A stretch of 64,000 bases of DNA from Escherichia coli (GTDB taxonomy: Bacteria; Pseudomonadota; Gammaproteobacteria; Enterobacterales; Enterobacteriaceae). Positions 1-64,000 of this stretch are shown piece after piece. The stretch is taken from assembly GCF_003991155.1 (NCBI RefSeq), contig NZ_CP031293.1. The stretch is one strand, 5' to 3'. Under the pieces are notes generated by a model that was not told the DNA's origin, searched no databases, and saw nothing but the letters and a program-made list of their open reading frames with translations. The position numbers were made by a program, and so were the translations under genes. The first letter of the stretch is position 1. Each line of letters opens with the position of its first letter.

Positions 1-720
1 ATGATCGCCAGTGAAATTAAGCAAAAACTGCATGTTGATGTTCAGGTCGGAGGCGCAGAAGCAGAAGCCGCCATTCAAGGGGCCTTGACTACCCCTGGAA
101 CCACACGTCCACTGGCAATTCTGGACTTAGGTGCAGGCTCTACCGATGCCTCCATCATCAATCAGAAAGGGGAAATTGTTGCCACTCACCTTGCGGGTGC
201 GGGCGACATGGTAACGATGATTATCGTTCGTGAGCTGGGCTTAAATGATCGTTATCTGGCAGAAGAAATCAAAAAGTACCCGTTGGCAAAAGTAGAAAGC
301 CTGTTCCACTTACGCCATGAAGATGGCAGCGTTCAGTTCTTCCCTACTCCCCTATCCCCCTATGTATTTGCCCGCGTCTGTGTAGTGAAACCCGACGAAC
401 TGGTGCCTATTCCCGGTGATTTGACGCTGGAAAAAGTACGCGCTGTTCGTCGCAGTGCGAAAGAGCGTGTCTTCGTAACCAATGCCCTGCGCGCGCTACG
501 TCAGGTAAGCCCTGCCGGAAATATTCGCGACATTCCGTTCGTCGTTCTGGTGGGCGGTTCTTCGCTGGATTTCGAAGTACCACAGTTAGTCACCGATGCA
601 TTGGCGCATTATCGACTGGTCGCCGGACGGGGGAATATCCGTGGTAGCGAAGGTCCGCGCAACGCGGTAGCTACTGGGCTACTCATCGCCTGGCACAAGG
701 AGTCGATTCATGGAAAGTAA
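1..720 (+). CDS. pduG: Diol dehydratase reactivase large subunit, C-terminal 239 aa (gene continues upstream of window)
   Basis: ORF runs from window edge; DLGAGSTD actin/Hsp70-like ATPase motif; followed by pduH-J-K order. Confidence 0.6.
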   Translation: MIASEIKQKLHVDVQVGGAEAEAAIQGALTTPGTTRPLAILDLGAGSTDASIINQKGEIVATHLAGAGDMVTMIIVRELGLNDRYLAEEIKKYPLAKVESLFHLRHEDGSVQFFPTPLSPYVFARVCVVKPDELVPIPGDLTLEKVRAVRRSAKERVFVTNALRALRQVSPAGNIRDIPFVVLVGGSSLDFEVPQLVTDALAHYRLVAGRGNIRGSEGPRNAVATGLLIAWHKESIHGK

Positions 721-1060
721 AGAGCGTGCACCAGCCATCGTCGTCATGGAGATCGGTAACTGCATCACTATATGGGATGAGGTGCTTCTTGGCATTGAAG
801 AGGAAGGTATTCCCTTTCGCATTCAACACATTCCGTCAGGTGAAGTTATCGATAGCGCCTGGCTGGCTGCTCGTCAATCTCCCCTGTTGGTTGGCATTGC
901 CTGCGATCAGGAAAAACTGATTGTGCATTACAAAAACTTACCACCATCAGCGCCACTGTTTACGCTGATGTATCAACAAGATAACCATGCCCGGCGCAGC
1001 ATCGGCACTAACGCTGCCCGCCTGGTAAAAGGAATTCCCTTCCGGGAATTCCACTCATAA
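710..1060 (+). CDS. pduH: Diol dehydratase reactivase small subunit
   Basis: 116 aa, start overlaps upstream stop; position between pduG and shell genes. Confidence 0.6.
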
Positions 1061-1079
1061 TCCACAGGAGAAACGCAGT

Positions 1080-1355
1080 ATGAACAACGCACTAGGACTG
1101 GTTGAAACAAAAGGGTTAGTTGGCGCAATTGAAGCTGCAGATGCCATGGTTAAATCCGCCAACGTGCAGCTGGTTGGCTATGAAAAGATTGGTTCGGGTC
1201 TGATTACGGTGATGGTCCGCGGTGATGTTGGTGCAGTAAAGGCCGCCGTGGATGCGGGGAGCGCTGCGGCAAGCGCAGTTGGCGAAGTGAAATCCTGCCA
1301 TGTCATCCCGCGCCCACACAGTGATGTTGAGGCTATTTTACCTAAATCGGCATAA
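1080..1355 (+). CDS. pduJ: BMC-H microcompartment shell protein
   Basis: 91 aa, canonical BMC domain ([25 protein letters not shown]). Confidence 0.8.
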
Positions 1356-1378
1356 CCCCATTTGCTAAGGAGCACAGC

Positions 1379-1801
1379 GTGAAGCAATCACTGGGATTAC
1401 TTGAAGTCAGTGGTCTGGCACTCGCCATCAGTTGCGCAGATGCTATGGCAAAAGCCGCGTCCATCACGCTGGTTGGCCTTGAGAAGACCAATGGCTCAGG
1501 CTGGACGCTCATCAAAATCACCGGTGACGTCGCCTCGGTTAATGCGGCGATCGCGACGGGAGCCAGTTTCGCCGGACAGCGAAATGGCCTCGTCGCACAC
1601 AAAGTGATTGCCCGTCCGGGAGACGGCATTCTGCCCCACACAACTAAAGCATTGACTGTGACGGTTGAAACAAGCGAAACACCAGCAACAACCGTCATCT
1701 CAGAGATTATCAGTTGTAATTTGTGTCTTGACCCGGCATGTCAGCGGCAAAAAGGTGAGCCCCGCTCACTTTGCCTGCACGCCAATAAGCGAGGGGAGTA
1801 A
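1379..1801 (+). CDS. pduK: BMC shell protein with Cys-rich C-terminal extension
   Basis: GTG start after AAGGAG RBS; N-terminal BMC domain; C-terminal CNLCLDPAC motif. Confidence 0.7.
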   Translation: MKQSLGLLEVSGLALAISCADAMAKAASITLVGLEKTNGSGWTLIKITGDVASVNAAIATGASFAGQRNGLVAHKVIARPGDGILPHTTKALTVTVETSETPATTVISEIISCNLCLDPACQRQKGEPRSLCLHANKRGE

Positions 1802-1803
1802 CA

Positions 1804-2436
1804 GTGGATAAACAAACCTTGCAGGAAACAGTGAGCCAGATTCTGGATGAGATGCGCGAGCGCCCTATCCCTCTGGGTGTTTCCAGTCGTCATATTCATC
1901 TTTCAACAGCGGATTATTTGCGTCTTTTTCCTGAACAACCGATTAGCGAGAAAAAGCCGTTAATGCAACCTGGCCAATTCGCTGCTGAACAGGTTGTTAC
2001 GCTGGAGGGACCAAAAGGTAAATTGCACAACGTTCGCTTGTTGGGGCCGCTACGCAATGCAAGCCAGGTGGAAATTTCCCGGACGGACGCCAGAACGTTA
2101 GGGATCACCGCCCCGCTACGCATGTCAGGCGATCTCAGCGGCACTCCAGGGATTCGTTTGGTAAGCCCATTTGCGGAACTGGAGATCACATCTGGCGTCA
2201 TTGTCGCGCAACGGCATATTCATATGTCTCCGCTGGATGCCCTGATTTATGGCGTTACGCATGGCGATAAAGTGGCGGTTGCCATTGAAGGTGATGAGCG
2301 ACGACTGATATTCGAAAACGTCGCTGTTCGCGTCTCTCCGGATATGCGTCTTGAAATGCATATTGATACCGATGAAGCCAACGCCGCAGGGGCTGATAGC
2401 CCTGACGTTTTTGCCACACTGGTGTCAGTGCCATGA
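1804..2436 (+). CDS. pduL: Phosphate propanoyltransferase
   Basis: 210 aa, GTG start; PduL-like sequence and operon position. Confidence 0.7.
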   Translation: MDKQTLQETVSQILDEMRERPIPLGVSSRHIHLSTADYLRLFPEQPISEKKPLMQPGQFAAEQVVTLEGPKGKLHNVRLLGPLRNASQVEISRTDARTLGITAPLRMSGDLSGTPGIRLVSPFAELEITSGVIVAQRHIHMSPLDALIYGVTHGDKVAVAIEGDERRLIFENVAVRVSPDMRLEMHIDTDEANAAGADSPDVFATLVSVP

Positions 2437-2924
2437 ATAACATGCTGATGCAACGTATTGTTGACGAAGTGGTTTTTCGCCTTAAACAACGTGCGGGAAA
2501 AACACTCGTGCTGACTGTTTTTCAACTGCGAGACGCCAGCGTTCAAGAGATAGTTCATCAGTATGCATCATTACAAATCCGATATGTCGATCTGCCGTTG
2601 TTACGACAACTTGCGGAGAACAAAACGTCAGATCGAGCAGCAATTCAGATACACGAAGCGTTAGCCTGGGGATTGCACATTCAATTGTCGTTGCAGCGTC
2701 ATTTCCTGAACGCCATTGAATTGAAGACTCTCGCCCGTCTACCGCTAAGCTGGTGCGACGAGCAAGGGCAACCGATCTACCTTCATCGTGATCGACTTTT
2801 AAGTTATGCCGATATTGCACAGTTAAGCTCGGGAATACTGGTGTTACAGCGAAAATGTTGTGTGACCGCACTGGCTCGTGAAGCGGCAATTACCCGAAAT
2901 ATTCAGTTAATCAGGCAGGAGTAA
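2433..2924 (+). CDS. pduM: Microcompartment structural protein PduM
   Basis: 163 aa, overlapping start; operon position. Confidence 0.6.
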   Translation: MNNMLMQRIVDEVVFRLKQRAGKTLVLTVFQLRDASVQEIVHQYASLQIRYVDLPLLRQLAENKTSDRAAIQIHEALAWGLHIQLSLQRHFLNAIELKTLARLPLSWCDEQGQPIYLHRDRLLSYADIAQLSSGILVLQRKCCVTALAREAAITRNIQLIRQE

Positions 2925-2927
2925 CCT

Positions 2928-3203
2928 ATGCATCTGGCTCGAGTCACTGGCGCGGTAGTATCCACGCAAAAATCACCTTCTCTGATCGGGAAAAAACTGC
3001 TGCTGGTTCGCCGGGTCAGTGCTGACGGCGAACTGCCTCTCACGCCATTAACCGGCGACGAAGTTGCCGTTGATTCCGTCGGCGCAGGCGTTGGTGAGTT
3101 GGTACTCCTCAGCAGTGGTTCCAGCGCCAGACATGTGTTTTCCGGCCCTAACGAGGCCATCGACCTGGCAGTGGTCGGCATTGTCGATACGCTTTCGCGC
3201 TAA
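2928..3203 (+). CDS. pduN: BMC vertex (pentamer) protein, EutN/CcmL family
   Basis: 91 aa, [16 protein letters not shown]-terminus typical of EutN/PduN. Confidence 0.75.
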
Positions 3204-3214
3204 GGAGCTGAAAG

Positions 3215-4222
3215 ATGGCAATTTATACCCGAACAGGTGATTCAGGAAGTACGTCTTTATTTACCGGACAGCGCGTCAGCAAAACTCATCTACGTGTCGA
3301 AACCTATGGCACGCTGGATGAACTGAACGCGACACTCAGTCTGTGTTATTGCGCCACCGCCATCGAAAGCCATCGCATCTTACTGGAAGCCATTCAACAA
3401 CAGATATTTTGGTTTAGCGCCGAACTCGCCAGTGAAAGCGAACAGCCGTCAGCGCAGCAGCGTTACATCGGTACGGAAGAAATTGCCGCGCTGGAAAACG
3501 CGATCGATAGCGCAATGAACGCCGTCCCCCCGGTTCACAGCTTCATTCTGCCTGGTCGATGTGAAGCTGCAAGCCGCATGCATTTCGCCCGCACGGTGGC
3601 TCGACGGGCTGAAAGACGTCTGGTTGAACTGACAACAGAAACCACCGTCCGGAATGTTTTGCTGCACTATATCAACCGACTTTCCGATTGCCTGTATGCC
3701 CTCGCCCGCGTGGAAGACAACGTTGCTCATCAAAACCTGATGATTCAGGAAATCACAAAACGTTATCACGAAGCCAACCACACACCAGCATTGAAGGAAC
3801 GCACAATGCCGCTCACTTTTCAGGATCTTCACCAGCTCATTCGTAGTGCGGCAATGCGCGCAGATGAACTGCATATTCCCGTTGTCATCAGCATTGTTGA
3901 TGCCAACGGAACAGAAAGTGTTACCTGGCGGATGCCTGATGCCCTGTTGGTCAGCAGTGAACTGGCACCGAAAAAAGCCTGGACCGCCGTGGCGATGAAA
4001 ACGGCAACCCACAAACTTGCTGATACCGTGCAACCCGGCGCGCCGCTTTACGGGCTCGAAAGCCATATGCAAGGCAAAGTCGTCACTTTTGGTGGCGGCT
4101 TCCCCCTCTGGCGTGACGGAAAATTGCTTGGCGGGCTTGGCATCAGCGGCGGTAGCGTTGAACAAGACATGGATATTGCCCAAAGCGCAATGGCGGCAAT
4201 TAACGTGGGAGTAAACCAATGA
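3215..4222 (+). CDS. pduO: ATP:cob(I)alamin adenosyltransferase with C-terminal DUF336-like domain
   Basis: 335 aa; PduO-type N-terminal domain (MAIYTRTGDSGSTSL) plus C-terminal domain. Confidence 0.75.
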   Translation: MAIYTRTGDSGSTSLFTGQRVSKTHLRVETYGTLDELNATLSLCYCATAIESHRILLEAIQQQIFWFSAELASESEQPSAQQRYIGTEEIAALENAIDSAMNAVPPVHSFILPGRCEAASRMHFARTVARRAERRLVELTTETTVRNVLLHYINRLSDCLYALARVEDNVAHQNLMIQEITKRYHEANHTPALKERTMPLTFQDLHQLIRSAAMRADELHIPVVISIVDANGTESVTWRMPDALLVSSELAPKKAWTAVAMKTATHKLADTVQPGAPLYGLESHMQGKVVTFGGGFPLWRDGKLLGGLGISGGSVEQDMDIAQSAMAAINVGVNQ

Positions 4223-5604
4223 ATAACTCTGAATTAGAAACACTGATCCGCAATATTCTGCGTGAGCAGCTTGCCCCCGCTACGCAACGAGCGCAAAGAA
4301 ACGCTATTTTCCAGACTGTTGATGAAGCGGTCTGCGCAGCGCACCAGGCCTTTTTACGCTTTCAACAGTGCCCGCTTAAAACCCGTAGCGCCATTATCAG
4401 CGCCATTCGCGAAGAATTAATGCCCCGCCTTACCGAACTGGCAGAAGAAAGCGCCAGTGAAACAGGGATGGGAAATAAAGAGGATAAGTATCTAAAGAAC
4501 AAAGCAGCACTCAATAATACGCCAGGAATTGAAGATTTAACCACCACTGCACTAACCGGTGATGGTGGCATGGTTTTGTTTGAATACTCCCCGTTTGGGG
4601 TTATTGGCTCGGTCACGCCAAGCACCAACCCCACGGAAACCATCATTAACAACAGCATCAGCATGCTGGCAGCAGGTAATAGCGTCTACTTCAGTCCACA
4701 CCCGGGAGCCAAATACGTTTCGTTAAAACTGATTACCACAATCGAAGACATCGCGTTTCGCTGTAGTGGCATTCACAACCTGATCGTTACCGTATCTGAA
4801 CCGACCTTTGCCGCCACCGAACAGATGATGGCGCACCCTAAAATCAGCGTTCTGGCGATTACCGGCGGTCCGGGGATCGTCGCCATGGGAATGAAAAGTG
4901 GCAAGAAAGTGATTGGTGCCGGTGCGGGTAACCCTCCGTGCATCGTCGATGAAACGGCGGATATTGTGAAAGCCGCCGAAGATATCATCAACGGCGCTTC
5001 ATTTGATTACAACCTGCCGTGTATCGCTGAAAAAAGCCTGATTGTCGTGGCATCAGTGGCAGAGTATTTAATTCAGCAGATGCAAAGTTTTGGCGCGCTT
5101 CTTCTTAACTATGAGCAAACGGAGAAATTGCGTGCAATTTGCCTGCCAGACGGTAGCGCCAACAAAAAACTGGTTGGGAAAAGCCCATCAGCCTTGCTGG
5201 AAGCGGCAGGCCTCCCTTTGCCCGCAAAAGCGCCGCGCCTACTGATTGCTGTTGTCGACGCCAATGATAGTTGGGTTACTTGTGAACAACTGATGCCAAT
5301 GCTGCCCATTGTGAAGGTCAACGATTTTGATAGCGCTCTCGCCCTGGCGTTGAAAGTGGAAGACGGCTTGCACCACACGGCAATTATGCACTCGCAGAAC
5401 GTCTCACGGCTCAACCTTGCCGCGCGCGTTATGCAAACCTCAATCTTTGTCAAAAACGGCCCCTCTTGGGCGGGTATTGGCGTCGGCGGCGAAGGCTTTA
5501 CGACCTTTACTATTGCAACACCGACCGGAGAAGGGACAACGTCAGCACGGACTTTTGCCCGCTCACGACGCTGTGTGTTAACCAGCGGCTTTTCAATTCG
5601 CTAG
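4219..5604 (+). CDS. pduP: CoA-acylating propionaldehyde dehydrogenase
   Basis: 461 aa aldehyde dehydrogenase family; operon position. Confidence 0.8.
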   Translation: MNNSELETLIRNILREQLAPATQRAQRNAIFQTVDEAVCAAHQAFLRFQQCPLKTRSAIISAIREELMPRLTELAEESASETGMGNKEDKYLKNKAALNNTPGIEDLTTTALTGDGGMVLFEYSPFGVIGSVTPSTNPTETIINNSISMLAAGNSVYFSPHPGAKYVSLKLITTIEDIAFRCSGIHNLIVTVSEPTFAATEQMMAHPKISVLAITGGPGIVAMGMKSGKKVIGAGAGNPPCIVDETADIVKAAEDIINGASFDYNLPCIAEKSLIVVASVAEYLIQQMQSFGALLLNYEQTEKLRAICLPDGSANKKLVGKSPSALLEAAGLPLPAKAPRLLIAVVDANDSWVTCEQLMPMLPIVKVNDFDSALALALKVEDGLHHTAIMHSQNVSRLNLAARVMQTSIFVKNGPSWAGIGVGGEGFTTFTIATPTGEGTTSARTFARSRRCVLTSGFSIR

Positions 5605-5614
5605 AGAAACGGAA

Positions 5615-6727
5615 ATGAATACTTTTTCACTGCAGACGCGTTTATACAGCGGACCAGGAAGTCTCAAGGTACTTAGCCGTTTCTCTCATAGACACATCTG
5701 GATTATTTGCGATGCCTTTCTGGCACACTCACCACTCATTGACACGTTGCATCAGGCGCTGCCAGACAGTAATCGTCTCAGTATTTTTAGCGAAATAACG
5801 CCCGACCCAACTATCCAGACCGTGGTGAAAGGCATTGCGCAAATGCAGACTTTACGCCCGGATGTGGTTATCGGTTTTGGCGGCGGTTCTGCCCTGGACG
5901 CCGCAAAAGCGATTGTCTGGTTTGGTCGCCAGTGTGGCATTGAAATTGAAACCTGCGTAGCCATTCCTACCACCAGCGGTACCGGTTCCGAAGTGACCAG
6001 TGCTTGTGTCATCAGCGATCCTGAGAAAGGGATTAAATATCCCCTTTTCGATAATGCACTTTATCCGGATATCGCGATCCTTGATCCATCTCTGGTCGTC
6101 AGCGTGCCACCGGCGATAACGGCCAATACCGGGATGGATGTTTTAACCCATGCGCTTGAAGCTTATGTTTCTCCTCGCGCCAGCGACTTCACGGATGCAC
6201 TGGTCGAAAAAGCCGTGCAAATTGTTTTTCAATACCTGCCCACTGCAGTGAAGAAAGGCGATTGTCTCGCCACCCGTGGCAAAATGCATAATGCATCGAC
6301 ACTTGCAGGAATGGCCTTTAGCCAGGCTGGACTGGGATTAAACCATGCAATTGCTCATCAACTCGGCGGACAGTTTCATCTGCCACACGGCCTGGCGAAT
6401 GCGCTCCTGCTCACGGCGGTTATCCGCTTTAATGCTGGCGATCCGCGCGCTGCCAAACGCTACGCCCGGCTGGCGAAAACGTGCCATTTATGCCCGGACA
6501 ACGCCAATGACACCGCCAGCCTGAATGCACTTATTCAACATATTGAACAGCTTAAAACAACCTGTACGCTGCCGACTCTTACCAATGCGCTGAAAGAAAA
6601 AAAAGCAGAATGGTCAATACGCATACCAGATATGGTTCAGGCGGCACTGGCGGATGCAACGTTGCGTACCAACCCGCGTGCGGCTGATGCCTCCGCGATT
6701 GCAGAACTGCTCGAGGAGTTGTTATGA
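5615..6727 (+). CDS. pduQ: Propanol dehydrogenase (iron-containing alcohol dehydrogenase)
   Basis: 370 aa, Fe-ADH motifs (GGGSALDAAK). Confidence 0.8.
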   Translation: MNTFSLQTRLYSGPGSLKVLSRFSHRHIWIICDAFLAHSPLIDTLHQALPDSNRLSIFSEITPDPTIQTVVKGIAQMQTLRPDVVIGFGGGSALDAAKAIVWFGRQCGIEIETCVAIPTTSGTGSEVTSACVISDPEKGIKYPLFDNALYPDIAILDPSLVVSVPPAITANTGMDVLTHALEAYVSPRASDFTDALVEKAVQIVFQYLPTAVKKGDCLATRGKMHNASTLAGMAFSQAGLGLNHAIAHQLGGQFHLPHGLANALLLTAVIRFNAGDPRAAKRYARLAKTCHLCPDNANDTASLNALIQHIEQLKTTCTLPTLTNALKEKKAEWSIRIPDMVQAALADATLRTNPRAADASAIAELLEELL

Positions 6728-8067
6728 ACGTCGAGTTAACCTCCTGCGACGACCAGACCATCCGCGAGCGAGTACAGGCAGCAGGTGTCGTGGGTGCTGG
6801 CGGGGCAGGTTTTCCAACCCATATTAAGCTACAAGCGCGTGTTGACACGTTCCTGGTGAATGCGGCGGAATGCGAACCCATGTTGAAAGTGGATCAACAG
6901 TTAATGGTGCAGCAAGCCAGCCGCCTGCTTCGCGGTGTTCACTATGCGATGAAAGCCACCGGGGCCAGTAGCGGAATCATCGCGCTGAAAGAGAAATATC
7001 AACGGGCAATAAACGCACTCACACCACTGTTACCACCGGATATCCGCCTGCATATTTTGCCCGATGTTTACCCCGCAGGAGACGAAGTGCTGACCATCTG
7101 GATGGCAACTGGTCGCCGCGTTCCACCCGCTGCATTACCCGTTAGCGTCGGTGTGGTGGTCAATAATGTTCAAACCGTACTTAATATTGCCAGAGCCGTC
7201 GAGCAACAGTATCCAGTGACGCGCCGCACACTCACTATTAATGGTGCAGTGGCGAAACCAATAACGGTAACCGTCCCCATCGGCATGTCTTTCCGTGAAG
7301 TCCTGGCGCTGGCGGGCGGCGCAACAGTAGATGCTCCTGGTTTTATCAATGGCGGGCCGATGATGGGAAGTTTGATCACATCGCTCGACACACCCGTCAG
7401 CAAAACCACTGGCGGCTTGCTGGTTTTACCCAACTCTCATTCACTGATCCAACGTCGAATGCAGAATGACCGCAGCGTACTTACCGTCGCGAAAACTGTT
7501 TGTGAGCAATGCCGCTTGTGTACCGATCTCTGCCCACGTCATTTAGTCGGTCACGAACTGGCCCCCCATTTATTAGTACGTGCGGTTAACTACCAACAGC
7601 TCGCTACGCCACAACTGTTACTGACGGCGCTCACCTGTTCGGAGTGCAACGTCTGCGCCAGCGTCGCCTGTCCGGTAGGAATTTTACCAATGCGCATAAA
7701 CCGCCTGCTTAAGCAGGAATTACGCGCACAAAATCTCCGCTACGAAGGTGCCTTAAATCCTGCAGATCCCTTGGCAAATTATCGACTGGTTCCCGTAAAA
7801 CGGCTGGTAACCAGACTGGGCTTAACCCCGTGGTATCAGGATGCGCCATTGTCTGAACAGGTGCCTCAGCCCGAAAAAGTGACGTTATTGTTACGCCAGC
7901 ACATCGGTGCCAGCGCAATTGCGTGTGTACAAAAAGGCGATCGCGTCGTTCATGGGCAATGTGTAGGTCAAATTCCACACGGCACATTAGGTGCCCCCAT
8001 TCATGCCAGTATTGATGGCATGGTCAGCGATGTGACAGAAAACGCGATTACGCTTGTGAGAGGTTAA
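6724..8067 (+). CDS. pduS: Cobalamin reductase, RnfC-like Fe-S flavoprotein
   Basis: 447 aa with two Cys clusters ([25 protein letters not shown]). Confidence 0.75.
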
Positions 8068-8069
8068 CG

Positions 8070-8624
8070 ATGTCGAAAGCGGTAGGTATTTTAGAACTTA
8101 GCAGTATCGCGAAAGGGATGGAAACCGGCGACGCCATGCTGAAAAGCGCCAACGTTGAGTTACTGGTCAGCAAAACGCTATGCCCCGGAAAATTTCTGCT
8201 GATGCTCGGTGGCGATGTGGGCGCGGTGCAACAGGCCATCAACAGCGGTGCTTCCCTTGCTGGTGAAATGCTGGTCGACAGTCTTGTCCTGCCGAATATT
8301 CATCCCAGTCTCCTTTCTGCAATCAGCGGACTGAACCAAGTTGAACAGCACCGGGCTGTCGGCGTAGTCGAAACCTGGAGTGTCGCCGCCTGCATTGACG
8401 CTGCCGATTGTGCTGTCAAAGCTGCGAATGTCATTCTTGTTCGCGTGCATATGGCTTTTGGCATTGGCGGTAAATGCTACATGGTGGTTGCTGGCGATAT
8501 TTCAGATGTTAATAACGCGGTCTCTGTCGCCAGCGAGCGTGCGGGAGAAAAAGGTTTGTTGGTCTATCGGTCGGTGATTGCCCGTCCACATGAAGCCATG
8601 TGGCGTCAGATGGTGGAGGGATAA
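8070..8624 (+). CDS. pduT: Tandem BMC-domain shell protein
   Basis: 184 aa, two BMC domains; stop overlaps pduU start. Confidence 0.75.
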
Positions 8625-8974
8625 TGACAACTCAGCACACAACTGAACGGATGATTCAGGAATATGTCCCTGGTAAGCAGGTCACGCTGGCACATGTCAT
8701 CGCCAATCCAGGGAAGGATCTGTTTAAGAAATTGGGTTTACCAGACACCGTTTCTGCTATTGGCATTCTGACGATTACCCCCAGCGAAGCATCTATCATC
8801 GCATGCGATATCGCCACAAAATCAGGCGCTGTAGAGATCGGTTTTCTTGATCGTTTTACCGGTGCCGTAGTGCTGACTGGTGATGTTTCTGCCATTGAAT
8901 ATGCACTTAGCCAGGTTACCCGTACGCTGGGTGAAATGATGCGCTTTACCACCTGCCCCATTACGCGGACCTGA
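8624..8974 (+). CDS. pduU: Permuted BMC shell protein
   Basis: 116 aa from ATG at 8624 (TAATG overlap with pduT). Confidence 0.7.
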
Positions 8975-8978
8975 CGTT

Positions 8979-9422
8979 ATGCAACGTATGATGCTTATCG
9001 GCCCCAGCCAGTGCGGAAAAACGTCACTCACGCAATGTCTGCGTGGCGAAAATATCCATTATCAGAAAACGCAGGCAATCGTCTGGTCCCCGACCACCAT
9101 TGATACACCAGGCGAATACCTCGAAAACCGCAGCCTCTACAGTGCATTGTTGGTCAGTGCCTGCGAAGCAGACATTATCGCGCTGGTACTTAATGCGGAC
9201 GCACCGTGGTCACCTTTTTCGCCAGGCTTTACCTCGTCAATGAATCGCCCGGTCATTGGAGTAGTAACCAAAGCAGATTTAGCCAGTATGGAACAAATAT
9301 CTTTGGTGAAATGTTGGTTACGGGAAGCTGGAGCGCACAACGTGTTAGTAACCAGTGCGGTTAATAACAATGGAGTTACAGAAGTTTTTGCCTTGCTGCA
9401 TACAGAAGAAGGCTGTCGCTAA
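8979..9422 (+). CDS. pduV: EutP/PduV-family GTPase
   Basis: 147 aa, P-loop GPSQCGKTS. Confidence 0.75.
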
Positions 9423-9481
9423 TTTCGATAGGTTCTCAGATGAGAATGATGACGGTGATACACAGATAAGAATCAATGAGC

Positions 9482-9508
9482 AATGAGGGTTGCCGGGCAA
9501 CCCTCATT
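9482..9508. terminator. Perfect 12-bp-stem palindrome between convergent pduV and yeeX
   Basis: AATGAGGGTTGCCGGGCAACCCTCATT; no strong T-run on either side. Confidence 0.45.
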
Positions 9509-9522
9509 GAATAAAACAGGAA

Positions 9523-9852
9523 TTACTTCGCTTCGCCGTTTTTCATTTCGCCCATAGCTTTCAGCTTTTTGGAGATATCGCGGCGTTCTTTGGAGAGCTC
9601 GGCATTTTTGATGATGTAATCGTCAACGCGATCTTCATAGTCACCTTTCATGCTGGCGATGATGCCCTGGATTGCTTCAACGCTCATCCCTGGCTTGATG
9701 TAATCGCTCAGGTTGTCCAGCAACAGGACGCGCTTCTGGTTGTCACGGATCTTTTTCTCAACGTCCTGAATTTCACGTTGCAGTTTGTTCTTACGACGGA
9801 ACAGACGAACAAATTCCAGTACGTCCTGGAATGAAGGCTTGGTAGTTTCCAT
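9523..9852 (-). CDS. yeeX: DUF496 family protein YeeX
   Basis: 109 aa from [11 protein letters not shown]; ORF track extension upstream judged non-coding. Confidence 0.85.
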
Positions 9853-10023
9853 TTTTATACCCCTGATAATGTGAGAGTCGGATTCGTTTAAGCAACCGCT
9901 ATTCGTTAGGGCCAACATTACTCATAGCTGCCGCAGATGACAATGCTTTTATCCCTTTTCACTATCATACCCTTTATCCTTGCTGAATCGAAGCAGCAGC
10001 AAGATGATTCTGAAGTTCAGGAA

Positions 10024-11082
10024 TTATTTGCGCAAGGCCCGGCAAATCAGATTCGATAGCAACTCAAGCTGATGTGCCGTTTCCATGTTCAGCCACACAT
10101 AACCATAGATTGGTGTTTCTACGACTTTCAGGTCATGGTGGTTATCGAGCAACTGACGCAACTCTTCCACAGCATCGTTCAATTTTTCCGTATTGGCAAA
10201 AACCGGCTGCGGATTACCTTCGTACAGCGCATGAACAAGGCTCAGCAGTATTTGCTGCATCATGTGCTGGGTATCACGAAGTTTTTGCGCGTTCAATAAC
10301 ACGAAATGGCTGGGGCGCGTGGCCCAGTATGCATTGATTTGCAACTCCAGCATACAAACCAGATTGCGATTAATGGTCTGGATACCTTCATATATCGATT
10401 TGGGAATACGGGTTTCTTTGCTGGCGGGCGCAATCAGCCCACGCATTTTCACGGCATCGGTCAGCAGTTTTTGTAGATGGCTTTCCAGACGTGGGCGTTC
10501 GAGTAAGTTCGGTGAGAATGCAGATTGATAGACCCGATTATACTCGGTCAGACTTTTCGCCAGTTGAATGCGCCAGTGGATGAACGCCCGTTGTGGCCAG
10601 ATACCGGTAAACAACATTGCCAGTAAAGAGCCGAGGATCACATCGCCGCTTCGCCACAACGCCGTATCAATTTCACCTGTCGGGGAACCCACAACAATTG
10701 CCAGCGTCACCCCAATCAATAATCCTTGATACGGTTTCTTGCCCAGCGCCAGCCAACCGCAAAGAAACATCGCCGCCGCGCACCAGACTAACATCAGCGG
10801 TAACGAAATTAACTCCAGTTGCAGAGCGATAAGACCTAAAATCGAACCCAACACCGTACCGCCAATACGTTCGAAGGCACGAGGGACAACGTTACCCCAG
10901 AACGAGATTGGCCCCATAATCACCACCATGGTGACCAGCGGCCAGGTACTTTCCGGGATAGTAAACAGGCGGATAATGAGAAAAGTGAGCAGGAATGCCA
11001 GCGCGACCCGAGTACCATGCACAATGCGGTAATGGCGGTATACCCGGATTTCAAACGGGCTTAATGACTTATCGGCACGCAC
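10024..11082 (-). CDS. yeeA: Inner membrane protein YeeA (FUSC-like)
   Basis: 352 aa polytopic membrane protein matching YeeA. Confidence 0.85.
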   Translation of the reverse strand: MRADKSLSPFEIRVYRHYRIVHGTRVALAFLLTFLIIRLFTIPESTWPLVTMVVIMGPISFWGNVVPRAFERIGGTVLGSILGLIALQLELISLPLMLVWCAAAMFLCGWLALGKKPYQGLLIGVTLAIVVGSPTGEIDTALWRSGDVILGSLLAMLFTGIWPQRAFIHWRIQLAKSLTEYNRVYQSAFSPNLLERPRLESHLQKLLTDAVKMRGLIAPASKETRIPKSIYEGIQTINRNLVCMLELQINAYWATRPSHFVLLNAQKLRDTQHMMQQILLSLVHALYEGNPQPVFANTEKLNDAVEELRQLLDNHHDLKVVETPIYGYVWLNMETAHQLELLSNLICRALRK

Positions 11083-11279
11083 GCAGAAACTCCGTAATGA
11101 AGATTAAAAGCGCTCATAACTCATCTGTCGGCCAGAAGGCGCGCCTCTGAATTATCCGACGGACATACCGGGAACAGTGTAATTTCCCGGCAGGAGCGAA
11201 AAAATTGAAAGGCGCATCTTACTCTTTTCGCTTTCAAAAAAAGAGTGGTCATCGCGTTAACACACCGCCCTGAGATGAA

Positions 11280-11753
11280 TTAGTGATGTTTTGGCTGCAC
11301 CGCAACATACATTTCGATATCCCAGTACCCATCTTCCGCGCCATTGTTCAAGTAAACCTCGAAGCAGGGCTTTGGTAACATTTCATAGGCACTGTCCTGC
11401 AAGAGGCTATTAAAGAACTGATACCAGGGTTTAGCAAAATCATCACCGACTACACGAGCCACCGCCACCGCATACTGACCACCTGAAATTTCTGTCAGAA
11501 TGACGCCCTCACTGTTTTCGGGGAGCGTAAAGTTATTCGGTACCGTCACGACGGTGTCGCAGCGTAATTTTTCGGCGGGTGTTTCATCTGGATTGTCGTA
11601 ATAGACAGCAACCCACTCCTTCGGCACAATATTTTTGCTATCTATCCACATCATCAACTGCTCAAAACCTTTCTTTACCGTCTGCTCCCACGGGCCAACA
11701 AGATGGAAACCTGCAACGGTACGTTTATCTTCCTGCTTAATCTCGTAGTTCAT
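11280..11753 (-). CDS. sbmC: DNA gyrase inhibitor SbmC (GyrI)
   Basis: 157 aa, [23 protein letters not shown]. Confidence 0.9.
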
Positions 11754-11769
11754 GACGCCTCCATTAACA

Positions 11770-11785
11770 CTGTTTTTATATACAG
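11770..11785. promoter_or_regulatory. LexA (SOS) box upstream of sbmC
   Basis: CTGTTTTTATATACAG fits CTGT-N8-ACAG immediately upstream of sbmC start. Confidence 0.6.
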
Positions 11786-11871
11786 TATAGTTGCAATATT
11801 AAAACCACAAGGAATGAGTGTTGATTATGCGAGCAGACTCGCACTCCTGCCAGTCTGCTGCAAAAGAAAGG

Positions 11872-13044
11872 TCAGGCCTTATGGTGGAAATAATCACTCA
11901 GCCGGGAAAACATGCTGCCTTCCCCGACAGATTCCAGGGTAACCAGCGGCCAGTGCGCCACCTGTTTATCACGGTCGTAAAGTTCAATTTCCCCTACCCG
12001 CTGATGGGCGCTAATTGGCGCGGTGAGTTCTTTACCATCAAGGGTATATTTGGCTTTGATATGTGGAATTTCGGCTTTCGGTAGCACCATCCAGAACTCT
12101 TGTTCCGTTCCCAGGGCGATATTTTCTTTATCGCCATACCAGATGCGTTCCGTACCAACCTTTTTCCCACGGTGCAAAATTTGCACCGTAGTAAAGTTTT
12201 GTTGCCCCCAACGCAGTAATTTTCTTGCCTCTTCCTCACGACCTTTTGCGCTGTCAGCCCCCATTACCACTGCAATGAGACGACGCTGCCCATCTACAGC
12301 CGAAGCAATGAGATTAAACCCGGCACCAGAAGTATGACCCGTTTTCAGGCCGTCAACATTCATGGTTTTATCCCACAATAACCCGTTACGGTTTTGCTGG
12401 GTGATACCGTTCCAGGTGAGGCTTTTCTCACTGTACATATGATAAAACTCGGGCTCGCCGTGGATGATAGCGCGAGAAAGCACAGCTAAATCATAAGCCG
12501 AGCTATGCTGGCCAGGTGCATCCAGACCATGCACTGTTTCAAAATGCGTATCCTTGAGATGCAGCTTCTCGGCATAGTTGTTCATCATTTCAACAAACTG
12601 CCGTTGCCCACCGGCAATATAGTCAGCCAGAGCAACACAAGCGTCATTTCCGGAATCCACAATTAAACCACGGCTTAAATCACGTACCGATACGCGATCG
12701 CCCTCTTTCAGAAACATCAGTGAAGAACCGACAAACACCGGATTATCTTTCGCCCACGCATCGCGCCCCACGGTGACAATATCGTCTGGCGTAATGCGAT
12801 GACTATCGATAGCACGATCCACGACATAGCCCGTCATCAGCTTTGTCAGGCTGGCGGGATTGCGCTGTTGATGCTCATTACCCGCGGTGAGAATCTGACC
12901 GGTGGTGTAATCCATCAATACCCAGGACCCGGCATGAATCTCTGGAGGCTGAGGTGAAAAAGGAATGTTTTCCGCCGCAAAACCAGACGATAAATTAAAA
13001 ACGAACAAAGAAGCAGCAATAATAAGACGGCGTTTCAACAGCAA
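11872..13044 (-). CDS. dacD: D-alanyl-D-alanine carboxypeptidase DacD (PBP6b)
   Basis: 390 aa with signal peptide and SLTK/SGN motifs. Confidence 0.9.
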   Translation of the reverse strand: MLLKRRLIIAASLFVFNLSSGFAAENIPFSPQPPEIHAGSWVLMDYTTGQILTAGNEHQQRNPASLTKLMTGYVVDRAIDSHRITPDDIVTVGRDAWAKDNPVFVGSSLMFLKEGDRVSVRDLSRGLIVDSGNDACVALADYIAGGQRQFVEMMNNYAEKLHLKDTHFETVHGLDAPGQHSSAYDLAVLSRAIIHGEPEFYHMYSEKSLTWNGITQQNRNGLLWDKTMNVDGLKTGHTSGAGFNLIASAVDGQRRLIAVVMGADSAKGREEEARKLLRWGQQNFTTVQILHRGKKVGTERIWYGDKENIALGTEQEFWMVLPKAEIPHIKAKYTLDGKELTAPISAHQRVGEIELYDRDKQVAHWPLVTLESVGEGSMFSRLSDYFHHKA

Positions 13045-13238
13045 ACCCTCAGGTGTTTCAAATAGCTGTTCTTTTTACGGAAATACTTATGAACTGGCTG
13101 GAATAAAGTGCAAGAAAATGTGACTACTATCTCATTTTTATCTGACATGATCTGTTGCCACTCGCTGCCAAATTGTCGCGCTAAAGCTGATTAGCACGGT
13201 GATATTTGATACTCTGGCAGACAGCAGAAACAACGGAT

Positions 13239-13306
13239 TTAACCTAATGATGAATGACGGTAAGCAACAATCTACCTTTTTGTTTCACGATTACGCGCAA
13301 CACCCC
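13239..13306 (+). pseudogene. sbcB: Displaced native 5' end of sbcB (first ~16 codons) left at prophage left junction
   Basis: ATGATGAATGACGGTAAGCAACAATCTACCTTTTTGTTTCACGATTACG encodes MMNDGKQQSTFLFHDY, then diverges into phage DNA and stops. Confidence 0.6.
13275..13287. repeat. attL core (13-bp identity with attR)
   Basis: TTTCACGATTACG identical to 53257-53269; flanks are imperfectly similar. Confidence 0.6.
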
Positions 13307-13348
13307 TGAGAACCGCCATAAACAAGGGTTTCATGATTTGTGATTTTA

Positions 13349-13375
13349 GTTTGGTACGCAATTTGGTACACAACA
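13349..13375. promoter_or_regulatory. Candidate integrase arm-type binding sites (left arm)
   Basis: Tandem TTTGGTACGC / TTTGGTACAC motifs, same motif repeated near the right junction. Confidence 0.4.
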
Positions 13376-13814
13376 CAATTTTCACTTCAGCGGGTAGTCA
13401 TCAAACTCACCATAACGCACTTCGTTGATGATGTACGTGATCACCAAAAATATCGCATCCGGACTAGTTCCATCTTCATGCGCAGGCATATGTTCATGCC
13501 TACCTGTCTGCAAACCAGTAATAAGCCATTACAGGGTGATAGTGATGCATCAACTACGTTAAGCGCAGAGAAATGATGCAGTGGTGGGCGGATTGGCTTG
13601 ATGAAAAGGTGGAGTGATCCACCTTAACCACTATCGAAGAGCACAAAGCCTTGCAATCCAGTGCAAAGCTTTGTGTGTCTCAGTTTTGTTTCATAGGTAA
13701 TCATGCGTTCACTACGATGCAAGAATCCATACCAAATTTTATTTAAAACTCACAAATACACTAGATAAAAACAATCCCGCAGTTTTCATGCGGGATATAC
13801 TGCATTTATTGCAA

Positions 13815-16292
13815 CTACATTGCCATTAATATAAACATAGCCAATTCGTCATAACGAATTCCGTAGCGTCCACCTGCTTTTTTTACAAGAATCATATTTC
13901 CTGTTTTATATTGAGAATAAATTTTCTCACCTGTATCAGGATCTGTGCTCTCTTCAGTTATCACCTCTTCATCCCATACGTCTGGCCATTCATCGTAACA
14001 CCAAAAAGCATATTGCTCAGGATTTAAACCATGCTTTCTAAGAATATCTCCTACGGTTTGAGCGCCAACTCCAAAATGATACCTTGATAACTCCAATCCT
14101 TTAAAATTAATCGACTCATTAAACCTGAACTTGCATATAATTCCCTTTATTTCCAGCGCAGCATCACGCTCTGCCTGAGTAATGTCATATATTGTTTTAA
14201 GTGTTTCATCTGATGTGCTTATAGTCCCGGATGCAGAATAAATCTGAGCCCATCTAAATGATGGTGCACCAAGAGATTTGCTGTTATCAATAATTGGTGA
14301 AAAATTACCTTTAATGGCAATATTTCCAGAGTCGCCGAATATATTAATAACTGTAGAGTCATCACCATGGTTTTTTACGCTTAAGTTTCTTGATAAAATA
14401 TTTATATCTTTGTTATACCCACTAACATTAATCCATCTTTTACCATCAATGTGATACCCGTAAATATTTCCGTTTGATTGTTCGTCAGGTGACTCTCTAA
14501 GAACAATAGCATCTACTCCAGACGACCATTGTATTTTTGTATCTGTAGGCCTCCAGTTCTTTATAATGAACGAACCATCAGTAAACTCCGTTTTTATTTG
14601 TCTATTGTCTACAAATGCGTCTCTTGGTTTAAACTCACTTGTGTTAACGCTGCTCTGAAGATCAGAAGCAAAAAATCTAAGATTTCCTGTATAACCCTGA
14701 GTCTCGGTCAGGTTATACGCAATCATAATTCCATTTTCAAACTCAGATGATGTTATTTTAACATCACGGCAATCACCAAAAATGCAATTTCCTTTATCAA
14801 ATGTTGTTTGAGCTTTGAATTTATCAAACCTTAAATTACGAACAGGGAAACCATCAACCTCTAATGCAAAGGATGCATGAAGGCCAAAGTATTCTGATGG
14901 CTTACCTGATGTATGATCAAGAGTAGTGGCTACTGTATTCTCAAAAACAGTCCCGCTAAAATTATTACCAATTGACGGAAACCTGATTACACTTATTGTA
15001 CCTTGTATTTCAGGAGAAATACCAGATAGTGTGATGTTAGTTCCATCAAATGATGCATCTGAATACGTATATACTGATTCACTGCCAGCAATTTTAAACT
15101 GTTTAACTGAAGTTATTCTCATCGACTTTTTATGTTTAAATGTCACTGAGCTTTCAGTATTACTTACAAGATCAATCTGAGGGCTATTCCTTATCGCGAT
15201 TCCTGACTGGACATAAACGTTATTAAAGTGCGTTTTTTCAGGATTTCCCTTCATTGAAAGGCTCCCGTCATTTTCTGTCAGTAGTAGTCCTTTTACCCTC
15301 CAATAGCCGACAATCTGTACGTTATCAATAACTGAATCACAGCTATCGTATACATGCAACCCTATATCCCAGTTATCACCCAATGAATAAGAATCAGGGT
15401 TATTGTATCCTTCAATACCATTTTTACTTACCATTATTCTCAGATTGCGTAACTGTGATGCCCTGTTGATACTAACAGCTACGCTCATGGCTTTTGGTGT
15501 AGCAGGAGTAACACCTACAGAATCTTCATTCGTAAACTCAGTGAACTTACAAGATATCCCTTCAACAATTTTAACCGGTCTTTCATTAGAGATGTTAAAA
15601 AAATATTTGTTTTTTTCTCCATCACCAGTAAATACAAGATGGGTTCCTTTACTCCAACTTTTTAATAATCTTTCAGGCGCTGGTCTATATGTATCCCAAT
15701 AATCAATGCCAGATCCAACCAGTGAACACCCCTCAGGAATGTTAATATTCTTCTTGATGATGCATATTCCTTCCGGAATTGTTATAACCGACCTTCCAGA
15801 GTTTAAAGCTTTAATAAAAGCATCTGAATCATCTGTTTCCCCATCTATTTTTGCTCCCCACCCTCTAACATCTCCACAATCTCTCCATCGTGCCATCTGC
15901 AACTCAGGATATTTTTTAGCGCCATCTGGATCTTCTAATTGCTGCCGTAGCTGATCGGGGTCATACTTCAGCACATTAGGAAAATAGAACTGCTGCGCAC
16001 CATATGCATCATAAACAGCCATAGAATGGCCTTGCACAGTTACAAACTTGGCTATTTGCCCGTTATATACCGGGTAACCAGCAGCGTTAATGATGATTGG
16101 TTGCGAAACAGGAACGTGAGAGCCATCTTCGTTCTCCACATAAACCTGAATCTGGTTTTCAGGATTTACAGGGTCAGTGTCAATTTTACCGATATAAATT
16201 TTGCCATTGGCAACCGCTTTAAAAGAACGTGCCATAGTGAAGAGTTGAGAAGGCATACTCACTACAACATTGGCATTTATCGAATCTGTCAT
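13815..16292 (-). CDS. Tailspike: P22 gp9-like head-binding N-domain, divergent receptor-binding domain, C-terminal intramolecular-chaperone-like domain
   Basis: 825 aa; N-terminus resembles P22 tailspike; SDETLK motif about 150 aa from C-terminus. Confidence 0.85.
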
Positions 16293-16391
16293 TTAATTTG
16301 CTCCAGATACAAGGAATCGCCGCAGCATGGCTACGGTGAATTTTGGGCATAAAAAACCCAGCCGAAGCTGGGTCGTTGCGTTGGTTATCTG

Positions 16392-17321
16392 TCAGTAGTT
16401 ATGTACTGAAGGAGGTAATTCTTTATTCTTAAGTCTCATCCATGCGGAAAGATTCGTTGGTCCGTCTGGCTCATTGATATCAACATCTCGTGTGTGATTG
16501 ATTAAAACGTCTCTCGCCATTCCGATAACATACGAGAACTCATGACCATAGTCGTAGCATCTGCCGGAATAGTTCGATTGAATTTGTTTTAATGCCGGAT
16601 ACAGTTCGCGGAATAACGCCTGTGAGCGGTTGGCATAATCCCATAACCATACAAGGCTGTTTGCTTCTTTTGCAGAAAGCTCGTTGGTTTTCTTCTCTTG
16701 TTTGCCAATGAACTCACCTTCAAGCGGAACGCGAGCAGCAAGTGACAGTGCTTCGGTAAACTGCTCATCACTGATTTCTTTGTACGAACATCCAAAATGG
16801 GATTTCAGTGACGACCACATGGTGATCATCGCCTTCGCCTGTTTTTCTTTTGGCAGAGACTGACCGCGACTCATGACGAGTTGTTTAATGGCTTCCTGCT
16901 GTTCAGTGGTGATTTTACCCGGCAACGCCTTTTTAGCTTTGCGTGGGTTAACTACATGGCCTTTAGTCCAGTACTCGTAGAGCACATCGTCACACTCTTC
17001 CTGATACTGGATTACCTTGTCGCGGATTTCAGGGCGGACTTTGTTTGGACTGATGGTTTGCAGCCAGCCAGCAAGTTTGCGAAGTGCCAAACAAATAATC
17101 TCACGGCACTGTTCATCACCAGGAAGCTGCATTGTGATTTTCACAATGGAGGTTTTAAACCGTTGCTTTATTTTCGTAAACTGTGAAGCCCAATCCATAC
17201 CCATACCTTCAACGATAGGTTTCATTGGGGTGTACGGCTCACCGTTGTGATTGACGACATAAAGCTCTGCGCCGTGGAATGGCACGTTGATAGTAGATAC
17301 TGCTGTTGCTATACTTTTCAT
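16392..17321 (-). CDS. ant: Antirepressor Ant (P22 immI)
   Basis: 309 aa, [24 protein letters not shown]22 Ant-like. Confidence 0.85.
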
Positions 17322-17386
17322 GTCAGTTTTTCCTCAAAATTTACTGGCGATTTAAGCCCGAGCTACTCGCAATAGCTTGGGCTTTA
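17318..17386 (+). ncRNA. sar: Candidate sar-like antisense RNA across the arc-ant intercistronic region
   Basis: Intercistronic hairpin GCCCGAGCTA..TAGCTTGGGC antisense to ant RBS; analogy to P22 sar; ends approximate. Confidence 0.3.
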
Positions 17387-17387
17387 C

Positions 17388-17534
17388 TCATTCTGGACAA
17401 ACAATTCCATCCTTAGCTACTGACTCCTTTAGTCTCCTCAATACCTCATTACTGAACGACCGATCATCCTTTTTCGCGGACTGCTCCAAAGCCTTTTCCA
17501 GCCATTCTGGCATCCTTAATGTCTTAACTTTCAT
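17388..17534 (-). CDS. arc: Arc-like ribbon-helix-helix repressor
   Basis: 48 aa from MKVKTLRMPEW with AAGGAG RBS; upstream of ant. Confidence 0.7.
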   Translation of the reverse strand: MKVKTLRMPEWLEKALEQSAKKDDRSFSNEVLRRLKESVAKDGIVCPE

Positions 17535-17646
17535 TTTTGCTCCTTTGCTCCTTTGTATGTGGTACGCATACATAGTATTTAGGTACGCATTGATAGTCAA
17601 TAGATACCTACATATCCTGTGGTAAATAATTATTCAGGATGCGCCG

Positions 17647-17898
17647 ATGTCTGATCGTAAGTACAAAAACCCTCAAGTGAATCTGAGGCTTCCTGTAGAG
17701 ATAAAGGAACGTCTTATTGAGCTGGCTGAGGCTAATTCTCGTTCATTAAATGCTGAGATGGTAGCAGCACTTGAGGCATGGACTGAAAAAAATAAACATA
17801 TTCAAGCACTAGATATTGCAACTATAGCATCGCGGTTGATAGAGCTTGAGCATGAGGTTGAGAAGTTAAAATGTATGCATGGCAACGGTGAAAAATGA
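17647..17898 (+). CDS. mnt: Mnt-like ribbon-helix-helix maintenance repressor
   Basis: 83 aa, NLRLPVEIKERLIELAEANSRSLNAEMVAALEAW; divergent from arc-ant. Confidence 0.7.
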   Translation: MSDRKYKNPQVNLRLPVEIKERLIELAEANSRSLNAEMVAALEAWTEKNKHIQALDIATIASRLIELEHEVEKLKCMHGNGEK

Positions 17899-18209
17899 AA
17901 CGCATCGCTATTTTGTTAATATTGTTCTTCTCTACAATAGTTTGCGCCAAACAAAAATCAGATAATGGCGATCTTAAAGGCCTGCAAGAACTCATGATAA
18001 CTTCGAAATTTGCTGGCATGTGCGGCACAATCAAACAAATGGCAACATTTCAAGAATCAACAAAAATGCCTGGCGGAGATGAGTTCTTACAGCGTTTTCT
18101 GACCACAGAGCAAGCAAGACTTGGAATGAATCCACAGGAGTTTCTTGAAGCATGCCAGAAGTCAATTTCAGCTTATACCAATTATTACAATCTAACTTCT
18201 GATAAATAA
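17895..18209 (+). CDS. Small exported protein of unknown function, translationally coupled to mnt
   Basis: 104 aa; ATGA overlap with mnt stop; signal peptide MKRIAILLILFFSTIVCA. Confidence 0.5.
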   Translation: MKRIAILLILFFSTIVCAKQKSDNGDLKGLQELMITSKFAGMCGTIKQMATFQESTKMPGGDEFLQRFLTTEQARLGMNPQEFLEACQKSISAYTNYYNLTSDK

Positions 18210-18234
18210 TAGAAAGGATTTTATAAATAACTTT

Positions 18235-18720
18235 ATGAAAAAATCACTATTAATTATCCCGCTTCTGCTGGCTGGATGCGCAAAAGTAAGTGACTACCAA
18301 GCAAGTTGCGAACAACGCTATCCAAAGCTTAGTGATATGGCTAATTGCCTTGATGCCAGCGTGAAGAACGACTCACGCATGGCATCAGCACCAACACCTA
18401 AGCTGTATGTCCTTGCTGCGAAGATGCTCGGGCAAGGTGTCGATGAAGGCAAGATAAGTGACGCACAGGCAAGACTTGAGCTTCAGAATCTTTATGTTCA
18501 ATTACAAAGCCAAGAACAAGCCCAACAAATAGCGCAAAGCCAAGCATTCCAGCAGGCTTTATTGAATTATCAGGCTGTAAACACAATGCAAGCGATCGAG
18601 CAAAAAGCGCGCCAGCCTGTTATAACTCAACCTTACCCAACACGCGTTGACACATATACAAACTGCAATTCAGGATTTGGAAACACCGTCACATGCAACA
18701 GTAGCAGCAACATTAGATAA
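18235..18720 (+). CDS. Lipoprotein of unknown function (lipobox LLAGC), Gln-rich C-terminal half
   Basis: 161 aa; MKKSLLIIPLLLAGC signal and lipobox; downstream of mnt in same orientation. Confidence 0.5.
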   Translation: MKKSLLIIPLLLAGCAKVSDYQASCEQRYPKLSDMANCLDASVKNDSRMASAPTPKLYVLAAKMLGQGVDEGKISDAQARLELQNLYVQLQSQEQAQQIAQSQAFQQALLNYQAVNTMQAIEQKARQPVITQPYPTRVDTYTNCNSGFGNTVTCNSSSNIR

Positions 18721-18722
18721 AG

Positions 18723-20885
18723 CTATTCATATTCATTCATACCGCTTAACGAGGCGACAATACCAGCTCTCGACAAGCGATTGAATTCATCGCTACCAAT
18801 AGCATCGCGTATTGCTTTTACGGCGGCTTTATTTGCCATAAATCTGCGTTCCGCCGCCGCTAATGCTTCTTTACTTCCGCCAGCTCTTACTGCTTTCGTG
18901 GCTTCCTGAACTGCTTTCTCTATCGCATATCGGCCGCTACGCGTGGTGGCAATTTTAGATACAGCACCTTTTAACCCGGCGCCAACTAAAGCACCTGCGG
19001 CAGCGCCTGCAATGCCCCCTCCTGCTCCACCAACAATGGCACCTGATGTTGAGTTGGCAATTGCATTTAACACTGTTGATGTGACGTTGGATAAACCGGC
19101 ATCCAGATCGCGTAGTACATTGGCAGTTCTCCCTGTTCTTTCAATATACTGCTGAGGCTTCACTGCTGCTCTTGCAAGAGTGCCATATGCATCAGCAATT
19201 CTTCCGAGTTCTGAGGAATATCTGCTAATGGCTTTTACATTTTGTGGGGTAAGTATCCCTGCGATATGGTTAATTCCTGCTGCATCAGCTTTGCCACCAC
19301 GTACACCATGCGAGATAGCATCTTGCAACATTGATGATATAGCAGGAACACGCTCTGATTCTGGCAGCGCGCGGATCATAGAATGGAACCCAGCAGGACC
19401 ATTAAGACCTTTAGCTGACGATGATTGAAGGGATTTTACTCCATTCGTAATCAGTGCATCTGTTGCCAAATCACGCCCGAAAACAGACTCTGCACTCTCT
19501 TGTGCTGATAACCTCGCTTTAGACAGATCATTAGCTTTCTGCCAGTCATCAAGAAATCCGCCGTTTTCCGCCATTGTGCGCATATCATCAGTAATTGCCC
19601 GGCGTATTTCCCCTGCTCTCCTTGCCGCATTTGCCTCTCCGCTACGCTTATATTTTTGCTCCGCATCAGCAAATTTCGCTCTCCATGCTTTCATGCCATC
19701 AAATGTTACCCCACCTTGATTGTTTGCCTGAACAAACTGTTTCATTTCAGGAGTAAGCGGTATGCCAGCAGATCGCTCTGCCTGAATAACGGCATTACCA
19801 TTTAGCATTCTTGCTTTTTGATTTGGCATTGTTGACCGCACGTCATCCCATGCCGCGCGCTCGGCATCCTTCATCTGATCAAGATTTTGAAGAATCCTTT
19901 GTTTTATAGCCGCACTTTTTTCTGATGCCGTTCCAGATGCGGCCCCAAATTCATCAAGGTTTCGACTTAACTTTGATGATATTTCGTTAAATGCTGCCTG
20001 ATGGGCGTCCTGAACAATTCCTGGTGTTGATGCCAATGCGCCTTCGGCTTGTGCAATTCCACGACTTCCAGATCGCATTCCTGGTGTTAATGCGTTTATA
20101 TCAATTCCAGCAGACTCAGCCGCTTTTGCTACATCTTCGGACACATTAGCGGCCTGACTGGCAATTGACTGACGCCCAGCACCTGACTTTGCCATCCTGG
20201 AAACATCATTAGCAGAATTCAGTGCTGCACCACCAAGAGCCTGTGAAACCCTTGGCGCAATAACGCGCCCGACACCTGAAAGAACGCCTTGAGCACCAAT
20301 ATTGATACCACCGTTAATGGCAGCATTTTGTGCAAAGTCGCCCTCCTGATTTGCAGCATCAGCAAGAGAACCTGCAATCATGTTTCCTGCGGAACCGATA
20401 TCTCCAGCGAGCTTTGCTGGCGCTCCAGCAGCTTTTGCCGCTGTGCCAATTGGCAGGAGATACCCACCAATTGTTTCACCGGCTTGCGCATAAGGGTCTG
20501 TCGGTCGATCGACTGGACGATAGACATCATCCAAAACCTTTGGGCCACCAAGCCCCTGGCTGATTGCATTAATCAGACTTGCGCCACCCTGCAATACGTC
20601 AAATGGTATGTTTACCAGACCACGACCAGCCTGTTCTGCAATTTGCCCTGCACTTTGACCACCTGTGAGCCAATCACCAGCTTGTTGCATCAATGATGGT
20701 TCTTCTTTCTGCTGCTGTGGCGGAGGGTATGCTGCATAAAACTGATCTCTTGCTTCAGCCCATTTGTCACCAGCCTTAGGGGCAACAACCTCATCAAAAT
20801 ATTGCGCTTGAGCCTGTGCTTTCTGTTCTTCAGTTAACGCCTGATACTGTGGAGAAGCGATAACATCTTTCCATGCTTTAGCCAT
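18723..20885 (-). CDS. Ejection/DNA-transfer protein (P22 gp16-like), enlarged
   Basis: 720 aa, Ala/Gly-rich; last gene of ejection-protein block. Confidence 0.7.
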
Positions 20886-22225
20886 TAATCACCCCATAAA
20901 GACGAGAAACCGGAATTATTGCTGTCGCTTCCTGATTTTCGCTCACTAACATATGTGTCATAACCTGATGAACTATATCCCATTGATTCAGCCTCCCTTG
21001 CTGCAACCTTTTGAAATACAGAATATTGCGATCGGATTTCAGATAACTGTTTTCTGACGACCTCTTCAGGCTGTGTTATATCGAGTTTCGCGATCAGGTT
21101 TTCCAGTTTTTGGCCTTCAGCATTGGAGAGGCTACCCATACCTCGCATAGTCTGCACGTTCTGGACAAACGCACCCGACTTTAATTCTTCTATCGCATTA
21201 CGGTTTGCAAGCCCTTCAGCACTTGTGAAGCCATCTATATTTCTTCCTTCGAAGCGACCGATACCTTCAAGCTCCTTCTTACCAAGCAAAGAATCAATTT
21301 TCTCTATCCCTCGCTCACCAGTAATCAACGCATTGTTGTAATTATTGTTGCCATCAAGCCATCTCTTAGCCTGAGACATTCTGGCTGACGTTGCAGCTTT
21401 ACCGGTTAGAGGATCAATTCCCGTCGCTGCTATCTGTGAGTTAAGAGACAAAACATCCATATCCTGAAGTTGTCCTGCTCTTTCAAGGGCCGCCTGTGAC
21501 TGCTTAAACACATACTTGTCGTGATTCAGTCTTGCCATTTGAGCCTTATAGGAAAGATCCTGCCCCCTAATAGCCCTCGCATTCGTCATGTCATTATTGC
21601 GAATGGTTTCGTTAATTCTTTGCTGTTCCTGCTGGCGACCAACCATCTTGTCCTGAACATTGAAGTAATCAATCGGACCAAGAGCAGCCATTCCGAGGTG
21701 ATCAACAAACTCACCAAATCCTGAAGGATTCTGCTGATACATCTGAGCAACGTTGTTAGGGTCAACGCCGACGCGCGCCAGTTCCTTGGCGTTGTTTTGC
21801 AGCCATGATTGCATTGCTTCTGGAGACGAGGCCGCAAGGCGTGCGCCAGCTGCTAAGGTGCCGATAGAATTACGCTGCTCTTCATCAATGAATCCCATGC
21901 CTTTACGAACGGATTCAATCTGGTCTGGATATTGAGTAGCCAACTGACGCAAAGCACCGCGATCACCAGACGCATAAGCATTAGCGTATGCCTGCTGAAA
22001 TTCTTTCTGCCGCTGAGCCTGCTTTTCCTGCTGAAACACCCCCGCAATACCTGAAAGTCCTTGCAAAGCAGTCAGCCCAACATTGTTAGCGCCTGAACGC
22101 TCAATATCATTGTTCTGCCTGATAAGCTGAAGCGTATTGCCGATGTCATTTACGCTCGGAGCGTTTGAGTTGACGCCGCCGATACCAGCCAACAATCCGC
22201 CATTTGATCCTTGCCAAGTAGCCAT
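20885..22225 (-). CDS. Ejection protein (P22 gp20-like)
   Basis: 446 aa; gene order and overlap with flanking genes. Confidence 0.65.
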
Positions 22226-22234
22226 GATTACCCC

Positions 22235-22927
22235 TTAAAACAACGAACCAAGCAATCCGATACCAGCACCAATGCCAGCGCCCCAAGGTGTTGATGTTCC
22301 CAAAAGGCTGGCAAGACCTGCACCGGCAATCGCACCGGACGTTCCGCCGCTAATTGCTGTCTGAAGACTTGATGGTTTATTGGCATTAGCAGCGGCAAGT
22401 GCTGCGCTTTGCTGTGCAATGCTGCTCATGTTGTTGGCGTACGTCTGCCCGGCGTTTGCCTGACCTTGCAGAGCACCAAGCCCAACGTTTGCCAGATTGT
22501 TGTAATTGCTCATCTGGTTTGATAACCAAGACTGACCGAGAGTCGGCGCGATCGTAGCCAGTTGATTGCTTGTGGCTGTCGAACCAAGTCCGCCAGTCGC
22601 CTCCGCAGCAGCAAGACTCTGGTAACGAGCCTGACCTGCAAGGTCTTTATACTGCTGAGAATTGTAATACTGATTAAGTGCCTTCCCCTGACCTTCTAAA
22701 CTGGAAAGATTCTGAAGCTGGTTAACATACTGCTCCGCAAGCGGCGTGAACGGAGCAAGGTTTTTCATGATCGTCTGCCACTGCTGATTTTGCAGGTCTG
22801 CGGCATACTTCTGGGCTTCTGCTGCATACTTTGCGCTTTTATCAGAACTGCCACCTTTCCCGCCTTTTTCAGGGCAATAAGGTTCCTCGCCGCGCAGTTT
22901 TCTGCCCAGCTTAAATGCATATAACAT
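22235..22927 (-). CDS. Ejection protein (P22 gp7-like)
   Basis: 230 aa, Gly/Ala-rich C-terminus; gene order. Confidence 0.6.
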   Translation of the reverse strand: MLYAFKLGRKLRGEEPYCPEKGGKGGSSDKSAKYAAEAQKYAADLQNQQWQTIMKNLAPFTPLAEQYVNQLQNLSSLEGQGKALNQYYNSQQYKDLAGQARYQSLAAAEATGGLGSTATSNQLATIAPTLGQSWLSNQMSNYNNLANVGLGALQGQANAGQTYANNMSSIAQQSAALAAANANKPSSLQTAISGGTSGAIAGAGLASLLGTSTPWGAGIGAGIGLLGSLF

Positions 22928-22929
22928 GG

Positions 22930-23385
22930 CTATCTCCCGTGATTCAGGAAGTCGATTAGTTCTTCGCGTGTGGCGCTGTAAAACGTCACGTCATCCACGC
23001 CTTTGAAGTATTTCTTGATGGTTCCTACACGCTTAAGGCCAATCATTGCGCAGTACATCTGACCGTGGCGGAATTTGCGCGCAGCGAACGATGTGACACA
23101 CTGAACAGTGGTGTTAGTCAGAATGTATCGCCAGAACGCCAGCCCGATTTCCTTGCTGAAGCCGCGAACCTCTGGCAGGTACATGGCGTGGCAATCGAAT
23201 GTCAGCGGCTGAATCTCCTGATAGTAAACAATGCCGCCGAACTGCCCGTGCACGTTAACTTCAAAGTAACGGCAATCAGGTTTGTAGCCGTATTCATCAC
23301 CGTTATTGCTCCCGGCGATAATGTCAGGGTGATTTCCGACTGCTTCTATCAGGTCGATGTTTCGCGTTGGTTTGAATGTAATCAT
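22930..23385 (-). CDS. Virion protein (P22 gp14-like)
   Basis: 151 aa; gene order. Confidence 0.6.
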   Translation of the reverse strand: MITFKPTRNIDLIEAVGNHPDIIAGSNNGDEYGYKPDCRYFEVNVHGQFGGIVYYQEIQPLTFDCHAMYLPEVRGFSKEIGLAFWRYILTNTTVQCVTSFAARKFRHGQMYCAMIGLKRVGTIKKYFKGVDDVTFYSATREELIDFLNHGR

Positions 23386-24086
23386 CAGTCAATCAGCCCA
23401 TGTAATCTAAGTGCTGTTTCAAGCGCCAGAATACGCTGCCGCGCCTGCTGCAAACCTGTAGCGAGAGCCGCGACTTCGGATTGCGTGTACGTAGTGCCGA
23501 CAGTGTATGACTGGTTAGCGTTGAATGAGCCAAGAAGTGGCGTACCTGTGGCTGCAGTCCATCCGGTCTGCCTTGCTCCAACGACCTGAATTCCATCAAC
23601 TGAATATGATGTTTTTACATCCAGCGGTGACGCAAGAGACTGCGATTCGGTTACGGTTTTCGATACGTAATCACTCTTAATGCCAGAGACATCGTTTTCT
23701 ACGTCATTCAGTCTTTGGTCAACAGTGACCAGATGCGCCTGAATATCGATAACCTCATCCAGCAAGTAATCAACATCGCTACGCAGTACGACTATCTTCC
23801 CTTCGGCAGTTGTTAACCTGACCTCAAGGAGATTTATCGCTTTTGTGTTTGCGGTGATTCTTGCGTCGTGATCAGCCAGTTCGACATCCTGTTCATCGTT
23901 TTTCACCTGAGCATCGTAAGCGCCCTGACCAGCCTGATTTGCCTTCCCGGCAATTGCGCCGACATCAGCCCCCTGATTAATGACATACAGCAGGTAAGAC
24001 TGGCTGAAGATATTGCGTGGAAGGATTGATGTATCGAGCCGCGTCGCCTGCACAATAACAGGAGTGTTGAGATTCGAATCCGCCAT
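23385..24086 (-). CDS. Tail needle protein (P22 gp26-like)
   Basis: 233 aa; N- and C-terminal sequences match gp26 as remembered. Confidence 0.9.
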
Positions 24087-25504
24087 TACTCAATCCTTAT
24101 CTGAGCGCCAGAAAGAGTTACAGGTGACTTCGTGATAACGCGCAATTTGAAGCCGACATTTTTCCTGATGCGCCCTACTCTCTTCCACAAAACACGCTTG
24201 TCGTAAACGAACGGTTCATTCTGCTCAATCATCTGCTCACGACCGTAATTGATGCCATCAGTGGTTGCCGAGAGGAACAGGCGGTCGGCGTACTGAGCGA
24301 CACCCGTCGATGATTCCACCTCCAGATCAAAGCATCTGGCGTTATCCGCTTTGAACAACGGAGTAAACAGCAGGTGTTCCTGTTGCTTGTCGTACTGGCT
24401 GCTGATATCGAATTGCAATTTCCCGGTCACGGACTCCAGCTTATCGCCGCACGTTATCTGATTGCCTTCGTAAATGAAGTCGATAGCGCGGTACACATCG
24501 TCATACAGGCCTGTTTTCAGTACACACCATTGCGGACCATTGGCGCTTGAAGATGCGTCGTACACGAGAACATGGCGCGGAAGATGGATAATCAGCAGCT
24601 CATGCGCATCAAATCGCAGAGACTCCATCACACCATCAGCCAGTTCATCAGCAGTGTAGGAGCGGAGGATTTTCTCAATGCTCGCGCTGGCGATTGGTGA
24701 TACCTGACCGGAGCCGATGATATATACAGACGGCGCACCTGTTGCCGGATTGCTGATGAACGCATAAGAATCAGCGAATGGCGTTTTGCAGTAAGTCCCG
24801 GCGATGCCTTTTTGCACCATCAGTGATGGCTGTGCGACATACAAAGCGGCACCAACGGTAGTTGATCCTGTCAGGGAGAAATATTCAATAGTCGATGAAC
24901 CAAAGCATACGATGAAGTCTCGCCATGTTCCGATGCCGATGATGCCGTCAGGCTGCGATTCTGCGCGATATTGTGCGCTGTAGCGGTCAGGGTGCGATTC
25001 GTCTTCAAGGTCAGTGATAAACCATGAATCAGTACCGTCTTTTGACCACGCATAACGCCCACGCAAGCGCGTAATGTCGCGAACAGAACCTAACTCATAC
25101 TGCGTGAATCCGCTGTCCGTAGGCCAGTTTGAGACGGTTTTAACCGTGCCATCATAGCGATACTCGACCAGTTGACCATTAACGCCTACCGCCTGTGATG
25201 TCCGACCATGCGCCATTGATACGCGACCACTTCCGGCAACATCACCGACTTCACTTTCGCCTTTGTACAGCTTGCCACCACACACACGATAAACAGCATT
25301 CTGCGCCATGTTGTACTCGACACCGCGAGATACACCGTTCACATCAGAACGTTTTGCAATGCCCGGGAATGAGCGAAGATATCCGCTGCTGTTCAGGATT
25401 TCTTTGGGTGTAGCCAACATATTCACTGGCAGATAGTCGATATAGTCGGCATTTCGGAAGTCTTTGCCGACACCTTTCATAAGCGGAAGTTGCTGAATCG
25501 GCAT
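24086..25504 (-). CDS. Tail accessory factor (P22 gp10-like)
   Basis: 472 aa; gene order. Confidence 0.8.
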
Positions 25505-26005
25505 TTATTCGCCCCCGTTATCGCAAGGTTCCTTCCGGTGGAAGTAATTCCAACCATTCCACTTCGCCAACTGGTTACCGCTACCAACAGGCATACGGTT
25601 TGGATAACCGGACTTACATTTAGCGGCTTTTGCTCTGTCCATTGCAGACAGTTTGACGAGTCGCTCTTTCCCGTATCTGGCAGTGGTTATAAGTTTTGCA
25701 GGCGCTTCCAGCGCATAATCCGGTGCAATGCGGCAGGCAAGGTTGAAAATAACAGCATTGATAGCGTTATTTGATAAACCGTGCTCATCGCCCGGATCCG
25801 GAGCGACATCTGCATCAGCAAAAATGTAGCCAACGTTGATCCCAGGTGACGCATCACCGCCAAGCCATTCAGCCATCATCATTTCAAGGTCGTTGACGCC
25901 GTCTTCCATAGACTGCGGTTCGACATCAGTTAACGTGGCATTTGATGCCACACCGAGCTTACGTAATGCCGCAAGGACTAAATCACCCTTCGTTGTCAGG
26001 TTCAT
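25505..26005 (-). CDS. Tail accessory factor (P22 gp4-like)
   Basis: 166 aa from internal ATG (MNLTTKG), matching gp4 length. Confidence 0.65.
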
Positions 26006-26219
26006 CTGATGCCGCCTTAGGTTTTCGACCAGGCTTTTTACGCTGCTTTTCTTCTGGCTCTGGCTCTTGCTTTGCAACATCCTTCAAAAGGTCATCAGGA
26101 TGTGAAAACCAGCCAGCATCCAGATATTCCTGAAGCTCTTCGGCTTTCACGATTTCAAAGTCGTAGCCAACGCCTTTCCACTTCTTCATGTCGCCATGAC
26201 GAAAGATCATGTGTGTCAT
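25983..26219 (-). CDS. Small hypothetical protein after the coat-gene terminator
   Basis: 78 aa from MTHMIF; GGAGA RBS after hairpin GGGAGCTTCGGCTCCC plus T-run. Confidence 0.3.
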
Positions 26220-26263
26220 GCTTGTCTCCAGATAAAAACGGGAGCCGAAGCTCCCTCTGGTTA

Positions 26264-27559
26264 TCACGCGGTCTGGTTAGGCAGACCAACACCAATTGCC
26301 TCTGGCCGTACAGCACATGCTGAATACCACACAGCAATACGGCACTTACCAGACAGAGTATTGATATCACCCTGCGTTGCGAAGATGCCGTTAACACCAA
26401 TACCAGGAATGCTGAAGGAAGACGTTTTCATGCCAGCAAACAGTTCATGGGTTACCGGAATCGGCTGAGACAGCAGGCGGATTGAGTCATCAGCCCAGAA
26501 CACGTTAGCGGTGGTTGTTGCCACGTTCAGAACGTTTACCGTAGTGGAATCAGCAAGAGAGGTGTTTACGTTAGCGTAAGCCTTCTCTTCTTTTGTCAGT
26601 GACGCGTCATCCAGTGCAATCGGCTTCGGCGTGATTTCGATGTGAGTACTATCGATCACACGGGTGATTGAGAAAGTTGCATCATCAGTCAGCACGTTCT
26701 TCGCCATCTGAGACAGGAATTTCACACCAGTGAAACTGATTTTGTCGCCGCGCTTAAATCCGGTGGTGGAGGATACAGTCACCGTTGCAACACGGTTGTC
26801 GACGTTCTCTTTGTTACCATCGGTATCAAGGGTGTATGCCTGCGGCTTAAACTTCTGCGCGCCAGAAACAGTTACACCAGTAGCGGTTGACTTGGTAACT
26901 GCCGGAAGTTTCGGTGAGCGAAGAATTTCATCAAAGCCAGCAATCTGACGCTGAATAGTACCGTTGTGATACGCATCTTCAGGAACGCGCCCGAAGATGT
27001 CACCATCTACAAGATTGCGGCCTGCTTTGCGGTAATCGTCAGGGTTCAGGAAGTAACTGATACCCATGTCGCGGTTGAGTTCGCGGGAGAACATCAGTCG
27101 CTCTGCATCAGACACAAAATCCCAGCCAGACAGGCCAGTAGATGGACCAATTGCGCGGGTATCGTGAACAACAAGTGAGCCCATTTCGGTTGCCTGTTTG
27201 GCAATTGCTGACTCAATGTTATTCGCCAGTTTTTTGGCGGATGCCTGGATGCGGCGACGGTAAGAACGCTCATCACGCAGGTCATCTGCACGAAGCTCGA
27301 AGAAATCGTTATCCGGATCGCCCATGTTGCACTTCACGGAGAGTTCCAGAATCCCGGTTGCGTTGCCAGTTAAATCCCAGCCAGTCTGGGTTGGCGCTTC
27401 CTGCTCAACAGGCATCCACACGGTGTTGCTTGAACGCTGCATGGATTCTGCCGGAGGGGTGTATTTTGTCACTTTGGACGCCATTGGCGTCAGGTTCTGG
27501 ACGGTTTCGATGATTTCATCCAGAGCATACGTGACCAGTTGACCTTCATTTAATGCCAT
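26264..27559 (-). CDS. Major coat protein (P22 gp5-like)
   Basis: 431 aa, [19 protein letters not shown]. Confidence 0.95.
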
Positions 27560-28470
27560 TATCGAATTCCTTTATTCAGTTGCGCCTTGAGCTTGCGGTA
27601 TGTCTCCACATCACCTTTGTTTGCTGCCGCTTCCATCTGCTTTTCAATCGCAGAGATATTTGCAGCAACAGCGTGTCCCTGAATGGGTTCATCAGGTAAC
27701 GGGGCTTCTGAAACAGGCTTTGCTCGAGGCTTGAGAGTTAAACGTTCTGACAGTCGAGTGAGTTCAATCAGCGCGGATTGCCCGTCCATCGCCAGCAACT
27801 GGCGTGTTTTCTCAGGATTAGCACCAAGGTGATACATGAGAGCGGCGGATTTCTCCGGGAAGAGGCGCATGATGTCGGCACCGACTGCTGGCGGCACCAG
27901 TTGCATGAATGCATCCTCTTTCTCCTGATAGTCAGGGATATTGAGTTTTTCCGCTGCGTCGTAGTGCTTACGGGCTGCCTCGACGTATTGCGCTGATTGC
28001 TGGGTGAACTCCTGAGTTTTGCGCCCCTGCTCGGCGACAGCCCGGCTTCGTGCGTCCATAGCCTTGATCTGCCATTCACTGTTTGCCTGCTGGAAGGCAG
28101 CCAGTGCGCGGCTCTGGTCATAGTCGTACTTAGCCAGTGCATCTTCGGAAAGATAATCGTTAGGGTCTGGTTGTTTTGGTAACTCAGGGTTCACCCGCAG
28201 GTGCTCCGGCAACTCTCCACGCTTAACCGCTTCCATCTGCTGCTCAAGCTCACGCTGGCGTTTGCGTTCGATGCGGCGACGGGCAAATTCAGCATTAGTT
28301 GCCGGGTCTTGTTTTGGTTTCTCATCGTCTTTCAGGACAATCTCGAAGCCTTCTTCCTGACCTGCGTTGTCGTTGGCATTATCGACAACTAAGCCATCAG
28401 CAGATGCCGCTGCATGATTGCCGGGCAGGGTTAATTCTTCAGAAGCCTGAATGTCGGTGGTTTGGTCCAT
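27559..28470 (-). CDS. Scaffolding protein (P22 gp8-like)
   Basis: 303 aa, charged; between portal and coat. Confidence 0.8.
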
Positions 28471-28483
28471 GATTAACTCTCTC

Positions 28484-30649
28484 TTATTGAGGTGTCTCGG
28501 CTACTCCGCCGGAGGGGATTTGAACTTGACGCATAAGATTCGCGAAATCCATGCGTTGTGAATGAGTCTGGTCTGCATCTTTAAGAAGCAGCTCAGCGTT
28601 AGCACGAGCATCTTTGCTGCGCTGTTGCTGGAATTGACCTACGAGCTTGAGGTACTCACGCAGTTCTGCCTGCTTGTCTAGGTCCATATTGTTGAAGATT
28701 TCCGCAATCTTCGCGGCGTTGAGTTGGTTTTGGGCTTCAACCTTGGCGGCTTCAACCTGAATCTGCGCCTGTTGGTTCTCTGCCTTGAGCAATTCAGCCT
28801 GACCTTGCAGAAGGATACCCTGCGCCTGAATTTGCTCTGCTGATGGCTGCTGCGGCTGCTGTTGAGCCTGCTGTACCATCTCCATCTCTTCAGGTGTTTC
28901 TGGTTTCTTCAGCCCCATCATCACCAGTTGCTTGTTCGCGTACTCTCGCATCATCTCGACGCCTTTACCGTCAAGCAGCGTGAAGTATTGCAGCATCAGC
29001 ATCTGGAACTCTGGAGTACCTTGTGGAACCTTGGTGAGTAACTCCTGAATCTCTGCGCGGTTCTGTTCCTTCATACTCTGGAAGGATGGTCCAACGTCTG
29101 TATAGCACTCATAGCGACCGCGAATGTCGTTGAGTGTGACCACATTGCCGGACTGGTAATCTACAACTTGCGCGTAGAGTTGAACGTCTTTCTCGCTTCC
29201 GTCTTCAAGAGTCAGCGTTACATGGCGAGGAACGTCATAAATATCGTTGACCATTGAGGCATAAATCTCGCCATCACGTCGCATTGCGGTAGCCAGGTTA
29301 TCCTGAAACACGTATGTCTCAAGGTCTGCCCGCATGTTCAGTTGATTGACGGTATCGAAAGCGACCTGACCATTTGCCGCCTGCGCATCAACGCCAAGAC
29401 TAGCCACCTCTTTCACTGCGTTGGTGGCTGCCTCAAGCATGTAAGCGTTGGCTTGCGGCACTTCAGGGTTTTCCATGTAGGAGATTGGACCAATCGGCAG
29501 GTCGTTACCGTTTTCATCGGTCCTGTTCTGCAGATAGTACGGATAGTCATCATTTCCACCGTACATGTATTCGTAGCCTTCGATTTGCTCAGGGAAGAAG
29601 GTCGGTTTCTTCTTCGGTGAACGAGCAACAATATCGGCGTTGAATGACATGATCATGTTACGAAGGCGCTGACCGTCTTTCGTCAGCCTTACCACTCCTT
29701 CGTAGCACTCCTTGTCACCAGCGAATGACCATTCGCCATACACTGGAACGATTGGAATATGCTCTCCGGCTATCTTCTCGCGGTCTTTCAGTATCTGCGT
29801 GCAGGTGATGATCGACTTATACACACGCCGACGCTTGACCTTACGCTCTGCCACCTTAATGAATCCACGATTAGCCAGGTCGTCGATGACGTCTTTGATA
29901 TCCTGCTGGTAATAGCTGACCGGCTCACCTGTCAGCGGGTCGCGGTAGATGAAGACTTTCTCTTTCTTCTCTTCGACCTCGTAATACTCAGCGACGTAGA
30001 CGACATCATTCGATACCCACGGAAACAGCCATGTATCGTTCGGATTCTGGAAAGATGGCAAGGTGTCAGGATCAATACCGTAATCCTCTGCGAACTCTTT
30101 CCAGCCATTGCGTGACAAAGCGTTAATCACCGTGCAGTGCTTAGCGTCGCTCTTATCCATCTGCTTGCTATTGGCGTCCCATATGACGTGTGAGCAGGCT
30201 TCATGGATTGGAAGGCGTCGGATTACCTGATTGTTGCTTGTTGGATCGTTGTCTTCGTACTGCGTGACCAGACGCCATGCACCAACGCCGGACTCTATCT
30301 GCTCACGAACGCCAACGTTAACGGCAATTTTTGCCGTGTTATGGCGCATATCAGTACGATACATCCCCATCAACACATCGGCTGCATCAGGATTAGCACC
30401 GTCTTTTGGTCGGAAGAGAACGTCGATAGGGTTCCGGCGCATCTCTGCGACCAACTTCCTGACCACCGGGCGGACAACATCGAATTGTCCGCGATATTGC
30501 AGGGTGGTGTAGTTTGATAGCCAGTCATCCCATTGCGACACTCGGCTAAAATACAGGTCATTTGTCGCCTCGGTTCTGGCTTCATCGCTCGCCATCCAGT
30601 CTGCGTCAAACTTACACAGAATGGAATTGAGTCTGTTTTCGTCGGCCAT
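28484..30649 (-). CDS. Portal protein (P22 gp1-like)
   Basis: 721 aa; Gln-rich C-terminal barrel region. Confidence 0.9.
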
Positions 30650-32149
30650 TTAAGTTCTCCGTGCGATGGGCCTGATTGGGGCTGGTATCTTTTTCTCTTT
30701 TGGCTTTTTGATGTCGCGCATCATTTTTGCGAAGCGGCGCATCATGTATGCATAGCGAACGGCGGATAGCACGTCGTCGTTAAGCTTGACGATTTTCCCG
30801 TTTTCATCACGGTGATAGAGGCGGAACTCCTCAAAGAATGGCTCACAGGTGTTGAATACTTTGAAGCGACCGTCGAGCATCATGTCTCGCAATTCAGTGA
30901 TGCCAGGCTCAACAGCGTTACCGCCATCAGGCCATGTCGCATGCTCCTGCAACATCATAAATCCAGCGTCTGCATACTGCCCTTTGAGCTGCTCACCGCC
31001 GCCCTTCTCATGCTGGTTTCCGTCATGAGGCCATGCGGTTGGCACTTTATGCGCCCATGATTTAACAGCTCCCCATGCCTGAACCGCTGTTTTTTCTTTC
31101 GCCTTCCACACGCGTGAAACGTAGATTGTGTCTGCGTCCTTATCCCACCAAAGCTGAACCTGCGCCTGTGGGTGATCCCATCCGAAATCCATCCCACCAA
31201 TTACGTAGAAGTGATCAGGACACTCGAACGGCTGACACTTAATTGTCTCTTCCGGTATCTGGAAGATTCGACCACTACCCATCGTAGGAATACCGCGAGC
31301 ACGCGCCTCTCTCTCATGCTCTGGATAGGATGCGATGATTTGCTCTTTCTGCTCGTCGGTATAGTGCTCAGCGTCATAGATGGTCATGTTGACCACTTTC
31401 TGCGACTTGCTTGGATTCTTCAGGAACTTGGTAACAACGTCAGACATCCCCATCAGCGGGGTAAACGTCAGAATTGAGAATTGACCGTATTTGTTGGTAC
31501 GGGTAAGACCTTCGCCATAAATGCTGTATGGTGGCTCTTCGTCAAACCACACGCCGTGGATTGTGTCACCCTGCCAGCGAGCACGGCCTTGCGAGTATGG
31601 TTTGAAGTAGCAGATTGAAATGCCATCTTCAACGCCATCAGCCGTGTGATGCTTAACCAGAAGATGATCAACAAGGTTCGGAAAGAAAGGAGACTTCTTC
31701 CAGCTAATGATGTCTTCTTTCGGTATGGAACCGTAGCCAGGCTCATCATTCTCTTCGATACGACCGCACAGGATGCGTTGAGTCGTTTTGGTTACAGTCT
31801 CGTTTGTCTCGCCACCAATCCAGAAGACAACGGGCTCATAGAAACGCTTACCTTTCCACTCACCGCCATATTTACCATCAGCAGGATAGCCTTTTGTGCC
31901 CGGATAACGCCCTGTAAGGTGAAACGCGACTTCAGCAGCACCAGTAAATGACTTACCAAGCTGGTTACCAGCCATAAAACATCGCTCTGGATAGTCATGC
32001 CCGGCGTCGATGAACTCACGCTGTTTGCTGTATGGCGTAAATTCATATAGCAGGTGTGTGTTCCGGTAGTTCTCTTCTTCTTCGAGTAGCTCGAGCAATT
32101 CGATTTGCTCTTCGTCGCTCAGGTTATCAAGAATCGCGTCCAGTTCCAC
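30650..32149 (-). CDS. Terminase large subunit (P22 gp2-like)
   Basis: 499 aa; gene order. Confidence 0.9.
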
Positions 32150-32621
32150 GGTTGAATAGCTCCTTGATACGAGAGCGTCGCTTATCGCGATCTCCCTTAT
32201 CAGGTGTCACGTCTTCAACTTGCGACTGCTCTTTGAGGCCCAAATCACGGGCGATGATGTTAGCGTTGAGAAGGTCAGCGGCTGCGCCAGAGAATTTCTG
32301 GTCGTAGATGACCTGCTCTGCTCGCGTAACGACTTCAGATAAATCTTCTCGCAGGCGATATGTGCGCCATGTTTCAAGCGTCACATCAATGAACAGAGTG
32401 AGTCCGGTAATAGTCATCGCTCGCATCTTGGCGATAGGCTCTTGTATCACTTCACCCTGATACGAGAACGCCTTCATCTCCCATAGCGGGTTAGCTTCTA
32501 CCCACTCGAAGTATTCACAACAAGCAGCCCACAGCGCCTCAGGCGATTCGAATTTCGGGTTTCGCCCATGACTACTGCGGGCCTCCCAAAATCGGTTGCC
32601 CTTTGGTGCCGCCATATTCAT
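32127..32621 (-). CDS. Terminase small subunit (P22 gp3-like)
   Basis: 164 aa; [23 protein letters not shown]. Confidence 0.75.
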
Positions 32622-32819
32622 CTCACTTATTTGTTATTTCAGGCTGATGACTCTTTCGCGCTTTCAATCAGTGACTGCTTCAGCAGTTCGAGTGTGCCAA
32701 TCGCCTCGCATAAACTGATTTCACCATCGTAATCATGGATGACGCTTTCAAGCCGCTCGTATAGCTCTTGAGTAATTGGGAATTTCTTCTCCTTGCCCAA
32801 ATTGATTACGCGGCTCACA

Positions 32820-33062
32820 TCATGCTCCGGTAGTGAACAGGTCTAACGCTTCCTTCGATTTACGCACCGCTTCGATAGTGCGGGTCGTGATATCTGAATT
32901 AGCGCCACCTGACTGGAAGTGAATTTTGAATAGCTCAAGCTTCAGTTCGTCAGTGCCAATGAACTGAAATGCTTCCTCTGCGGCTGCGTTCTGGTTCATG
33001 ACCAGTTTGTAAATCTCTAACTGGAATTTCTGTTCTTCAGTCATGGGAATAATCTCTGCCAT
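32820..33062 (-). CDS. Hypothetical late-region protein
   Basis: 80 aa ORF between lysis genes and terminase; a possible 59-aa GTG ORF follows at about 32641-32818. Confidence 0.35.
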   Translation of the reverse strand: MAEIIPMTEEQKFQLEIYKLVMNQNAAAEEAFQFIGTDELKLELFKIHFQSGGANSDITTRTIEAVRKSKEALDLFTTGA

Positions 33063-33365
33063 TGTTGGCTCCGTTTATCCGTTAAAAGGGATATCAGTTA
33101 AGTTATCCCGTGTAGGGTATAAGCCATTGTCGAGACCACTCATTGAATGGCCTCTGCAATAACCGATGTCTTTCCATCAGTCCGCCACCACAAAGAATCT
33201 TTTTTGCCATAAGGCTGGAGGTTCATCTTTCAGTGGCTGCCAGTGTTATTTCCCCACTTACTGGCTTGGGTTGTTTCGCTGTACTGCCGTTAATTGGTGA
33301 CCAGAAATTAACTCCGGTTTCATTATCAAGCCCACCCGTAGATGGGCTTTGTAATGACTACATGG

Positions 33366-33803
33366 TTAAATGATTTGCCAGTCTTCAGCCATCAGGTCGC
33401 CAATGGATGGAACCCATGTAGCAAGGCGGTTCTGTGAGTTTTTCAATACAAGCGTGTCATTGAAAGTTGGCTCGCCAACATATTCGCCAAAGCCATAACC
33501 CAACGCAGACGCTAATTTTTCCCCTTTCACGAGATAAACAAACTGGTCTTTCCCATTCCATCCTGCCCGCTGCAAACTTTTGCCCTGTTTTAACGCTTCC
33601 ATGGCAAGGCCGAAACTTAGCCCTGATACCGGACGATAAGCCTTCTCGAATACTTCTTTTGGACTCCAGCTAACGTAGCCATCAAAGCGATCGGTGTTAG
33701 GTTTTCCGCCATCCAGATATTCAACCAGATAGCCTTCGTCCTCGCCGTTTTCTCCGGCAGGAAGCTGCCAGCCACGAAAATCGTTATATGCCTGTCTCGT
33801 CAT
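33366..33803 (-). CDS. DUF2829-like phage protein downstream of lysis cassette
   Basis: Start taken at internal MTRQAYNDF (coordinate approximate); ORF track extends to 33968 but N-extension looks non-coding. Confidence 0.4.
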   Translation of the reverse strand: MTRQAYNDFRGWQLPAGENGEDEGYLVEYLDGGKPNTDRFDGYVSWSPKEVFEKAYRPVSGLSFGLAMEALKQGKSLQRAGWNGKDQFVYLVKGEKLASALGYGFGEYVGEPTFNDTLVLKNSQNRLATWVPSIGDLMAEDWQII

Positions 33804-34067
33804 CGGAAAGGCGTTAATCAGTTTTACGCCAATATGCTGGGTCATAAAATTACCTATGCAGTTGGGAATAAAAAGCCCCGCAAATGCGAGGCTAAATCCT
33901 GGTATTTGTAATGAACTGGCTCTTATCTCAACGCAGCCCCTTGCCGCGCGCCATATGCTTAACTTCAAGCATCAGCAATGAGATGTTTAATCTGGATTCA
34001 CTCCAGAAGTGATCACCACCCTGCCTACAGAGCCAGATGTGAAGGATGATGAGTAGAATTATCGCTA

Positions 34068-34535
34068 TCATCGAAGGCATTGCGTCCTGATGTATTCCTG
34101 AAGCGTTCTCAGTGCTGTTTGGTCGCGGATAATTCCGTCCCGGATACCGAGAACGTTTCGTCCAGCAACTGGAGAGAGTTCGACGGTGGCATCATTGCCC
34201 ATGCCGGAGGCGCTGGAGGTTTCGGCTGAGGATGGCACAGGGCATTTTCCTTTGACGAGCACCCTGCCACCATTATCAAGCTTGCGCCGAAGAGCATCAT
34301 TTTCAGCTTTCGCATCAGCTAACTCCTTCGTGTATTTAGCATCAAGTGCATCAGCAGTACGCTGGCGCTGCTGCATGTCAGTAATGGTGGCAGTCGCCTG
34401 CTTCAGCTCACTGACTTTTTTATCACGCTGTTCTTTGTAGGCGATGGCGTTATCACGGTAATGATTAACAGCCCATGACAGGCAAACGATGATGCAGATA
34501 ACCAGAGCGGAGATAATCGCGGTTACTTTGCTCAT
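34068..34535 (-). CDS. Rz: i-spanin Rz
   Basis: 155 aa, N-terminal TM and coiled coil; follows endolysin. Confidence 0.8.
34109..34315 (-). CDS. Rz1: o-spanin Rz1, embedded in Rz in alternate frame
   Basis: 68 aa, lipobox MVAGC and Pro-rich [11 protein letters not shown]. Confidence 0.6.
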
Positions 34536-35008
34536 ACCTCAATCTCTCTGACCGTTCCGCCTGCTTCTTTGAATTTTGCAATCAGGCTGTCAGCCTTATG
34601 CTCGAACTGACCATAGCCAGCGCCCGGCAGTGAAGCCCAGATATTGCTGCAACGGTCAATTGCCTGACGAATATCACCGCGATCAATCATCGGTAAAGCG
34701 CCACGTTCTTTAATCTGTTGCAATGCCACAGCGTCCTGGCTTTTCGGAGAGAAGTCTTTCAGGCCAAGCTGCTTACGATAGGCATCCCACCAACGGGAAA
34801 GAAGCTGGTAACGTCCGGCTGCTGTTGATTTGAGTTTTGGGTTTAGCGTGACAAGTTTGCGAGGGTGATCGGAGTAATCAGTAAATAGCTCTCCGCCAAC
34901 AATGACGTCATAACCATGATTCCTGGTTTTCTGTCGTCCGTTATCAGTTCCCTCTGACCACGCCAGCATATCGAGGAACGCCTTACGTTGATTATTGATT
35001 TCCACCAT
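34532..35008 (-). CDS. R: Endolysin (lambda R-like lytic transglycosylase)
   Basis: 158 aa, [24 protein letters not shown]. Confidence 0.95.
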
Positions 35009-35315
35009 CTTCTACTCCGGCTTTTTTAGCAGCGAAGCGTTTGATAAGCGAACCAATCGAGTCAGTACCGATGTAGCCGATGAACACGCTCGTTATATAA
35101 GCGAGATTGCTACTTAGTCCGGCGAAGTCGAGAAGGTCACGAATGAACCAGGCGATAATGGCGCACATCGTTGCGTCGATTACTGTTTTTGTAAACGCAC
35201 CGCCATTATATCTGCCGCGAAGGTACGCCATTGCAAACGCAAGGATTGCCCCGATGCCTTGTTCCTTTGCCGCGAGAATGGCAGCTAACAGGTCATGTTT
35301 TTCTGGCATCTTCAT
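34992..35315 (-). CDS. S: Holin/antiholin (lambda S-like, dual start Met1/Met3)
   Basis: 107 aa, [20 protein letters not shown]. Confidence 0.95.
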
Positions 35316-35605
35316 GTCTTACCCCCAATAAGGGGATTTGCTCTATTTAATTAGGAATAAGGTCGATTTCTGATAGAACAAATCCAGGCTACTGTGTTTA
35401 GTAATCAGATTTGTTCGTGACCGATATGCACGGGCAAAACGGCAGGAGGTTGTTAGCGCAGCCTCTTGCCACCCGCTTTCACGAAGCCAGCCATTGCGCT
35501 GGTTTTCTTTTATGCAAAGCACACCGCACCGTAGCCACAGCGGATAAGGTGATTATTTTGGTCTGTCTGGTATTTGGTTTGATGCGCTTTCAGAAAGGTC
35601 GTGCT

Positions 35606-35645
35606 TAAAACGCAAAAAGCCCCGAGCTATTAACTCAGGGCTTTA
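35606..35645 (-). terminator. Intrinsic terminator just downstream of late promoter (tR'-like)
   Basis: Minus-strand hairpin GCCCTGAGTTAATAGCTCGGGGC followed by TTTTTGCGTTTT. Confidence 0.45.
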
Positions 35646-35664
35646 TTTAACGAGTGCATTTATC

Positions 35665-35710
35665 CATCGTTGAGTCAAATTTACCCAACTTTATTCAAAA
35701 AGTCAATATT
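35665..35710 (-). promoter_or_regulatory. Late promoter pR' with qut-like region
   Basis: Minus strand TTGACT-N17-TAAATT followed by TTGACTCAACGATGG, closely resembling lambda pR' as remembered. Confidence 0.6.
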
Positions 35711-35748
35711 ATGCCGTTAATATGTTGCCATCCGTGGCAATCATGCTG

Positions 35749-36372
35749 CTAACGTGTGACCGCATTCAAGATATTGTCTGCGATTGACTCTTCCTTGTGG
35801 CATTGCACCACCAGAGCGTCATACAGCGGCTTAACAGTGCGTGACCAGGTGGGTTGAGTAAGGTTTGGGATTAGCATCGTTACAGCGCGATATGCGGCGC
35901 TTGCTGGCATTCTTGAATAGCCGACACCTTTGCATCTTCCGCATTCTTTCTCAACAACTCTCCCCCACAACTCTGTTTTGGCAATATCAACCGCACGGCC
36001 TGTACCGTGGCAATCTCTGCATCTTGCGCCCGGCGTCGCGGCACTACGGCAATAATCCGCATAAGCGAATGTTGCGAGCACTTGCAGTACCTTTGCCTTA
36101 GTATTTCCTTCGAGCTTTGCCACACCACGGTATTTCCCCGATACCTTGTGTGCAAATTGCATCAGATAGTTGATAGCCTTTTGTTTGTCGTTCTGGCTGA
36201 GTTCGTGCTTACCGCAGAATGCAGCCATACCGAATCCGGCTTGTGATTGCGCCATCCCCATAGCAGCCATCACATCAGTACCGGAAAGGGAGTCAGAAGC
36301 CGTGGCCCGTGGTGAGTCGCTCATCATCGGGCTTTTTGGCGAATGAAATTTAGCTACGCTTTCGAGTCTCAT
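35749..36372 (-). CDS. Q: Late antiterminator Q (lambda-like)
   Basis: 207 aa, [21 protein letters not shown]; Cys-rich zinc region. Confidence 0.95.
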
Positions 36373-37034
36373 GCGCCTTCTCCCTGTACCTTAATCAATG
36401 TGAGGTTTCCGCAGAACACTGCTCCGGTATCGATATACATTTGGTTGGCAAACTTGAGTGGTTTCACTGCTGGCGTATGACCAAAGATGAACGTGTCCGC
36501 TCCCTTGATTTCTTTTACGATCCCGTCTTGTGAGTTGCTGATTCGTTCGCGGTTCCAGATTACCTGCTGATGAACAACTGGCTTTCCAAACTCGTATTCG
36601 TCACAAGGATAATCGGCGTGGCAGATAACATATTTTTTACCTTTGCTCACCAGTTCAATGATTAACGAAAGTTCATCTGCTTTATGGGCAAGAGCTTTAG
36701 CCAGAATTTCTTTGTCGTAATCGAGATTAAAGAACCAGCCACCGCCATTAAACAGCCAGTGATTGACGTTTCCACGCTCTGATAAGCCATCAATCATCAT
36801 TTGCTCATGGTTTCCACGTACAGCTCTGAACCAGGGGAATGTGATTAATTCCAGGCATTCGACGTTCTCTGTACCGCGATCGACCAAATCGCCAACCGAG
36901 ATAAGCAGGTCTTTTTTGATGTCGAATCCTATCGTCTCCAGTTTTTTCATCAGGTTCGTGTAGCATCCGTGCAGATCGCCAACTACCCAAATATTCCGGT
37001 ATTTGCTGCCATCAATTCTTTCGTAATAGCGCAT
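36369..37034 (-). CDS. ninI: Ser/Thr protein phosphatase (lambda NinI-like)
   Basis: 221 aa from MRYYERIDG; GDLHG and GNHE motifs. Confidence 0.9.
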
Positions 37035-37218
37035 CTCTTTCACTCCATCCGCGATGAACCATGAGAACGTCGTTGACGATGGCGTGCATTTTCCCGTCTT
37101 TATCATCAACGTATTTTCTTACCGTGCCGCGACTACATTTCAGTCTGCGTGCCACTTCTGTCTGGTTTCCGTATGCTTCAACGAGCATGTCTGGAATGGT
37201 TTTTACTGAGAACGTCAT
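37012..37218 (-). CDS. ninH: NinH-like small DNA-binding protein
   Basis: 68 aa, matches lambda NinH pattern. Confidence 0.8.
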
Positions 37219-37826
37219 GCGGCCTCACTTCTGCTATTTCGCAGGTCTTTGAGTTTCTGTTGGTACTCTGCCTTGATCGCCTTGCACTCTTCGACAGTCC
37301 AGCGATGGCGGTTATGGTTTGATTCGATTTCGTCTACTGCTTCCTGCCCGATGCGATTAATCAGTTCGACGCGATACGGAACGAGATTTCCGCTTTTGTG
37401 CTGGTTGCACACCACGCATTGCTTGTGAATATTGCGTTCATCAAATCGGAGTTGAGGTGCCGCAGCAGTTGTCCGGTAATGTCCGGCATCCCACTGAGCA
37501 GACGTGAGCGTTCCGCACGAGATACATGGTAAGTCGCGGTCTCTTTCTCTGATGAAGGCGTTTACGGCTTGTTGGGCTTGTTTAATCCAGTAACTGCGGG
37601 GCTTTAAGGCGAGTTTTCGAATCTTCAGTTTATCTTTCTGTTTCTGCTCCTCTCGTCGTCGTTTCTTCTCTGCTGCTTTTTCCGCTTTTTCGCGTTCTTT
37701 ACTTCGTCGTTCGAGTGCTATCTTGGTTCCACACTCTGGAGAGCACCACCACTGATTAGCGAATGCAGGGTGAAACCATTCCCGACATTCATCGTTTTTA
37801 CATCGTCTTCGCGCTGGTTTAGCCAT
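37215..37826 (-). CDS. ninG: NinG/Rap-like recombination endonuclease
   Basis: 203 aa, Cys-rich N-terminus. Confidence 0.9.
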
Positions 37827-37995
37827 CGTCTTCTTCCTCGTACATTGAGCTATTCGGATCGCTCATCAGTTCTGCGCAGCAGTGCTCACACACGTGAACT
37901 TCCAGCACATGCAGCTTCTGACCGCAGTTAGCGCACGTTAAAGCTCGCTCGACGCTTTCTTTCTGGTATTGAAGAGATTGGGATGGACTAAGCAT
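37819..37995 (-). CDS. ninF: NinF-like small protein
   Basis: 58 aa ([27 protein letters not shown]), not in ORF track because <60 aa; overlaps ninG start. Confidence 0.65.
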
Positions 37996-38360
37996 TATTG
38001 GATTCTCTGCATCATGAGAAAGACAATCATGGCGGCGCGAAGGGGATTTTCATGTATAGCTCGCTTAGATTTACAGTAGGCCACACCGCGTGCACCCCAC
38101 TCGTCTTCATCGAGATTGATAATGCTAATCCTGTATTTTTCAATAATCGGCCATGAGTCTGCTGGGTTTGCGCATGGGTTAAAGGATCCGCGCTCAACTT
38201 CTACTTCAACTGCGTCTCCGTTTACAATGTCTCCCTCAAATGAGACAAACACCATATCGCCATTCTCACCTTCTTTGTAATCCGGTGATCCGTTATGAAT
38301 GGCTTCGAATACCGCCACGTTAATTTCAAAATCACTTAACTGTGAATAATCCATTGTCAT
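37995..38360 (-). CDS. Nin-region protein (NinX/DUF2591-like)
   Basis: 121 aa from ATG in ATGA overlap with ninE stop. Confidence 0.45.
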
Positions 38361-38533
38361 TTCCTCGCACGATGTCTTAGCCACCGGATATCCCACAGGT
38401 GAGCCGTGTAGTTGAAGGTTTTTACGTCAGATTCTTTTGGGATTGGCTTGCGTTTATTTCTGGAGCGTTTCGTTGGAAGGTATTTGCAGTTTTCGCAGAT
38501 GATGTCGGTGATGCTTCGTCGCTGTCGTCTCAT
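38357..38533 (-). CDS. ninE: NinE-like protein
   Basis: 58 aa from [20 protein letters not shown]; ATGA overlap with upstream gene. Confidence 0.8.
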
Positions 38534-39057
38534 GCCGCCCTCCTGACGCCCTGCCCGATCGCCATCAATGCCGCTTTGGATACGGTAGTAAACATCCGTC
38601 GAGGATTGATGAACGGTCGCCAAATCAGCAGCATGGAACCTTTGCTGTTTCCCTTCTTCTCCAGCCCTGTCGATGGTTCGATAAAATTAATCCGTCCATC
38701 AGTGATGATGCGAACTTCGTCAATACTCTCCAGAGCCTTGCTGAACCATCCGACAGACATATCCTCTGGCACAAGCATCACTACCGTCTGTCGCTGTTGT
38801 ATGCACTGCTCAGCGGCTTTTTCCACCCACGGCCTGATATTGCTGTACGGTGGGTTATTCCAGATTGCACCGTGGCTTACCCACTCAGAATTGAGCGCGT
38901 CGTCGGCCTCAGTTAGCCAGTGAGCACACAGAGCATTTTTGTCGCTCGCTGCCGAATCCAGCCAGAATCCAAACTCAATATCCAGTGCATCAAAAAGCCA
39001 AAGCGGCGTTTGCCAGCAGTCCTTGTCGTGTGCTGGCGTATTTGATTTGATAGTCAT
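38530..39057 (-). CDS. Orphan DNA N6-adenine methyltransferase (phage Dam-like)
   Basis: 175 aa from MTIKSN; NPPY motif (AIWNNPPYS); no adjacent restriction endonuclease. Confidence 0.7.
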
Positions 39058-39497
39058 GCAGCCCGATCTCCCCATCTCGCTTTCCACTCCAGAGCCAGTC
39101 TCGCTTCGTCTGACCACTTAACGCCACGCTCTGTACCGAATGCCTGTATAAGCTCTAATAGCTCCGCAAATTCGCCTACACGCATCCTGCTGGTTGACTG
39201 GCCTATTACCACAAAGCCATTCCCGGCAAGGTTAGGAACAACATCCTGCTGCTTTAATGCTGCGGTAAACACACACTTCCAGCTTTCTGCATCCAGCCAA
39301 CGCCCATGCCATTCAACCTGACGAGAGACGTCACCTAAGCAGGCCCATAGCTTCCTGTTTTGGTCTAAGCTGCGGTTGCGTTCCTGAATGGTTACTACGA
39401 TTGGTTTGGTTGGGTCTGGAAGAATTTTCTGGATAGCTTGAATGGCGTTCTGCTGATGGATGGGGCTTCTTAGTTCAAACGTTAGTTTCCTCACCAT
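39054..39497 (-). CDS. ninB: NinB/Orf-like recombination mediator
   Basis: 147 aa, MVRKLTFELRSPIHQQNAIQ. Confidence 0.85.
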   Translation of the reverse strand: MVRKLTFELRSPIHQQNAIQAIQKILPDPTKPIVVTIQERNRSLDQNRKLWACLGDVSRQVEWHGRWLDAESWKCVFTAALKQQDVVPNLAGNGFVVIGQSTSRMRVGEFAELLELIQAFGTERGVKWSDEARLALEWKARWGDRAA

Positions 39498-39641
39498 TTA
39501 CGCTCCTGTAATCGTCAAGTGCAGCTGCAATAGTCCCTATCGGGTCATGGTCTTGCCCGATAATCTCATTTACGTTTTCATCTTCTTCCACACCGAAAAA
39601 GAATCGCAGGGCTAACATGATTTCTTCGTATGCGCTCATAC

Positions 39642-39956
39642 TCACTCCTTCACTTTGACTCCAGCAGTGCGGATGGCCTCTACATCGCTTTCGTATTGTG
39701 ATTCTGCACCTGAGTCATAGCCAATGTGATAATCACCGGGAAGTGGGCCTTTCTTTGGCTTTTGCAGCTCAATTTCAATAGCTGCTCTCGATGCCTGCCA
39801 CGTTTGCCAGTGGCCTTGAACATCGTCCATCACGTATTGACCACCAATATTACCGCTGCCAATTTCATGGTGATTTTCAGGGTAACGGATAAGGTCTGAA
39901 GATTCGCCCCCACGTCGCAACCAACTTTCTTCAAACTGCTTTCTTGATTCGTCCAT
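39642..39956 (-). CDS. Hypothetical protein
   Basis: 104 aa ORF between helicase gene and ninB; no recognised motif. Confidence 0.4.
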   Translation of the reverse strand: MDESRKQFEESWLRRGGESSDLIRYPENHHEIGSGNIGGQYVMDDVQGHWQTWQASRAAIEIELQKPKKGPLPGDYHIGYDSGAESQYESDVEAIRTAGVKVKE

Positions 39957-39973
39957 TGATACTTACCCTCAGT

Positions 39974-40180
39974 TCAACTCACAAAACGCCACGCCATTTT
40001 TGCTACGACAACAGGCATAACACCGATAATCACCCAGACAAATGCAGCGCCAAACAACGTATACCATGGGTCTTTACCGTCATTCACAAGACGAATGTAG
40101 CTATGCAGAACAATAAAAAACGTCAGAAGAATCCATCCAACGCCAACGCATTTGAATGCGACGAGCATAAACTCAGCCAC
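39974..40180 (-). CDS. Small two-helix membrane protein, unknown function
   Basis: 68 aa, two hydrophobic segments. Confidence 0.35.
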   Translation of the reverse strand: MAEFMLVAFKCVGVGWILLTFFIVLHSYIRLVNDGKDPWYTLFGAAFVWVIIGVMPVVVAKMAWRFVS

Positions 40181-40252
40181 GATTTACCCTCCCCCAAATA
40201 AAAAGGCCTGCGATTACCAGCAGGCCTGTTATTAGCTCAGTGATGTAGATGG

Positions 40253-41629
40253 TCATACGTCCGCCCCTTGTGCATATCGTCTGCCACGCGCAGCAGGCGC
40301 ATTTGATGCTGTGCAAATCTGTCTGGCTTCATCCTGGTCACATGCAACAAAGTGTCCGTTACAGAACCGCTGGTAAACCGTACCAAGTGAGCCAAAACGG
40401 TTTTTCGTCACGATGATTTCAGCAAATGGCGCGGCGCTACTGTTCTCGTCATATACCGCTTCCCGATAGAGCATGATGATTGAGTCTGCGTCCTGCTCAA
40501 TGCTTCCTGAATCACGCAAATCTGCGTTTGTCGGGCGTTTGTTTGGTCGCTTCTCAACATCGCGCGAAAGCTGACTCAGGGAGATAACAGGCGTTTTCAG
40601 GTCTTTCGCCATCGCCTTCAGGCTTCCGGAGATGTGAGCAATTGCGAGGTCGTTGCGGTCTGCTTTCGGCTTCTCAATCAGGCCAAGATAATCCGCCATG
40701 ATTAGAGACAGGTTTGGATTTTCCTGTTTATGCCGTTCTGCGATTGAGCGTATTTCTTCGACCGATAACCGCGAGGCATCGACTACCCATACATCCAAAT
40801 CTGCAAGCTGACTCATGCCGTTAGCAACACGCGCCCAGCCTTCGTCATCCATCGATGCAGGATTTCGCAGTACGCTAACCGACATCCTCCCGGCGTTGGC
40901 AATGCTTCGCTCTGCAATCTGCAATGCGCTCATTTCCATCGAGAAAATCAACACTCCGCGCCGGACGTCAGAACCGGGAATAACGCGGCTTGCAACGCCT
41001 TCAGCAATCTTCAGCGCCAGCTCGGTTTTCCCCATACCAGGACGAGCGGCGATAATCACCAGGTCTTCCGCGTTCATCCCTCCGGTGATGGCGTCAAGTT
41101 CTTCGATTCCGGTCTTCAGGGTATCTGACTCTTCTCCGTTCCTCAGACGCCTGTCAAGCGTGTCAGTGTAGTCAGTGATGATTTCCCCTAACCGTACAGG
41201 TTTAACCTCGTCACGGGGCTTTCTGATGGCTGAAAGACGCTTTACAAGCTCGTCCATCGCCTGACTCGATGTATCGATGGTTCCGCTCTGAATTGGTTCA
41301 CGCATTTCATCCATGATTTCCAGCACCAGACGGCGGTGATAGTTATCCGCGACCATTCCGGCATATCCTTTCAGGTTTGCGGCACTCGGGCAGTTTTTGC
41401 TGGTCATCAGGATTGACGTGAAATGCTCCTCTCCGCACGCCTCGGCAACCATCAGCGCGTCGATTAGGTTTCTGTTTCTCGCCTGCTTGCGGATAACCTC
41501 GAAGGCTTTCCGGTAGAGCGGAATTGAAAACGCTTCCGGCTCCAGTGTTGCCAGAACGTCGCTGGCGGTTGGAGTTAATCCACCAATCAGCAGACCGCCG
41601 ATAACGCTCGCTTCGATATCCTGTCTCAT
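40253..41629 (-). CDS. Replicative DnaB-like helicase (P22 gene 12-like)
   Basis: 458 aa, Walker A GMGKT and DnaB C-terminal motifs. Confidence 0.9.
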
Positions 41630-42573
41630 GCAATCCCCCTGTCTGCAAACTTCCCTTCCCGTACTCCCGTTAACGAATCTTCCCTCAGCAGGTAATCAAA
41701 ATCTGCCGTCCATCCCGTGTCGTTGTCTCCGAAGTAAAACGGCTTGGCCTGATGCACAAACGCCCTGACATACGCTCTGAAACCGTCCACGTTTGGCGTT
41801 TTCAGTTGCGGGATGATTTTCTTCAGGCGGCGTTTGCGTTTCTCGTTGACCGCAACAGCGTGTGGCAGTCTGTCACCGACTTCGGTGTTGTAAGCGTTCA
41901 GGAAGGATTCGTAGTCGATTCGTTCTGCCTTGCGACGTTCAGGTTTAACCTGCCCATCGCCTCCCCCATTGGGGGGTAGGGGGGTATTATTTATATTCTT
42001 GTTAATACCTTCTTGTTCATGATGTGCGGTTGTTTGTGCGGCTTCATGTGCGCTTTCATGTGCGGCATGTACGCTGAATGCCGCGCCATTACTGGCTTCA
42101 TCATGTGCGGCATCATGTGCGGTTGTTTGTGCGGCTTCATGTGCGGGTGAACTGTCCATTTTTTGAGCATATTCATGGTAATTTGTGATGGTTATCACAC
42201 GACCTTTTTGCTTCTCCCCATCAATGGAGATCATCCCCTCTTTCACAAAAACCTGAAGCATCCGCTCAACCTGATCACGGCTTGCCGGCTTGCCATGCCT
42301 GTCGCATAACTGAAGACCTAAATCAGCTGCTGTCACAACCAGTTGACCGGGTTGCAGATGCCATTCATGACCTTTGAAATTCGCTTTGTATGGCTTTCTG
42401 GCGGCATTCAGGAGAAGGTTTTCCCACAGGGTGCGAAGATAAACATCTTTCGCCCATGACTGTTTCAGAATGCTCCGGTACAACGGAATGTAACCAGTTT
42501 TCTGGTTCTCCATCCTGTTGCTCCTGCGCTCGTGTGCGGCGCTGAAATCGTAGATTTTTGCTGTATTGCTCAT
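41626..42573 (-). CDS. Replication initiator (P22 gene 18 / O-like) containing ori iterons
   Basis: 315 aa; repeat-encoded His/Ala-rich tract; overlaps helicase start. Confidence 0.8.
42018..42150. repeat. Replication-origin iterons inside the initiator gene
   Basis: Repeated (T)CATGTGCGG units; ~30-bp block ATGTGCGGTTGTTTGTGCGGCTTCATGTGCG present twice. Confidence 0.6.
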
Positions 42574-42575
42574 AA

Positions 42576-42848
42576 CTACCTGCCTTGACGAAAGACCTTA
42601 AGAACATCGTTAAACTGACTTACGGATATGTCTTCTTTGAGAAGCTTTTCCAGAAATGCGTTTGGAATGAACGTATATCCCTCCTCTTTTGGTAGAGACG
42701 AGAGCAACGCCCTCGCCTCAGCCTTCAGAAGCTCAGTTCTGGCAACTTTCACAAAAGAGATTTGAGTTCTTTCATCAATGGAACGAAGGAAGCGCAAACG
42801 CTTAGCTTCTTTGTGTGTATCAGGTGGATTAAAGCCTTTGTTTCGCAT
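42576..42848 (-). CDS. Hypothetical protein between cII-like gene and initiator
   Basis: 90 aa from internal ATG with GAGGT RBS; long ORF-track N-extension overlaps cII in another frame. Confidence 0.4.
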   Translation of the reverse strand: MRNKGFNPPDTHKEAKRLRFLRSIDERTQISFVKVARTELLKAEARALLSSLPKEEGYTFIPNAFLEKLLKEDISVSQFNDVLKVFRQGR

Positions 42849-42870
42849 ATAATTACCTCGCTGGATGTTG

Positions 42871-43164
42871 TTAAAATTCCATTTGTATTTGATCAGAACG
42901 CTCGGTTGCCGCCGGGCGTTTTTTATTGGTGAGAATCGAAGCAACTTGTCGTGCCAATCGAGCCATATCGTCGTCAACGACGCCCCATTCAAGAACAGCA
43001 AGCAGCATTGAGAACTTTGGAATCCAGTCCCTCTTCCACCTGCTGATCTGCGACTTATCAACTCCCACAGCTTCCGCTGTCTTCTCAGTTCCAAGCATTG
43101 CGATTTTGTTAAGCAACGCACTCTCGATTCGTAGAGCCTCGTTGCGTTTGTTTGCACGAACCAT
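42871..43164 (-). CDS. cII: CII-like lysogeny establishment regulator
   Basis: 97 aa from MVRANKRNEALRIESALLNKIAMLG, lambda CII-like. Confidence 0.9.
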   Translation of the reverse strand: MVRANKRNEALRIESALLNKIAMLGTEKTAEAVGVDKSQISRWKRDWIPKFSMLLAVLEWGVVDDDMARLARQVASILTNKKRPAATERSDQIQMEF

Positions 43165-43221
43165 ATGTAAGTATTTCCTTAACAAATAAGAAGTTATGCG
43201 CATCAACTTATGCGCGTTGTA

Positions 43222-43266
43222 TTCCCGCATTTCGGCGGGAATGAGGACCATGACTGTTAAAGAGCA
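43222..43266 (-). promoter_or_regulatory. nutR (boxA + boxB hairpin)
   Basis: Minus strand TGCTCTTTAACA then hairpin TCCCGCCGAAATGCGGGA; same elements downstream of PL. Confidence 0.55.
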
Positions 43267-43272
43267 ATTTGC

Positions 43273-43458
43273 TTATGCCGCTTTGCGGTAAGCGCTTTCT
43301 TGATACTTCAGGGCGCCAGCTGTAACGACTTCCAGTCGATAGGCGTCTTTCTCTGGGATGACTTCCTTCCACTGAGAGACTGCTGCGTCGCTAATGCCTA
43401 ACGCTTTAGCTACAGCACGCTGGGTTCCGAAGTGGTCGATAACATCTTTCTTGTACAT
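43273..43458 (-). CDS. cro: Cro (P22-type)
   Basis: 61 aa, MYKKDVIDHFGTQRAVAKALGISDAAVSQW. Confidence 0.9.
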   Translation of the reverse strand: MYKKDVIDHFGTQRAVAKALGISDAAVSQWKEVIPEKDAYRLEVVTAGALKYQESAYRKAA

Positions 43459-43472
43459 AGACTCGCTCCGAA

Positions 43473-43538
43473 ATTAAAGAACACTTAAATTATCCACTAA
43501 AGGAATCTTAAGTCAAGTTTATTTAAGATGTCTTAACT
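43473..43538. promoter_or_regulatory. OR operator cluster with PR/PRM (three 18-bp P22-type operators)
   Basis: ATTAAAGAACACTTAAAT, ACTAAAGGAATCTTAAGT, ATTTAAGATGTCTTAACT between divergent cro and c2. Confidence 0.7.
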
Positions 43539-44189
43539 ATGAAAACTCAATTGATGGGAGAGCGCATTCGCGCTCGGAGAAAAGAACTCAAGATCAGGCA
43601 GGCCGCACTTGGAAAGATGGTCGGCGTGTCTAATGTTGCCATATCTCAGTGGGAACGCTCTGAGACAGAGCCAAATGGAGAGAATCTTCTCGCCCTGGCT
43701 AATGCGTTGAAGTGTTCCCCTGACTATCTGATGAAAGGAGAGGAAAGTCTTTCAAACATTGCCTATCACAGTAGGCATGATCCAAGAGGGTCATACCCTC
43801 TGATTAGCTGGGTGAGCGCAGGATGCTGGATGGAAGCTGTAGAACCATATCATAAGCGTGCAATAGATAACTGGTACGATACAACCGTAGACTGTTCAGA
43901 AGATTCGTTTTGGTTGGATGTGAAGGGAGACTCAATGACGGCTCCGGCCGGTCTCAGTATCCCTGAAGGAATGATAATACTCGTCGATCCTGAAGTAGAG
44001 CCGCGTAACGGGAAACTGGTAGTTGCAAAGCTCGAAGGAGAAAACGAGGCAACTTTCAAGAAGTTAGTTATTGATGCAGGCAGGAAGTTTCTAAAACCAC
44101 TTAACCCACAATATCCGATGATCGAGATCAACGGAAACTGCAAAATCATCGGCGTAGTTGTCGATGCAAAACTAGCAAACCTTCCATAA
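43539..44189 (+). CDS. c2: C2 repressor (P22-type, LexA-like autocleaving)
   Basis: 216 aa, HTH N-domain and S24 peptidase C-domain. Confidence 0.95.
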   Translation: MKTQLMGERIRARRKELKIRQAALGKMVGVSNVAISQWERSETEPNGENLLALANALKCSPDYLMKGEESLSNIAYHSRHDPRGSYPLISWVSAGCWMEAVEPYHKRAIDNWYDTTVDCSEDSFWLDVKGDSMTAPAGLSIPEGMIILVDPEVEPRNGKLVVAKLEGENEATFKKLVIDAGRKFLKPLNPQYPMIEINGNCKIIGVVVDAKLANLP

Positions 44190-44214
44190 GGGGGCATTCG
44201 CCCCTTTTTTTTAT
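44190..44214 (+). terminator. Intrinsic terminator after c2
   Basis: GGGGCATTCGCCCC followed by TTTTTTTT. Confidence 0.55.
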
Positions 44215-44254
44215 TTCCTTTAAAAATCAAAGCCAAACTTAAGTTACGAAAGAA

Positions 44255-44310
44255 AATTTAAGTTTTCTTCAAAAATACTCTTGACCATTAATTAAAGAGA
44301 TCTTAAATTT
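44255..44310 (+). promoter_or_regulatory. OL operators and PL promoter
   Basis: Operator-like palindrome ATTAAAGAGATCTTAAAT and TTTAAG-containing site; TTGACC -35 at 44281. Confidence 0.5.
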
Positions 44311-44355
44311 AAGCCATCAGCAGGACGCTGGAAGCCAAACGGAACAGATTGGCAG

Positions 44356-44396
44356 GCTCTTTAACATTGATGGGATTGTCCCGCCGAAATGCGGGA
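44356..44396 (+). promoter_or_regulatory. nutL (boxA + boxB hairpin)
   Basis: GCTCTTTAACA then TCCCGCCGAAATGCGGGA, inverted copy of nutR. Confidence 0.55.
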
Positions 44397-44795
44397 ACCA
44401 AAGAGTAGTTGGCTTTGGGATTGGATGAATGAGCAGGCTGATGCTCGACCAATGTATAAACAGCGCTCATGGCAAGCAGTAACCAATCTGCGCCTCAAGA
44501 CAGCGTCACTGGTAGTGCGGGCGCTCTAACCAGTAAGCCGGAGTTCAGCACCGGCCATCCAATCGCCAAAGTCAATTCCATAGGCGTTATGCAGCCGCCA
44601 CCTATTCAAGAAAGCTGCACAAGAGGTAGGAGGATTTATGTGAATACTTACATTCAATTGAGAGATTAATTAAATAGAACTGATCGAGCAGAGTCCATAA
44701 AGGCTCATAAATGCTCTTCCATCCCCGTCTAATTGGCGGGGAAGGAAACCACTTTGTAATAAAAAAATTCCAAAGTTGTTTCATCGGAGGTCAAC

Positions 44796-45095
44796 ATGAC
44801 AGTAGTCATTACATATCTAGCTGACGATAACGCCAGAAATCGCCGCAGAGCACGCAGGCAGGCTCAACGTGAACAGGCAATGCAAGAACAGCGACTGGCG
44901 CGAAAGATTGCGCTAAAGCTCTCTGGTTGCGTCAGAGCAGACAAAGCAGCATCACTCGGAAGCCTTCGCTGCAAGAAGGCAGAAGAAGTCGAGAGTAAAC
45001 AGAACCGTATTTACTACCGCAAGCCACGCAGTGAAATGGGTGTGACTTGTGTTGGTCGCCAGAAAATGAAATTAGGCAGCAAACCACTTATTTGA
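44796..45095 (+). CDS. N-like antitermination protein (P22 gene 24-like)
   Basis: 99 aa, arginine-rich motif NARNRRRARRQAQREQ. Confidence 0.7.
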   Translation: MTVVITYLADDNARNRRRARRQAQREQAMQEQRLARKIALKLSGCVRADKAASLGSLRCKKAEEVESKQNRIYYRKPRSEMGVTCVGRQKMKLGSKPLI

Positions 45096-45106
45096 GAGGA
45101 ATTAAT

Positions 45107-45730
45107 ATGTCATCAATCCGCTTAACTACGAGAATGAAAGAGAAAATCGCTCGTAACGCTTTAATTAAGTCTGGGGTTTTCACTGAACTTGAAGAAGTAA
45201 CAAAGTTAAAGAACCAGCTTGCACTTGACGCCAGAGTTATTGCGTTTGGCGGTAAAAAGAAAACTGAGGAAGTGGATCAGTTATCATCCAGGTTAGTAGC
45301 TATAAGTGAAGAACTTGAAAAGATGGGATGTTCATTTTACTCATACGATGTTCGTTCTACTTCAATTTATCTGACTGTATCTGGCAGAAGGGTTGGATGG
45401 CATTCATATGGGAAAGACGGCAACGGCGAAGATATATTGCTCCCTACTCCAACCAAAGATAAATGCATGTTTGATGCAGAACACGAAATAACAAAAAGGT
45501 TTGATGAAATCTGCGCATTGCAACAAAAACTTGAAGCCAAGAAAAAGGATATCGAATCAAATGTATGGGCTGCTTTGAACTCAGTCACAACAGTTAAGCG
45601 ACTTATTGAAGTTTGGCCTGAAAGCAAAGAATTGCTACCAAAAGAAGCAGACAAAGCAAGTACAGCACTTCCTGCTTTACGGGTAGAAGATTTGAATAAG
45701 ATGATTGGACTTCCTTCCGAGTCCGCATAG
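45107..45730 (+). CDS. Hypothetical early-left protein
   Basis: 207 aa from ATG with GAGAGGA RBS; soluble, no recognised motif. Confidence 0.45.
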   Translation: MSSIRLTTRMKEKIARNALIKSGVFTELEEVTKLKNQLALDARVIAFGGKKKTEEVDQLSSRLVAISEELEKMGCSFYSYDVRSTSIYLTVSGRRVGWHSYGKDGNGEDILLPTPTKDKCMFDAEHEITKRFDEICALQQKLEAKKKDIESNVWAALNSVTTVKRLIEVWPESKELLPKEADKASTALPALRVEDLNKMIGLPSESA

Positions 45731-45903
45731 TCGGCCTTTATTTTTGGCACTAACAACAGAATAAACACTGCACTGTGTATTCATTCCAACGAGTGAATAC
45801 ACGGAGCAATGTCGCTCTTAACTAAACAGGAGCCGACTTGTTCTGATTATTGGAAATCTTCTTTGCCCTCCAGTGTGAGGGCGATTTTTTTGATGGAGGA
45901 TAT

Positions 45904-46872
45904 ATGAGTGAAGTAACAGATTTAGTTGTTATTGAAAAAGCAAATGCAATGACTGTATTTCAGTCTGCCGACCAGATTGAAGAAATCCTTCAAAGGGTTG
46001 AACGTGAAGTTATGTCCTTTGTGCCTGATATCACAACGGCAAAGGGCAGAAAGGAGATCGCTTCTCTGGCGTATAAAGTTGCGCAGACGAAAACATATCT
46101 CGATGGTCTTGGCAAAGACCTTGTTGCTGAACTGAAGGAAATTCCAAAGCTAATTGATGCCAACCGCAAGACAGTGCGCGATCGCCTTGATGAGCTGAAA
46201 GCCAAGGCACGCCAGCCTCTTACTGATTATGAGGAAGAACAGGCGCGGATTAAAGCCGAAGAAGAAGCTAAGGCAGCAGCTGAAGCTCTCGCAAAGCAAA
46301 TTGAGTCTGACCATGAAATAGCTATTTTGATGGATCGCGAATTTGACCGCCAAAGAGAAGAGGCAAGACTCAAAGCGGAGCAGGAAAAGCGAGAGCATGA
46401 AGAACGCTTAAAAAGAGAAGCTGAAGAGAAAGCCAGAGCAGAAGCCGAAGCAAAGGCAAAAGCCGAAATTGAAGCAGCAGCAAGGCGAGAAGCAGAAGCT
46501 AAGGCCGCAGCGGAACGTGCAGAGCGTGAACGCATTGAAGCCGAGCAACGAGCACAGCGCGAAGCAAAAGAGGCAGCAGAACGAGCTGAAAGAGAAAAGC
46601 AGGCGGCAATTGAAGCAGAACGCCGAAAAGCACAGGAGGAGGCTGAACGAATCCGGCGCGAGGCTGAAGCAAAAGAGCAAGCCAGAATAGCAGAAGAAAA
46701 AAGAATCAAGGACGAAGAAGAGCGTAGAGCAAAGGATAAAGCTCACCGGAAAGAAGTAAATAACAAAATACTTGCTGACCTTATCAAGGTTGGCGCATCA
46801 GAAGATGTTGCTAAAAATATCATAACAGCCATCGTAAAAGGCGAAGTATTCGCAACAAAAATAACCTACTAA
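45904..46872 (+). CDS. Coiled-coil protein with TolA domain-II-like Ala/Glu/Lys/Arg repeats
   Basis: 322 aa from ATG with GGAGGA RBS; ~180-aa low-complexity tract. Confidence 0.5.
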   Translation: MSEVTDLVVIEKANAMTVFQSADQIEEILQRVEREVMSFVPDITTAKGRKEIASLAYKVAQTKTYLDGLGKDLVAELKEIPKLIDANRKTVRDRLDELKAKARQPLTDYEEEQARIKAEEEAKAAAEALAKQIESDHEIAILMDREFDRQREEARLKAEQEKREHEERLKREAEEKARAEAEAKAKAEIEAAARREAEAKAAAERAERERIEAEQRAQREAKEAAERAEREKQAAIEAERRKAQEEAERIRREAEAKEQARIAEEKRIKDEEERRAKDKAHRKEVNNKILADLIKVGASEDVAKNIITAIVKGEVFATKITY

Positions 46873-46895
46873 TAAACCAACATAAGGAACCACCC

Positions 46896-47027
46896 ATGAT
46901 TTACGCAATCGCGGGAGGCGCTCGCATGGGTGCCTTCCAACTAAATGAATCTTTACTTGAACGAATCACCCGTAAATTACGTGACGGATGGAAAAGAGTT
47001 GAGGTCTTATTATGCGCAATGAAATAG
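46896..47027 (+). CDS. cIII: CIII-like protease inhibitor
   Basis: 43 aa, ESLLERITRKLRDGWKR core like lambda CIII. Confidence 0.65.
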   Translation: MIYAIAGGARMGAFQLNESLLERITRKLRDGWKRVEVLLCAMK

Positions 47028-47164
47028 CCATCAATCACCAGATGCTTCGTGCTGCACAGAACAAAGCAGTAATAGCCAGATTTATTGGTGATTCAAAAAT
47101 GTGGCTTGAAGCAAATAAAGCAATGAAATCAGCTATCAACCTTCCGTGGTATCGCAGGAAATGA
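47012..47164 (+). CDS. kil: Kil-like host division inhibitor
   Basis: 50 aa, ARFIGDSKMWLEA resembles lambda Kil motif. Confidence 0.55.
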   Translation: MRNEIAINHQMLRAAQNKAVIARFIGDSKMWLEANKAMKSAINLPWYRRK

Positions 47165-47331
47165 GTTTTACAGATAACTGGTCAGACGAAGAATTCATTC
47201 GTCAGATGAAAGAATTAGTCGGTAACGAAGGAGATATGCATGTCACTTGCAACCACAGTGAAGGAGAGCAAGTTACAGAGACGCATGTACACGCAGCAGG
47301 CGTTAATGTATCGCCAGAAGGGAGATCGTGA
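47161..47331 (+). CDS. Small hypothetical protein, ATGA-coupled to kil
   Basis: 56 aa from MSFTDNW; overlaps alternative ORF 47240-47410 in another frame. Confidence 0.3.
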   Translation: MSFTDNWSDEEFIRQMKELVGNEGDMHVTCNHSEGEQVTETHVHAAGVNVSPEGRS

Positions 47332-47410
47332 AGGTGTTCGCGTATTTTTAAATGCGGCAAAGACTGAAGTATTAAATCAGCGTTATTTCCTTGGGCCGTG
47401 TCCATTCTGA
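47240..47410 (+). CDS. Small hypothetical protein immediately upstream of annealing protein gene
   Basis: 56 aa from MSLATTVKES, AAGGAG RBS, stop 9 nt before next ATG. Confidence 0.3.
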   Translation: MSLATTVKESKLQRRMYTQQALMYRQKGDREGVRVFLNAAKTEVLNQRYFLGPCPF

Positions 47411-47418
47411 GGTGAATT

Positions 47419-48126
47419 ATGGATTTGAACAAATTCGATGAACCATTCAGCCCTGAAGATATCGAATGGCGAATACAGCAAAGCGGTAAAACACGCGATG
47501 GCAAGGTGTGGGCTATGGTGCTGGCTTATGTCACGAACCGGGCAATCATGAAACGCCTGGACGATGTTTGCGGCAAAGCAGGATGGCGCAATGAATACCG
47601 CGATATTCCCAACAACGGCGGAGTTGAATGCGGCATATCAATCAAGATTGATTCCGAATGGGTAACCAAATGGGATGCTGCTGAAAACACGCAGGTAGAA
47701 GCCGTCAAAGGTGGTCGTTCCGGTGCAATGAAGCGTGCTGCCGTTCAATGGGGAATCGGTCGGTATCTGTATAACCTTGAGGAAGGTTTCGCACAAACAT
47801 CTCTCGATAAAAAGCAGGGATGGCACAGGGCAAAACTGAAGGATGGAACAGGATTTTACTGGCTCCCTCCATCGCTGCCGGGATGGGCAATCCCAGCATC
47901 AGATAACAAACCATCACCAGAAAATACCAACCAGAAATCTCCATCGGTTGACTGCGAACAAATCCTGAAAGACTTCAGCGATTATGCATCAACAGAAACT
48001 GACAAGAAAAAACTCATCGAGCGTTATCAGCGTGACTGGCAATTAATGGCTGGCAACGAGGAGGCGCAGGCTAAATGCGTTCAGGTAATGAACATCAGAG
48101 TTAACGAACTAAAACAGGCGGCATAA
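47419..48126 (+). CDS. Rad52-family single-strand annealing protein
   Basis: 235 aa; AAVQWGIGRYLY motif. Confidence 0.65.
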   Translation: MDLNKFDEPFSPEDIEWRIQQSGKTRDGKVWAMVLAYVTNRAIMKRLDDVCGKAGWRNEYRDIPNNGGVECGISIKIDSEWVTKWDAAENTQVEAVKGGRSGAMKRAAVQWGIGRYLYNLEEGFAQTSLDKKQGWHRAKLKDGTGFYWLPPSLPGWAIPASDNKPSPENTNQKSPSVDCEQILKDFSDYASTETDKKKLIERYQRDWQLMAGNEEAQAKCVQVMNIRVNELKQAA

Positions 48127-48633
48127 ATGGCAAGCAGAGGCGTAAATAAGGTGATTATCCTTGGTCGGGTAGGACAAGACCCGGAAGTTCGATACTCACC
48201 ATCAGGAACAGCGTTCGCTAACCTGACAATAGCCACGTCAGAACAATGGCGAGATAAAAATACTGGCGAGCAAAAGGAATTAACTGAATGGCATCGTGTT
48301 GCTGTATCCGGGAAACTGGCTGAGGTCGTGGGGCAGTATGTGAAAAAAGGTGATCAGATTTATTTCGAGGGAATGCTGAGAACCAGAAAGTGGAAAGACC
48401 AGTCAGGGCAAGACCGTTACACAACCGAGGTTCATGTCGGAATTAATGGCGTGATGCAAATGCTTGGCGGCATTGGCGACAGCAAACAACAAGCAGCCAG
48501 CAGGCAATCACAGAAGCCACAGCAGCAATCATCACCAGCACAACACAACGAACCTCCGATGGATTTTGACGACGATATACCCTTTGCACCAGTAACTCTC
48601 CCCTTCCCTCGTCACGCTATTCACGCAATTTAA
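48127..48633 (+). CDS. ssb: Single-stranded DNA-binding protein
   Basis: 168 aa; OB-fold N-domain, Gln-rich linker, acidic DFDDDIPF tail. Confidence 0.9.
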
Positions 48634-48646
48634 TCAGGAGAAAATC

Positions 48647-48940
48647 ATGCCAGCGCCTCTGTATGGTGCGGATGACCCGCGCCGCTGTTCCGGCAATTCC
48701 GTATCGGAGGTGCTGGATAAATTCAGGAAAAACTACGACCTGATAATGTCGCTACCGCAGGAAACGAAAGAGGAAAAGGAATTTCGCCATTGTATATGGC
48801 TTGCAGAGAAAGAAGAACGCGAGCGAATTTACCAGACATCAATCCGACCATTCCGCAAAGCCACATATACCCACTTCCCTGAAATTGACCCGCGCCTGCG
48901 TAATTACCGCTCACGCTATGGCGCTATCAGTAATGACTGA
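48647..48940 (+). CDS. Hypothetical protein
   Basis: 97 aa ORF in early-left operon. Confidence 0.4.
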
Positions 48941-49114
48941 GGAATTTACCATGAGAGGACTTGCATACAATCCCGGCATTCTTCCGGCAGAAATGATTAT
49001 TCGCCAACGTGTAAAGCCAATGCCATCGAGAGAGGAATTGCTTAAGAGAAATTCTTTTCCATCAGTAAATCAAAACAAATATCTGAATGCGATGTGGCGT
49101 AAAGGAGGTAAGCA

Positions 49115-49741
49115 GTGAGCAAGATTGATTATCAAAAGCTTCGTGAAATCGCTGAAAAAACAAAAATTGCTGGTGAAACACCCGTAATGCCTTTCGATCA
49201 GCGAATTAATGCGCTTAACGATTTTATGAAGCACTTTTCGCCAGATATCGCGCTGGCATTGTTGGATGAACGGGAAAGAAACCTGCAATACATCAAACGC
49301 CGCGACCAGGAGAACGAGGAAATTGCGCTAACGGTAGGGAAGCTGAGAGTTGAGCTGGAAGGCAAAGACAGCAAAATAGCCAATCTTACCGCCGAACGCG
49401 ATGCTCTTCGTGAAGGTGAGATGGGCGACGCTAGGCATAGCAACACACGGGCCGCAGCTGATATCTACTTCCAACTGGTCGAGGAGTGCGAAATTCCTGC
49501 TGGCGGATCTCTGGTCGAGTACGTTGACGATATGCGCGAGAAGCTGGAAGCCGCAGAGAAGCGCATTGCTGAGCTGGAGTTGCTGGAGGTTGTGCTTCCG
49601 CAATGCTATAGCATGTTGCATCGCGTCGATTTTGACGAGCCTTACCACACTGAAATGGTTTACAGGCAGCATCAGGTTCTTGAGGCACTGCACAACGCTG
49701 GAATAAACGTCACCGAAGCAGGTAAAGGAGAGGCATCATGA
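49115..49741 (+). CDS. Ead/Ea22-like protein
   Basis: 208 aa, central coiled coil. Confidence 0.5.
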
Positions 49742-50241
49742 GCACTATCACAAGAGAATGGCTGCAGCAGGCTATCAACGATTATGAAAGCGTTCGTGAT
49801 GAGCTTCCTTTCGGGCTTGATGATTACCAGGGGAATATCCTGGCTGCCCTGCGTATCGCACTGGCATCGCTGGAAGCAGAGCCGGTGGCGTGGAAGGTAA
49901 CATTCACGCAAATTGACCGTGAATATAACACGTTCACTGGTATGTATTCTGACAAAGCAGAAGTCGAACGGTGGGTGCGGCTGCATAAAGCATGTAATTT
50001 TCGGGCAGATATAACACCGCTTTATACCGCCAAGCCAGTGCCGGTAACTCCGGATGGTTGGATAAGCTGTAGTGAGCGAATGCCGAACGACGCGCAGTGG
50101 TGCGTAGTGAACACAGAATACGGGTATTACGTGCAATGCTGGTCTGAAGGTCAAGGGTGGCTTGGTGATGATATCAGCATCCCTGAATGCGATGTAATCA
50201 ATTGGATGCCGCTACCAGAACCACCGCAGGAGATGAAGTAA
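49738..50241 (+). CDS. DUF551-domain protein
   Basis: 167 aa; C-terminal WISCSERMP...NWMPLPEPP. Confidence 0.5.
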   Translation: MSTITREWLQQAINDYESVRDELPFGLDDYQGNILAALRIALASLEAEPVAWKVTFTQIDREYNTFTGMYSDKAEVERWVRLHKACNFRADITPLYTAKPVPVTPDGWISCSERMPNDAQWCVVNTEYGYYVQCWSEGQGWLGDDISIPECDVINWMPLPEPPQEMK

Positions 50242-50525
50242 TGGACTCCTTCGCGAAATATACGATTATTGACTGGATTGCCTTCCTTCAGGTTTTGCTC
50301 ATCTGGTTTTATATGGCTTACAGGAGTGGACAGTGGATTGTCAGTGTAGCCTGTAGCAGGGGATGGCGTTGGTGGAACCGAAAGAATAAAAAAGCACTGG
50401 CCTTGGATTCGTTTTACGAAGCATTCAATCTTAACAGCCTTCAGCCTGGTTCTGTCATTGTAGTCACCACTCAAAGCGGCATGACGATACAAATTCACAA
50501 GCCAAAGGAGGAAGGTCGTGGCTAA
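50241..50525 (+). CDS. Hypothetical small membrane-associated protein
   Basis: 94 aa from ATG overlapping upstream stop (TAATG). Confidence 0.35.
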   Translation: MDSFAKYTIIDWIAFLQVLLIWFYMAYRSGQWIVSVACSRGWRWWNRKNKKALALDSFYEAFNLNSLQPGSVIVVTTQSGMTIQIHKPKEEGRG

Positions 50526-50799
50526 CCTGCAACTTGCCGTCAAAGGTGAATACTTCGACGCCATGATTCGCGGGGAGAAAACGGAAGAGTATCGCCTGTG
50601 CAATGACTACTGGAATAAACGCCTCGTTAATCGTAAGTATGACCGCCTGATTATCACAAAGGGATATCCGAAGCGCGACGATTCCAGCCGCAGAATTGAC
50701 GTCCCGTATGACGGATATGAAATCAAGACAATCACACATCCGCACTTCGGCGATAAACCGGTAACGGTATTCGCGATAAAGGTGAATATCAATTGCTAA
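50518..50799 (+). CDS. DUF3850/ASCH-like protein
   Basis: 93 aa, EYRLCNDYWNKRL pattern. Confidence 0.45.
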   Translation: MANLQLAVKGEYFDAMIRGEKTEEYRLCNDYWNKRLVNRKYDRLIITKGYPKRDDSSRRIDVPYDGYEIKTITHPHFGDKPVTVFAIKVNINC

Positions 50800-50912
50800 A
50801 TTAGTAGCATAGCATAAAGATGCTTGCATTAATGAAGTGTGTATAATAATGCCTCATCAATAGTAAACTACTGAAATAGCAAAAAAAATGCATATTAAAG
50901 AGGATTCGAAAA

Positions 50913-51104
50913 TTGAAAATGTTCATGCAAATAGACAGACGCATAGATATTAATGGCAATTCATACTTAGTTAGATGCGAAGAGAGGCCTAACGGTGAGT
51001 GGCGTGTATATGATATTGACCGTAAGATCAATATCAGCACCATGAACAAAGACACTGCCTTTGATGAATGGAAAGCTGAAGCTAAAAAACAACATAATTC
51101 GTAA
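50913..51104 (+). CDS. Hypothetical protein
   Basis: 63 aa ORF in AT-rich stretch. Confidence 0.3.
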   Translation: MKMFMQIDRRIDINGNSYLVRCEERPNGEWRVYDIDRKINISTMNKDTAFDEWKAEAKKQHNS

Positions 51105-51183
51105 AATTACAAAAACCCTAACCAATTGATGGATTTCTTTTATCTGAACTCGCTACGGCGAGTTTTGTTTTATGGAGATGATA

Positions 51184-51352
51184 AATGCACTTCCGAGTCA
51201 CAGGAGAATGGAATGGAGAGCCATTCAACAGAGTTATCGAAGCGGAGAACATCAACGACTGCTACGACCACTGGATGATATGGGCGCAGATAGCACATGC
51301 AGACGTAACCAATATTCGAATTGAAGAACTGAAAGAACACCAAGCCGCCTGA
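51184..51352 (+). CDS. Small hypothetical protein followed by terminator
   Basis: ~55 aa (MHFRVTGEWNGEPF); hairpin CCGCCTGATGGCGG plus T-run after stop; coordinates +/-1. Confidence 0.3.
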
Positions 51353-51375
51353 TGGCGGTTTTTTGGGGGTAGTAG

Positions 51376-51567
51376 ATGGCTGCAATTCACATTGTATCAA
51401 TAACATGCAATGCAATTCAGATAGTTGCTTGCATTATCTTTGTTTTCTCAATCATTCGCTCCAGACGATATTCTCCAGCAATTAACCGACATCCTGCACA
51501 AGTTGAAGCCGTCAGGATGGCTATAGAGTTACGAAATGAGATGAATAAGGCATTAATGGAGATGTAG
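51376..51567 (+). CDS. Small hydrophobic hypothetical protein
   Basis: 63 aa ORF with N-terminal hydrophobic stretch. Confidence 0.25.
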   Translation: MAAIHIVSITCNAIQIVACIIFVFSIIRSRRYSPAINRHPAQVEAVRMAIELRNEMNKALMEM

Positions 51568-51691
51568 AAACCATTCACTGACAAACATTAAGAGTGGAAA
51601 TAAAGAAATCACACCGCCTCACACTCGATGAGGCCTGTTCATATCTGATAGAGCCGCTATATGGCGGTTTCTTTTTGCCTGGAGAATTAAG

Positions 51692-51883
51692 ATGACCGAT
51701 ACCAGCCTGATTCCTGAGAAAGAAGTGATGAACAAGCTCGGTGTTTCATCACGTCAGACAATCTGGAACTATACCAAACGGCACGGATTTCCGAAGCCAG
51801 TCAGAACCCACCCCAAATCATACCTTCGTGAAGCTGTTGAAGGGTGGATTCTTAACGGTGGCGTTAATCAGAAATGCTCCTGA
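51692..51883 (+). CDS. xis: AlpA-family excisionase / DNA-binding regulator
   Basis: 63 aa with HTH (LGVSSRQTIWNYTKRHGFPKP); adjacent to integrase. Confidence 0.7.
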   Translation: MTDTSLIPEKEVMNKLGVSSRQTIWNYTKRHGFPKPVRTHPKSYLREAVEGWILNGGVNQKCS

Positions 51884-53042
51884 TGTGCCAGAACAATTTA
51901 TCAGCGTGAAGCTCATACGCTTTGCGCTGAGCCTCTATCCAGTCGTGTTTATTGTATACGGACATTATCCCGCCAAGTTCATGACCGAGCATTCGCTCAG
52001 TAACATGAGGCTCGACATTCATCTCGGACAGACGTGTAACAAGCGTTCTTCTGAAATCGTGTGTTCGCCAGTAACCTAGATCCATCCCTCCCCTTATTCT
52101 ATTTACGAATCGGTTGGCTGCAGCGATGCTGATCGGTTTGTTTATGTCTTCTCCAGGGAAAAGAACATCATTGTACGTTGTCATGGCCTTTTCGAGGAAA
52201 GGCTTAATTTGTTCGAAGATTGGACGGCGGATAGCATTACCCATCTTGCTATGCTCTTTCGGTACGGTCCATACGTTTTCCAGCAGGTCAAATTCTGTCT
52301 TTTTTGCCAGCCTAAGCTCTGAGAGCCTCGCCCCCCACAGCATAAGCATCTGATGAAGTAGCTTATTTGACGTAGACGCACGGCTTCTTTCAATAGCAAG
52401 CCAAATCTTAGCCAGTTCGTGATACGACAGTACACGATCCCCTACCTCAGCGCGGGAGCCGAAGTCCCTTGGTTGGATGCTCATAATTGCGCAACTATCT
52501 ATCAACTGACGCCGCATGCACCAACTTATTGCTGATCTTAGTTGACTTAGCACCTGCCTTGCTCGGCGTGGATTATCTCTTTCTTCTTCGGTAAGCAGGT
52601 CAACCCATTGCTTAACCGTGATAGAAGATGCCGGACGATTAGGGAAGGCGTCATGCATGCGCTTCATAACCGTTGATCGGTAAAGTGCCTGGGTCTTTTC
52701 TCTGAGAGTTGTAGAGACGTAGTTGTCGAACCAGTAGTCGAGACACTGGGCGACCGTCATGGAGTTCTCCACCTTCTCTTCAAAATAAGTGCGTGGATCC
52801 GTTCCTGAGAAATAGAGCTTTCGCAAGTCAGCAGTGATCTGTCTGGCATCCTTCAAAGACATGGATGGGTATCGACCAAGCCCAAGTCGATTAGGCTTGC
52901 CATGCCAGCGATAGCGGTACTGGAACTGGATGACCCCCTTCGGTGAAATTCGTACGCTGAGGCCATCGGCATCAGCCACTTCTTGTGGGCCCGAATATGG
53001 TTTACCATAAATAGTACGAAGTTTTGTGTCGCTTATAGCCAT
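51864..53042 (-). CDS. int: Tyrosine site-specific integrase
   Basis: 392 aa; C-terminal HDFRRT...LGH catalytic region; next to right junction. Confidence 0.9.
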   Translation of the reverse strand: MAISDTKLRTIYGKPYSGPQEVADADGLSVRISPKGVIQFQYRYRWHGKPNRLGLGRYPSMSLKDARQITADLRKLYFSGTDPRTYFEEKVENSMTVAQCLDYWFDNYVSTTLREKTQALYRSTVMKRMHDAFPNRPASSITVKQWVDLLTEEERDNPRRARQVLSQLRSAISWCMRRQLIDSCAIMSIQPRDFGSRAEVGDRVLSYHELAKIWLAIERSRASTSNKLLHQMLMLWGARLSELRLAKKTEFDLLENVWTVPKEHSKMGNAIRRPIFEQIKPFLEKAMTTYNDVLFPGEDINKPISIAAANRFVNRIRGGMDLGYWRTHDFRRTLVTRLSEMNVEPHVTERMLGHELGGIMSVYNKHDWIEAQRKAYELHADKLFWHIRSISD

Positions 53043-53050
53043 AAATAATA

Positions 53051-53097
53051 TTTGGTACGCTCAGAAATAATGGTTTGGTACACATCTGGTACACAAT
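53051..53097. promoter_or_regulatory. Candidate integrase arm-type binding sites (right arm)
   Basis: Repeated TTTGGTACGC / TTTGGTACAC / TGGTACACAA motifs between int and core. Confidence 0.4.
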
Positions 53098-53223
53098 ATC
53101 ACATGGACAACAGCGCACAGTAAACAACTATATTTGACGTTCGTAGACATACTCAGGTGAAAAAATGGTTGTTTTTCGAGTTATAACAGACAGTTAATTA
53201 ACTACAGTGGACAATGCTAGACA

Positions 53224-54648
53224 ATGACAGACACAGATAAACAACCTACCTTCCTCTTTCACGATTACGAAACCTTTGGAACGCACCCCGCGTTAGATCG
53301 CCCTGCACAGTTCGCAGCCATTCGCACTGATAACGAATTCAATGTCATCGGCGAACCCGAAGTCTTTTACTGCAAGCCCGCGGATGACTATTTACCCCAG
53401 CCTGGAGCAGTATTAATTACCGGTATTACCCCGCAGGAGGCACGGGCGAAAGGAGAAAACGAAGCCGCGTTTGCCGCCCGTATTCACTCGCTTTTTACCG
53501 TACCGAAGACCTGTATTCTGGGCTACAACAATGTGCGTTTCGACGACGAAGTCACACGCAACGTTTTTTATCGTAATTTCTACGATCCTTACGCCTGGAG
53601 CTGGCAGCATGATAACTCGCGCTGGGATTTACTGGATGTTATGCGTGCCTGTTATGCCCTGCGCCCGGAAGGAATAAACTGGCCTGAAAATGATGACGGT
53701 CTACCGAGCTTTCGCCTTGAGCATTTAACCAAAGCGAATGGTATTGAACATAGCAACGCCCACGATGCGATGGCTGATGTGTACGCCACTATTGCGATGG
53801 CGAAACTGGTAAAAACGCGTCAGCCACGCCTGTTTGATTATCTCTTTACCCATCGTAATAAACACAAACTGATGGCGTTGATTGATGTTCCGCAGATGAA
53901 ACCCCTGGTTCACGTTTCCGGAATGTTTGGGGCATGGCGTGGCAATACCAGCTGGGTGGCACCGCTGGCGTGGCATCCTGAAAATCGCAATGCCGTAATT
54001 ATGGTGGATTTGGCAGGAGACATTTCGCCATTACTGGAGCTGGATAGCGACACATTGCGCGAGCGTTTATATACCGCAAAAGCCGATCTTGGCGATAACG
54101 CCGCCGTTCCGGTTAAGCTGGTGCATATCAATAAATGTCCGGTACTGGCCCAGGCGAATACGCTACGCCCGGAAGATGCCGACCGACTGGGAATTAATCG
54201 TCAGCATTGCCTCGATAACCTAAAAATTCTGCGTGAAAATCCGCAAGTGCGTGAAAAAGTGGTGGCGATATTCGCGGAAGCCGAACCGTTTACGCCTTCA
54301 GATAACGTGGATGCACAGCTTTATAATGGCTTTTTCAGTGACGCCGATCGTGCAGCAATGAAAATTGTGCTGGAAACCGAGCCGCGTAATTTACCGGCAC
54401 TGGATATCACTTTTGTTGATAAACGAATTGAAAAACTGTTGTTCAATTATCGAGCGCGCAACTTCCCGGGGACGCTGGATTATGCCGAGCAGCAACGCTG
54501 GCTTGAGCACCGCCGCCAGGTCTTCACGCCAGAGTTTTTGCAGGGCTACGCTGATGAATTGCAGATGCTGGCACAACAGTATGCCGATGACAAAGAGAAA
54601 GTGGCGCTGTTAAAAGCGCTTTGGCAGTACGCGGAAGAGATTGTCTAA
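53224..54648 (+). CDS. sbcB: Exodeoxyribonuclease I; first ~11 codons supplied by the prophage
   Basis: 474 aa; N-terminus MTDTDKQPTFLFHDYETFG differs from the remnant MMNDGKQQSTFLFHDY at attL. Confidence 0.9.
   Translation: MTDTDKQPTFLFHDYETFGTHPALDRPAQFAAIRTDNEFNVIGEPEVFYCKPADDYLPQPGAVLITGITPQEARAKGENEAAFAARIHSLFTVPKTCILGYNNVRFDDEVTRNVFYRNFYDPYAWSWQHDNSRWDLLDVMRACYALRPEGINWPENDDGLPSFRLEHLTKANGIEHSNAHDAMADVYATIAMAKLVKTRQPRLFDYLFTHRNKHKLMALIDVPQMKPLVHVSGMFGAWRGNTSWVAPLAWHPENRNAVIMVDLAGDISPLLELDSDTLRERLYTAKADLGDNAAVPVKLVHINKCPVLAQANTLRPEDADRLGINRQHCLDNLKILRENPQVREKVVAIFAEAEPFTPSDNVDAQLYNGFFSDADRAAMKIVLETEPRNLPALDITFVDKRIEKLLFNYRARNFPGTLDYAEQQRWLEHRRQVFTPEFLQGYADELQMLAQQYADDKEKVALLKALWQYAEEIV
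53257..53269. repeat. attR core (13-bp identity with attL)
   Basis: TTTCACGATTACG inside sbcB codons 12-16. Confidence 0.6.
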
Positions 54649-54655
54649 TGTGAAG

Positions 54656-54681
54656 CCTCCGCCGCTGGTACGGCGGAGGAC
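54656..54681. terminator. Bidirectional hairpin between convergent sbcB and yeeD
   Basis: CCTCCGCCGCTGGTACGGCGGAGG. Confidence 0.5.
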
Positions 54682-54690
54682 AATTTTGAG

Positions 54691-54918
54691 TCAGGCTTTT
54701 TGAACGGTGATGCTCCACGTAGCATCACCAATCTGCTGATAATCGGTGATGGCATGTCCTTCTTCTGCCGCCCACTGTGGGATTGCTTCAGTTGCCTGGG
54801 TGCAATCAAACTCAATTACCAACTCATCGCCGCTGGCCATTTCTGCCAGTGCTGCTTTTGCTTCTATGAGTGGAAACGGACAGACCTGCGTCACCACATC
54901 CAGCTTTTTAATCGCCAT
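54691..54918 (-). CDS. yeeD: TusA-family sulfur carrier protein YeeD
   Basis: 75 aa with CPFP motif. Confidence 0.85.
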   Translation of the reverse strand: MAIKKLDVVTQVCPFPLIEAKAALAEMASGDELVIEFDCTQATEAIPQWAAEEGHAITDYQQIGDATWSITVQKA

Positions 54919-54931
54919 CTTTACACCTTAC

Positions 54932-55990
54932 TTAATTTGCCGCAGCAGTTGCCAGTCGCGCCTTACGCTGCGGTCGAACATACACAAGCCAGGACGCAGT
55001 CCAGACTCCGAGAATCATAAATACAAGGCCAATCCAGCCCTGCCAGGTCATCATTGCAGTCATTACCAGTCCATTACCGATAGAGCAACCACCTGCAATG
55101 CTGGCACCGAAGCCCATCAGTACACCACCTAACCCGCTACGTAATGTTGTTTGTGCATCAGCAGCGCGAACGCGGAACTCACGGCTCGCTTTGGCGGCAA
55201 TAAATGACCCCACGAAGATCCCTAACACCAGGAAAACGCCCCAGTTAATGTATTTCACGTCACCCGCGACCAGAAATTGCAGAATATTGGCCGTTGGGGA
55301 AGTGATGCCTAACCCAAACATACGTCCGGTTGCTTCACTCAGGGGCCAGGCTAAAAGCGCAATCAAACCGATGAGTACAGCTGTGACAAAGGGATGCCAG
55401 CGTTTTTCAAACATAATATGAGCGATCCCAGTTCGGCGCGGCGGTAAGGTCGCGACTTTGAGTTTTGGCTTCTTCAACTCTTTCATCACCACCCAGAGCG
55501 TTATCACCAGCAAAACGGCAACCAACGGCCACACAGACAAATTAAAAGTCTCAGCAATAGAGTTATGTTCAGTACTGTAGTGCTGCAAGGTTTGATTTAA
55601 ACCACTGGCATGTGGAGAACGCATCACCGCACTCATCACCATATAAGTGAAAAGCGCGATCCAACTGCCGATCAATCCCTCACCCGCGCGATACCAGGTC
55701 CCGGTAGCACATCCACCCGCCAGAACAATTCCCAGCCCGAAGATATACCCACCGATAACAGTGCCAAGCCACGGGAACGCCCCGGCTTCGTAAGTCAGTA
55801 GACCCGCCTGAATTAACGCAAAAACCCCCACGCTTTGTACCGAAATTGCAATCAGCAGGGCGTAAAACATGCGATTATTTTTCGCGATATACATATCGCG
55901 AAAACCACCTGTCAGGCAAAAACGCCCACGCTGCATGACAAATCCCAGCAGAGCACCACAAATTAGCCCGCTTAATATCATTGAAAACAT
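54932..55990 (-). CDS. yeeE: Thiosulfate transporter YeeE
   Basis: 352 aa polytopic membrane protein. Confidence 0.85.
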   Translation of the reverse strand: MFSMILSGLICGALLGFVMQRGRFCLTGGFRDMYIAKNNRMFYALLIAISVQSVGVFALIQAGLLTYEAGAFPWLGTVIGGYIFGLGIVLAGGCATGTWYRAGEGLIGSWIALFTYMVMSAVMRSPHASGLNQTLQHYSTEHNSIAETFNLSVWPLVAVLLVITLWVVMKELKKPKLKVATLPPRRTGIAHIMFEKRWHPFVTAVLIGLIALLAWPLSEATGRMFGLGITSPTANILQFLVAGDVKYINWGVFLVLGIFVGSFIAAKASREFRVRAADAQTTLRSGLGGVLMGFGASIAGGCSIGNGLVMTAMMTWQGWIGLVFMILGVWTASWLVYVRPQRKARLATAAAN

Positions 55991-56118
55991 AAATTAATTA
56001 ACCAGATGAATGTTAATGAGGAAATTATTCATGACTGGTGGAATGCAGACCAATAACCAAATTCTCTAAATTAGAACAAATGGTTATTAATGAGGATTTC
56101 GATAAAAAAGAATAAAAA

Positions 56119-56155
56119 AACCGGAGCCAAATATTCATTCGACTCCGGTTGATTA
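56119..56155 (-). terminator. Intrinsic terminator after plaP
   Basis: Minus-strand hairpin AACCGGAGTCGAATGAATATTTGGCTCCGGTT then T-run. Confidence 0.6.
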
Positions 56156-56168
56156 TTAGAAAAGATGA

Positions 56169-57527
56169 TTATGCTACGTCTTCGTACTGCGGAACCGGGT
56201 TACGGAAGCTCTTGGTGACGCAAGCCAGGTAAATCAGACCGATAGCAGCCCAGATCAGACCCAGAACCATTGAGCTTTCTTCCAGGTTAACCCACAGCGC
56301 ACCAACGGTCAGCGCACCACACATCGGCAGGAACAGATACTGGAAGTGATCTTTCAGCGTCTTGTTACGCTTCTCACGGATCCAGAACTGCGAGATAACC
56401 GACAGGTTAACGAAGGTGAACGCCACCAACGCACCAAAGTTAATCAGCGCCGTAGCCATTACCAGGTCGAAGTTGATTGCCAGCAGGGCAATCGCGCCAA
56501 CCAGGATGATGTTCATCGCCGGAGTACGCCATTTCGGGTGTACATAACCGAAGAAGCTTTTCGGGAATACGCCGTCACGACCCATTACGTACATCAGACG
56601 CGCTACGCCTGCGTGCGCCGCCATACCGGACGCCAGTACGGTAATGGTGGAGAAGATCAGCGCGCCAACCTGGAACGCTTTACCCGCAACGTACAGCATG
56701 ATTTCAGGCTGTGACGCATCCGGATCTTTAAAACGAGAGATATCCGGGAAGTACAGCTGCAGGAAGTAAGTTGCAAAGATGAAGATCATGCCGCCGATCA
56801 GCGCGGTCAGGAAAATCGCACGCGGGATCACGCGCTCTGCATCTTTGGTTTCTTCCGACAGGTTGCTGATGCCGTCAAAGCCGGTAAAGGAGAAGCACAG
56901 GATTGTCGCCCCGGTAATCATCGGGATAACATGCGCATCGCCAGACCAGAACGGACGAGTGCTCGCCAGCGTACCCGCGCCTTCACCTTCAAATACGCCA
57001 TAAACAACCATGCCCAGGATCACCGCGATCAGCACTACCTGCAACACGACGATTACAGTGTTGAAGTTCGCTACGGATTTCAGACTACGCAGGTTAAAGG
57101 CGGTCATAAAGGCCACCAGCGCCACCACAAACATCCACGATGGAATGGAAGGCACCAGAGCTTCAAAATAGATTTTCGCCAGCAGAATGTTGATCATCGG
57201 CGCGAACAGATAGTCGAGCAGAGAAGACCAACCCACCATAAAGCCGACGGTCGGGCTAATGGATTTCTGGGCGTAAGTGTATGCAGAGCCAGCAGAAGGA
57301 TAGCGGCGGACCAGCTTCCCGTAGCTCAGAGCCGTAAACAGGATCGCAATCAATGCGAACGCATAGGCTGTCGGCACATGACCATCCGTGAGGCCTGAAA
57401 CGATACCAAATGTATCAAACAGCGTCATCGGCTGCATATAGGCAAGACCCATCATTACAACCGGAACTAACGTAAGCGTTTTACGCAATTCCACGCGAGA
57501 GGTGTTTGGAGTAACGTTATGCGACAT
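56169..57527 (-). CDS. plaP: Putrescine importer PlaP (YeeF)
   Basis: 452 aa APC-family permease from [14 protein letters not shown]. Confidence 0.85.
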
Positions 57528-57793
57528 GGTCATTCTCCTTTACGGTGATAACCGTCGCGTAAGCAAAAAATTGCCCCATTTTTTTGGATTCCTCAGCGAC
57601 AACAACTGTCGATTTTTAGTAAATATCTATCCGGTACGAAGCCCGGCCTCTTGGTATGAATGATTGGTTTGAAGCAAAAAATAACCGACGCTAATTAAAC
57701 GTCGGTTTTTAGTCATTTTTTGACAGCGGCGCATTGTGCCTAAATGGGGGGGAAATGACAAGAGAATGAGAGGCTTGTCATAATAATTTTTCT

Positions 57794-58723
57794 TTAAATG
57801 GCTGATTTTCCGTCATCAGATTTTGCATAAACACCGGCGATCGCACTATTTGCTAAAATCTCGTCTCGCCACCAGGCGCTGGCAAGTCCTGCGGTCTGTT
57901 CGTTCCAGCCAATCCAGACAGGTTCAAAGAGAGTTTGGGCGACCACTTTCTTCTCGATTAACGCGCCACTATCGAGAAAACGTTGCGCCAGATAACGGGG
58001 TAAATAGCCGCAGCCGAGGCCGCTAATTTGCAGCTCCAGCTTGGTTTTAAAATCGAAAACGGTAATGGCTTCTTGTTCGTCGAGAAGTTGCGAGGCCGTA
58101 GAAGCGCCGGCCTGCGCAGTATCCCCTACCACAATCGCCCTATATTGCTTAATGATACGACGGTTTAACGGTTCTTCTTCCTGGGCTAACGGATGATGGG
58201 GCGCGACCGCAAAGACTTGTTCAAGATCGCCCAACCGCGAGAAACCAAACTCACTGGAAGATGGTGGCTCATGCATCGCGCCAACAATAATATCCGCTCG
58301 TCCCTGAGTCAGGGCATCCCAGGAACCACCGAGCACGCCATTGATAAACTTCAGGCGCGTCACACTATGATGTTGATAAAAAGCTTCAATAAGTGGCGCG
58401 AGAAGAGAAAAAGGGAAGGTATCGTCCACGCCAATCACCAGCTCGTTTTCCCAGCCTTCATGCAGTTTGATCGCCTGCTTTTCCAGTTCTCGCACGGTAT
58501 GCAGAACTTCCCTCCCTTTCTCTAATAACATTTTTCCGGTGCGGGTGAATTTAGCGCGGTGTCCGCTACGATCAAGCAATTGAATATTAAGGTCGCTTTC
58601 CAGCTTGTGAACGGTGTAACTCAGAGCGGACGGCGTCTTGTAGAGTTTGGCCGACGCCGCCGCAAAACTGCCCTCTTTTTCTAAGGCATCGAGGATCATC
58701 AACACATCCAGCAGTGGTTTCAT
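57794..58723 (-). CDS. yeeY: LysR-family transcriptional regulator YeeY
   Basis: 309 aa from MKPLLDVLMILDALEKEGSF, HTH N-terminus. Confidence 0.85.
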   Translation of the reverse strand: MKPLLDVLMILDALEKEGSFAAASAKLYKTPSALSYTVHKLESDLNIQLLDRSGHRAKFTRTGKMLLEKGREVLHTVRELEKQAIKLHEGWENELVIGVDDTFPFSLLAPLIEAFYQHHSVTRLKFINGVLGGSWDALTQGRADIIVGAMHEPPSSSEFGFSRLGDLEQVFAVAPHHPLAQEEEPLNRRIIKQYRAIVVGDTAQAGASTASQLLDEQEAITVFDFKTKLELQISGLGCGYLPRYLAQRFLDSGALIEKKVVAQTLFEPVWIGWNEQTAGLASAWWRDEILANSAIAGVYAKSDDGKSAI

Positions 58724-58768
58724 ACACGCCCCCTTGCAGTGCATGCGGCGTCCTGCTGGCGTGATCGT

Positions 58769-59593
58769 TTACTCCAGCGGCATTACCAGCGGATCGGGAT
58801 ACTGGTATTCAAATCCCAGTTCATTACAAATCCGACTGCCATCAATAATCTTACCTTTTCCGCTGTCCAGACTATTTCTGAACTGCGGAGGCTCCAGCCC
58901 CAGTAAACGGGCCATCTGCGGATAGAAAACATTACGCGCAGGGTGAGCTGGCGCACATATATTATAGATGTGTCCGCCTTTAGGTGCCTGTAACAACAGG
59001 GTGATAGCGCCAATAACATCTTCTAAATGGACTAAATTGACACCATGTTCACCATCAGGGGCGGTTTTTCCGGCAAAGAAGCGTCCCGGATGACGTCCCG
59101 GTCCGACCAGGCCCGCAAGACGCAGAATATCGACCGAAGTACCGGGTAAATTGTGCAGCCAGTCTTCGAGTTCTTCTAATACTCGTCCACTGTTGGTTAC
59201 CGGATTACGCGGGGTGGTTTCTTTCACCGTGCCTTGCGCGTCGCCATAGACAGATGTTGAGCTGGTAAAAATAATGCGGGGAATACGATGGGCCAGCGCG
59301 CTATCTACTAACTCTTGTACCGCTTGTAAATAGAACTCATCGCCGGGGCCGCTACGACGTGCCGGAAGCGTAATGACCAGCGCATCGGCATCCATCAGGG
59401 CATCCAGATCGTCAGAATCGCAAACTAACTCAGGCTCCATGCGAAGCAGATAGCTATCAATCCCACTCATTCGGGCCGCTTCGACACCATCTTGTGTGGT
59501 TTTACTCCCGGTGACTTGCCAGCCTCGCGCTGAAAGTGACATCGCCAGCGGCATGCCTAACCACCCTAACCCGACAATTGCGACCTTTTTCAT
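58769..59593 (-). CDS. yeeZ: NAD-dependent epimerase/dehydratase family protein YeeZ
   Basis: 274 aa, Rossmann GxxGxxG N-terminus. Confidence 0.85.
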   Translation of the reverse strand: MKKVAIVGLGWLGMPLAMSLSARGWQVTGSKTTQDGVEAARMSGIDSYLLRMEPELVCDSDDLDALMDADALVITLPARRSGPGDEFYLQAVQELVDSALAHRIPRIIFTSSTSVYGDAQGTVKETTPRNPVTNSGRVLEELEDWLHNLPGTSVDILRLAGLVGPGRHPGRFFAGKTAPDGEHGVNLVHLEDVIGAITLLLQAPKGGHIYNICAPAHPARNVFYPQMARLLGLEPPQFRNSLDSGKGKIIDGSRICNELGFEYQYPDPLVMPLE

Positions 59594-59697
59594 CCGTTAT
59601 CTCCTGATACACCTTAGATCTATAAGGCTACGCTAGCGTATCAAAACTGACAATTCATTCTATGAATGAAATCGAAACTGTTAGCAAATATACAATT

Positions 59698-59796
59698 GCC
59701 TGATGTGCTCCGCTTATCAGTCCTACAAAAACATCAATACATTGAATTTAGGCAATATTTGTAGACCTGATAAGGCATTCACGCCGCATCCGGCAG
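59698..59796. repeat. REP/BIME elements in yeeZ-hisL intergenic region
   Basis: GCCTGATG..CGCTTATCAG..CCTAC and inverted GTAGACCTGATAAGGCATTCACGCCGCATCCGGCAG. Confidence 0.5.
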
Positions 59797-60019
59797 GAAC
59801 AAAGCCCACTTTAGTTACAGAACACAATGTTCTTGAGGGTTTTAAAGACATATTTTCACGATTACTTTTTTAACGTAGCCACTCCTGGCCCCCTCCTTTC
59901 CCCGCTCATTCATTAAACAAATCCATCGCCATAAAATATATAAAAAAGCCCTTGCTTTCTAACGTGAAAGTGGGTTAGGTTAAAAGACATCAGTTGAATA
60001 AACATTCACAGAGACTTTT

Positions 60020-60070
60020 ATGACACGCGTTCAATTTAAACACCACCATCATCACCATCATCCTGACTAG
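60020..60070 (+). CDS. hisL: his operon leader peptide
   Basis: MTRVQFKHHHHHHHPD with seven consecutive His codons. Confidence 0.9.
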   Translation: MTRVQFKHHHHHHHPD

Positions 60071-60170
60071 TCTTTCAGGCGATGTGTGCTGGAAGACATT
60101 CAGATCTTCCAGTGGTGCATGAACGCATGAAAAAGCCCCCGGAAGATCACCTTCCGGGGGCTTTTTTATT
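60071..60170 (+). promoter_or_regulatory. his attenuator including terminator hairpin
   Basis: Hairpin AAAGCCCCCGGAAGATCACCTTCCGGGGGCTTTTTT at 60132-60170. Confidence 0.8.
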
Positions 60171-60215
60171 GCGCGGTTGATAACGGTTCAGACAGGTTTA
60201 AAGAGGAATAAGAAA

Positions 60216-61115
60216 ATGACAGACAACTCTCGTTTACGCATAGCTATGCAGAAATCCGGCCGTTTAAGTGATGACTCACGCGAATTACTGGCGCGCTGCG
60301 GCATTAAAATTAATCTTCACACCCAGCGCCTGATCGCGATGGCAGAAAACATGCCGATTGATATTCTGCGCGTGCGTGACGACGACATTCCCGGTCTGGT
60401 AATGGACGGCGTGGTTGACCTTGGGATTATCGGCGAAAACGTGCTGGAAGAAGAGCTGCTTAACCGCCGCGCCCAGGGTGAAGATCCGCGCTACTTTACC
60501 CTGCGTCGTCTGGATTTCGGCGGCTGCCGCCTTTCGCTGGCAACGCCGGTTGATGAAGCCTGGGACGGCCCGCTCTCCTTAAACGGTAAACGTATCGCCA
60601 CCTCTTATCCTCACCTGCTCAAGCGTTATCTCGACCAGAAAGGCATCTCTTTTAAATCCTGCTTACTGAACGGTTCTGTTGAAGTCGCCCCGCGTGCCGG
60701 ACTGGCGGATGCGATTTGCGATCTGGTTTCCACCGGTGCCACGCTTGAAGCTAACGGCCTGCGCGAAGTCGAAGTTATCTACCGCTCGAAAGCCTGCCTG
60801 ATCCAACGCGATGGCGAAATGGAAGAATCCAAACAGCAACTGATCGACAAACTGCTGACGCGTATTCAGGGCGTGATCCAGGCGCGCGAATCAAAATACA
60901 TCATGATGCACGCACCGACCGAACGTCTGGATGAAGTCATCGCCCTGCTGCCAGGTGCCGAACGCCCAACCATTCTACCGCTGGCAGGTGACCAACAGCG
61001 CGTAGCGATGCACATGGTCAGCAGCGAAACCCTGTTCTGGGAAACGATGGAAAAACTGAAAGCGCTGGGTGCCAGTTCAATTCTGGTCCTGCCGATTGAG
61101 AAGATGATGGAGTGA
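60216..61115 (+). CDS. hisG: ATP phosphoribosyltransferase
   Basis: 299 aa from [17 protein letters not shown]. Confidence 0.95.
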
Positions 61116-61120
61116 TCGCC

Positions 61121-63491
<2,371 letters not shown>

Positions 63492-63492
<1 letters not shown>

Positions 63493-64000
63493 TGAGTCAG
63501 AAGTATCTTTTTATCGATCGCGATGGAACCCTGATTAGCGAACCGCCGAGTGATTTTCAGGTGGACCGTTTTGACAAACTCGCCTTTGAACCTGGCGTGA
63601 TCCCGGAGCTGCTGAGGCTGCAAAAAGCGGGCTACAAGCTGGTGATGATCACTAATCAGGATGGTCTTGGAACACAAAGTTTCCCGCAGGCGGATTTTGA
63701 TGGCCCGCACAACCTGATGATGCAGATCTTCACCTCGCAAGGCGTACAGTTTGATGAAGTGCTGATTTGTCCGCACCTGCCCGCCGATGAGTGCGACTGC
63801 CGTAAGCCGAAAGTAAAACTTGTGGAGCGTTATCTGGCTGAGCAAGCGATGGATCGTGCCAACAGTTATGTCATTGGCGATCGCACGACCGACATTCAAC
63901 TGGCGGAAAACATGGGCATTAATGGTTTACGCTACGACCGCGAAACACTGAACTGGCCGATGATTGGCGAGCAACTCACTAAACGAGACCGTTACGCCCA
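63492..64000 (+). CDS. hisB: Bifunctional histidinol-phosphatase / imidazoleglycerol-phosphate dehydratase, N-terminal part (runs off window)
   Basis: [17 protein letters not shown]-type phosphatase N-terminus; TGATG overlap with hisC. Confidence 0.9.

What the first reader, a model, noticed from the sequence alone, without database searches (positions are those of the whole stretch)
17647..18720. Exported two-gene cassette translationally coupled to the mnt maintenance repressor
The mnt stop overlaps the ATG of a 104-aa protein with a cleavable signal peptide (ATGA at 17895-17898), followed 25 bp later by a 161-aa lipoprotein (lipobox LLAGC) with a Gln-rich C-terminal half. Both lie in the mnt orientation, opposite to all virion genes, so they would be expressed from the lysogen-active mnt promoter. 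This is the slot where P22 carries sieA, yet neither protein resembles SieA or any family I recognise. A periplasmic/outer-membrane pair made in the lysogen is the expected architecture for a superinfection-exclusion or receptor-masking system (compare T5 Llp, lambdoid Cor).
Basis: partly seen in the sequence, partly recalled or inferred. Interest (0 to 1): 0.75.

Follow-up and report, generated by a model that had tools for sequence, protein, structure and literature searches.

The report
Exported prophage cargo genes behind mnt
Behind the mnt repressor gene of a P22-like E. coli prophage lie two real, strongly conserved genes of unknown function, one for a small periplasmic protein and one for an outer-membrane lipoprotein; they are independent cargo modules in the place where phage P22 keeps its superinfection-exclusion gene sieA, so they are good but untested candidates for new exclusion factors.

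Summary
An Arc-family mnt gene (17647-17898) overlaps by ATGA a 104-aa signal-peptide protein (17895-18209). A 161-aa lipoprotein with lipobox LAGC (18235-18720) follows 25 bp later. All three point against the virion genes, in the gene 16 to gene 9 slot of a complete P22-like prophage lying between dacD and sbcB.

They are not a fixed pair. The ORF104 family (290 clusters at 50% identity) keeps the 4-nt overlap with mnt in E. coli and Vibrio prophages that carry other downstream cargo. ORF161 is restricted to Enterobacterales, lies convergent to gene 16 in 98 of 100 loci, and has at least 9 upstream contexts.

Of 5426 complete E. coli genomes, 185 carry ORF161, 60 carry ORF104 and 17 carry both contiguously, including O104:H4 outbreak strains. 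A 99%-identical lipoprotein is transcribed in the LF82 lysogen.

A SieA-like exclusion role is plausible from position but untested.

The parts
17572..17630 (.). Divergent promoter/operator region of immI. It holds sigma-70-like sites for mnt (+, 17590-17630) and for arc-ant (-, 17600-17572), overlapped by a near-palindrome at 17576-17614.
   Evidence: Promoter scan and inverted repeat I1, 18-nt arms, 78% complementary. Same layout as the annotated Pmnt/Pant/Oarc/Omnt of P22. These are consensus matches only; function is inferred.
17647..17898 (+). mnt-like Arc-family ribbon-helix-helix repressor gene, 83 aa.
   Evidence: Pfam Arc E 3.9e-10 with no Repressor_Mnt hit. 47% identity to the P22 Mnt N-terminus, and the same length. 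93% nt identity to the gene annotated mnt in CUS-3.
17895..18209 (+). ORF104: a secreted periplasmic protein whose start overlaps the mnt stop (ATGA). The signal peptide is encoded by 17895-17948. The mature protein of about 86 aa is predicted to be a three-helix bundle with conserved C43/C87 and the motif FQESTKMPGGDEF.
   Evidence: alignments; AF2 pLDDT 78; hydropathy, dN/dS; phrog_19844; 290 clusters at 50% identity.
18210..18234 (+). 25-bp spacer that is a mosaic junction. It replaces the leader (CAAAACTAAGGAGAGTTAATCAT) that precedes the lipoprotein gene in the seven other E. coli-type contexts aligned (including Salmonella phage VSe13). Only AAAGGA is present, 15 nt upstream of the ATG.
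   Evidence: Homology to Gally, VSe13 and 720R6 starts at window 18234. Homology to the 86% mnt-ORF104 type ends near 18221. Alignment A4. No promoter- or terminator-like site was found here.
18235..18720 (+). ORF161: a lipoprotein with lipobox L12-A13-G14-C15 (Cys codon 18277-18279) and Ala at +2. It has a conserved helical N-domain with C25/C38, a Gln-rich long helix (residues 84-125, nt 18484-18609) and a C-terminal Cys-bracketed beta-hairpin (nt 18652-18702).
   Evidence: alignment A1; AF2 pLDDT 62; N-domain 73-80; dN/dS 0.02-0.035; phrog_6067; 108 clusters, Enterobacterales only.
17388..17534 (-). arc-like gene (context). The likely start is the ATG at 17534, preceded by AAAGGAGCAAAGGAG, rather than the TTG at 17600 given by the ORF list.
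   Evidence: Read from the sequence. PHROG Arc-like hits.
17322..17388 (+). sar-like antisense RNA between arc and ant (context).
   Evidence: Rfam RF00262, 29.3 bits, E 0.0044, below the gathering score of 43, full model length, at the position expected from P22.
16392..17321 (-). ant antirepressor gene (context).
   Evidence: phrog_245, E 3.5e-97.
18723..20885 (-). P22 gp16-type DNA ejection protein gene. It is convergent to ORF161, with only 2 nt between the two stop codons.
   Evidence: RefSeq name 'P22-gp16 family phage DNA ejection protein' in the 99.4% identical TW10573 locus.

Best explanation
The region is a lysogen-side operon, mnt-ORF104-ORF161, of a complete P22-type immI region. 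It is read from the mnt promoter toward gene 16.

ORF104 and ORF161 are two separately mobile lysogenic-conversion ('moron') genes.
- ORF104 is exported by Sec and cleaved after VCA. It should fold in the periplasm into a disulfide-stapled three-helix bundle.
- ORF161 is lipidated at Cys15. With Ala at +2 it should be sorted to the inner face of the outer membrane. It would present a small helical domain, a roughly 50-residue Gln-rich helix and a disulfide-bracketed C-terminal hairpin into the periplasm.

The most likely job of both is to change the envelope of the lysogen so that superinfecting phage is stopped after adsorption. ORF161 would be a P22-like-specific functional replacement for SieA in the same slot. 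ORF104 would be a broader-range periplasmic factor.

Shown here:
- gene reality;
- export signals;
- modular architecture;
- the conserved mnt-ORF104 overlap;
- the fixed slot of ORF161;
- transcription of a near-identical ORF161 in a lysogen.

Inferred:
- co-transcription from Pmnt in this prophage;
- final cell location;
- fold;
- the anti-phage function itself.

My confidence is about 0.85 for the architecture and lysogen-expressed envelope cargo, and about 0.4 for exclusion as the function.
For: Architecture:
- The ATGA overlap, 25-bp spacer and shared strand are read directly from the sequence.
- No terminator-like or further promoter-like site was found between 17630 and 18720.
- The immI layout matches annotated P22: Pmnt/Pant, arc, sar, ant.

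mnt-ORF104 coupling:
- The 4-nt overlap recurs in the 72%-identical E. coli type, which has quite different downstream cargo (L005-L008).
- It also recurs in a Vibrio fluvialis P22-like prophage at 42-45% identity (L010/L011).
- Of 15 sequence clusters with context, 3 overlap mnt, 3 more (L043/L044, L045, L060) follow an Arc-family gene by about 20-110 nt, and 3 sit directly convergent to gp16.

ORF161 slot:
- 98 of 100 assessable loci have a gp16-like gene convergent within 200 nt.
- 93 of 100 have an Arc/Mnt gene upstream on the same strand.
- The same holds in Morganella, Yersinia and Klebsiella.
- This mirrors the published distribution of sieA, which is found only in P22-like prophages, only between genes 16 and 9, and in only 22 of 66 P22-like phages (PMC10883804).
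- No type-A SieA homologue is present in any fetched locus.

Cargo of the slot elsewhere:
- Other prophages carry SocA_Panacea, P63C and another signal-peptide protein there.

Expression:
- GALLYPH_13, 99% identical at protein level, gave 70 normalised reads against a prophage median of 15.6 in LB.
- It is up log2FC 2.55 (q 4.7e-27) in macrophages (PMC9928086 S1/S4).

Constraint:
- dN/dS is 0.02-0.145 and the cysteine pairs are conserved.
Against: - No experiment or homology links either protein to phage exclusion. PADLOC gave nothing. PHROG Cor matched at E 0.078 over the signal peptide only. There is no similarity to SieA or T4 Spackle.
- The very low dN/dS of ORF161 fits a conserved host partner rather than an arms race with phage proteins.
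- The fixed position of ORF161 could simply reflect spread by homologous recombination between the conserved flanks (the gene 16 end and mnt).
- In LF82 the lipoprotein and mnt are induced in DMEM and in macrophages, which equally suits a host-adaptation role.
- In LF82, Pmnt is near background in LB (13 against 15.6).
- In this window ORF161 has lost the strong AAGGAG leader found elsewhere, so its expression level here is uncertain.
- The ORF161 model is of low confidence (pLDDT 62).
Confidence: 0.45

Rival explanations
1. Host-fitness conversion genes. The two envelope proteins benefit the bacterium directly, for example through envelope-stress tolerance, serum or macrophage survival, or colonisation, as lambda Bor does. 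On this reading they have nothing to do with incoming phage.
For: - GALLYPH_13 and the neighbouring mnt are strongly induced in DMEM and inside macrophages.
- The very strong purifying selection on ORF161 (dN/dS 0.02-0.035) suggests a conserved host partner.
- The cassette occurs in pathogenic lineages, including O104:H4, ETEC and the AIEC strain LF82.
- The ORF104 family occurs in many phage types and hosts.
Against: - ORF161 has been seen only in P22-like prophages, at one position. This matches the sieA pattern, unlike bor- or lom-type morons.
- Deleting mnt in LF82 did not change macrophage survival (PMC9928086). That deletion did not remove the lipoprotein.
- There is no similarity to any known virulence or stress family.
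Confidence: 0.3
2. An obligate two-component exported system. The periplasmic protein and the lipoprotein would work together as one cassette.
For: - They are adjacent, on the same strand and 25 bp apart.
- This arrangement is 98-99% conserved in 17 complete E. coli genomes and about 10 IMG/VR contigs.
Against: - Each gene mostly occurs without the other: 185 against 60 against 17 genomes, and 78, 41 and 23 loci.
- A lipoprotein gene at least 98% identical has at least 9 different upstream contexts.
- ORF104 homologues sit with unrelated downstream genes.
- The spacer is a recombination junction that lacks the usual leader.
Confidence: 0.08
3. A lytic-cycle role such as spanin, lysis accessory or virion assembly, rather than a lysogen function.
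For: - ORF161 is a lipoprotein with a Pro-rich stretch, as o-spanins are.
- It gives a weak PHROG Rz-like spanin hit at E 0.058.
Against: - That hit covers only the signal peptide (residues 5-36).
- The genes lie outside the lysis block and are antisense to the late operon.
- The lipoprotein is transcribed in uninduced lysogens while the neighbouring injection genes are at background.
Confidence: 0.03
4. Chance or decaying ORFs with no function.
For: No family annotation exists in any library searched.
Against: - dN/dS is well below 1.
- Homologues are full length across genera, with conserved cysteines.
- There are full-length PHROG matches.
- One of the two genes is supported by RNA-seq.
Confidence: 0.01

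Closest known systems
P22 SieA (superinfection exclusion, inner-membrane protein)
   Same: - Same slot between gene 16 and gene 9, convergent to gene 16, and in mnt orientation.
- Same restriction to P22-like prophages of Enterobacterales.
- Similar size (164 against 161 aa).
   Different: - No sequence similarity.
- SieA is a multi-pass inner-membrane protein with its own promoter and the motif FxRYPxEAxxFNK (PMC10883804).
- ORF161 has only a lipoprotein signal and no other hydrophobic segment.
- ORF104 is soluble and periplasmic.
T5 Llp and phi80/N15/HK022 Cor (outer-membrane lipoproteins that inactivate the receptor FhuA)
   Same: - Prophage- or phage-encoded lipoprotein predicted to face the periplasm from the outer membrane.
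- Contains disulfide-forming cysteines.
- A receptor-masking mechanism is conceivable. From my own knowledge, P22-like phage Sf6 uses OmpA/OmpC as secondary receptors.
   Different: - Llp and Cor are about 60-80 aa. ORF161 is twice that size and predicted to be mainly helical.
- The PHROG Cor family matches only the signal peptide, at E 0.078.
- No FhuA-dependent phage biology is involved here.
T4 Spackle (Sp, gp61.3), a periplasmic inhibitor of the incoming tail lysozyme
   Same: - From the sequences, both ORF104 and Sp are about 100-aa precursors with a Sec-type signal.
- ORF104's mature form is predicted to be small, helical and cysteine-stapled. From my own knowledge, Sp's solved structure is similar.
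- Some P22-like gp16 proteins carry lytic-transglycosylase domains that could be a target.
   Different: - No homology: hhalign probability 10%, over the signal peptide only.
- Sp is made during lytic T4 infection, not from a prophage.
Lambda Bor and similar moron lipoproteins
   Same: A small prophage lipoprotein expressed in the lysogen from a cargo position.
   Different: - No sequence similarity in PHROGs or NCBIfam.
- Bor-type genes move among many phage types, whereas ORF161 is confined to one slot of P22-like phages.
P22 orf59a (the gene that follows mnt in P22)
   Same: It occupies the position immediately downstream of mnt in the Pmnt transcript, as ORF104 does.
   Different: - No similarity (BLASTP E 1.0).
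- 59 aa, and separated from mnt by 99 nt rather than overlapping it.

Membership tests
SieA (P22 superinfection exclusion) | Detectable sequence similarity to SieA types A-C, including the motif FxRYPxEAxxFNK | tested here: not met
   BLASTP of ORF161 against P22 SieA found no alignment at E up to 100. The motif is absent from both translated sequences. Types B and C were not compared directly.
SieA (P22 superinfection exclusion) | Multi-pass inner-membrane topology | tested here: not met
   Kyte-Doolittle windows above 1.6 occur only in the N-terminal signal of each protein.
SieA (P22 superinfection exclusion) | Located between genes 16 and 9 of a P22-like prophage and expressed from the prophage | tested here: met
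   Position. Expression was shown only for the LF82 homologue of ORF161.
SieA (P22 superinfection exclusion) | Blocks DNA injection by P22-like phages | not testable with these tools
   Needs plating, K+ efflux and DNA-entry assays.
Cor / Llp receptor-masking lipoproteins | Homology to the Cor or Llp families | tested here: not met
   PHROG Cor (phrog_1119) matched at E 0.078, residues 1-29 only. No Llp family was listed.
Cor / Llp receptor-masking lipoproteins | Lipobox and outer-membrane sorting | tested here: met
   L-A-G-C with Ala at +2. Sorting is inferred from the Lol '+2 Asp' rule and was not measured.
T4 Spackle | Sequence or profile homology | tested here: not met
   hhalign of A3 against T4 Sp gave probability 10% over 7 aligned columns.
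T4 Spackle | Inhibits the murein hydrolase of the incoming virion | not testable with these tools
   Needs a biochemical assay with gp4- or gp16-type hydrolases.
Mnt repressor (first gene) | N-terminal ribbon-helix-helix (Arc/MetJ) domain | tested here: met
   Pfam Arc E 3.9e-10. 47% identity to P22 Mnt residues 5-36.
Mnt repressor (first gene) | Mnt C-terminal tetramerisation domain (Pfam PF11423) | tested here: not met
   No PF11423 hit. The Vibrio and Klebsiella counterparts do hit it. The name here rests on position, length and the CUS-3 annotation.
Mnt repressor (first gene) | Divergent from arc-ant, with overlapping promoters and operator | tested here: met
   compared with P22. These are consensus-level matches only.
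Bacterial lipoprotein (ORF161) | Signal peptide ending in the lipobox [LVI][ASTVI][GAS]C | tested here: met
   Residues 12-15 are LAGC. Cys15 is invariant in 29 homologues.
Sec-exported periplasmic protein (ORF104) | n-h-c signal peptide with a small-X-small cleavage site, no lipobox and no further TM segment | tested here: met
   MKR / IAILLILFFSTIV / VCA|K. Cys17 is not conserved in homologues. Hydropathy. No dedicated predictor was available.
PHROG phrog_19844 / phrog_6067 (unknown function) | Full-length profile match | tested here: met
   E 6.4e-63 (1-104 of 105) and E 2.6e-110 (1-161 of 161).

The most novel reading that the evidence does not exclude
The ORF104 family would be a new, widespread class of periplasmic superinfection-exclusion factor. 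It is wired by translational coupling to the Mnt lysogeny circuit in phages from Vibrio to E. coli. It would block the periplasmic step of genome delivery, either the trans-envelope ejection-protein conduit or its murein hydrolase. ORF161 would be a second, lipoprotein-type exclusion factor that replaces SieA in many of the P22-like phages that lack sieA.
Probability: 0.25. Interest if true: 0.7.

Novelty: new variant of a known kind. Interest (0 to 1): 0.5.

Why it matters
- Only about a third of sequenced P22-like phages carry sieA (PMC10883804). What fills that slot in the rest is unstudied.
- This work defines two conserved, exported protein families that fill it.
- One family is tied by a conserved 4-nt overlap to the Mnt repressor across Vibrio and Enterobacteria.
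- The other is confined to the gene-16 side of the slot in at least a dozen genera of Enterobacterales.
- Both are present in clinically important E. coli, including the O104:H4 outbreak clone, ETEC and the AIEC strain LF82.
- If either protein blocks infection, it would give a new handle on how podovirus ejection proteins cross the periplasm. It would also be a resistance determinant relevant to phage therapy.
- If instead they serve the host, they are new envelope conversion factors that are induced in macrophages.

Tried and rejected
Family and sequence searches
- Pfam on both proteins and on 46 ORF104-family members gave nothing at E of 0.001 or below.
- NCBIfam gave only a GspK hit at 18.9 bits against a cutoff of 130, on the Gln-rich helix. 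That hit probably explains a 'GspK' label on a Cronobacter homologue, and I rejected it.
- PADLOC gave nothing.
- PDB sequence and profile search gave nothing below E 1.

Structure searches
- Foldseek against AFDB50 for ORF104 returned only its own family, all uncharacterised. One member is labelled DUF3015, which our Pfam scans do not reproduce.

Direct comparisons
- ORF104 against orf59a, ORF161 against SieA, and the ORF104 profile against T4 Spackle showed no homology.
- The weak PHROG hits to Cor and Rz-like spanin cover the signal peptide only.

Literature
- Searches for the RefSeq accessions and locus tags found nothing.
- No O104:H4 transcriptome covering this prophage was found.

Other
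- The search for related loci with the diverse alignment A3 failed for lack of a conserved stretch; A2 was used instead.
- I considered co-inheritance of ORF161 with one gp16 allele and rejected it, because it pairs with at least three gp16 types.
Full report
**What is there**

The window holds a complete P22-like (Lederbergvirus-type) prophage of about 40 kb.
- It lies between dacD (11872-13044) and sbcB (53224-54648), with an integrase gene at 51864-53042.
- The virion genes are all on the - strand. They end with gp20 (20885-22225) and a P22 gp16-type ejection protein gene (18723-20885).
- Beyond a short + strand block come arc, ant (16392-17321) and an 825-aa tailspike (13815-16292), again on the - strand.

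- An 83-aa Arc-family gene occupies 17647-17898.
- A 104-aa ORF occupies 17895-18209, and its ATG overlaps the preceding TGA (ATGA at 17895-17898).
- After 25 bp, a 161-aa ORF occupies 18235-18720.

**Is the first gene mnt, and is the regulatory setting P22-like?**

- The protein has an Arc/ribbon-helix-helix domain (Pfam E 3.9e-10). It gives no hit to the Mnt C-terminal domain model.
- It is 47% identical to P22 Mnt over the DNA-binding region and has the same length.
- It is 93% identical at the nucleotide level to the gene annotated mnt in CUS-3.
- Upstream lie sigma-70-like sites facing both ways (17590-17630 on +, 17600-17572 on -). They are overlapped by an 18-nt-arm near-palindrome at 17576-17614.
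- arc most likely starts at the ATG at 17534, behind a strong Shine-Dalgarno sequence (read).
- Rfam finds a full-length but sub-threshold sar antisense RNA match at 17322-17388 (+), exactly between arc and ant.
- This reproduces the annotated immI region of P22.

By established knowledge of P22 immI, Mnt shuts Pant and favours its own divergent promoter in the lysogen. Genes downstream of mnt are therefore expected to be lysogen-expressed. That step is inferred here.

**Are the two downstream ORFs real genes for exported proteins?**

Yes.

*ORF104*
- It starts MKRIAILLILFFSTIVCA|KQ and has no other hydrophobic segment.
- Cys17 in the signal is not conserved, while C43 and C87 are nearly invariant. 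There is a striking motif, AKxxGxCG...QM..FQ..TKMxGGDEF..RF..TE.ARLG...C...Y.
- AlphaFold2 gives a three-helix bundle with pLDDT 78, and 85-94 in the core.

*ORF161*
- It starts MKKSLLIIPLLLAGC, with Ala at +2.
- C15, C25, C38 and C154 are invariant in 29 homologues.
- The model has pLDDT 62 overall and 73-80 for residues 20-90. It shows a small helical domain, a long helix to residue 125 (33% Gln over residues 84-125) and a C-terminal hairpin bracketed by C144/C154.

*Selection and family membership*
- dN/dS is 0.145 for ORF104 (0.21 against the Vibrio homologue).
- dN/dS is 0.02-0.035 for ORF161.
- Each protein is a full-length member of a PHROG of unknown function, phrog_19844 and phrog_6067.

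**Homology and fold searches**

- There is no similarity to P22 SieA, P22 orf59a or T4 Spackle. Similarity to Cor is limited to the signal peptide.

Family size and spread:
- The ORF104 family is large. It has 290 clusters at 50% identity, 205 of them at E of 1e-10 or better.
- Members occur in Pseudomonas, Vibrio, Pseudoalteromonas, Gallionella and others.
- The ORF161 family is small, with 108 clusters at 90% identity.
- It is confined to Enterobacterales: Escherichia, Citrobacter, Serratia, Klebsiella, Cronobacter, Yersinia, Pectobacterium, Pantoea, Tatumella, Xenorhabdus, Morganella and Providencia.

**The main correction: two modules, not one cassette**

*ORF104 travels with mnt.*
- The 4-nt overlap recurs in a 72%-identical E. 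coli type. Its downstream genes are quite different: a 61-aa ORF, SocA_Panacea, P63C and another signal-peptide protein next to gp16.
- It also recurs in a Vibrio fluvialis P22-like prophage at 42-45% identity.
- I could place 15 sequence clusters of the family in context:

| Context | Clusters |
|---|---|
| Overlaps mnt | 3 |
| Follows an Arc-family gene by about 20-110 nt | 3 (L043/L044, L045, L060) |
| Directly convergent to gp16, that is in the sieA slot itself | 3 |
| Other mobile-element contexts | 6 (for three of them) |

The Arc-following group includes siphovirus-like phages with a divergent ant.

*ORF161 travels with the gene-16 side of the slot.*
- 98 of 100 assessable loci have a gp16-like gene convergent within 200 nt, and 93 of 100 have an Arc/Mnt gene upstream.
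- This also holds in Morganella (no immI at all), Yersinia (directly after mnt) and Klebsiella.
- A lipoprotein gene at least 98% identical occurs with at least 9 upstream contexts in 82 IMG/VR contigs. The commonest is mnt, then 34 nt, then the lipoprotein. Only 9 contigs have ORF104 upstream.
- It pairs with at least three gp16 types.

*Counts*

| Set | ORF161 | ORF104 | Both |
|---|---|---|---|
| 5426 complete E. coli genomes | 185 | 60 | 17 (contiguous) |
| Fetched loci, each gene alone or both | 78 alone | 41 alone | 23 |

The 17 genomes with both include the O104:H4 outbreak strains.

*The junction*
- The 25-bp spacer is a mosaic junction. Homology to Gally-type phages begins at the ORF161 start codon.
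- In the other E. coli-type contexts aligned, the gene carries a conserved leader with an AAGGAG Shine-Dalgarno sequence.
- The window type lacks that leader and has only AAAGGA, 15 nt upstream.

**Expression evidence**

Phage Gally of the AIEC strain LF82 carries a 99%-identical lipoprotein (GALLYPH_13) in the same slot, but without ORF104. The published RNA-seq tables give the following (PMC9928086 S1 and S4).
- GALLYPH_13 had 70 normalised reads in LB overnight culture. The prophage median was 15.6, and the authors' moron cutoff was 78.
- It was up-regulated in macrophages (log2FC 2.55, q 4.7e-27). The adjacent injection genes stayed at background.
- mnt itself was at background in LB (13) and rose about 40-fold in macrophages.

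So the lipoprotein is a lysogen-expressed gene, there read from its own leader. How active Pmnt is depends on conditions. No data exist for the window's exact arrangement.

**Most likely mechanism**

I read the block as a lysogen-side operon carrying two independent envelope cargo genes.

Arguments that point to superinfection exclusion:
- The slot is the sieA slot.
- sieA has the same peculiar distribution as ORF161. It is found only in P22-like prophages, only between genes 16 and 9, in a similar set of genera, and in only 22 of 66 P22-like phages (PMC10883804).
- No type-A SieA homologue occurs in any locus that carries ORF104 or ORF161.
- In other prophages the slot carries defence-type cargo, SocA_Panacea and P63C.
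- Both products go to the compartment that the P22 ejection proteins must cross.

How each protein might act:
- ORF161 is anchored in the outer membrane and has a helix of about 50 residues. It could obstruct or mis-trigger the conduit, or mask a secondary receptor.
- ORF104 resembles T4 Spackle in its general properties only. It could inhibit a virion murein hydrolase, since some gp16 homologues carry SLT domains.

These mechanistic steps are inference.

Arguments against:
- There is no homology or experiment.
- dN/dS is extremely low, which suits a conserved host partner.
- The positional conservation could arise from recombination between conserved flanks.
- Expression is induced in macrophages.

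I put about 0.85 on lysogen-expressed, independently mobile envelope cargo. I put about 0.4 on exclusion as the function and about 0.3 on a host-fitness role.

**Verdict**

The slot and the export signals are right, the 'pair' is wrong, and the function is open.
- The proteins are new families within a known kind of system, prophage lysogenic-conversion or exclusion cargo.
- Interest is moderate. The conserved mnt-ORF104 coupling from Vibrio to E. coli, and the SieA-like distribution of ORF161, give two concrete and cheaply testable candidates for what replaces SieA.

Noticed in passing
window 17322-17388 (+): A full-length but sub-threshold match to Rfam sar RNA (RF00262, 29.3 bits against a gathering score of 43, E 0.0044). 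It lies exactly between the arc stop and the ant start, antisense to them as in P22.
   Followed up: partly
window 17388-17600 (-): The mechanical ORF for arc starts at a TTG (70 aa). An internal ATG at 17534 preceded by AAAGGAGCAAAGGAG gives a 48-aa Arc-sized protein and is the likelier start. RefSeq annotates an even shorter 41-aa 'hypothetical protein' here in strain TW10573.
   Followed up: partly
window 13815-16292 (-): The 825-aa tailspike combines the P22 head-binding domain (E 4e-65) with a pectate-lyase-like region. It also has a C-terminal Peptidase_S74 intramolecular chaperone domain (E 7e-4) preceded by an endosialidase-tailspike-like stretch. It is therefore probably auto-cleaved at its C-terminus.
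   Followed up: partly
window 11872-13044 and 51864-54648: The prophage sits between dacD and sbcB, with its integrase at 51864-53042 next to sbcB. Only about 770 bp separate dacD from the tailspike, and I saw no O-antigen-modification (gtr or acetylase) operon there.
   Followed up: no
window 18720-18723: The ORF161 and gp16 stop codons are 2 nt apart and convergent, with no terminator-like structure. Lysogen transcripts would therefore run antisense into gene 16, and late transcripts antisense into ORF161. In related loci the gap is 2, 9, 13, 14, 90 or about 190 nt.
   Followed up: partly
L005-L008 (E. coli P22-like prophages), about 4300-6200: Between mnt-ORF104 and gp16 these prophages carry other cargo: a 61-aa ORF, a SocA_Panacea-domain protein, a P63C-domain protein, and a 122-154-aa protein with a signal peptide next to gp16 (MFLFISFGATAECWVV...). 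The slot looks like a hotspot for defence-type and exported cargo.
   Followed up: no
alignment A1, columns about 135-175 (ORF161 residues 127-161): The lipoprotein family has two alternative C-terminal tails on a conserved N-terminal domain. They are VITQPYPTRVDTYTNCNSGFGNTVTCNSSSNIR and TYIPPVQLQNNNVTTNCTTYGNQTRCQSY. Both keep the Cys...Cys hairpin. This may be a specificity-determining tip.
   Followed up: no
L002 (phage Gally) 2948-3367 (-), GALLYPH_14: In LF82 the 139-aa gene divergent from the lipoprotein gene is among the most strongly expressed Gally genes in DMEM and in macrophages (log2 about 10-11; log2FC 3.84). Its function is unknown.
   Followed up: no
L001 (E. coli TW10573) 21124-28321: The closest complete-genome match to the cassette (99.4%) lies in a degraded prophage. 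There, gp16 abuts a truncated recT, an IS100 is inserted, and the element is next to intS and tRNA-Arg rather than dacD/sbcB. The cassette therefore survives in a prophage remnant.
   Followed up: no
P0201: A 3291-aa protein matches the ORF104 profile in 30 separate stretches (profile positions 16-50). This is probably a repetitive or low-complexity artefact, but it was not examined.
   Followed up: no
L144 (phage CUS-3) 2548-4469: CUS-3 has two consecutive mnt-like genes followed by two hypothetical genes and hkcB. All are in mnt orientation and run up to gp16, another version of a cargo operon downstream of mnt.
   Followed up: no

Follow-up and report, generated by a model that had tools for sequence, protein, structure and literature searches.

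The window analysed here, a stretch of 64,000 nucleotides from an Escherichia coli contig, carries on its minus strand a set of virion genes in the P22-like order gp14-gp7-gp20-gp16. The gene 14 homologue (22930..23385, 151 aa), a head assembly protein preceding the ejection genes, was recognised by PF11039 (E 1.3e-52) and PHROG 651, and the two ejection proteins encoded next to it, the gene 7 homologue (22235..22927, 230 aa) and the gene 20 homologue (20885..22225, 446 aa), by PF25688 P22_gp7 (E 2.8e-134) and PF16928 Inj_translocase (E 1.2e-68), respectively. The cluster ends with an open reading frame at 18723..20885, uninterrupted in the open reading frame listing of the window and encoding 720 aa, of which the start ATG shares one base with the gp20 stop codon (TAATG). 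In the order 14-7-20-16 it has the place of the third and last ejection gene, which in this family is expected ahead of an immI/sieA region and the tailspike, and it is followed here by two Arc/Mnt-like genes (Mnt/Arc-type repressors), ant, and then the tailspike gene; the same gene order is also seen in P22, HK620, epsilon34, Sf6, and CUS-3. The gp7 protein of the window is 99% identical to Sf6 gp11, and gp20 is a mosaic on alignment, its N-terminal half being Sf6-like and its C-terminal half HK620/CUS-3-like. In translation, the C-terminus of gp7 is Gly-rich and hydrophobic. The convergent gene downstream of gp16 was considered as a SieA type, and rejected for its lack of similarity to P22 SieA and of any PADLOC match. 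A lipoprotein gene is located at 18235-18720.

The 720-aa protein was identified as a member of the P22-like gp16 ejection/DNA transfer family by sequence homology. Its residues 18-678 match PHROG 770 ("DNA transfer protein") with E 1.5e-230, and profile comparison by hhalign with the alignment of P22/Sf6-type gp16 gave a probability of 100% (E 2.4e-77, 612 columns), while BLASTP similarity to P22 gp16 was significant only at residues 64-218 (P22 residues 53-191; 70% identity, E 1e-63). Scans with local copies of Pfam and NCBIfam gave no match for this protein, and the family was recognised only through PHROG 770 and through PF26808, which is attached to all close homologues in the precomputed annotation of the database. 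The sequence-only reading, by which the last ejection protein was gp16-like and the prophage P22-like, is right, as indicated by the PHROG 770 match together with synteny. Secondary PHROG matches to "lytic tail fiber protein" and "transglycosylase" were rejected as annotations inherited via the conserved module at residues 64-246, and not indicative of an enzymatic domain. No SLT/lytic transglycosylase domain was found in the protein by Pfam scan; by contrast, this body is combined with PF01464 SLT in some variants from E. coli prophages (E 2.8e-25 in an 875-aa variant, P0078).

With respect to length, the 720 aa are borne out by the uninterrupted reading frame, and the 609 aa given for P22 gp16 in the sequence-only reading are also correct. 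The protein had been described as enlarged on the basis of this difference, with related phages of the same length named as the finding that would make it unremarkable. Such phages exist, and the claim of enlargement is refuted by them: gp16 is 719 aa in CUS-3 (98% identity), 718 aa in Louie (99%), 708 aa in epsilon34 (91%), and 722 aa in HK620 (77%). The protein thus has both the identity from about residue 60 onward and the length class (about 703-722 aa) of the CUS-3/epsilon34/HK620 sequence type. Among the 120 best database clusters, 114 have lengths of 702-722 aa, one 719-aa cluster alone holding 1871 members, and among 57 full-length relatives, one taken per 50%-identity cluster, the median is 736 aa and the range 567-1487. 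P22 gp16 stands at the low extreme of the family length; in a published table giving 719 aa for CUS-3 and 722 aa for HK620, the 609 aa of P22 are marked as the smallest (PMC8954989). The protein is already known, an identical 720-aa sequence being present in NCBI, and 80% or more of the gene was found in at least 110 of the 5426 complete E. coli genomes. No observation spoke against the identification. It is very probable, therefore, that the reading frame is a standard, intact P22-like gp16 of the CUS-3/epsilon34/HK620 type in an E. coli prophage, of normal length at 720 aa, and as a routine part of a common P22-like prophage it matters little as it stands.

A near-identical gene is found in a clearly truncated prophage of E. 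coli LR-31, as would be the case if the gene were a decaying remnant of a defective prophage making no working ejection protein. This is hardly to be credited here and was rejected, since the reading frame is complete, starting where those of the plaque-forming phages Louie (99.6%) and CUS-3 (98.9%) start and ending at almost the same point, the neighbouring virion genes within the window are all intact, and the protein is distinguished from CUS-3 gp16 by only 11 substitutions, the majority of them conservative and the majority within the final 25 residues.

The enrichment of Ala and Gly relative to P22 gp16, as noticed from the sequence, was confirmed both overall (29.6% against 23.8%) and in the C-terminal third (31% against 19%). 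When Ala/Gly-rich stretches were defined as 30-aa windows with at least 50% Ala+Gly, a single one was found in the C-terminal third (window starts 602-626, core 615-635), and a second in the N-terminal third at about residues 140-182; the extended Ala/Gly-rich segments described for the C-terminal third are thus one segment in that place, and the plural does not hold. Together with the excess of 111 aa over P22 gp16, this composition would fit an unusually enlarged gp16 that had gained Ala/Gly-rich inserts in its C-terminal part. In an alignment of six phages, however, the extra length over P22 is scattered in nine blocks of 6-30 residues each, P22 gp16 has six blocks of its own, and only the extra blocks 146-161, 629-634, and 669-681, making up about 35 of roughly 145 extra residues, are Ala/Gly-rich. 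Just one Ala-rich insertion is clear against P22; it is a 16-residue BLASTP gap at residues 146-161 (20403..20450, minus strand; 62% Ala+Gly), lies in the N-terminal third, and is found in HK620, epsilon34, and Louie as well. The proposed alignment with gp16 relatives thus gave nine extra blocks, few of them Ala/Gly-rich; since BLASTP similarity to P22 is limited to residues 64-218, their placement in the other 500 residues is unreliable. With the extra 111 residues dispersed over at least nine indels, mostly not Ala/Gly-rich, and with the same length in all close relatives, near the family median, acquisition of such inserts is very improbable, and the description of these residues as inserts is not upheld. 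Identity to P22 gp16 is about 28% outside residues 64-218 (28-31% overall), and the length gap to P22 is that of a highly divergent allelic type, not of a low-complexity insertion. Most of gp16, from about residue 220 on, has very probably been replaced by a highly diverged homologous allele, and the small N-terminal module exchanged as well.

The modular organisation of the protein was followed by alignment and by an AlphaFold2 model. Residues 1-60 (20706..20885, minus strand) form an N-terminal exchangeable module predicted as a single long helix (pLDDT 87-95, helix 19-52), which is common to HK620, Sf6, CUS-3, and Louie, is replaced by a module beginning MKVTANGKTF in P22 and epsilon34, and is found together with FSSLWGD as the C-terminal tail of gp20; other E. 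coli prophages have an SLT domain in its stead or a module about 100 aa longer. The following Gly/Ala/Pro-rich module, residues 64-218 (20232..20696), was delimited by BLASTP as conserved across P22-like gp16 types and is 97-100% identical to HK620; as a monomer it takes no confident fold in the model (pLDDT 25-38 over residues 58-219). Residues 220-580 (19146..20228) are modelled as an all-helical body with pLDDT mostly 80-95. The block most variable against HK620 gp16 lies at residues 575-626 (19008..19163), where identity per 40-aa window falls to 38-40% against 78% overall, and is followed, with overlap, by the glycine-zipper core of the Ala/Gly-rich hydrophobic segment at residues 615-635 (18981..19043), recognised by Gly periodicity, conservation, and hydropathy. 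The C-terminal helices, residues 636-720 (18726..18980; pLDDT 70-88), include a short 15-residue motif common to P22 and Sf6, residues 638-674 aligning with P22 residues 570-606 (BLASTP E 0.031), and a C-terminal tail of about 45 residues that is absent from both of these phages. For 30% of the modelled protein pLDDT stays under 50. The structure prediction that had been suggested as a check thus yielded a confident helical body, and low confidence for the Ala/Gly-rich residues 609-635. A Foldseek search with the model against PDB gave no significant match (best E 0.22), the top hits being generic helical repeats and designed proteins, and no solved structure was found for any member of the gp16 family by PDB sequence search and Foldseek. 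The PDB sequence search gave only weak hits, with fusion-core constructs of coronavirus spike S2 (E 0.0023) over residues 549-626, and these were rejected as compositional, because the heptad-like helix and Gly-rich stretch align to artificial GGSGG linkers.

The single Ala/Gly-rich stretch of the C-terminal third contains six Gly residues at period 4 (615, 619, 623, 627, 631, and 635), which are invariant in relatives of 51-95% identity; a run of at least six Gly at this period was obtained in 22 of 20,000 composition-preserving shuffles. The stretch is a conserved motif of the GxxxG glycine-zipper type and not an insertion, and, since its glycines are invariant down to 51% identity, it is taken as a putative membrane-inserting helix. 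The only Kyte-Doolittle peak of the protein at or above 1.2 is located at residue 616 (1.63), within this motif, and the hydrophobic maximum stays at 80-92% of the length in many distant relatives; what speaks against the zipper as membrane anchor is that in P22 and Sf6 gp16 no hydrophobic peak of this kind is seen there. From this pattern we infer that the segment could serve both in helix packing, helix against helix within a gp16 oligomer, and, coming from the periplasm, in insertion into the cytoplasmic membrane. The segment has the lowest Hessa-type insertion energy in gp16, yet the value is +3.6 kcal/mol (a position-independent sum), and because of this sum it is not considered a classical transmembrane helix. 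A positive insertion energy would also suit a merely flexible low-complexity linker between helical domains, with gp7 or some other segment of gp16 making the membrane contact, and so would the pLDDT below 50 over residues 609-635 and the presence in gp7 of a Gly-rich hydrophobic C-terminus of its own. Perez et al. (2009), as cited in PMC10883804, reported that P22 gp16 still associates with membranes in vitro without its C-terminal 134 residues (476-609), which speaks against the zipper as membrane anchor and likewise favours a linker. A linker, however, would not preserve six invariant Gly in strict period-4 spacing with the positions in between free to vary, as they are in HK620 and in three further relatives (P0121, P0122, and P0123); moreover, these positions are filled almost entirely by hydrophobic or small residues, the stretch holds the only hydropathy peak of the protein, and distant relatives retain the hydrophobic maximum at the same relative position. 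A linker is accordingly regarded as rather unlikely, and the zipper as a concrete candidate for the membrane-inserting element in a family without a solved structure. A literature search pairing "glycine zipper" with "ejection protein" found nothing.

For P22 gp16, packaging in the virion, release before DNA, and the requirement for DNA delivery have been shown experimentally, and the protein is membrane-associated and placed at the inner membrane (PMC10461980). The CUS-3 genes 7, 20, and 16 can replace those of P22, the proteins entering the virions and the hybrid titres being normal (PMC10883804). By homology with the P22 and CUS-3 proteins of these experiments, the 720-aa gp16 would be packaged in the virion, leave through the tail after adsorption and ahead of the DNA, and act at the inner-membrane end of a gp7-gp20-gp16 conduit that brings DNA into the cytoplasm.

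Length variation of the ejection protein had been connected with a different envelope or with evasion of exclusion systems. SieA does act on ejection proteins, and those of HK620 are the only ones to escape it, in part, with a plating efficiency of about 10% (PMC10883804). Evasion is, however, contradicted for the closest tested relative, because SieA types A and B fully exclude both CUS-3, whose plating on a sieA+ host is under 1e-8, and the P22 hybrid with CUS-3 ejection proteins, which falls from 1e11 to less than 1e4 when the host has SieA of either type (PMC10883804). As the 720-aa protein is 98% identical to the SieA-sensitive CUS-3 gp16, and only 38-40% identical to HK620 gp16 in the block to which the P22 escape sites align, escape from SieA, taken as plating at 0.1 or better on sieA+ hosts, is by homology not expected. 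Adaptation to one particular envelope is argued against by the range of phages with this gp16 type, which have as hosts E. coli K1 (CUS-3), Salmonella Anatum (epsilon34), and Sodalis (phiSG1).

The P22 gp16 substitutions G532W and P546S confer escape from SieA, and these sites align, by two alignment methods, to residues 585-595 and 611-624 of the 720-aa protein. In comparison of the GenBank records of CUS-3 and HK620 gp16, identity is 49% over residues 571-640 and 38% over 575-614, against 78% overall. The overall identity of these two proteins is given as 26% in print, where the SieA-sensitive CUS-3 ejection proteins are contrasted with the partly resistant ones of HK620. Outside this block the two sets differ at 101 positions within gp16 residues 221-570, at 24 in gp7, and at 8 in gp20. 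Since the P22 escape sites align there, CUS-3/HK620 divergence is highest there, and the only hydrophobic peak is found there, it is tentatively proposed that residues from about 575 to 640, that is the variable flank together with the six-Gly zipper, might enter the inner membrane and be recognised by SieA. CUS-3 and HK620 gp16 differ most densely at the place to which the P22 escape mutations align, and for work on podovirus DNA delivery, to which the conserved zipper may also be of use, this turns the question of what part of gp16 SieA sees into one of segment swapping; a single swap should suffice for mapping the determinant because the two proteins are 78%, and not 26%, identical.

Among known systems, gp16 of T7 (1318 aa), with an N-terminal lytic transglycosylase, is a functional analogue, being also the largest and the last of three ejection proteins, and is proposed to span the inner membrane and has predicted C-terminal transmembrane helices (PMC8954989). 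The 720-aa protein, about half its size, has no detectable similarity to it in sequence or fold and no transglycosylase domain, and falls outside the T7 gp16-like class with its N-terminal SLT/lysozyme-like peptidoglycan hydrolase. P22 gp16 (609 aa), the experimental prototype, and Sf6 gp13 (665 aa) are homologous to it over the whole length by profile comparison, at about 28-31% identity overall, although 111 and 55 residues shorter; they share with it the gene order and the presumed inner-membrane conduit role, P22 gp16 is 70% identical at residues 64-218 but differs in the N-terminal module, and in neither protein does the matching region hold a glycine zipper or a strongly hydrophobic segment. 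HK620 gp16 (722 aa; 77% identity) has the same architecture with the six-Gly zipper in register, but is only 38-40% identical over residues 575-626, and the HK620 ejection proteins escape SieA at about 10%, in contrast to none for the CUS-3 type, in which the window protein is included by sequence (PMC10883804). The phages CUS-3, Louie, Huey, Dewey, and epsilon34 share with the window protein the length class (708-720 aa), the gene position, and the glycine zipper. Of these, epsilon34 gp13, Huey, and Dewey are 98-99% identical from residue 60 onward and differ in carrying the alternative, P22-like N-terminal module, whereas Louie and CUS-3 gp16 ("putative DNA transfer protein" of an E. coli K1 phage, ABQ88390.1) are 98-99% identical over the full length. 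From CUS-3 the window differs by the 11 substitutions, by the C-terminus MNEYE in place of MAQE, and in the partner proteins, gp20 being 74% and gp7 85% identical to those of CUS-3.

The uninterrupted open reading frame of 720 aa at 18723-20885 (-) encodes a gp16-like last ejection protein, as the sequence-only reading had correctly recognized: residues 18-678 matched PHROG 770 ("DNA transfer protein") with an E value of 1.5e-230, and the gene order is that of P22-like phages. Upstream on the same strand are located the homologues of gene 14 (PF11039), gene 7 (22235-22927 (-); PF25688 P22_gp7, E 2.8e-134), and gene 20 (20885-22225 (-); PF16928 Inj_translocase, E 1.2e-68), and downstream come two repressor genes of the Arc/Mnt type, the gene for an antirepressor, and one for a tailspike with the P22 head-binding domain. 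This order, 14-7-20-16 plus the downstream genes, indicates that the window carries the late-operon end of a P22-like prophage, with the reading frame at the position of gene 16 in P22, HK620, epsilon34, Sf6, and CUS-3. The ATG of gp16 overlaps the upstream gene's stop codon by one base (TAATG), and its own stop is located 2 bases from that of a convergent plus-strand gene. Just past the tailspike end of the prophage is the chromosomal dacD gene (11872-13044 (-); NF008489, E 4.9e-256). CUS-3, Sf6, and P22 integrate at tRNA genes (argW, thrW); since no tRNA gene was detected by ARAGORN in the 64-kb window and dacD adjoins the prophage, the integration site is neither argW nor thrW. The tailspike gene (13815-16292 (-), 825 aa) stands out by its markedly low G+C content, 37% where the remainder of the prophage has about 50%, suggesting a receptor-binding module of recent acquisition. 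Its product combines the P22 head-binding domain with a domain resembling pectate lyase and, C-terminally, a weak match to the Peptidase_S74 intramolecular chaperone.

The protein had been described as enlarged, but its length is shared by related phages, the very observation that the sequence-only reading had named as refuting the point. By annotated length and global identity to the window protein, the gp16 proteins are those of Louie (718 aa, 99%), CUS-3 (719 aa, 98%), epsilon34 (708 aa, 91%), HK620 (722 aa, 77%), P22 (609 aa, 31%), and Sf6 (665 aa, 27%). Among the best 120 clusters from a collection of 5.8 billion proteins, 114 are 702-722 aa in length, five are 822-876 aa, and one is 653 aa; one cluster of 719 aa includes 1871 member sequences. 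An exhaustive HMMER search of 50%-identity representatives gave 57 full-length relatives (at least 550 aa), with a median of 736 aa and a range of 567-1487 aa, only seven being 609 aa or shorter. A 2022 review gives 719 aa for CUS-3 gp16 and 722 aa for HK620 gp16, and calls the 609-aa P22 protein the smallest of its class (PMC8954989). The apparent enlargement is an artefact of comparison with P22, the smallest family member. NCBI already has the exact 720-aa sequence under the name "DNA transfer protein [Escherichia coli]", and at megablast sensitivity at least 80% of the gene is covered in 110 of 5426 complete E. coli genomes, at least its conserved part being found in 1059 of them; it is an ordinary gene, already known. 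Genuinely enlarged variants were observed in other E. coli prophages, represented by the database relatives P0036 (823 aa), P0078 (875 aa), P0088 (876 aa), and P0122 (885 aa); some join the gp16 body to an N-terminal SLT lytic transglycosylase (PF01464, E 2.8e-25), an activity that P22-like gp16 is stated to lack (PMC8954989), and one carries an insertion of about 100 residues behind the N-terminal helix.

By BLASTP, significant similarity to P22 gp16 was confined to residues 64-218 (70% identity, E 1e-63), within which is one real insertion, 16 Ala-rich residues at 146-161 in the N-terminal third; the other approximately 500 residues had no similarity to P22 gp16 recognizable by pairwise search. 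Homology of the two types along their whole length was nevertheless shown by profile-profile comparison (probability 100%, E 2.4e-77, 28% identity over 612 columns). In the multiple alignment of gp16 proteins, the proposed inserts are for the most part not insertions: the excess over P22 is dispersed over nine blocks of 6-30 residues, of which only three small ones, about 35 residues altogether, are Ala/Gly-rich, and P22 has six specific blocks of its own. The first 60 residues make up a distinct, exchangeable module, MAKAWKD... in the window protein, CUS-3, HK620, Sf6, and Louie, and MKVTANGKTF... in P22 and epsilon34. The former is paired with a gp20 C-terminal tail FSSLWGD and the latter with YTSKSGIxFTVE in all six phages compared (window prophage, Louie, epsilon34, HK620, Sf6, and P22); because the two sequences adjoin on the DNA, this co-occurrence may reflect linkage and not function. 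Dispersed indels, end-to-end homology, and the exchangeable module together indicate that the size difference stems from mosaic replacement by a diverged allele, which fits a published account that counts genes 16 and 20 among the most variable and mosaic virion genes in P22-like phages (PMC10461980). The neighbouring gp20 (20885-22225) is itself an intragenic mosaic: it differs little from Sf6 gp12 in its first approximately 200 residues, and little or not at all from HK620/CUS-3 gp20 in the remainder. For gp7 (22235-22927), identity to the Sf6 protein is 99%. The C-terminus of the window gp16 reads MNEYE against MNE in Louie, and the sequence at 18723-18745 (-), ATGAATGAATATGAATAG, looks like a 6-nt tandem duplication immediately before the stop codon.

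The C-terminal third is indeed richer in Ala+Gly than that of P22 (31% versus 19%; 29.6% versus 23.8% overall), but in one segment instead of the several proposed: windows of 30 aa reaching 50% Ala+Gly or more begin at residues 602-626, which is where the protein has its sole Kyte-Doolittle maximum above 1.2 (1.63 at residue 616). Its core at residues 615-635 contains six glycines with an exact period of 4, a run of such length being found in 22 of 20000 composition-preserving shuffles. All six are unchanged across an alignment with HK620, epsilon34, and three relatives from the database (identity as low as 51%), and it is the intervening residues that vary; in many more distant relatives, too, the hydrophobic maximum is at 80-92% of the length. 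The stretch is a conserved, functional-looking motif and no insert. GxxxG glycine zippers occur both in membrane channels and in the Gly/Ala-rich fusion peptides of enveloped viruses. By this analogy, we infer that the zipper would form a tightly packing helix within a gp16 oligomer and insert into the inner membrane. Three observations call for caution: a position-independent Hessa-type sum of +3.6 kcal/mol, by which the segment is not a classical transmembrane helix; low AlphaFold2 confidence over residues 609-635; and the P22 C-terminal 134 residues, reported, as cited in PMC10883804, to be dispensable for membrane association in vitro.

The other reason raised for the length, evasion of exclusion, is not supported, and experiments on the closest relative tested contradict it. 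Mutations for escape from SieA, an exclusion protein acting on ejection proteins, are located in the C-terminal regions of gp16 (G532W, P546S) and gp20 (Leavitt et al., PMC10883804). In the same study, wild-type CUS-3 plated at <1e-8 on a sieA+ host and a P22 hybrid with CUS-3 genes 7, 20, and 16 decreased from 1e11 to <1e4 on hosts with type A and type B SieA, whereas wild-type HK620 plated at about 0.3 and the hybrid with HK620 genes 7, 20, and 16 escaped at approximately 10%. As the window protein is of CUS-3 type (98% identity), the best available evidence predicts that it is SieA-sensitive. No sieA homologue was detected in the prophage by similarity to SieA or by PADLOC. At the position of P22 sieA are two small plus-strand genes, 17895-18209 and 18235-18720, convergent with gp16. 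One encodes 104 aa with an N-terminus resembling a signal peptide, the other 161 aa with a lipobox (LLAGC); the matching PHROGs, 19844 and 6067, are of unknown function, and neither product had a Pfam or PADLOC match or resembled SieA. The gene for 161 aa also follows the same gp16 in a prophage remnant of E. coli LR-31, is present in phages Gally, vB_EcoP-720R6, and VSe13, and has a homologue in a Proteus phage (55% identity, "putative lipoprotein"); its product is a candidate for a prophage-expressed envelope or exclusion function.

In that mBio 2024 paper, the contrast of CUS-3 with HK620 is put down to gp16 being "only 26% identical" (PMC10883804), whereas 560 of 719 residues (78%) were identical between the GenBank sequences CP000711 and AF335538 (our loci L006:5001-7160 for CUS-3 and L001:4001-6169 for HK620); the values for gp7 (90%) and gp20 (98%) both agree with the paper. 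The 159 differences are unevenly spread, identity being 97% over residues 1-220, 71% over 221-570, 49% over 571-640, and 81% over 641-719, with a minimum of 38% over 575-614. MAFFT aligns P22 sites G532 and P546 with window residues 595 and 611, hhalign with approximately 585-587 and 624; both placements are inside the 571-640 block, at or just before the zipper. Coincidence of the escape sites with the most divergent block, next to the zipper, is proposed as a hypothesis because the alignments there are at low identity. The 78% identity narrows the possible location of the determinant for partial SieA escape by HK620.

An AlphaFold2 model built on a 28-sequence alignment (mean pLDDT 69.7, pTM 0.49) has confident helices over residues 1-55, 220-580, and 636-715, and residues 58-219 and the zipper region are without a stable fold. 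No solved relative was detected by sequence or fold search, in agreement with the statement that gp16 is without high-resolution study (PMC10461980). Residues 64-218 (20232-20696 (-)) are the best-conserved gp16 segment across P22-like types (70% identity to P22 and 97-100% to HK620), and their pLDDT in the monomer model is 25-38. This segment may be ordered only in the oligomer or against gp20, in a manner that can be likened to the "molecular tape" of T7 gp16-N (PMC8954989).

What the first reader, a model, noticed from the sequence alone, without database searches (positions are those of the whole stretch)
35606..35710. Lambda-like pR'/qut followed within about 70 nt by a strong intrinsic terminator
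The late promoter closely resembles lambda pR' as I remember it (TTGACT-N17-TAAATT, then TTGACTCAACGATGG). The sequence then departs from lambda and places a GC hairpin plus T-run about 35-70 nt downstream, with S only about 355 nt from the promoter, so the Q-independent terminated transcript would be much shorter than lambda 6S RNA. This shows a recombination junction inside the late leader.
Basis: partly seen in the sequence, partly recalled or inferred. Interest (0 to 1): 0.3.

Follow-up and report, generated by a model that had tools for sequence, protein, structure and literature searches.

The report
P22/HK97-type short late-leader terminator behind lambda Q

Summary
The Q ORF (36372-35749) is 207/207 aa identical to lambda Q. 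Downstream lie pR' (-35 at 35706-35701, -10 at 35683-35678), the lambda-type Q-binding spacer, the sigma-dependent pause element AACGAT (+1 = 35671) and a 13-bp hairpin with a U-run (35644-35607). Q-free transcripts should therefore end at about +60, against 194 nt for lambda 6S RNA. S starts at +357.

Alignment to lambda shows collinearity through +23. A 162-bp segment (35648-35487) then replaces lambda 44610-45014 (405 bp). Collinearity resumes 171 nt before S. The recombination-junction reading is supported, but with two boundaries.

This cassette is the known P22/HK97/HK022 late leader. The P22 record annotates the same hairpin as tR', antiterminated by gene 23 protein. The cassette occurs in 89 phage records and 260 of 5426 complete E. 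coli genomes, so it is at least as common as lambda's version. The same terminator also sits behind other Q families, with compensatory stem changes.

Verdict: real, correctly read, already known, low interest.

Seen in passing: the cassette also holds a covarying ~75-nt stem-loop with no Rfam match. It is homologous to the reported P22 small RNA "P22E".

The parts
35749..36372 (-). Q antiterminator gene (207 aa)
   Evidence: ORF listed. It is 207/207 aa identical to lambda Q. Pfam PF03589 matches at E = 6e-58. All 15 nt differences from lambda are synonymous.
35701..35706 (-). pR' -35 hexamer TTGACT
   Evidence: Identical to lambda 44552-44557.
35684..35700 (-). 17-nt promoter spacer that holds the lambda-type Q binding element (TTTTGAATAAAGTTGGG)
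   Evidence: 15 of 17 positions match lambda. The same two substitutions occur in P22, HK97 and HK022. GenBank records of close relatives annotate this stretch as a qut site with 1-2 mismatches.
35678..35683 (-). pR' -10 hexamer TAAATT
   Evidence: Identical to lambda 44575-44580.
35673..35678 (-). -35-like TTGACT just upstream of the pause element. In lambda this is where sigma region 4 is repositioned during Q loading.
   Evidence: The sequence is identical to lambda. The role is taken from PMC9388147 and from my own knowledge of the lambda pR' literature.
35666..35671 (-). Transcription start (+1 = 35671) and the -10-like element AACGAT of the sigma-dependent pause element
   Evidence: Identical to lambda 44587-44592. 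The P22 record marks the homologous base as the 5' nt of the late RNA.
35655..35656 (-). Predicted sigma-dependent pause positions +16/+17
   Evidence: Inferred by position from lambda. The sequence from +9 to +17 differs from lambda at 4 positions.
35616..35644 (-). tR'-type terminator hairpin (13 bp, 3-nt loop)
   Evidence: The homologous hairpin is annotated 't late or tR'' in P22 record BK000583. Stem pairs 7-9 show compensatory changes across 16 variants.
35607..35618 (-). U-run UUUUUGCGUUUU. Predicted release is around +58 to +62.
   Evidence: Read from the sequence. The release point is inferred from the usual geometry of intrinsic terminators.
35487..35648 (-). 162-bp non-lambda cassette (P22/HK97/HK022 allele of the late leader) that replaces lambda 44610-45014
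35516..35590 (-). Covarying ~75-nt stem-loop. The basal stem pairs AAAGCGCAUC with GGUGUGCUUU. The loop is rich in A and C and poor in G.
   Evidence: It is homologous to the P22 'P22E' small RNA.
35487..35511 (-). Conserved A-run AAAAGAAAA followed by the hairpin CCAGC-GCAAUG-GCUGG. Read on the + strand it has the form of an intrinsic terminator pointing towards Q. It abuts the right-hand lambda junction.
   Evidence: + strand site 35483-35506; the third pair changes from A-T to C-G.
35316..35486 (-). Distal late leader, 167 of 171 nt identical to lambda 45015-45185. It includes the stem-loop at the S start.
34992..35315 (-). Holin gene S (107 aa, dual start). It is followed by R (35008-34532) and Rz (34535-34068).
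   Evidence: S differs from lambda S by 1 aa.

Best explanation
The region is the late-gene switch of a lambdoid prophage that uses lambda-specificity Q.

How it most likely works:
1. RNA polymerase with sigma-70 starts at pR' (+1 = 35671).
2. It pauses at about +16/+17 because sigma region 2 rebinds the -10-like AACGAT.
3. Without Q, it resumes and terminates at the hairpin and U-run at about +60, releasing a short RNA.
4. With Q, which is made from the early rightward operon after induction, Q bound between the -35 and -10 elements joins the paused complex with NusA.
5. Q forms a nozzle on the RNA exit channel that prevents the terminator hairpin from forming. Transcription then runs through the 357-nt leader into S, R, Rz and the structural genes.

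The control module (Q, pR', Q binding element, pause element) is lambda's. From +24 onward, the terminator and proximal leader are the P22/HK97/HK022 allele, joined by past recombination at module boundaries.

Shown here: sequence identity, the junction positions, the hairpin and its conservation.
Inferred: promoter activity, the pause, the termination point and Q-dependent read-through.
For: - The Q protein is identical to lambda Q.
- pR', the -35-like element and AACGAT are identical to lambda, and the spacer matches at 15 of 17 positions.
- The lambda-type pattern is unique in the window and absent from shuffles.
- The hairpin with U-run is the strongest terminator-like site nearby. Its dG is -18.7 kcal/mol and the fold z-score is -4.84.
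- The homologous P22 hairpin is annotated as tR', antiterminated by gp23. Emek and ES18 records also annotate a terminator there.
- P22 gp23 and lambda Q are reported to be interchangeable (PMC8022706; PMC2629481).
- A short antitermination-regulated RNA from the P22 late promoter is cited from work published in 1976 (PMC7547250).
- 23 of 24 distinct terminator variants from 120 viral contigs keep a hairpin of -15 to -23 kcal/mol abutting the U-run. Stem pairs 7-9 change on both sides.
- The same terminator follows lambda Q, 254-257-aa PF03589 proteins with a different promoter, a PF06530 Q and a 196-aa protein with no Pfam match. This fits a generic intrinsic terminator read through by whichever Q is upstream.
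- The components match the Q-dependent regulatory cassette defined in PMC9388147.
Against: - Nothing here measures transcription, pausing or termination.
- The proximal U-tract has only five U before GCG, so efficiency could be below that of lambda tR'.
- Positions +9 to +17 differ from lambda at four sites, so the exact pause position is assumed.
- The viral-contig set was collected with a pattern that fixed the 3' lower arm and the U-run. Only the upper stem and the 5' arm are therefore free tests of conservation.
- Most database 'terminator' labels for this hairpin are themselves predictions.
Confidence: 0.9

Rival explanations
1. The short pR'-tR' RNA (about 60 nt) is not just a by-product. 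It would be a trans-acting, Hfq-type small RNA made constitutively in lysogens, as StxS is in Shiga-toxin phages. This adds to the best explanation and does not exclude it.
For: - PMC7547250 shows that the terminated pR' RNA of Stx phages is a functional Hfq-binding sRNA, and proposes that the same may hold for other lambdoid phages.
- The predicted RNA has a 5' hairpin, an A/U-rich linker and a terminator hairpin with a U-tail.
Against: - No target, Hfq binding or expression data exist for this RNA.
- Conservation of +1 to +23 is already explained by the pause and Q-loading requirements.
- The P22 small-RNA survey lists ten RNAs, and none is placed at these coordinates in the passages I read.
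Confidence: 0.12
2. The hairpin mainly serves another purpose: a bidirectional or antisense terminator protecting Q from transcription entering from the lysis side, or simply a stabilising RNA structure. It would not be the Q-regulated terminator.
For: - The 5' flank of the hairpin is A-rich (UAAAUAAA), so the complementary strand also reads as a hairpin followed by a T-rich run.
- A second hairpin, 110 nt downstream, has the form of a + strand terminator.
Against: - The scan reports this hairpin as a terminator only on the minus strand.
- No + strand promoter-like site lies between S and the hairpin.
- In every Q context found, the hairpin sits at the same place, 30-60 nt after a late promoter.
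- A Q cassette needs a terminator, and no other candidate lies between pR' and S.
Confidence: 0.04
3. The region is an inactive relic of a decaying prophage, so the arrangement has no present function.
For: Prophages in E. coli chromosomes are often defective. I did not check the whole prophage for completeness.
Against: - The Q ORF is intact, and all 15 differences from lambda are synonymous, which indicates purifying selection.
- S, R and Rz are intact.
- The 461-bp Q-S interval is 96-98% identical to those of plaque-forming phages HK140, HK544, HK022 and others.
Confidence: 0.05
4. The short leader arose from a lambda-type leader by a simple internal deletion of about 245 bp.
For: The interval is shorter than lambda's by 243 bp.
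Against: - The 162 bp between the junctions is unrelated to the 405 bp of lambda. The only similarity is a 29-nt, 79% match with E = 0.027 next to the right junction.
- The 162 bp is shared as a unit with P22, HK97 and HK022.
Confidence: 0.02

Closest known systems
Phage P22 late control region (gene 23, P late/pR', qut, t late/tR'; GenBank BK000583)
   Same: - The Q family and the promoter/qut sequence are the same.
- The hairpin sits at the same position (+31 to +59 in P22).
- The whole proximal leader is homologous: 77% over the 162-bp cassette, and the hairpin differs only in its loop.
   Different: - P22 is a Salmonella phage.
- Its leader is diverged, with another version of the covarying basal stem.
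- Its holin gene 13 differs from lambda S.
Coliphages HK97, HK022, HK140, HK544, mEp234, Sf101 and Salmonella phage Emek (Q-S interval)
   Same: The whole Q stop-to-S start interval is 94.6-98% identical, with the same pR', terminator, leader and lambda-type S.
   Different: Only point differences. For example, single stem mismatches occur in HK022 and HK140.
Phage lambda pR'-qut-6S RNA-tR'
   Same: - The Q protein is identical.
- pR' and the pause element are identical, and homology runs through +23.
- The last 171 nt of the leader and S, R and Rz are 98% identical.
   Different: - Lambda terminates at +194, at a different hairpin (dG about -27 kcal/mol).
- Lambda carries 405 bp (6S body, tR', orf-64) where the window has 162 unrelated bp.
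Stx-phage pR'-tR' RNA (StxS; PMC7547250)
   Same: The logic is the same: a constitutive late promoter terminated just downstream in lysogens, giving a short RNA.
   Different: - The Q type and the sequence are different.
- StxS is processed from a longer precursor and has shown Hfq binding and targets. Nothing comparable is known for this RNA.

Membership tests
Q-dependent late-gene regulatory cassette, Q-lambda type (as defined in PMC9388147) | A gene for a Q-lambda family protein lies immediately upstream. | tested here: met
   207/207 aa identical to lambda Q. PF03589 matches at E = 6e-58. The ORF ends 77 nt before +1.
Q-dependent late-gene regulatory cassette, Q-lambda type (as defined in PMC9388147) | A pR' promoter with the Q binding element between -35 and -10. 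| tested here: met
   Both hexamers are identical to lambda, and the spacer matches at 15 of 17 positions. The same spacer occurs in P22, HK97 and HK022. Actual binding was not tested.
Q-dependent late-gene regulatory cassette, Q-lambda type (as defined in PMC9388147) | A sigma-dependent pause element (-10-like sequence in the initially transcribed region). | tested here: met
   AACGAT at +1 to +6 and the upstream TTGACT are identical to lambda. The pause itself cannot be tested here.
Q-dependent late-gene regulatory cassette, Q-lambda type (as defined in PMC9388147) | An intrinsic terminator between the pause element and the late genes. | tested here: met
   A 13-bp hairpin with a U-run at +28 to +65, with compensatory stem changes across variants.
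Q-dependent late-gene regulatory cassette, Q-lambda type (as defined in PMC9388147) | Late (lysis and morphogenesis) genes lie downstream. | tested here: met
   S, R and Rz follow directly and are 98% identical to lambda at the DNA level.
Q-dependent late-gene regulatory cassette, Q-lambda type (as defined in PMC9388147) | Q- and NusA-dependent read-through of the terminator. | not testable with these tools
   This needs in vitro transcription or reporter assays.
Lambda 6S RNA / lambda tR' allele | Homology to lambda 44610-44780 and a terminated transcript of about 194 nt. | tested here: not met
   No homology after +23. The predicted terminated RNA is about 60 nt.
P22/HK97/HK022-type short late leader (tR' at about +31 to +59) | Sequence homology across the terminator and the proximal leader. 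| tested here: met
   Over the 162-bp cassette, identity is 92.6-98.1% to the E. coli, Shigella and Emek relatives listed (including HK544, HK97 and HK022) and 77% to P22. 89 phage records cover at least 80% of it.
P22/HK97/HK022-type short late leader (tR' at about +31 to +59) | The hairpin sits at the position annotated as tR' in P22. | tested here: met
   In P22, +1 is at locus position 878 and the terminator at 908-936. In the window, +1 is 35671 and the hairpin is at +28 to +56.
Any described RNA family (Rfam 15) | A covariance-model match in 34800-36500, either strand. | tested here: not met
   0 matches at E <= 1.
StxS-like Hfq-dependent sRNA derived from pR'-tR' | Hfq binding, stability and base-pairing targets. 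| not testable with these tools
   Only the architecture (terminator hairpin with a U-tail) can be seen.

The most novel reading that the evidence does not exclude
The non-lambda cassette may be more than a terminator. It would then encode two RNA elements with functions of their own.

1. A constitutive pR'-tR' RNA of about 60 nt, with the architecture of an Hfq-type sRNA.
2. Downstream of it, a ~75-nt stem-loop (35590-35516) whose basal stem exists in six covarying versions. It displays a C-rich, G-poor loop and is followed by a conserved A-run and a second covarying hairpin. It has no Rfam family and is homologous to the abundant P22 'P22E' RNA.

The stem-loop could be a processing or stability element of the late mRNA. 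It could also be a Rho-loading site that backs up tR' when Q is absent.
Probability: 0.25. Interest if true: 0.4.

Novelty: already known. Interest (0 to 1): 0.12.

Why it matters
It matters little for new biology. The arrangement is the textbook Q antitermination cassette in the allele carried by P22, HK97, HK022 and many prophages, and the mosaic joints at module boundaries are the classic picture of lambdoid phage evolution.

Three points are still useful:
- Lambda's 194-nt 6S RNA is one allele among several. The ~60-nt version is at least as frequent in nature.
- The left joint falls directly after the sequences needed for Q loading (+23). One terminator cassette serves several unrelated Q families, which illustrates that the terminator is generic while the qut site is specific.
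- The leader downstream of the terminator holds a covarying RNA structure with no described function. This could be worth a small experiment.

Tried and rejected
- The generic sigma-70 scan alone does not separate pR' from chance: 4 sites against 4.1 expected. I relied on homology and a specific pattern instead.
- Rfam at E <= 1 found nothing in 34800-36500.
- A MAFFT alignment of the terminator variants (A2) put the 5' arms out of register. I dropped it for pair counting and listed pairs anchored at the stem base instead.
- For the same reason, the second hairpin was analysed with an anchored script, not with the count of structure pairs.
- I rejected the idea of a simple deletion from lambda.
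- I looked for a + strand promoter that would give the + strand terminator-like hairpin at 35483-35506 something to terminate. None was predicted.
- Thermodynamics alone does not support the 75-nt stem-loop: z = -1.16. Its support is covariation only.
- A literature search for RNase III or other processing in this type of late leader found nothing relevant.
- A weak 29-nt similarity (23/29, E = 0.027) links the sequence after the window's terminator to the sequence after a lambda hairpin at 44951-44998. It hints at a shared boundary sequence but is too weak to build on.

Full report
**What is there.**
All features lie on the minus strand.
- A 207-codon ORF at 36372-35749 is followed by the lambda lysis genes: S (35315-34992), R and Rz.
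- The ORF product is 207/207 identical to lambda Q and matches Pfam PF03589 at E = 6e-58. All 15 nucleotide differences from lambda in this ORF are synonymous.
- Between Q and S the sequence reads TTGACT (35706-35701), a 17-nt spacer, TAAATT (35683-35678), TGACTC, then AACGATGG with +1 at 35671.
- The generic promoter scan is not above chance on its own: 4 sites against 4.1 expected. However, the 43-nt lambda-type pattern is unique in the 64-kb window and absent from 100 shuffles.
- The terminator scan's best site in 34000-37500 is a 13-bp hairpin at 35644-35616 followed by TTTTTGCGTTTT. Its dG is -18.7 kcal/mol. The first 72 nt of the transcript fold with z = -4.84. The hairpin persists when the full 356-nt leader is folded.
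- The G-C core spans +31 to +53, so release is expected near +58 to +62. S starts at +357.

- blastn against lambda 43800-45600 (fetched) gives two collinear blocks. Window 36400-35649 matches lambda 43858-44609 at 96.9%. Window 35486-34901 matches lambda 45015-45600 at 98.1%.
- Lambda +1 is 44587, so homology runs through +23. It is already weaker from +9 to +17, where four positions differ.
- Between the blocks, 162 bp of the window (35648-35487) stand where lambda has 405 bp. Those 405 bp hold the body of 6S RNA, tR' ending near 44780, and orf-64.
- The two segments are unrelated apart from a 29-nt, 79% match with E = 0.027 beside the right junction.
- This is a cassette replacement with two boundaries. 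It is not a deletion and not a single junction.

**What the cassette is.**
- The 461-bp interval from the Q stop to the S start is 94.6-98% identical to HK140, HK544, ECP1, HK106, mEp234, HK022, HK97, Sf101 and Emek.
- The 162-bp cassette alone is found at 80% coverage or more in 89 phage records, including P22 at 77% identity.
- The curated P22 record BK000583 marks the homologous promoter as 'P late or pR'', the qut site and the RNA 5' nucleotide. It marks the homologous hairpin, 30-58 nt after that start, as 't late or tR'; antiterminated by gene 23 protein action'.
- Emek and ES18 records also label a terminator there.
- Lambda's own 405-bp segment is held nearly whole by only 24 phage records, mostly lambda itself and close derivatives.
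- Among 5426 complete E. coli genomes, 260 carry the short cassette and 217 the lambda one. The listed top hits for the lambda one include laboratory K-12 derivatives.
- The window thus carries a common, already annotated allele.
- The literature agrees. Lambda Q and P22 gp23 are near-identical and interchangeable (PMC2629481; PMC8022706). Short antitermination-regulated RNAs from the late promoters of phages 21, phi80, 82 and P22 were described in the 1970s-90s, as cited in PMC7547250.

**Is the hairpin a real terminator?**
I scanned viral contigs for the 3' lower arm plus U-run plus six following bases.
- These loci hold 24 distinct 45-nt terminator segments. 23 of them fold into a hairpin of -15 to -23 kcal/mol abutting the U-run.
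- Listing pairs from the stem base across 16 variants gives: pair 7 as A-T, C-G or G-C; pair 8 as G-C or A-T; pair 9 as U-G, G-C, A-U or U-A. The upper stem is therefore kept by compensatory change.
- The lower 3' arm was fixed by the search pattern, so it is not a free test.
- The sequence upstream of the hairpin falls into several unrelated classes: the lambda-type pR'/qut, an ES18/ST104-type promoter, a third promoter type, and others.
- The upstream genes are lambda Q, 254-257-aa PF03589 relatives, a PF06530 (phage 21/82-type) Q, and a 196-aa protein with no Pfam match.
- In some of these classes, homology to the window begins exactly at the base of the hairpin.
- In HK633 the same pR' and terminator are followed by a different leader of about 950 bp. 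In Hafnia phage Meifeng the terminator is followed directly by two tRNA genes.

The hairpin behaves as a generic, portable intrinsic terminator placed after whichever Q-loading site is present.

**Mechanism.**
The parts match the Q-dependent regulatory cassette as defined structurally for Q-lambda: Q gene, pR', Q binding element, sigma-dependent pause element, terminator, late genes (PMC9388147).
- Polymerase starting at pR' pauses when sigma region 2 rebinds the -10-like AACGAT.
- Q bound between -35 and -10 joins it with NusA and forms a nozzle on the RNA exit channel. This prevents terminator hairpins from forming.
- Without Q the polymerase terminates at tR'.
- In this allele the hairpin begins only about 14 nt beyond the pause site. 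That is compatible with loading at the pause, because the RNA 5' end threads the nozzle at 14-16 nt.
- The sequence facts are shown here. Promoter activity, pausing, the termination point and Q dependence are inferred from lambda and P22.

**Seen in passing, inside the same cassette.**
Downstream of the terminator, leaders from 25 non-redundant sources align (A3). Each folds on its own into the same ~75-nt stem-loop.
- In the window, AAAGCGCAUC (35590-35581) pairs with GGUGUGCUUU (35525-35516).
- Six different versions of this basal stem exist, and all of them pair.
- On A3, 94% of cells are standard pairs, against 38-54% when the partner is slid by 1-3 columns.
- 5 of 10 pairs change on both sides. 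There are 35 such cells, against 14.4 +/- 2.9 in shuffles (RNAalifold agrees).
- The sequences fall into only a handful of lineages, so independent events are few. Thermodynamic stability alone is unremarkable, with z = -1.16.
- The enclosed 40 nt are A/C-rich and G-poor: 19 A, 12 C, 3 G, 6 T. This matches a local strand-skew peak.
- Several contig classes diverge immediately after the 3' arm of the stem, which suggests the stem-loop is a unit.
- The homologous P22 stretch is the 101-nt 'P22E' small RNA reported from RNA-seq of infected cells and vesicles (PMC13397905).
- A conserved AAAAGAAAA follows (35511-35503), then a second hairpin (35502-35487) whose third pair switches between A-U and C-G.
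- Read on the + strand, that second hairpin is a canonical terminator-like site pointing toward Q, but no + strand promoter is predicted between it and S.
- It abuts the right-hand lambda junction.
- Rfam has no match.

The function is unknown. My candidates are a processing or stability element of the late mRNA, or a Rho-loading site backing up tR'.

**Verdict.**
The feature is the known P22/HK97/HK022-type tR' and late leader attached to a lambda Q/pR'/qut module. It is an ordinary example of lambdoid mosaicism with joints at functional boundaries. Interest is low. The only lead of some novelty is the covarying leader structure.

Noticed in passing
window 35516-35590 (minus strand): A ~75-nt stem-loop in the late leader just after the terminator. 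Its basal stem exists in six covarying versions among 25 related leaders: 94% of cells are paired against 38-54% for slid controls, and 5 of 10 pairs change on both sides. The loop is A/C-rich and G-poor. There is no Rfam match. It is homologous to the reported P22 small RNA 'P22E'.
   Followed up: partly
window 35487-35511 (minus strand); + strand site 35483-35506: A conserved A-run followed by a 5-bp hairpin with one compensatory pair (A-U to C-G), sitting exactly at the right-hand junction with lambda. On the + strand it reads as a canonical intrinsic terminator pointing from S toward Q, but no + strand promoter is predicted upstream of it.
   Followed up: partly
window 35749-36372 (minus strand): The Q ORF differs from lambda Q at 15 nucleotides, all synonymous (14 in third codon positions). 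The protein is 100% identical although the DNA has diverged by about 2.4%, which indicates strong purifying selection.
   Followed up: yes
window 35582-35613 and 35472-35487; lambda 44999-45027 (L001:1200-1228): The sequence after the window's terminator (GCGTTTTAAGCACGACCTTTCTGAAAGCG) matches 23 of 29 positions in lambda, just after a hairpin at 44951-44998 and at the right junction. The motif TTC(G)TGAAAGCG recurs at both ends of the stem-loop module. This may be a boundary sequence used in recombination, but the evidence is weak (E = 0.027).
   Followed up: partly
L001:1067-1153 (lambda 44866-44952, inside the lambda-only 405 bp; not in the window): This lambda stretch matches annotated tRNA genes (tRNA-Lys / tRNA-OTHER) of rV5-like phages at 82-83% identity. 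It may be a tRNA-gene remnant in lambda's late leader, at the position where other lambdoid phages carry tRNA genes.
   Followed up: no
L009 (HK633) 901-1822; L010 (Hafnia phage Meifeng) 901-1093: The same terminator hairpin is followed by other inserts: about 950 bp of unrelated leader in HK633, and tRNA-Arg plus tRNA-Thr in Meifeng. The site just after tR' is therefore a hotspot for cargo insertion.
   Followed up: partly
L099 and relatives (viral contigs): A 196-aa protein with no Pfam match occupies the Q position, directly upstream of a late-promoter-like region and this terminator. It may be an undescribed antiterminator type.
   Followed up: no

Follow-up and report, generated by a model that had tools for sequence, protein, structure and literature searches.

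The DNA methyltransferase of phage VT2-Sa has been tabulated as the orphan GATC methylase M.EcoVT2Dam (PMC6602927, Table 3), and its cloning is attributed to Radlinska and Bujnicki (2001), as cited in PMC7556043. The Dam enzyme of phage T1 (YP_003925, M.EcoT1Dam) belongs to a virulent siphovirus; T1 DNA from a dam- host stays sensitive to DpnI, and deletion of the T1 dam gene makes T1 DNA resistant to DpnI and sensitive to MboI (PMC10470545). A different history is attached to M.EcoGV and M.EcoPA8orf6770P of Stx phages: this "GATC methylase" turned out to be mainly a 16S rRNA methyltransferase, and the authors warned that a specificity assigned from over-expression can mislead (PMC10810198).

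The window analyzed here, a stretch of 64,000 nucleotides of an Escherichia coli chromosome, contains a P22-like prophage (IME10 / APC_JM3.2 type) beside the pdu operon. The nin region of this prophage carries a gene predicted to encode a phage Dam-type N6-adenine DNA methyltransferase (38530..39057, minus strand; hereafter MTase), the ortholog of VT2-Sakai orf32 / M.EcoVT2Dam. According to the list of open reading frames and their translations, the frame consists of 175 codons and a TGA stop, with the start ATG at 39057..39055 and the stop at 38532..38530 on the minus strand, and the product reads ...IWNNPPYSN...GVRRAA*. The original prediction had described a 175-residue protein with an NPPY motif, and this was confirmed, with the minus strand now added to the description. 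The motif, which corresponds to motif IV of methyltransferases, occupies residues 68–71 and is encoded by AAC CCA CCG TAC (38845..38856, minus strand).

An in-frame GTG at 39117, which would add the segment 39058-39117 (minus strand) and yield a 195-residue product, was rejected as the start of the MTase, since the homologues and the family profiles begin at the ATG at 39057. The 20-residue extension would overlap the end of ninB and is probably not translated. Antisense to the MTase, on the plus strand, there is a frame of 174 codons with a GTG start (38399..38923), most likely a shadow of the coding frame.

Comparison with named methyltransferases and probable GATC specificity

VT2-Sakai orf32 (NP_050531) and the MTase are both 175 residues long and identical at 173 of these positions, with two conservative substitutions only, I112V and N151S. 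Both genes occupy the position between ninB and ninE, with start/stop overlaps of 4 bp in the annotated coordinates, whereas the carriers differ: a P22-like E. coli prophage in the case of the MTase and an Stx phage in the case of orf32. The latter is the sole DNA methyltransferase annotated in the whole VT2-Sakai record. The possibility that a second VT2-Sakai methyltransferase is the true M.EcoVT2Dam was considered and rejected, as none is annotated and orf4, the largest uncharacterised early ORF, matches families of unknown function only. The GATC specificity of this 99%-identical protein is taken here from secondary citations and REBASE-derived tables.

T1 Dam is a more distant relative (34% identity over 158 residues, E 9e-27), which shares with the MTase the PF05869/TIGR01712 family and the motifs W-x-TP, D-x-AAS, NPPY and GR-x-x-F. 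It is longer (237 residues, in comparison to 175), with about 45 additional residues at the N-terminus and an insertion ahead of the GR-x-x-F hairpin, and it is encoded outside any nin region, whereas the MTase gene lies inside one. On the basis of these relationships, the MTase is very probably an AdoMet-dependent phage Dam of the T1/VT2 type that methylates the adenine of GATC, a statement that covers its identity and its activity jointly. The target site had been left as unknown in the original prediction; the near-identity to VT2-Sakai orf32, the listing of M.EcoVT2Dam and the phenotype of the T1 dam deletion lead us to expect GATC.

A methyltransferase of adenine in DNA with a different specificity, or with a relaxed or absent one as in M.EcoGII and Hia5, was weighed against this. 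Non-specific prophage adenine methyltransferases do exist in E. coli and Haemophilus (PMC5778455, PMC3299994), and the MTase carries no recognisable target-recognition domain, which would agree with such a reading. Nevertheless, M.EcoGII (a beta-class enzyme of 349 residues) and the Hia5 group (alpha-class) are members of other families (PMC5778455), and a direct link of the MTase to them was rejected for this reason; moreover, only the two substitutions named above separate it from VT2-Sakai orf32, and the divergent homologue T1 Dam is also GATC-specific (PMC10470545). We therefore consider a specificity other than GATC very unlikely. The VT-2, T1 and HP1 Dam enzymes are not mentioned in the Hia5 paper. 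In beta-class enzymes, a DPPY motif at the N-terminus is followed by a central recognition domain and a C-terminal FxGxG, over about 349 residues (PMC5778455); the MTase, which has 175 residues, places motif I ahead of motif IV and lacks a recognition domain, did not qualify as a beta-class enzyme of the M.EcoGI/GII kind.

M.EcoGV and M.EcoPA8orf6770P are, like the MTase, prophage-borne and annotated in REBASE as GATC adenine methyltransferases. They differ from it in belonging to MT-A70, with a DPPW motif, in being encoded at another phage locus, and in requiring the partner PNB-2 and preferring 16S rRNA (PMC10810198). The MTase has NPPY in place of DPPW, and the Pfam search returned no MT-A70 match for it. 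Its identification with the 16S rRNA enzyme of Stx phages (PMC10810198) was accordingly rejected, that protein being an MT-A70 member at a different locus.

The alpha-class enzymes E. coli Dam, T4 Dam and DpnM (PF02086) have the G-m6A-TC product and the general class I fold in common with the MTase. Assignment of the MTase to this class failed, as neither the MethyltransfD12 profile nor the alpha motif order with a recognition domain was found. Beyond the common fold, the MTase is unrelated to the host Dam, and the common GATC specificity is therefore convergent.

Family membership, conserved residues and predicted fold

The MTase matches the Pfam family PF05869 (DNA N-6-adenine-methyltransferase, Dam) with an E-value of 1.8e-64, with residues 4-169 aligned to positions 1-167 of the 169 in the model. 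The NCBIfam equivalog TIGR01712 (phage N-6-adenine-methyltransferase) is matched over its full length (residues 2-168 on model positions 1-165 of 165) with a score of 265.5 bits, in comparison to a curated cut-off of 97.05 bits. The protein also matches PHROG 111 and the "orphan methyltransferase" (oMTase) models of PADLOC. Judged from sequence, membership in the family is far beyond chance, and PF05869, TIGR01712 and the PADLOC models bear out the predicted orphan N6-adenine DNA methyltransferase of the nin region. In an exhaustive HMMER search covering 1.84 billion cluster representatives, 8723 matched at E <=0.001, and the family is therefore very large.

Conservation was assessed in an alignment of 55 sequences, consisting of the MTase and 54 diverse homologues, phage T1 Dam included. 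The invariant columns (T17, D34, N68, P70, R122 and F125) and the nearly invariant ones (P18, A37, W59, P69, Y71, L95, W104 and N137) are all kept in the MTase; P69 and Y71 are conserved in at least 90% of the sequences. The family motifs W-x-TP, D-x-AAS and GR-x-x-F are likewise present, together with N137. The catalytic motifs, disruption of which on alignment had been named in advance as grounds for refutation, are thus intact. By its sequence, NPPY is assigned as the catalytic adenine-binding loop. The motif I-like segment FWLDSAAS (residues 31-38; 38944..38967, minus strand) contains the invariant D34 and the nearly invariant A37, and D34 would take part in AdoMet binding.

These observations bear on the reading that prophage decay has left the gene as an inactive remnant. 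Truncated MTase fragments are indeed numerous in public data (short matches of 90-99% identity), whereas the copy in the window has a full-length frame, all invariant family residues, a confident structural model and translational coupling kept on both sides. An inactive remnant is therefore the least probable of the alternatives weighed here.

The AlphaFold2 model built from the 55-sequence alignment had a mean pLDDT of 95.4 and a pTM of 0.90. It shows a compact alpha/beta core of the class I AdoMet-dependent methyltransferase fold, with FWLDSAAS as the strand that opens the predicted Rossmann-like core. Past this D34 strand, the chain runs through a long loop into a strand that leads to NPPY, and then through three more strands interspersed with helices, the conserved hairpin of residues 120-140 (GR-x-x-F ... 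N-x-KGS) and a C-terminal helix. According to the model, the MTase is a minimal gamma-class-like catalytic core without a separate target-recognition domain. The gamma-class enzymes M.TaqI, M.BseCI and HsdM, as well as PCIF1/CAPAM, contain large extra recognition or helical domains that are absent from the MTase, and their sequence identity to it is 14-17%.

By analogy with gamma-class-like enzymes, the target adenine would be flipped into the NPPY pocket and the methyl group moved to it from AdoMet. In the proposed order of elements, the N-terminal W-x-TP would be followed by the AdoMet-binding strand with D-x-AAS, the NPPY loop and the GR-x-x-F...N hairpin, of which R122, F125 and N137 probably close the adenine pocket and contact the DNA. 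How a 175-residue enzyme without a recognition domain reads a sequence, as a dimer or by means of the hairpin 120-140, is a question generic to the family. A PDB sequence search with the single protein and with the 55-sequence profile found no solved structure for the family, which would be the smallest sequence-specific DNA methyltransferase architecture without one. The PDB matches to Med31 were discarded as a chance likeness to "WCNPPYS" and not relatives. In the library of representatives, five proteins of 497-691 residues (P0024, P0025, P0030, P0033 and P0129) have C-terminal parts of about 170 residues that are 47-50% identical to the MTase. Judging from these sequences, the minimal Dam core is also fused to large N-terminal regions in some proteins.

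The best solved-fold match of the model was PCIF1, the RNA cap m6Am writer, with gamma-class DNA methyltransferases scoring nearly as high, while METTL3-14 was low in the Foldseek ranking (TMq 0.25). This match, together with the precedent of M.EcoPA8orf6770P, raised the possibility that the physiological substrate of the MTase is RNA, as for the Dam-like 16S rRNA enzyme of Stx phages with its partner protein. Such a substrate is highly improbable, considering that the precedent belongs to MT-A70 (DPPW) rather than to PF05869 and has its gene elsewhere in the phage, that the fold scores of gamma-class DNA methyltransferases come close to that of PCIF1, and that T1 Dam, a member of the same family, methylates GATC of phage DNA in vivo at native expression (PMC10470545). 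A broader departure from duplex GATC may be envisaged for the nin-region Dam, comprising RNA, single-stranded replication or recombination intermediates on which the adjacent recombination proteins NinB/NinG act, or relaxed adenine methylation. It is suggested by the fold match to PCIF1 and by the re-assignment of the other Stx-phage "GATC methylase" to 16S rRNA, and we regard it as quite improbable.

Setting in the nin region and expected expression

The upstream neighbor of the MTase gene is ninB, which encodes the Orf recombination mediator (39054..39497, minus strand; PHROG 72, E 2.2e-57), and the downstream one is ninE (38357..38533, minus strand; PHROG 288, E 4.5e-28; NinE family in NCBIfam). 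The TGA of ninB overlaps the ATG of the MTase as ATGA, and the TGA of the MTase overlaps the ATG of ninE in the same manner; on the plus strand these overlaps read "tcat" at 39054-39057 and 38530-38533. Thus, the coupling on both sides between ninB and ninE had been described correctly. Lambdoid nin regions in general show ATGA coupling (PMC8022706), which is therefore not specific to the MTase gene. The lambda slot between ninB and ninE holds ninC and ninD, so the claim that the MTase takes their place is also correct.

Past ninE, the gene order continues with ninX, ninF, ninG/Rap, ninH, a NinI-type phosphatase and a Q-type antiterminator. The ninX gene (37995..38396, minus strand; DUF2591-type) matches PHROG 444 (E 5.4e-41) with residues 14-131 and is annotated as NinX in homologous phage records; its true start is likely an internal ATG near residue 14 of the listed frame. 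A scan of the eight neighboring ORFs with PADLOC gave no match to a restriction endonuclease partner of the MTase. The adjacent genes are nin genes only, in agreement with the earlier statement that no endonuclease lies next to it. NinG (37215-37826, minus strand) gave weak PADLOC matches to PtuB (Septu) models, with E-values of 3e-4 to 1.6e-3; it is not a restriction partner of the MTase.

Upstream of the operon, a pR-like sigma-70 promoter (TTGACT-16-GATAAT, 10/12 matches in the consensus scan) was located at 43489..43516 on the minus strand, beside a divergent cI-type repressor gene (43539..44189, plus strand; PHROG 4 match). This promoter would drive the operon that includes the MTase. The terminator scan revealed a strong tR2-like hairpin of the intrinsic type (40204..40227, minus strand) that separates the replication genes from the nin region, with a stem of 8 bp, 6 GC pairs and a T-run, in the position of lambda tR2. 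It would make expression of the nin genes, including the MTase, dependent on N-type antitermination. The consensus scan found no promoter-like site close to the MTase that could serve as its own promoter. We propose that translation of the MTase is coupled to that of its nin neighbors in the pR delayed-early operon, and that the enzyme would appear only when induction or infection has occurred and N-type antitermination has passed the tR2-like terminator. Given this lambda-type delayed-early layout, no expression of the MTase would be expected while the lysogen is repressed, and expression would begin upon induction. A further pair of signals, a pR'-like promoter and a strong terminator (35616-35706, minus strand), immediately follows the Q-type gene in a 6S-RNA-like arrangement.

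Data on phage Phi24B are relevant to the expression of this gene, since its "dam" CDS is 100% identical to VT2-Sakai NP_050531 (PMC3342100). Of five profiled Phi24B genes identified by CMAT, four were judged to have lytic-cycle expression; the exception was CM18 and not the dam clone CM2, which changed significantly on induction (PMC3342100). The authors of that study raised the idea of a role in the lysogen after the gene product was detected in lysogen cultures (PMC3342100). The MTase could then act as an epigenetic regulator of host or prophage genes, for example by supplementing the host Dam, which is needed for stable 933W lysogeny. This is unlikely in view of the lytic-type pattern of four of the five profiled Phi24B genes and the change of the dam clone on induction (PMC3342100), of a repressed pR operon with a terminator-like hairpin ahead of the MTase and no promoter-like site nearby, and of GATC sites that are already methylated by the host. 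The same promoter, terminator and Phi24B evidence leaves little room for the earlier suggestion that the MTase alters host gene regulation in the lysogen. None of the four alternatives (non-GATC specificity, RNA substrate, lysogen regulation, inactive remnant) has positive support specific to the MTase of this window.

Possible role, GATC content and distribution

The virion DNA of P22 and lambda, which do not carry the MTase gene, is under-methylated by the host Dam, possibly because replication outruns modification (PMC8022706). The most economical role for the MTase is therefore to complete GATC methylation of progeny phage DNA, and we give this role about an even chance of being correct. 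According to this proposal, fast-replicating phage DNA would be kept fully GATC-methylated where the host Dam is outpaced. Full methylation would render progeny DNA "self" to Dam-dependent host processes. It would also shield this DNA, even in hosts where Dam is scarce or absent, from those restriction enzymes that GATC methylation blocks, and protection from restriction by the MTase is plausible only against enzymes of this kind. The host of this prophage is E. coli, with its own Dam, and a benefit of the MTase to the phage is therefore only putative.

GATC content was compared between the prophage (11800-51500) and the flanks (1-11000 and 51800-64000). A maximal-order Markov model predicted 205 GATC sites in the prophage, of which 84 were observed (ratio 0.41), in comparison to 63 observed versus 69 expected in the right host flank. 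The depletion leaves fewer sites for the MTase. CTAG (0.23) and GGCC (0.46) are also low in the prophage. The prophage thus encodes a predicted GATC methylase, yet avoids GATC.

The MTase gene (528 bp) was found at no less than 95% identity in 1565 of 5426 complete E. coli genomes, or about 29%, in which RefSeq labels it "phage N-6-adenine-methyltransferase", between "recombination protein NinB" and "NinE family protein". The segment from ninB through the MTase to ninE/ninX matched 426 phage records at 80-99% DNA identity. These are lambda-like, P22-like and Stx phages of Escherichia, Shigella and Salmonella, mostly with an annotated methyltransferase between NinB and NinE. At the protein level, the annotated dam product of Shigella phage SfI shares 99.4% identity with the MTase, and the copies in several Stx1 and Stx2 phages share 97.7-98.9%; 933W, VT1-Sakai, Phi24B, SfI, Sf101, HK544 and IME10 carry the same gene. 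Hence the MTase is an already known and common Dam gene of lambdoid phages, annotated automatically.

As an ordinary member of a curated family, the MTase of this window has little wider import. Of general interest is why temperate phages whose hosts possess Dam so frequently encode a GATC methylase evolutionarily unrelated to it. The reasons might be complete methylation while replication runs away, escape from restriction enzymes that GATC methylation blocks, or an effect on induction. Both the basis of recognition and the selective value in Dam-positive hosts are questions of the family and not particular to this window.

Judged by its sequence matches, the segment 33000-45000 of this P22-like prophage combines standard lambdoid modules in a new mosaic. 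Each module is common, but the best complete E. coli genome covers at most 83% of the segment (at about 97% identity); the identity of the MTase is unaffected by this. A 390-residue ORF (11872-13044, minus strand), located immediately beyond the tailspike end of the prophage, matches PHROG 5304 ("peptidase", E 9e-195).

Follow-up and report, generated by a model that had tools for sequence, protein, structure and literature searches.

Introduction

How does a lambdoid phage fill the space between its last replication gene and ninB? In lambda the ninA/tR2 module stands between ren and ninB, with ninB immediately after it. The terminator tR2 of lambda stops part of the transcription that starts at pR, unless RNA polymerase has been modified by N. 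In HK022 tR2 is followed by genes 58-60, namely a 68-residue gene, a PF26207 gene and a small gene, and then by ninB. An equivalent gene order is found in mEp213, H-19B, the Stx2 phages, phiv205-1 and prophages annotated in RefSeq. Two further features of the region have been described. The translation start of NinA lies 30 bp upstream of tR2, and ribosomes translating near tR2 repress termination (PMC4824070). The nin genes are known to be interlinked by overlaps of the ATGA type (PMC8022706, which cites Kroger and Hobom 1982; PMC11016777).

Here we examine the corresponding interval in a stretch of 64,000 nucleotides from Escherichia coli (contig NZ_CP031293.1, assembly GCF_003991155.1), called the window below, whose coordinates are used throughout. 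As in lambda, the ninA/tR2 module of the window stands after the last replication gene. In the window, however, that gene encodes a DnaB-type helicase, and three genes, orf68, orf104 and orf56, intervene between the module and ninB, in the same order as in HK022. Lambda Ren is encoded in the same interval, from the replication genes to ninB, but upstream of ninA/tR2, whereas the genes of the window lie downstream. Family scans of orf104, orf68 and orf56 gave no NCBIfam or Pfam match, so they detected no likeness to Ren.

On balance we think that the interval probably holds a chain of four closely linked small genes that open the lambdoid nin segment, that is, the delayed-early part of the pR operon, three of them being accessory cassettes placed after tR2. 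The roles that we discuss for these genes are offered with low confidence.

Organization of the interval

All of the genes concerned are encoded by the minus strand. A P22-gene-18-like replication initiator is found at 41626-42573, and the DnaB-type replicative helicase, whose RefSeq homologues are named 'replicative DNA helicase', at 40253-41629. Downstream of the helicase, the ORF list and the sequence together give the chain dnaB, ninA (holding tR2), orf68, orf104, orf54/56 and ninB. The hydrophobic product of ninA (40173-40256; PHROG 5907) has 27 residues. The TGA stop of the helicase overlaps its ATG as ATGA, and its own stop overlaps the GTG start of orf68 by 8 nt. The gene orf68 (39974-40180; PHROG 1165) encodes 68 residues, predicted to form a two-helix hairpin, and has the Shine-Dalgarno sequence GGAGG 7 nt upstream of the GTG. 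It is followed by orf104 (39642-39956; PHROG 343 and PF26207), which starts with ATG and encodes an acidic, soluble protein of 104 residues. A GTGA overlap joins orf104 to orf56 (39475-39645; PHROG 1603), a gene with a GTG start for a very acidic protein of 56 residues. In RefSeq the latter appears as orf54, starting from the ATG at 39639 and 54 residues long. Its last codons, EETNV, run over the start of ninB at 39497, an overlap of 23 nt; ninB itself (39054-39497), the gene of the Orf recombination mediator, is included here as context. Each gene of the interval is preceded by a properly spaced Shine-Dalgarno sequence, and RefSeq annotates all three of orf68, orf104 and orf56 in near-identical prophages.

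An earlier, sequence-only reading of this DNA had called two genes, of 104 and 68 codons, between the helicase and ninB, and had noted an ORF of about 56 codons over the ninB start. The coordinates and sizes of the two genes were exact, and the third ORF is real. The same reading described the genes as unknown, but they are not new. They are catalogued as PHROG 1165, 343 and 1603 and as PF26207, and are annotated in HK022 (genes 58-60), Sf6 (gene 48), mEp213, the Stx phages and RefSeq prophages; they are also conserved in related prophages. By these matches, orf68, orf104 and orf56 are known, widely conserved lambdoid accessory genes, and any role given to them below is one that we infer. The earlier comparison of their position with the slot of P22 ninA and lambda ren was sound as regards position. 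But the window has a ninA and a tR2 of its own, and the genes are additional to these.

The terminator within ninA

The element between the helicase and orf68, which the earlier reading had passed over, consists of ninA and tR2. A terminator scan of the minus strand identified the hairpin at 40195-40227. It has the stem AGGCCTGC, the loop TGGTAATC and the closing stem GCAGGCCT, 8 bp in all and GC-rich, and is backed by the U-tract TTTTTATTT. In an alignment with lambda 40539-40659 and with HK620, the window from 40256 to about 40190 is nearly base-for-base identical to lambda 40567-40636 and to HK620; the match begins at the ninA ATG, takes in the hairpin and U-tract, which are identical to those of lambda, and reaches the Shine-Dalgarno sequence GGGGGAG. 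The 27-residue ORF matches phrog_5907 (E = 1.3e-18). The HK620 record gives this ORF the name ninA ('similar to P22 NinA') and labels the same hairpin 'terminator tR2'. As judged from these identities, the ORF is NinA and the hairpin is the canonical tR2 of lambda. A search of the interval with Rfam found no RNA family.

Records hit by tblastn list a ninA feature, and the 68-residue gene was considered as a candidate for NinA itself. We rejected this, the NinA of HK620 being the upstream 27-residue ORF. We likewise rejected, as rare, an in-frame fusion of ninA with orf68 to give a three-helix protein; it was seen in Salmonella (P0133), and most Salmonella loci are out of frame.

How constant is the association of this module with orf68? 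Of 80 IMG/VR loci fetched for orf68, 76 gave a usable ORF, and in all 76 the ninA/tR2 module with the same Shine-Dalgarno sequence stands upstream of it. The same holds for all seven annotated phage records compared (L085, L090 and L092 being outside the comparison). Loci of the HK022 type retain of ninA just the half with the hairpin. HK022 itself has an HNH endonuclease upstream, and in it and the phages of like gene order the combinations of orf68 allele and orf104 cassettes differ from that of the window. The left boundary of the mosaic falls exactly at the ninA ATG in at least seven different, unrelated upstream contexts, and a reading of the locus sequences found a purine-rich run resembling a Shine-Dalgarno sequence 5-9 nt before that ATG in each of them. 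Codons 2-10 of ninA correspond approximately to the part upstream of the hairpin, codon 10 overlapping the first base of the stem. They show eight synonymous and four non-synonymous substitution types, weak evidence that the NinA peptide is under selection.

Predicted expression of the downstream genes

If the terminator precedes the accessory genes, when are they expressed? The window contains a pR-like promoter at 43516-43489 (minus strand), a lambda-like cII gene with the oop terminator opposite, a cI-type repressor gene and, at 44796-45095, an ORF for an arginine-rich, N-like protein. A search for lambda-type boxB near the immunity region found no nut site. A simple sigma-70 consensus scan of the minus strand from pR to ninB, of a kind that could miss weak or non-canonical promoters, found no promoter-like site. 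The terminator lies upstream, not downstream, of the cassettes that begin with orf68, and the ribosome-binding site of orf68 lies directly 3' of the tR2 U-tract.

Since the genes have no promoter-like site of their own, and since that ribosome-binding site follows the U-tract so closely, the synthesis of orf68, orf104 and orf54/56 would require transcripts that extend past tR2. Such transcripts would come from RNA polymerase antiterminated by N, in lytic growth or upon induction, and not from the resting lysogen. By analogy with lambda, the small genes most likely belong to the delayed-early lytic class and need N to carry transcription through tR2. The overlaps of starts and stops suggest translational coupling along the whole chain dnaB, ninA, orf68, orf104, orf56 and ninB. 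Since tR2 lies within the translated ninA, and ribosomes near tR2 repress termination, translation of ninA may itself suppress the terminator, and the dependence on N may be only partial.

The membrane protein encoded by orf68

Is orf68 maintained as a gene? It matches PHROG 1165 over its entire length (E = 1.6e-38; residues 1-68 on profile positions 1-68 of 68). The allele of the window is 91-98.5% identical in protein sequence to those of HK620, mEp213, H-19B and vB_EcoP-611R6, and 54.5% identical to the HK022 allele. Between the window and the HK022-type allele, 74 of 207 nucleotides differ (36%), with pS 0.59 and pN 0.29 (dN/dS about 0.33), and the reading frame and the length of 68 codons are intact. 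Because length and frame are kept across this divergence, because dN/dS is about 0.33 and because the PHROG match is complete, orf68 is on comparative grounds a genuine protein-coding gene, subject to moderate purifying selection.

One could argue instead that the three ORFs are non-functional filler, their frames kept open only as recombination linkers or as spacing between tR2 and ninB. The orf68 dN/dS rises to 0.6-0.7 against the Salmonella clade and to about 1 in certain of the most closely related pairs, which have few differences. One locus (L062) carries an in-frame stop in orf68, and the cassettes are dispensable, lambda, HK620 and Kapi1 being without some or all of them. But 68 codons have survived a nucleotide divergence at which pS is twice pN, the motif persists in remote homologues whose genomic surroundings are unrelated (see below), the structure models of orf68 and orf104 are confident, and each gene has a well-placed Shine-Dalgarno sequence. 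We regard the filler explanation as very improbable and treat the ORFs as genes.

A word-indexed search of 5.8 billion proteins returned 43 orf68 clusters, whose sources are all Escherichia and Salmonella; every full-length cluster has 68 residues, and shorter partial calls and longer fusion calls are also present. By tblastn, orf68 occurs in 107 phage records, among them HK620 (where it is unannotated), HK633, mEp213, H-19B, HK022 (gene 58), the Stx2a phages, Kapi1 and P22-like Salmonella phages. Its DNA is present in 538 of 5,426 complete E. coli genomes (about 10%) and at full length in 227. Scans against Pfam-A, NCBIfam and PADLOC gave no significant match for orf68 or for the other small proteins, and the weak matches (MnhG and a T4SS pilin, E about 0.03) are chance matches of hydrophobic helices.

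A profile search of 1.84 billion representatives with the orf68 family added 27 small proteins. Thirteen of the 16 that were retrieved are 60-66 residues long, each with the pattern W-M ... N-x-G-x-D-P ... W-x3-G-x2-P-V-x3-K-x2-W. Three of these remote relatives were looked up, and each lies among small genes in a phage-like or temperate-phage region; no Pfam domain was seen in the contexts inspected.

What does the protein look like? Kyte-Doolittle windows of 19 residues exceed 1.6 at residues 1-14 and 39-50. AlphaFold2 predicts a helical hairpin of residues 2-33 and 38-67 (pLDDT 88). An independent DeepTMHMM note in the record of the homologue Kapi1_027 gives helices at 11-25 and 46-59. These three lines of evidence agree with the two transmembrane helices that the sequence-only reading had predicted. 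A comparison with solved structures found no similarity. The second helix and the C-terminal tail (WVIIGVMPVVVAKMAWRFVS) are nearly invariant and the first helix is variable; past the second helix the tail is short, about seven residues (AKMAWRFVS) with a net charge of +2. The protein probably lies in the inner membrane as a helical hairpin with both ends inside (N-in/C-in), an assignment made from the models with low confidence.

Could such a protein damage the membrane? Class II holins and pinholins, for example S68 of phage 21, belong to the same class of size and topology as a 68-residue protein with two transmembrane helices. The earlier reading had indeed proposed a toxin, a holin-like protein or an abortive-infection effector. 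In its full form the proposal is that orf68 is a membrane-damaging toxin, is holin- or antiholin-like, or is an effector that depolarises the membrane in abortive infection. The GTG start and the translational coupling would fit a deliberately low expression of something harmful. The location of the gene does not favour this proposal. It lies in the early right operon, at a delayed-early position under pR and 4.7 kb from the lysis cassette, and the prophage already has the lambda genes S (with the dual start MKM), R, Rz and Rz1 (34068-35315) within a complete Q-S-R-Rz-Rz1 late region (34068-36372). Nor does the protein resemble a holin at its C-terminus, where a typical holin has a long, charged, basic domain and orf68 has its short tail. 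PADLOC, run on the four small proteins, found no family at E <= 1. With no promoter-like site nearby in the consensus scan, expression in the lysogen, as abortive infection would require, is unlikely. Carriage by about a tenth of complete E. coli genomes also argues against a toxin. We consider the membrane-damaging proposal quite improbable, and the roles of holin or of lysogen-expressed abortive-infection toxin unlikely.

A gentler membrane function would be superinfection exclusion. T4 Imm is a small inner-membrane protein that blocks phage DNA arriving later at the membrane. Like orf68 it is a small protein with two transmembrane segments, a likeness of size and topology alone. By analogy, orf68 might be expressed early to block DNA entry into a cell already in lytic growth. 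A small inner-membrane hairpin placed early in the lytic programme is consistent with this, and the conserved second helix and loop motif N-x-G-x-D-P would suit the binding of a membrane component. But the carriers differ widely in their tails and routes of entry: they include the P22-like HK620, Kapi1 and Salmonella podophages, the siphophages HK022 and mEp213, and short-tailed Stx phages. With carriers so varied, tuning to one entry route is not obvious, and no family annotation suggests exclusion. This function too seems to us improbable.

Our best guess, held with low confidence, is that orf68 acts by binding a partner rather than by forming a pore. It would be a small inner-membrane modulator that engages a host or phage membrane protein through its second helix and C-terminal tail. 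Our search of the literature, papers on the nin region included, found no functional study of orf68, orf104 or orf56.

The mosaic protein encoded by orf104

To which family does orf104 belong? Over its full length it matches phrog_343 (E = 1.5e-30), and every listed homologue, including those 95-98% identical to it, carries the precomputed domain PF26207 (Phage_phiTE_015). A 98%-identical copy is named 'phiTE_015 family protein' in RefSeq. Our Pfam-A profile scan gave no match, the release used presumably being without PF26207. The translated gene 015 of phiTE matches phrog_343 as well (4e-21) and is 33% identical to orf104. Members are about 90-105 residues long and share the signature F8 ... 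W-x-x-W-x-A-S-R-A-A-I-E ... A-G. The alignment shows no variation at M1, S4, F8, W53, R57 and G99, and little at W50, A55, S56, A59 and A98. Carriers range from lambdoid phages (HK022 gene 59, Sf6 gene 48) to phiTE, the Pseudomonas jumbo phage PA5oct and phages of Klebsiella and Hafnia; the member in phage Gally is annotated 'similar to P22 EaD'. Matches at the level of fold are to Aeromonas and other phage proteins and are weak (E = 0.01-0.3). Searches of PDB sequences, with orf104 alone and with the family profile, gave no match and hence no solved fold. PF26207 carries no functional annotation, and a literature search on phiTE_015, PF26207 and the PHROG identifiers found no functional study.

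The protein is built from conserved and exchangeable parts. Three conserved linkers, MDESRKQFEE, WQASRAAIEIEL and AIRxAGxKVKE (AIRAAGIKVKE in the window), flank two cassettes. Among 155 parsed sequences we counted 11 N-terminal and 14 C-terminal cassette types in 31 combinations, the window having the pair N0/C5. The ranges of megablast hits place DNA breakpoints at the linkers, one near 39927, following codon 10, and the other near 39764, following codon 64. Some homologues have in addition an in-frame N-terminal extension, either a CxxC...CxC module or a MRWAIKHKSGR module. AlphaFold2 assigns high pLDDT to the conserved helices and low pLDDT to the cassettes; the scaffold comprises a helix at 3-14, a helix at 37-58, a short strand pair and a helix at 83-97. 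We conclude from these combinations that the halves of orf104 reassort freely between phages.

What might the reassortment serve? With low confidence, we suggest that orf104 is a cytoplasmic binding protein with a conserved scaffold, whose specificity would be diversified by cassette exchange. A more specific version makes orf104, and possibly orf54/56, an anti-defence or host-takeover binding protein caught in an arms race and retargeted by cassette recombination. The combinatorial pairing of N- and C-terminal cassettes would fit this, as would the acidity of both proteins (pI 5.0 for orf104, 4.05 for orf56), the early accessory position and the spread of the family from lambdoid phages to phiTE, PA5oct and the Klebsiella and Hafnia phages. 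On the other hand, we saw no similarity to known anti-defence proteins, and the cassettes, which the model predicts with low confidence, may be no more than tolerant loops. All lambdoid genes, moreover, show mosaicism at conserved junctions, and this need not reflect selection for diversity. The linkers could be kept partly as the Shine-Dalgarno sequence of a neighbour or as recombination sites, and not for the function of the protein. An anti-defence role is thus a doubtful proposition, to which we nevertheless give some weight; the broader suggestion of a binding protein on a conserved scaffold is the one that we carry forward.

The exchangeable gene before ninB

The third slot is occupied in the window by orf56, which matches PHROG 1603 over its full length with E = 1.7e-32. 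In other phages it holds unrelated genes, among them one for a different two-helix protein of 63 residues and one for an 84-residue protein of PHROG 8458. The 63-residue protein and several other occupants share the start MSMS at the junction, and the 84-residue protein shares the end EETNV, overlapping ninB. Since varied genes meet their neighbours through common ends, the whole interval from tR2 to ninB is, by its sequence pattern, a classic lambdoid site of cassette exchange. Three exchangeable accessory cassettes stand between ninA/tR2 and ninB, which are adjacent in lambda, and the ribosome-binding site GGGGGAG, which in that phage belongs to ninB, has passed to orf68.

A bolder generalization treats the PF26207 proteins as widespread phage specificity modules, each a helical scaffold with two exchangeable cassettes that recognise different host targets, for example a defence system or another host factor. 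The tR2-ninB interval would then be a dedicated hotspot for swapping counter-defence genes, with orf68 and the unrelated 63-residue two-helix protein as its membrane-acting members. We rate this generalization as improbable.

Conclusions

The outcome is chiefly a corrected annotation. Between the helicase and ninB lie a textbook tR2 embedded in ninA and, after it, three accessory genes that are already catalogued. Only two points seem to us mildly interesting beyond this, the shuffling of cassettes in the PF26207 protein and the translated ORF that holds tR2. The latter offers a natural case of an intrinsic terminator lying within a translated ORF with apparent coupling to the gene on either side. 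If the genes after tR2 were indeed host-interaction or counter-defence factors, that would matter, since they are carried by Stx-converting phages and are present in about 10% of the complete E. coli genomes. The reassortment of two cassettes in the PF26207 protein would then be a natural experiment for the mapping of specificity.

Prophage setting

Where does the prophage lie, and what surrounds the replication genes? Rfam matches identify STnc240, an sRNA, at 57674-57748 and the leader of the histidine operon at 60046-60169, which places the prophage beside the his operon in the chromosome of an enterobacterium. On the minus strand, 34068-36372 holds the full set of late regulatory and lysis genes of the lambda type: a Q-like gene (35749-36372), the S holin (34992-35315), which has the MKM dual start, then R (34532-35008), Rz (34068-34535) and Rz1 (34109-34315).

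The immunity region (42871-43516 and 43539-45095) includes a lambda-like cII, opposite which lies an oop-type terminator (42895-42922, plus strand), together with a pR-like promoter (43516-43489), a repressor of the cI type (43539-44189) and a 99-aa N-like ORF rich in arginine (44796-45095). A lambda-type boxB was looked for near this region and was not found. The early-left operon includes a 340-aa ORF (45850-46872, plus strand) with a long coiled-coil-like middle rich in Glu, Ala, Lys and Arg; it lies upstream of a recombinase-like ORF and SSB (47419-48633).

Within the replication-initiator ORF (41626-42573) is an internal repetitive stretch, at about 42000-42180, that encodes repeats resembling a 10-residue unit and gives rise, in its other frames, to odd ORFs rich in His, Met, Pro and Lys. 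This stretch probably represents the origin iterons.

The PF26207 gene and the slot that follows it

Comparison of proteins P0001-P0120 and of loci L005-L084 revealed that the PF26207 gene (39642-39956, minus strand) is internally mosaic. Its cassettes, 11 N-terminal and 14 C-terminal types in 31 combinations, are set between three conserved linkers, and some homologues carry in-frame N-terminal add-on modules, either CxxC...CxC or MRWAIKHKSGR.

What occupies the next slot, that of orf56, in other phages? Among the same loci we found a different two-helix membrane protein of 63 aa (MSMSRRSSFLGFVIFL...), for which a PHROG search returned no match, and an 84-aa protein of PHROG 8458. Like several further occupants of the slot, the 63-aa protein begins with MSMS. 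The 84-aa protein starts differently but has the EETNV end junction in common.

ninA and tR2

The 27-aa ORF ninA (40173-40256, minus strand) encloses the canonical lambda terminator tR2. Its start is coupled to the stop of dnaB via ATGA, and an 8-nt overlap couples its stop to the start of orf68, the gene of the 68-aa two-helix membrane protein. Two rare variants were detected: in one IMG/VR locus the tR2 loop is inverted (GCGATTACCTGC), its stem being unchanged, and in some Salmonella prophages (P0133 and its relatives) ninA and orf68 form an in-frame fusion of 93 aa. The ninA/tR2 arrangement is a naturally occurring example of a translated ORF with an intrinsic terminator inside it.
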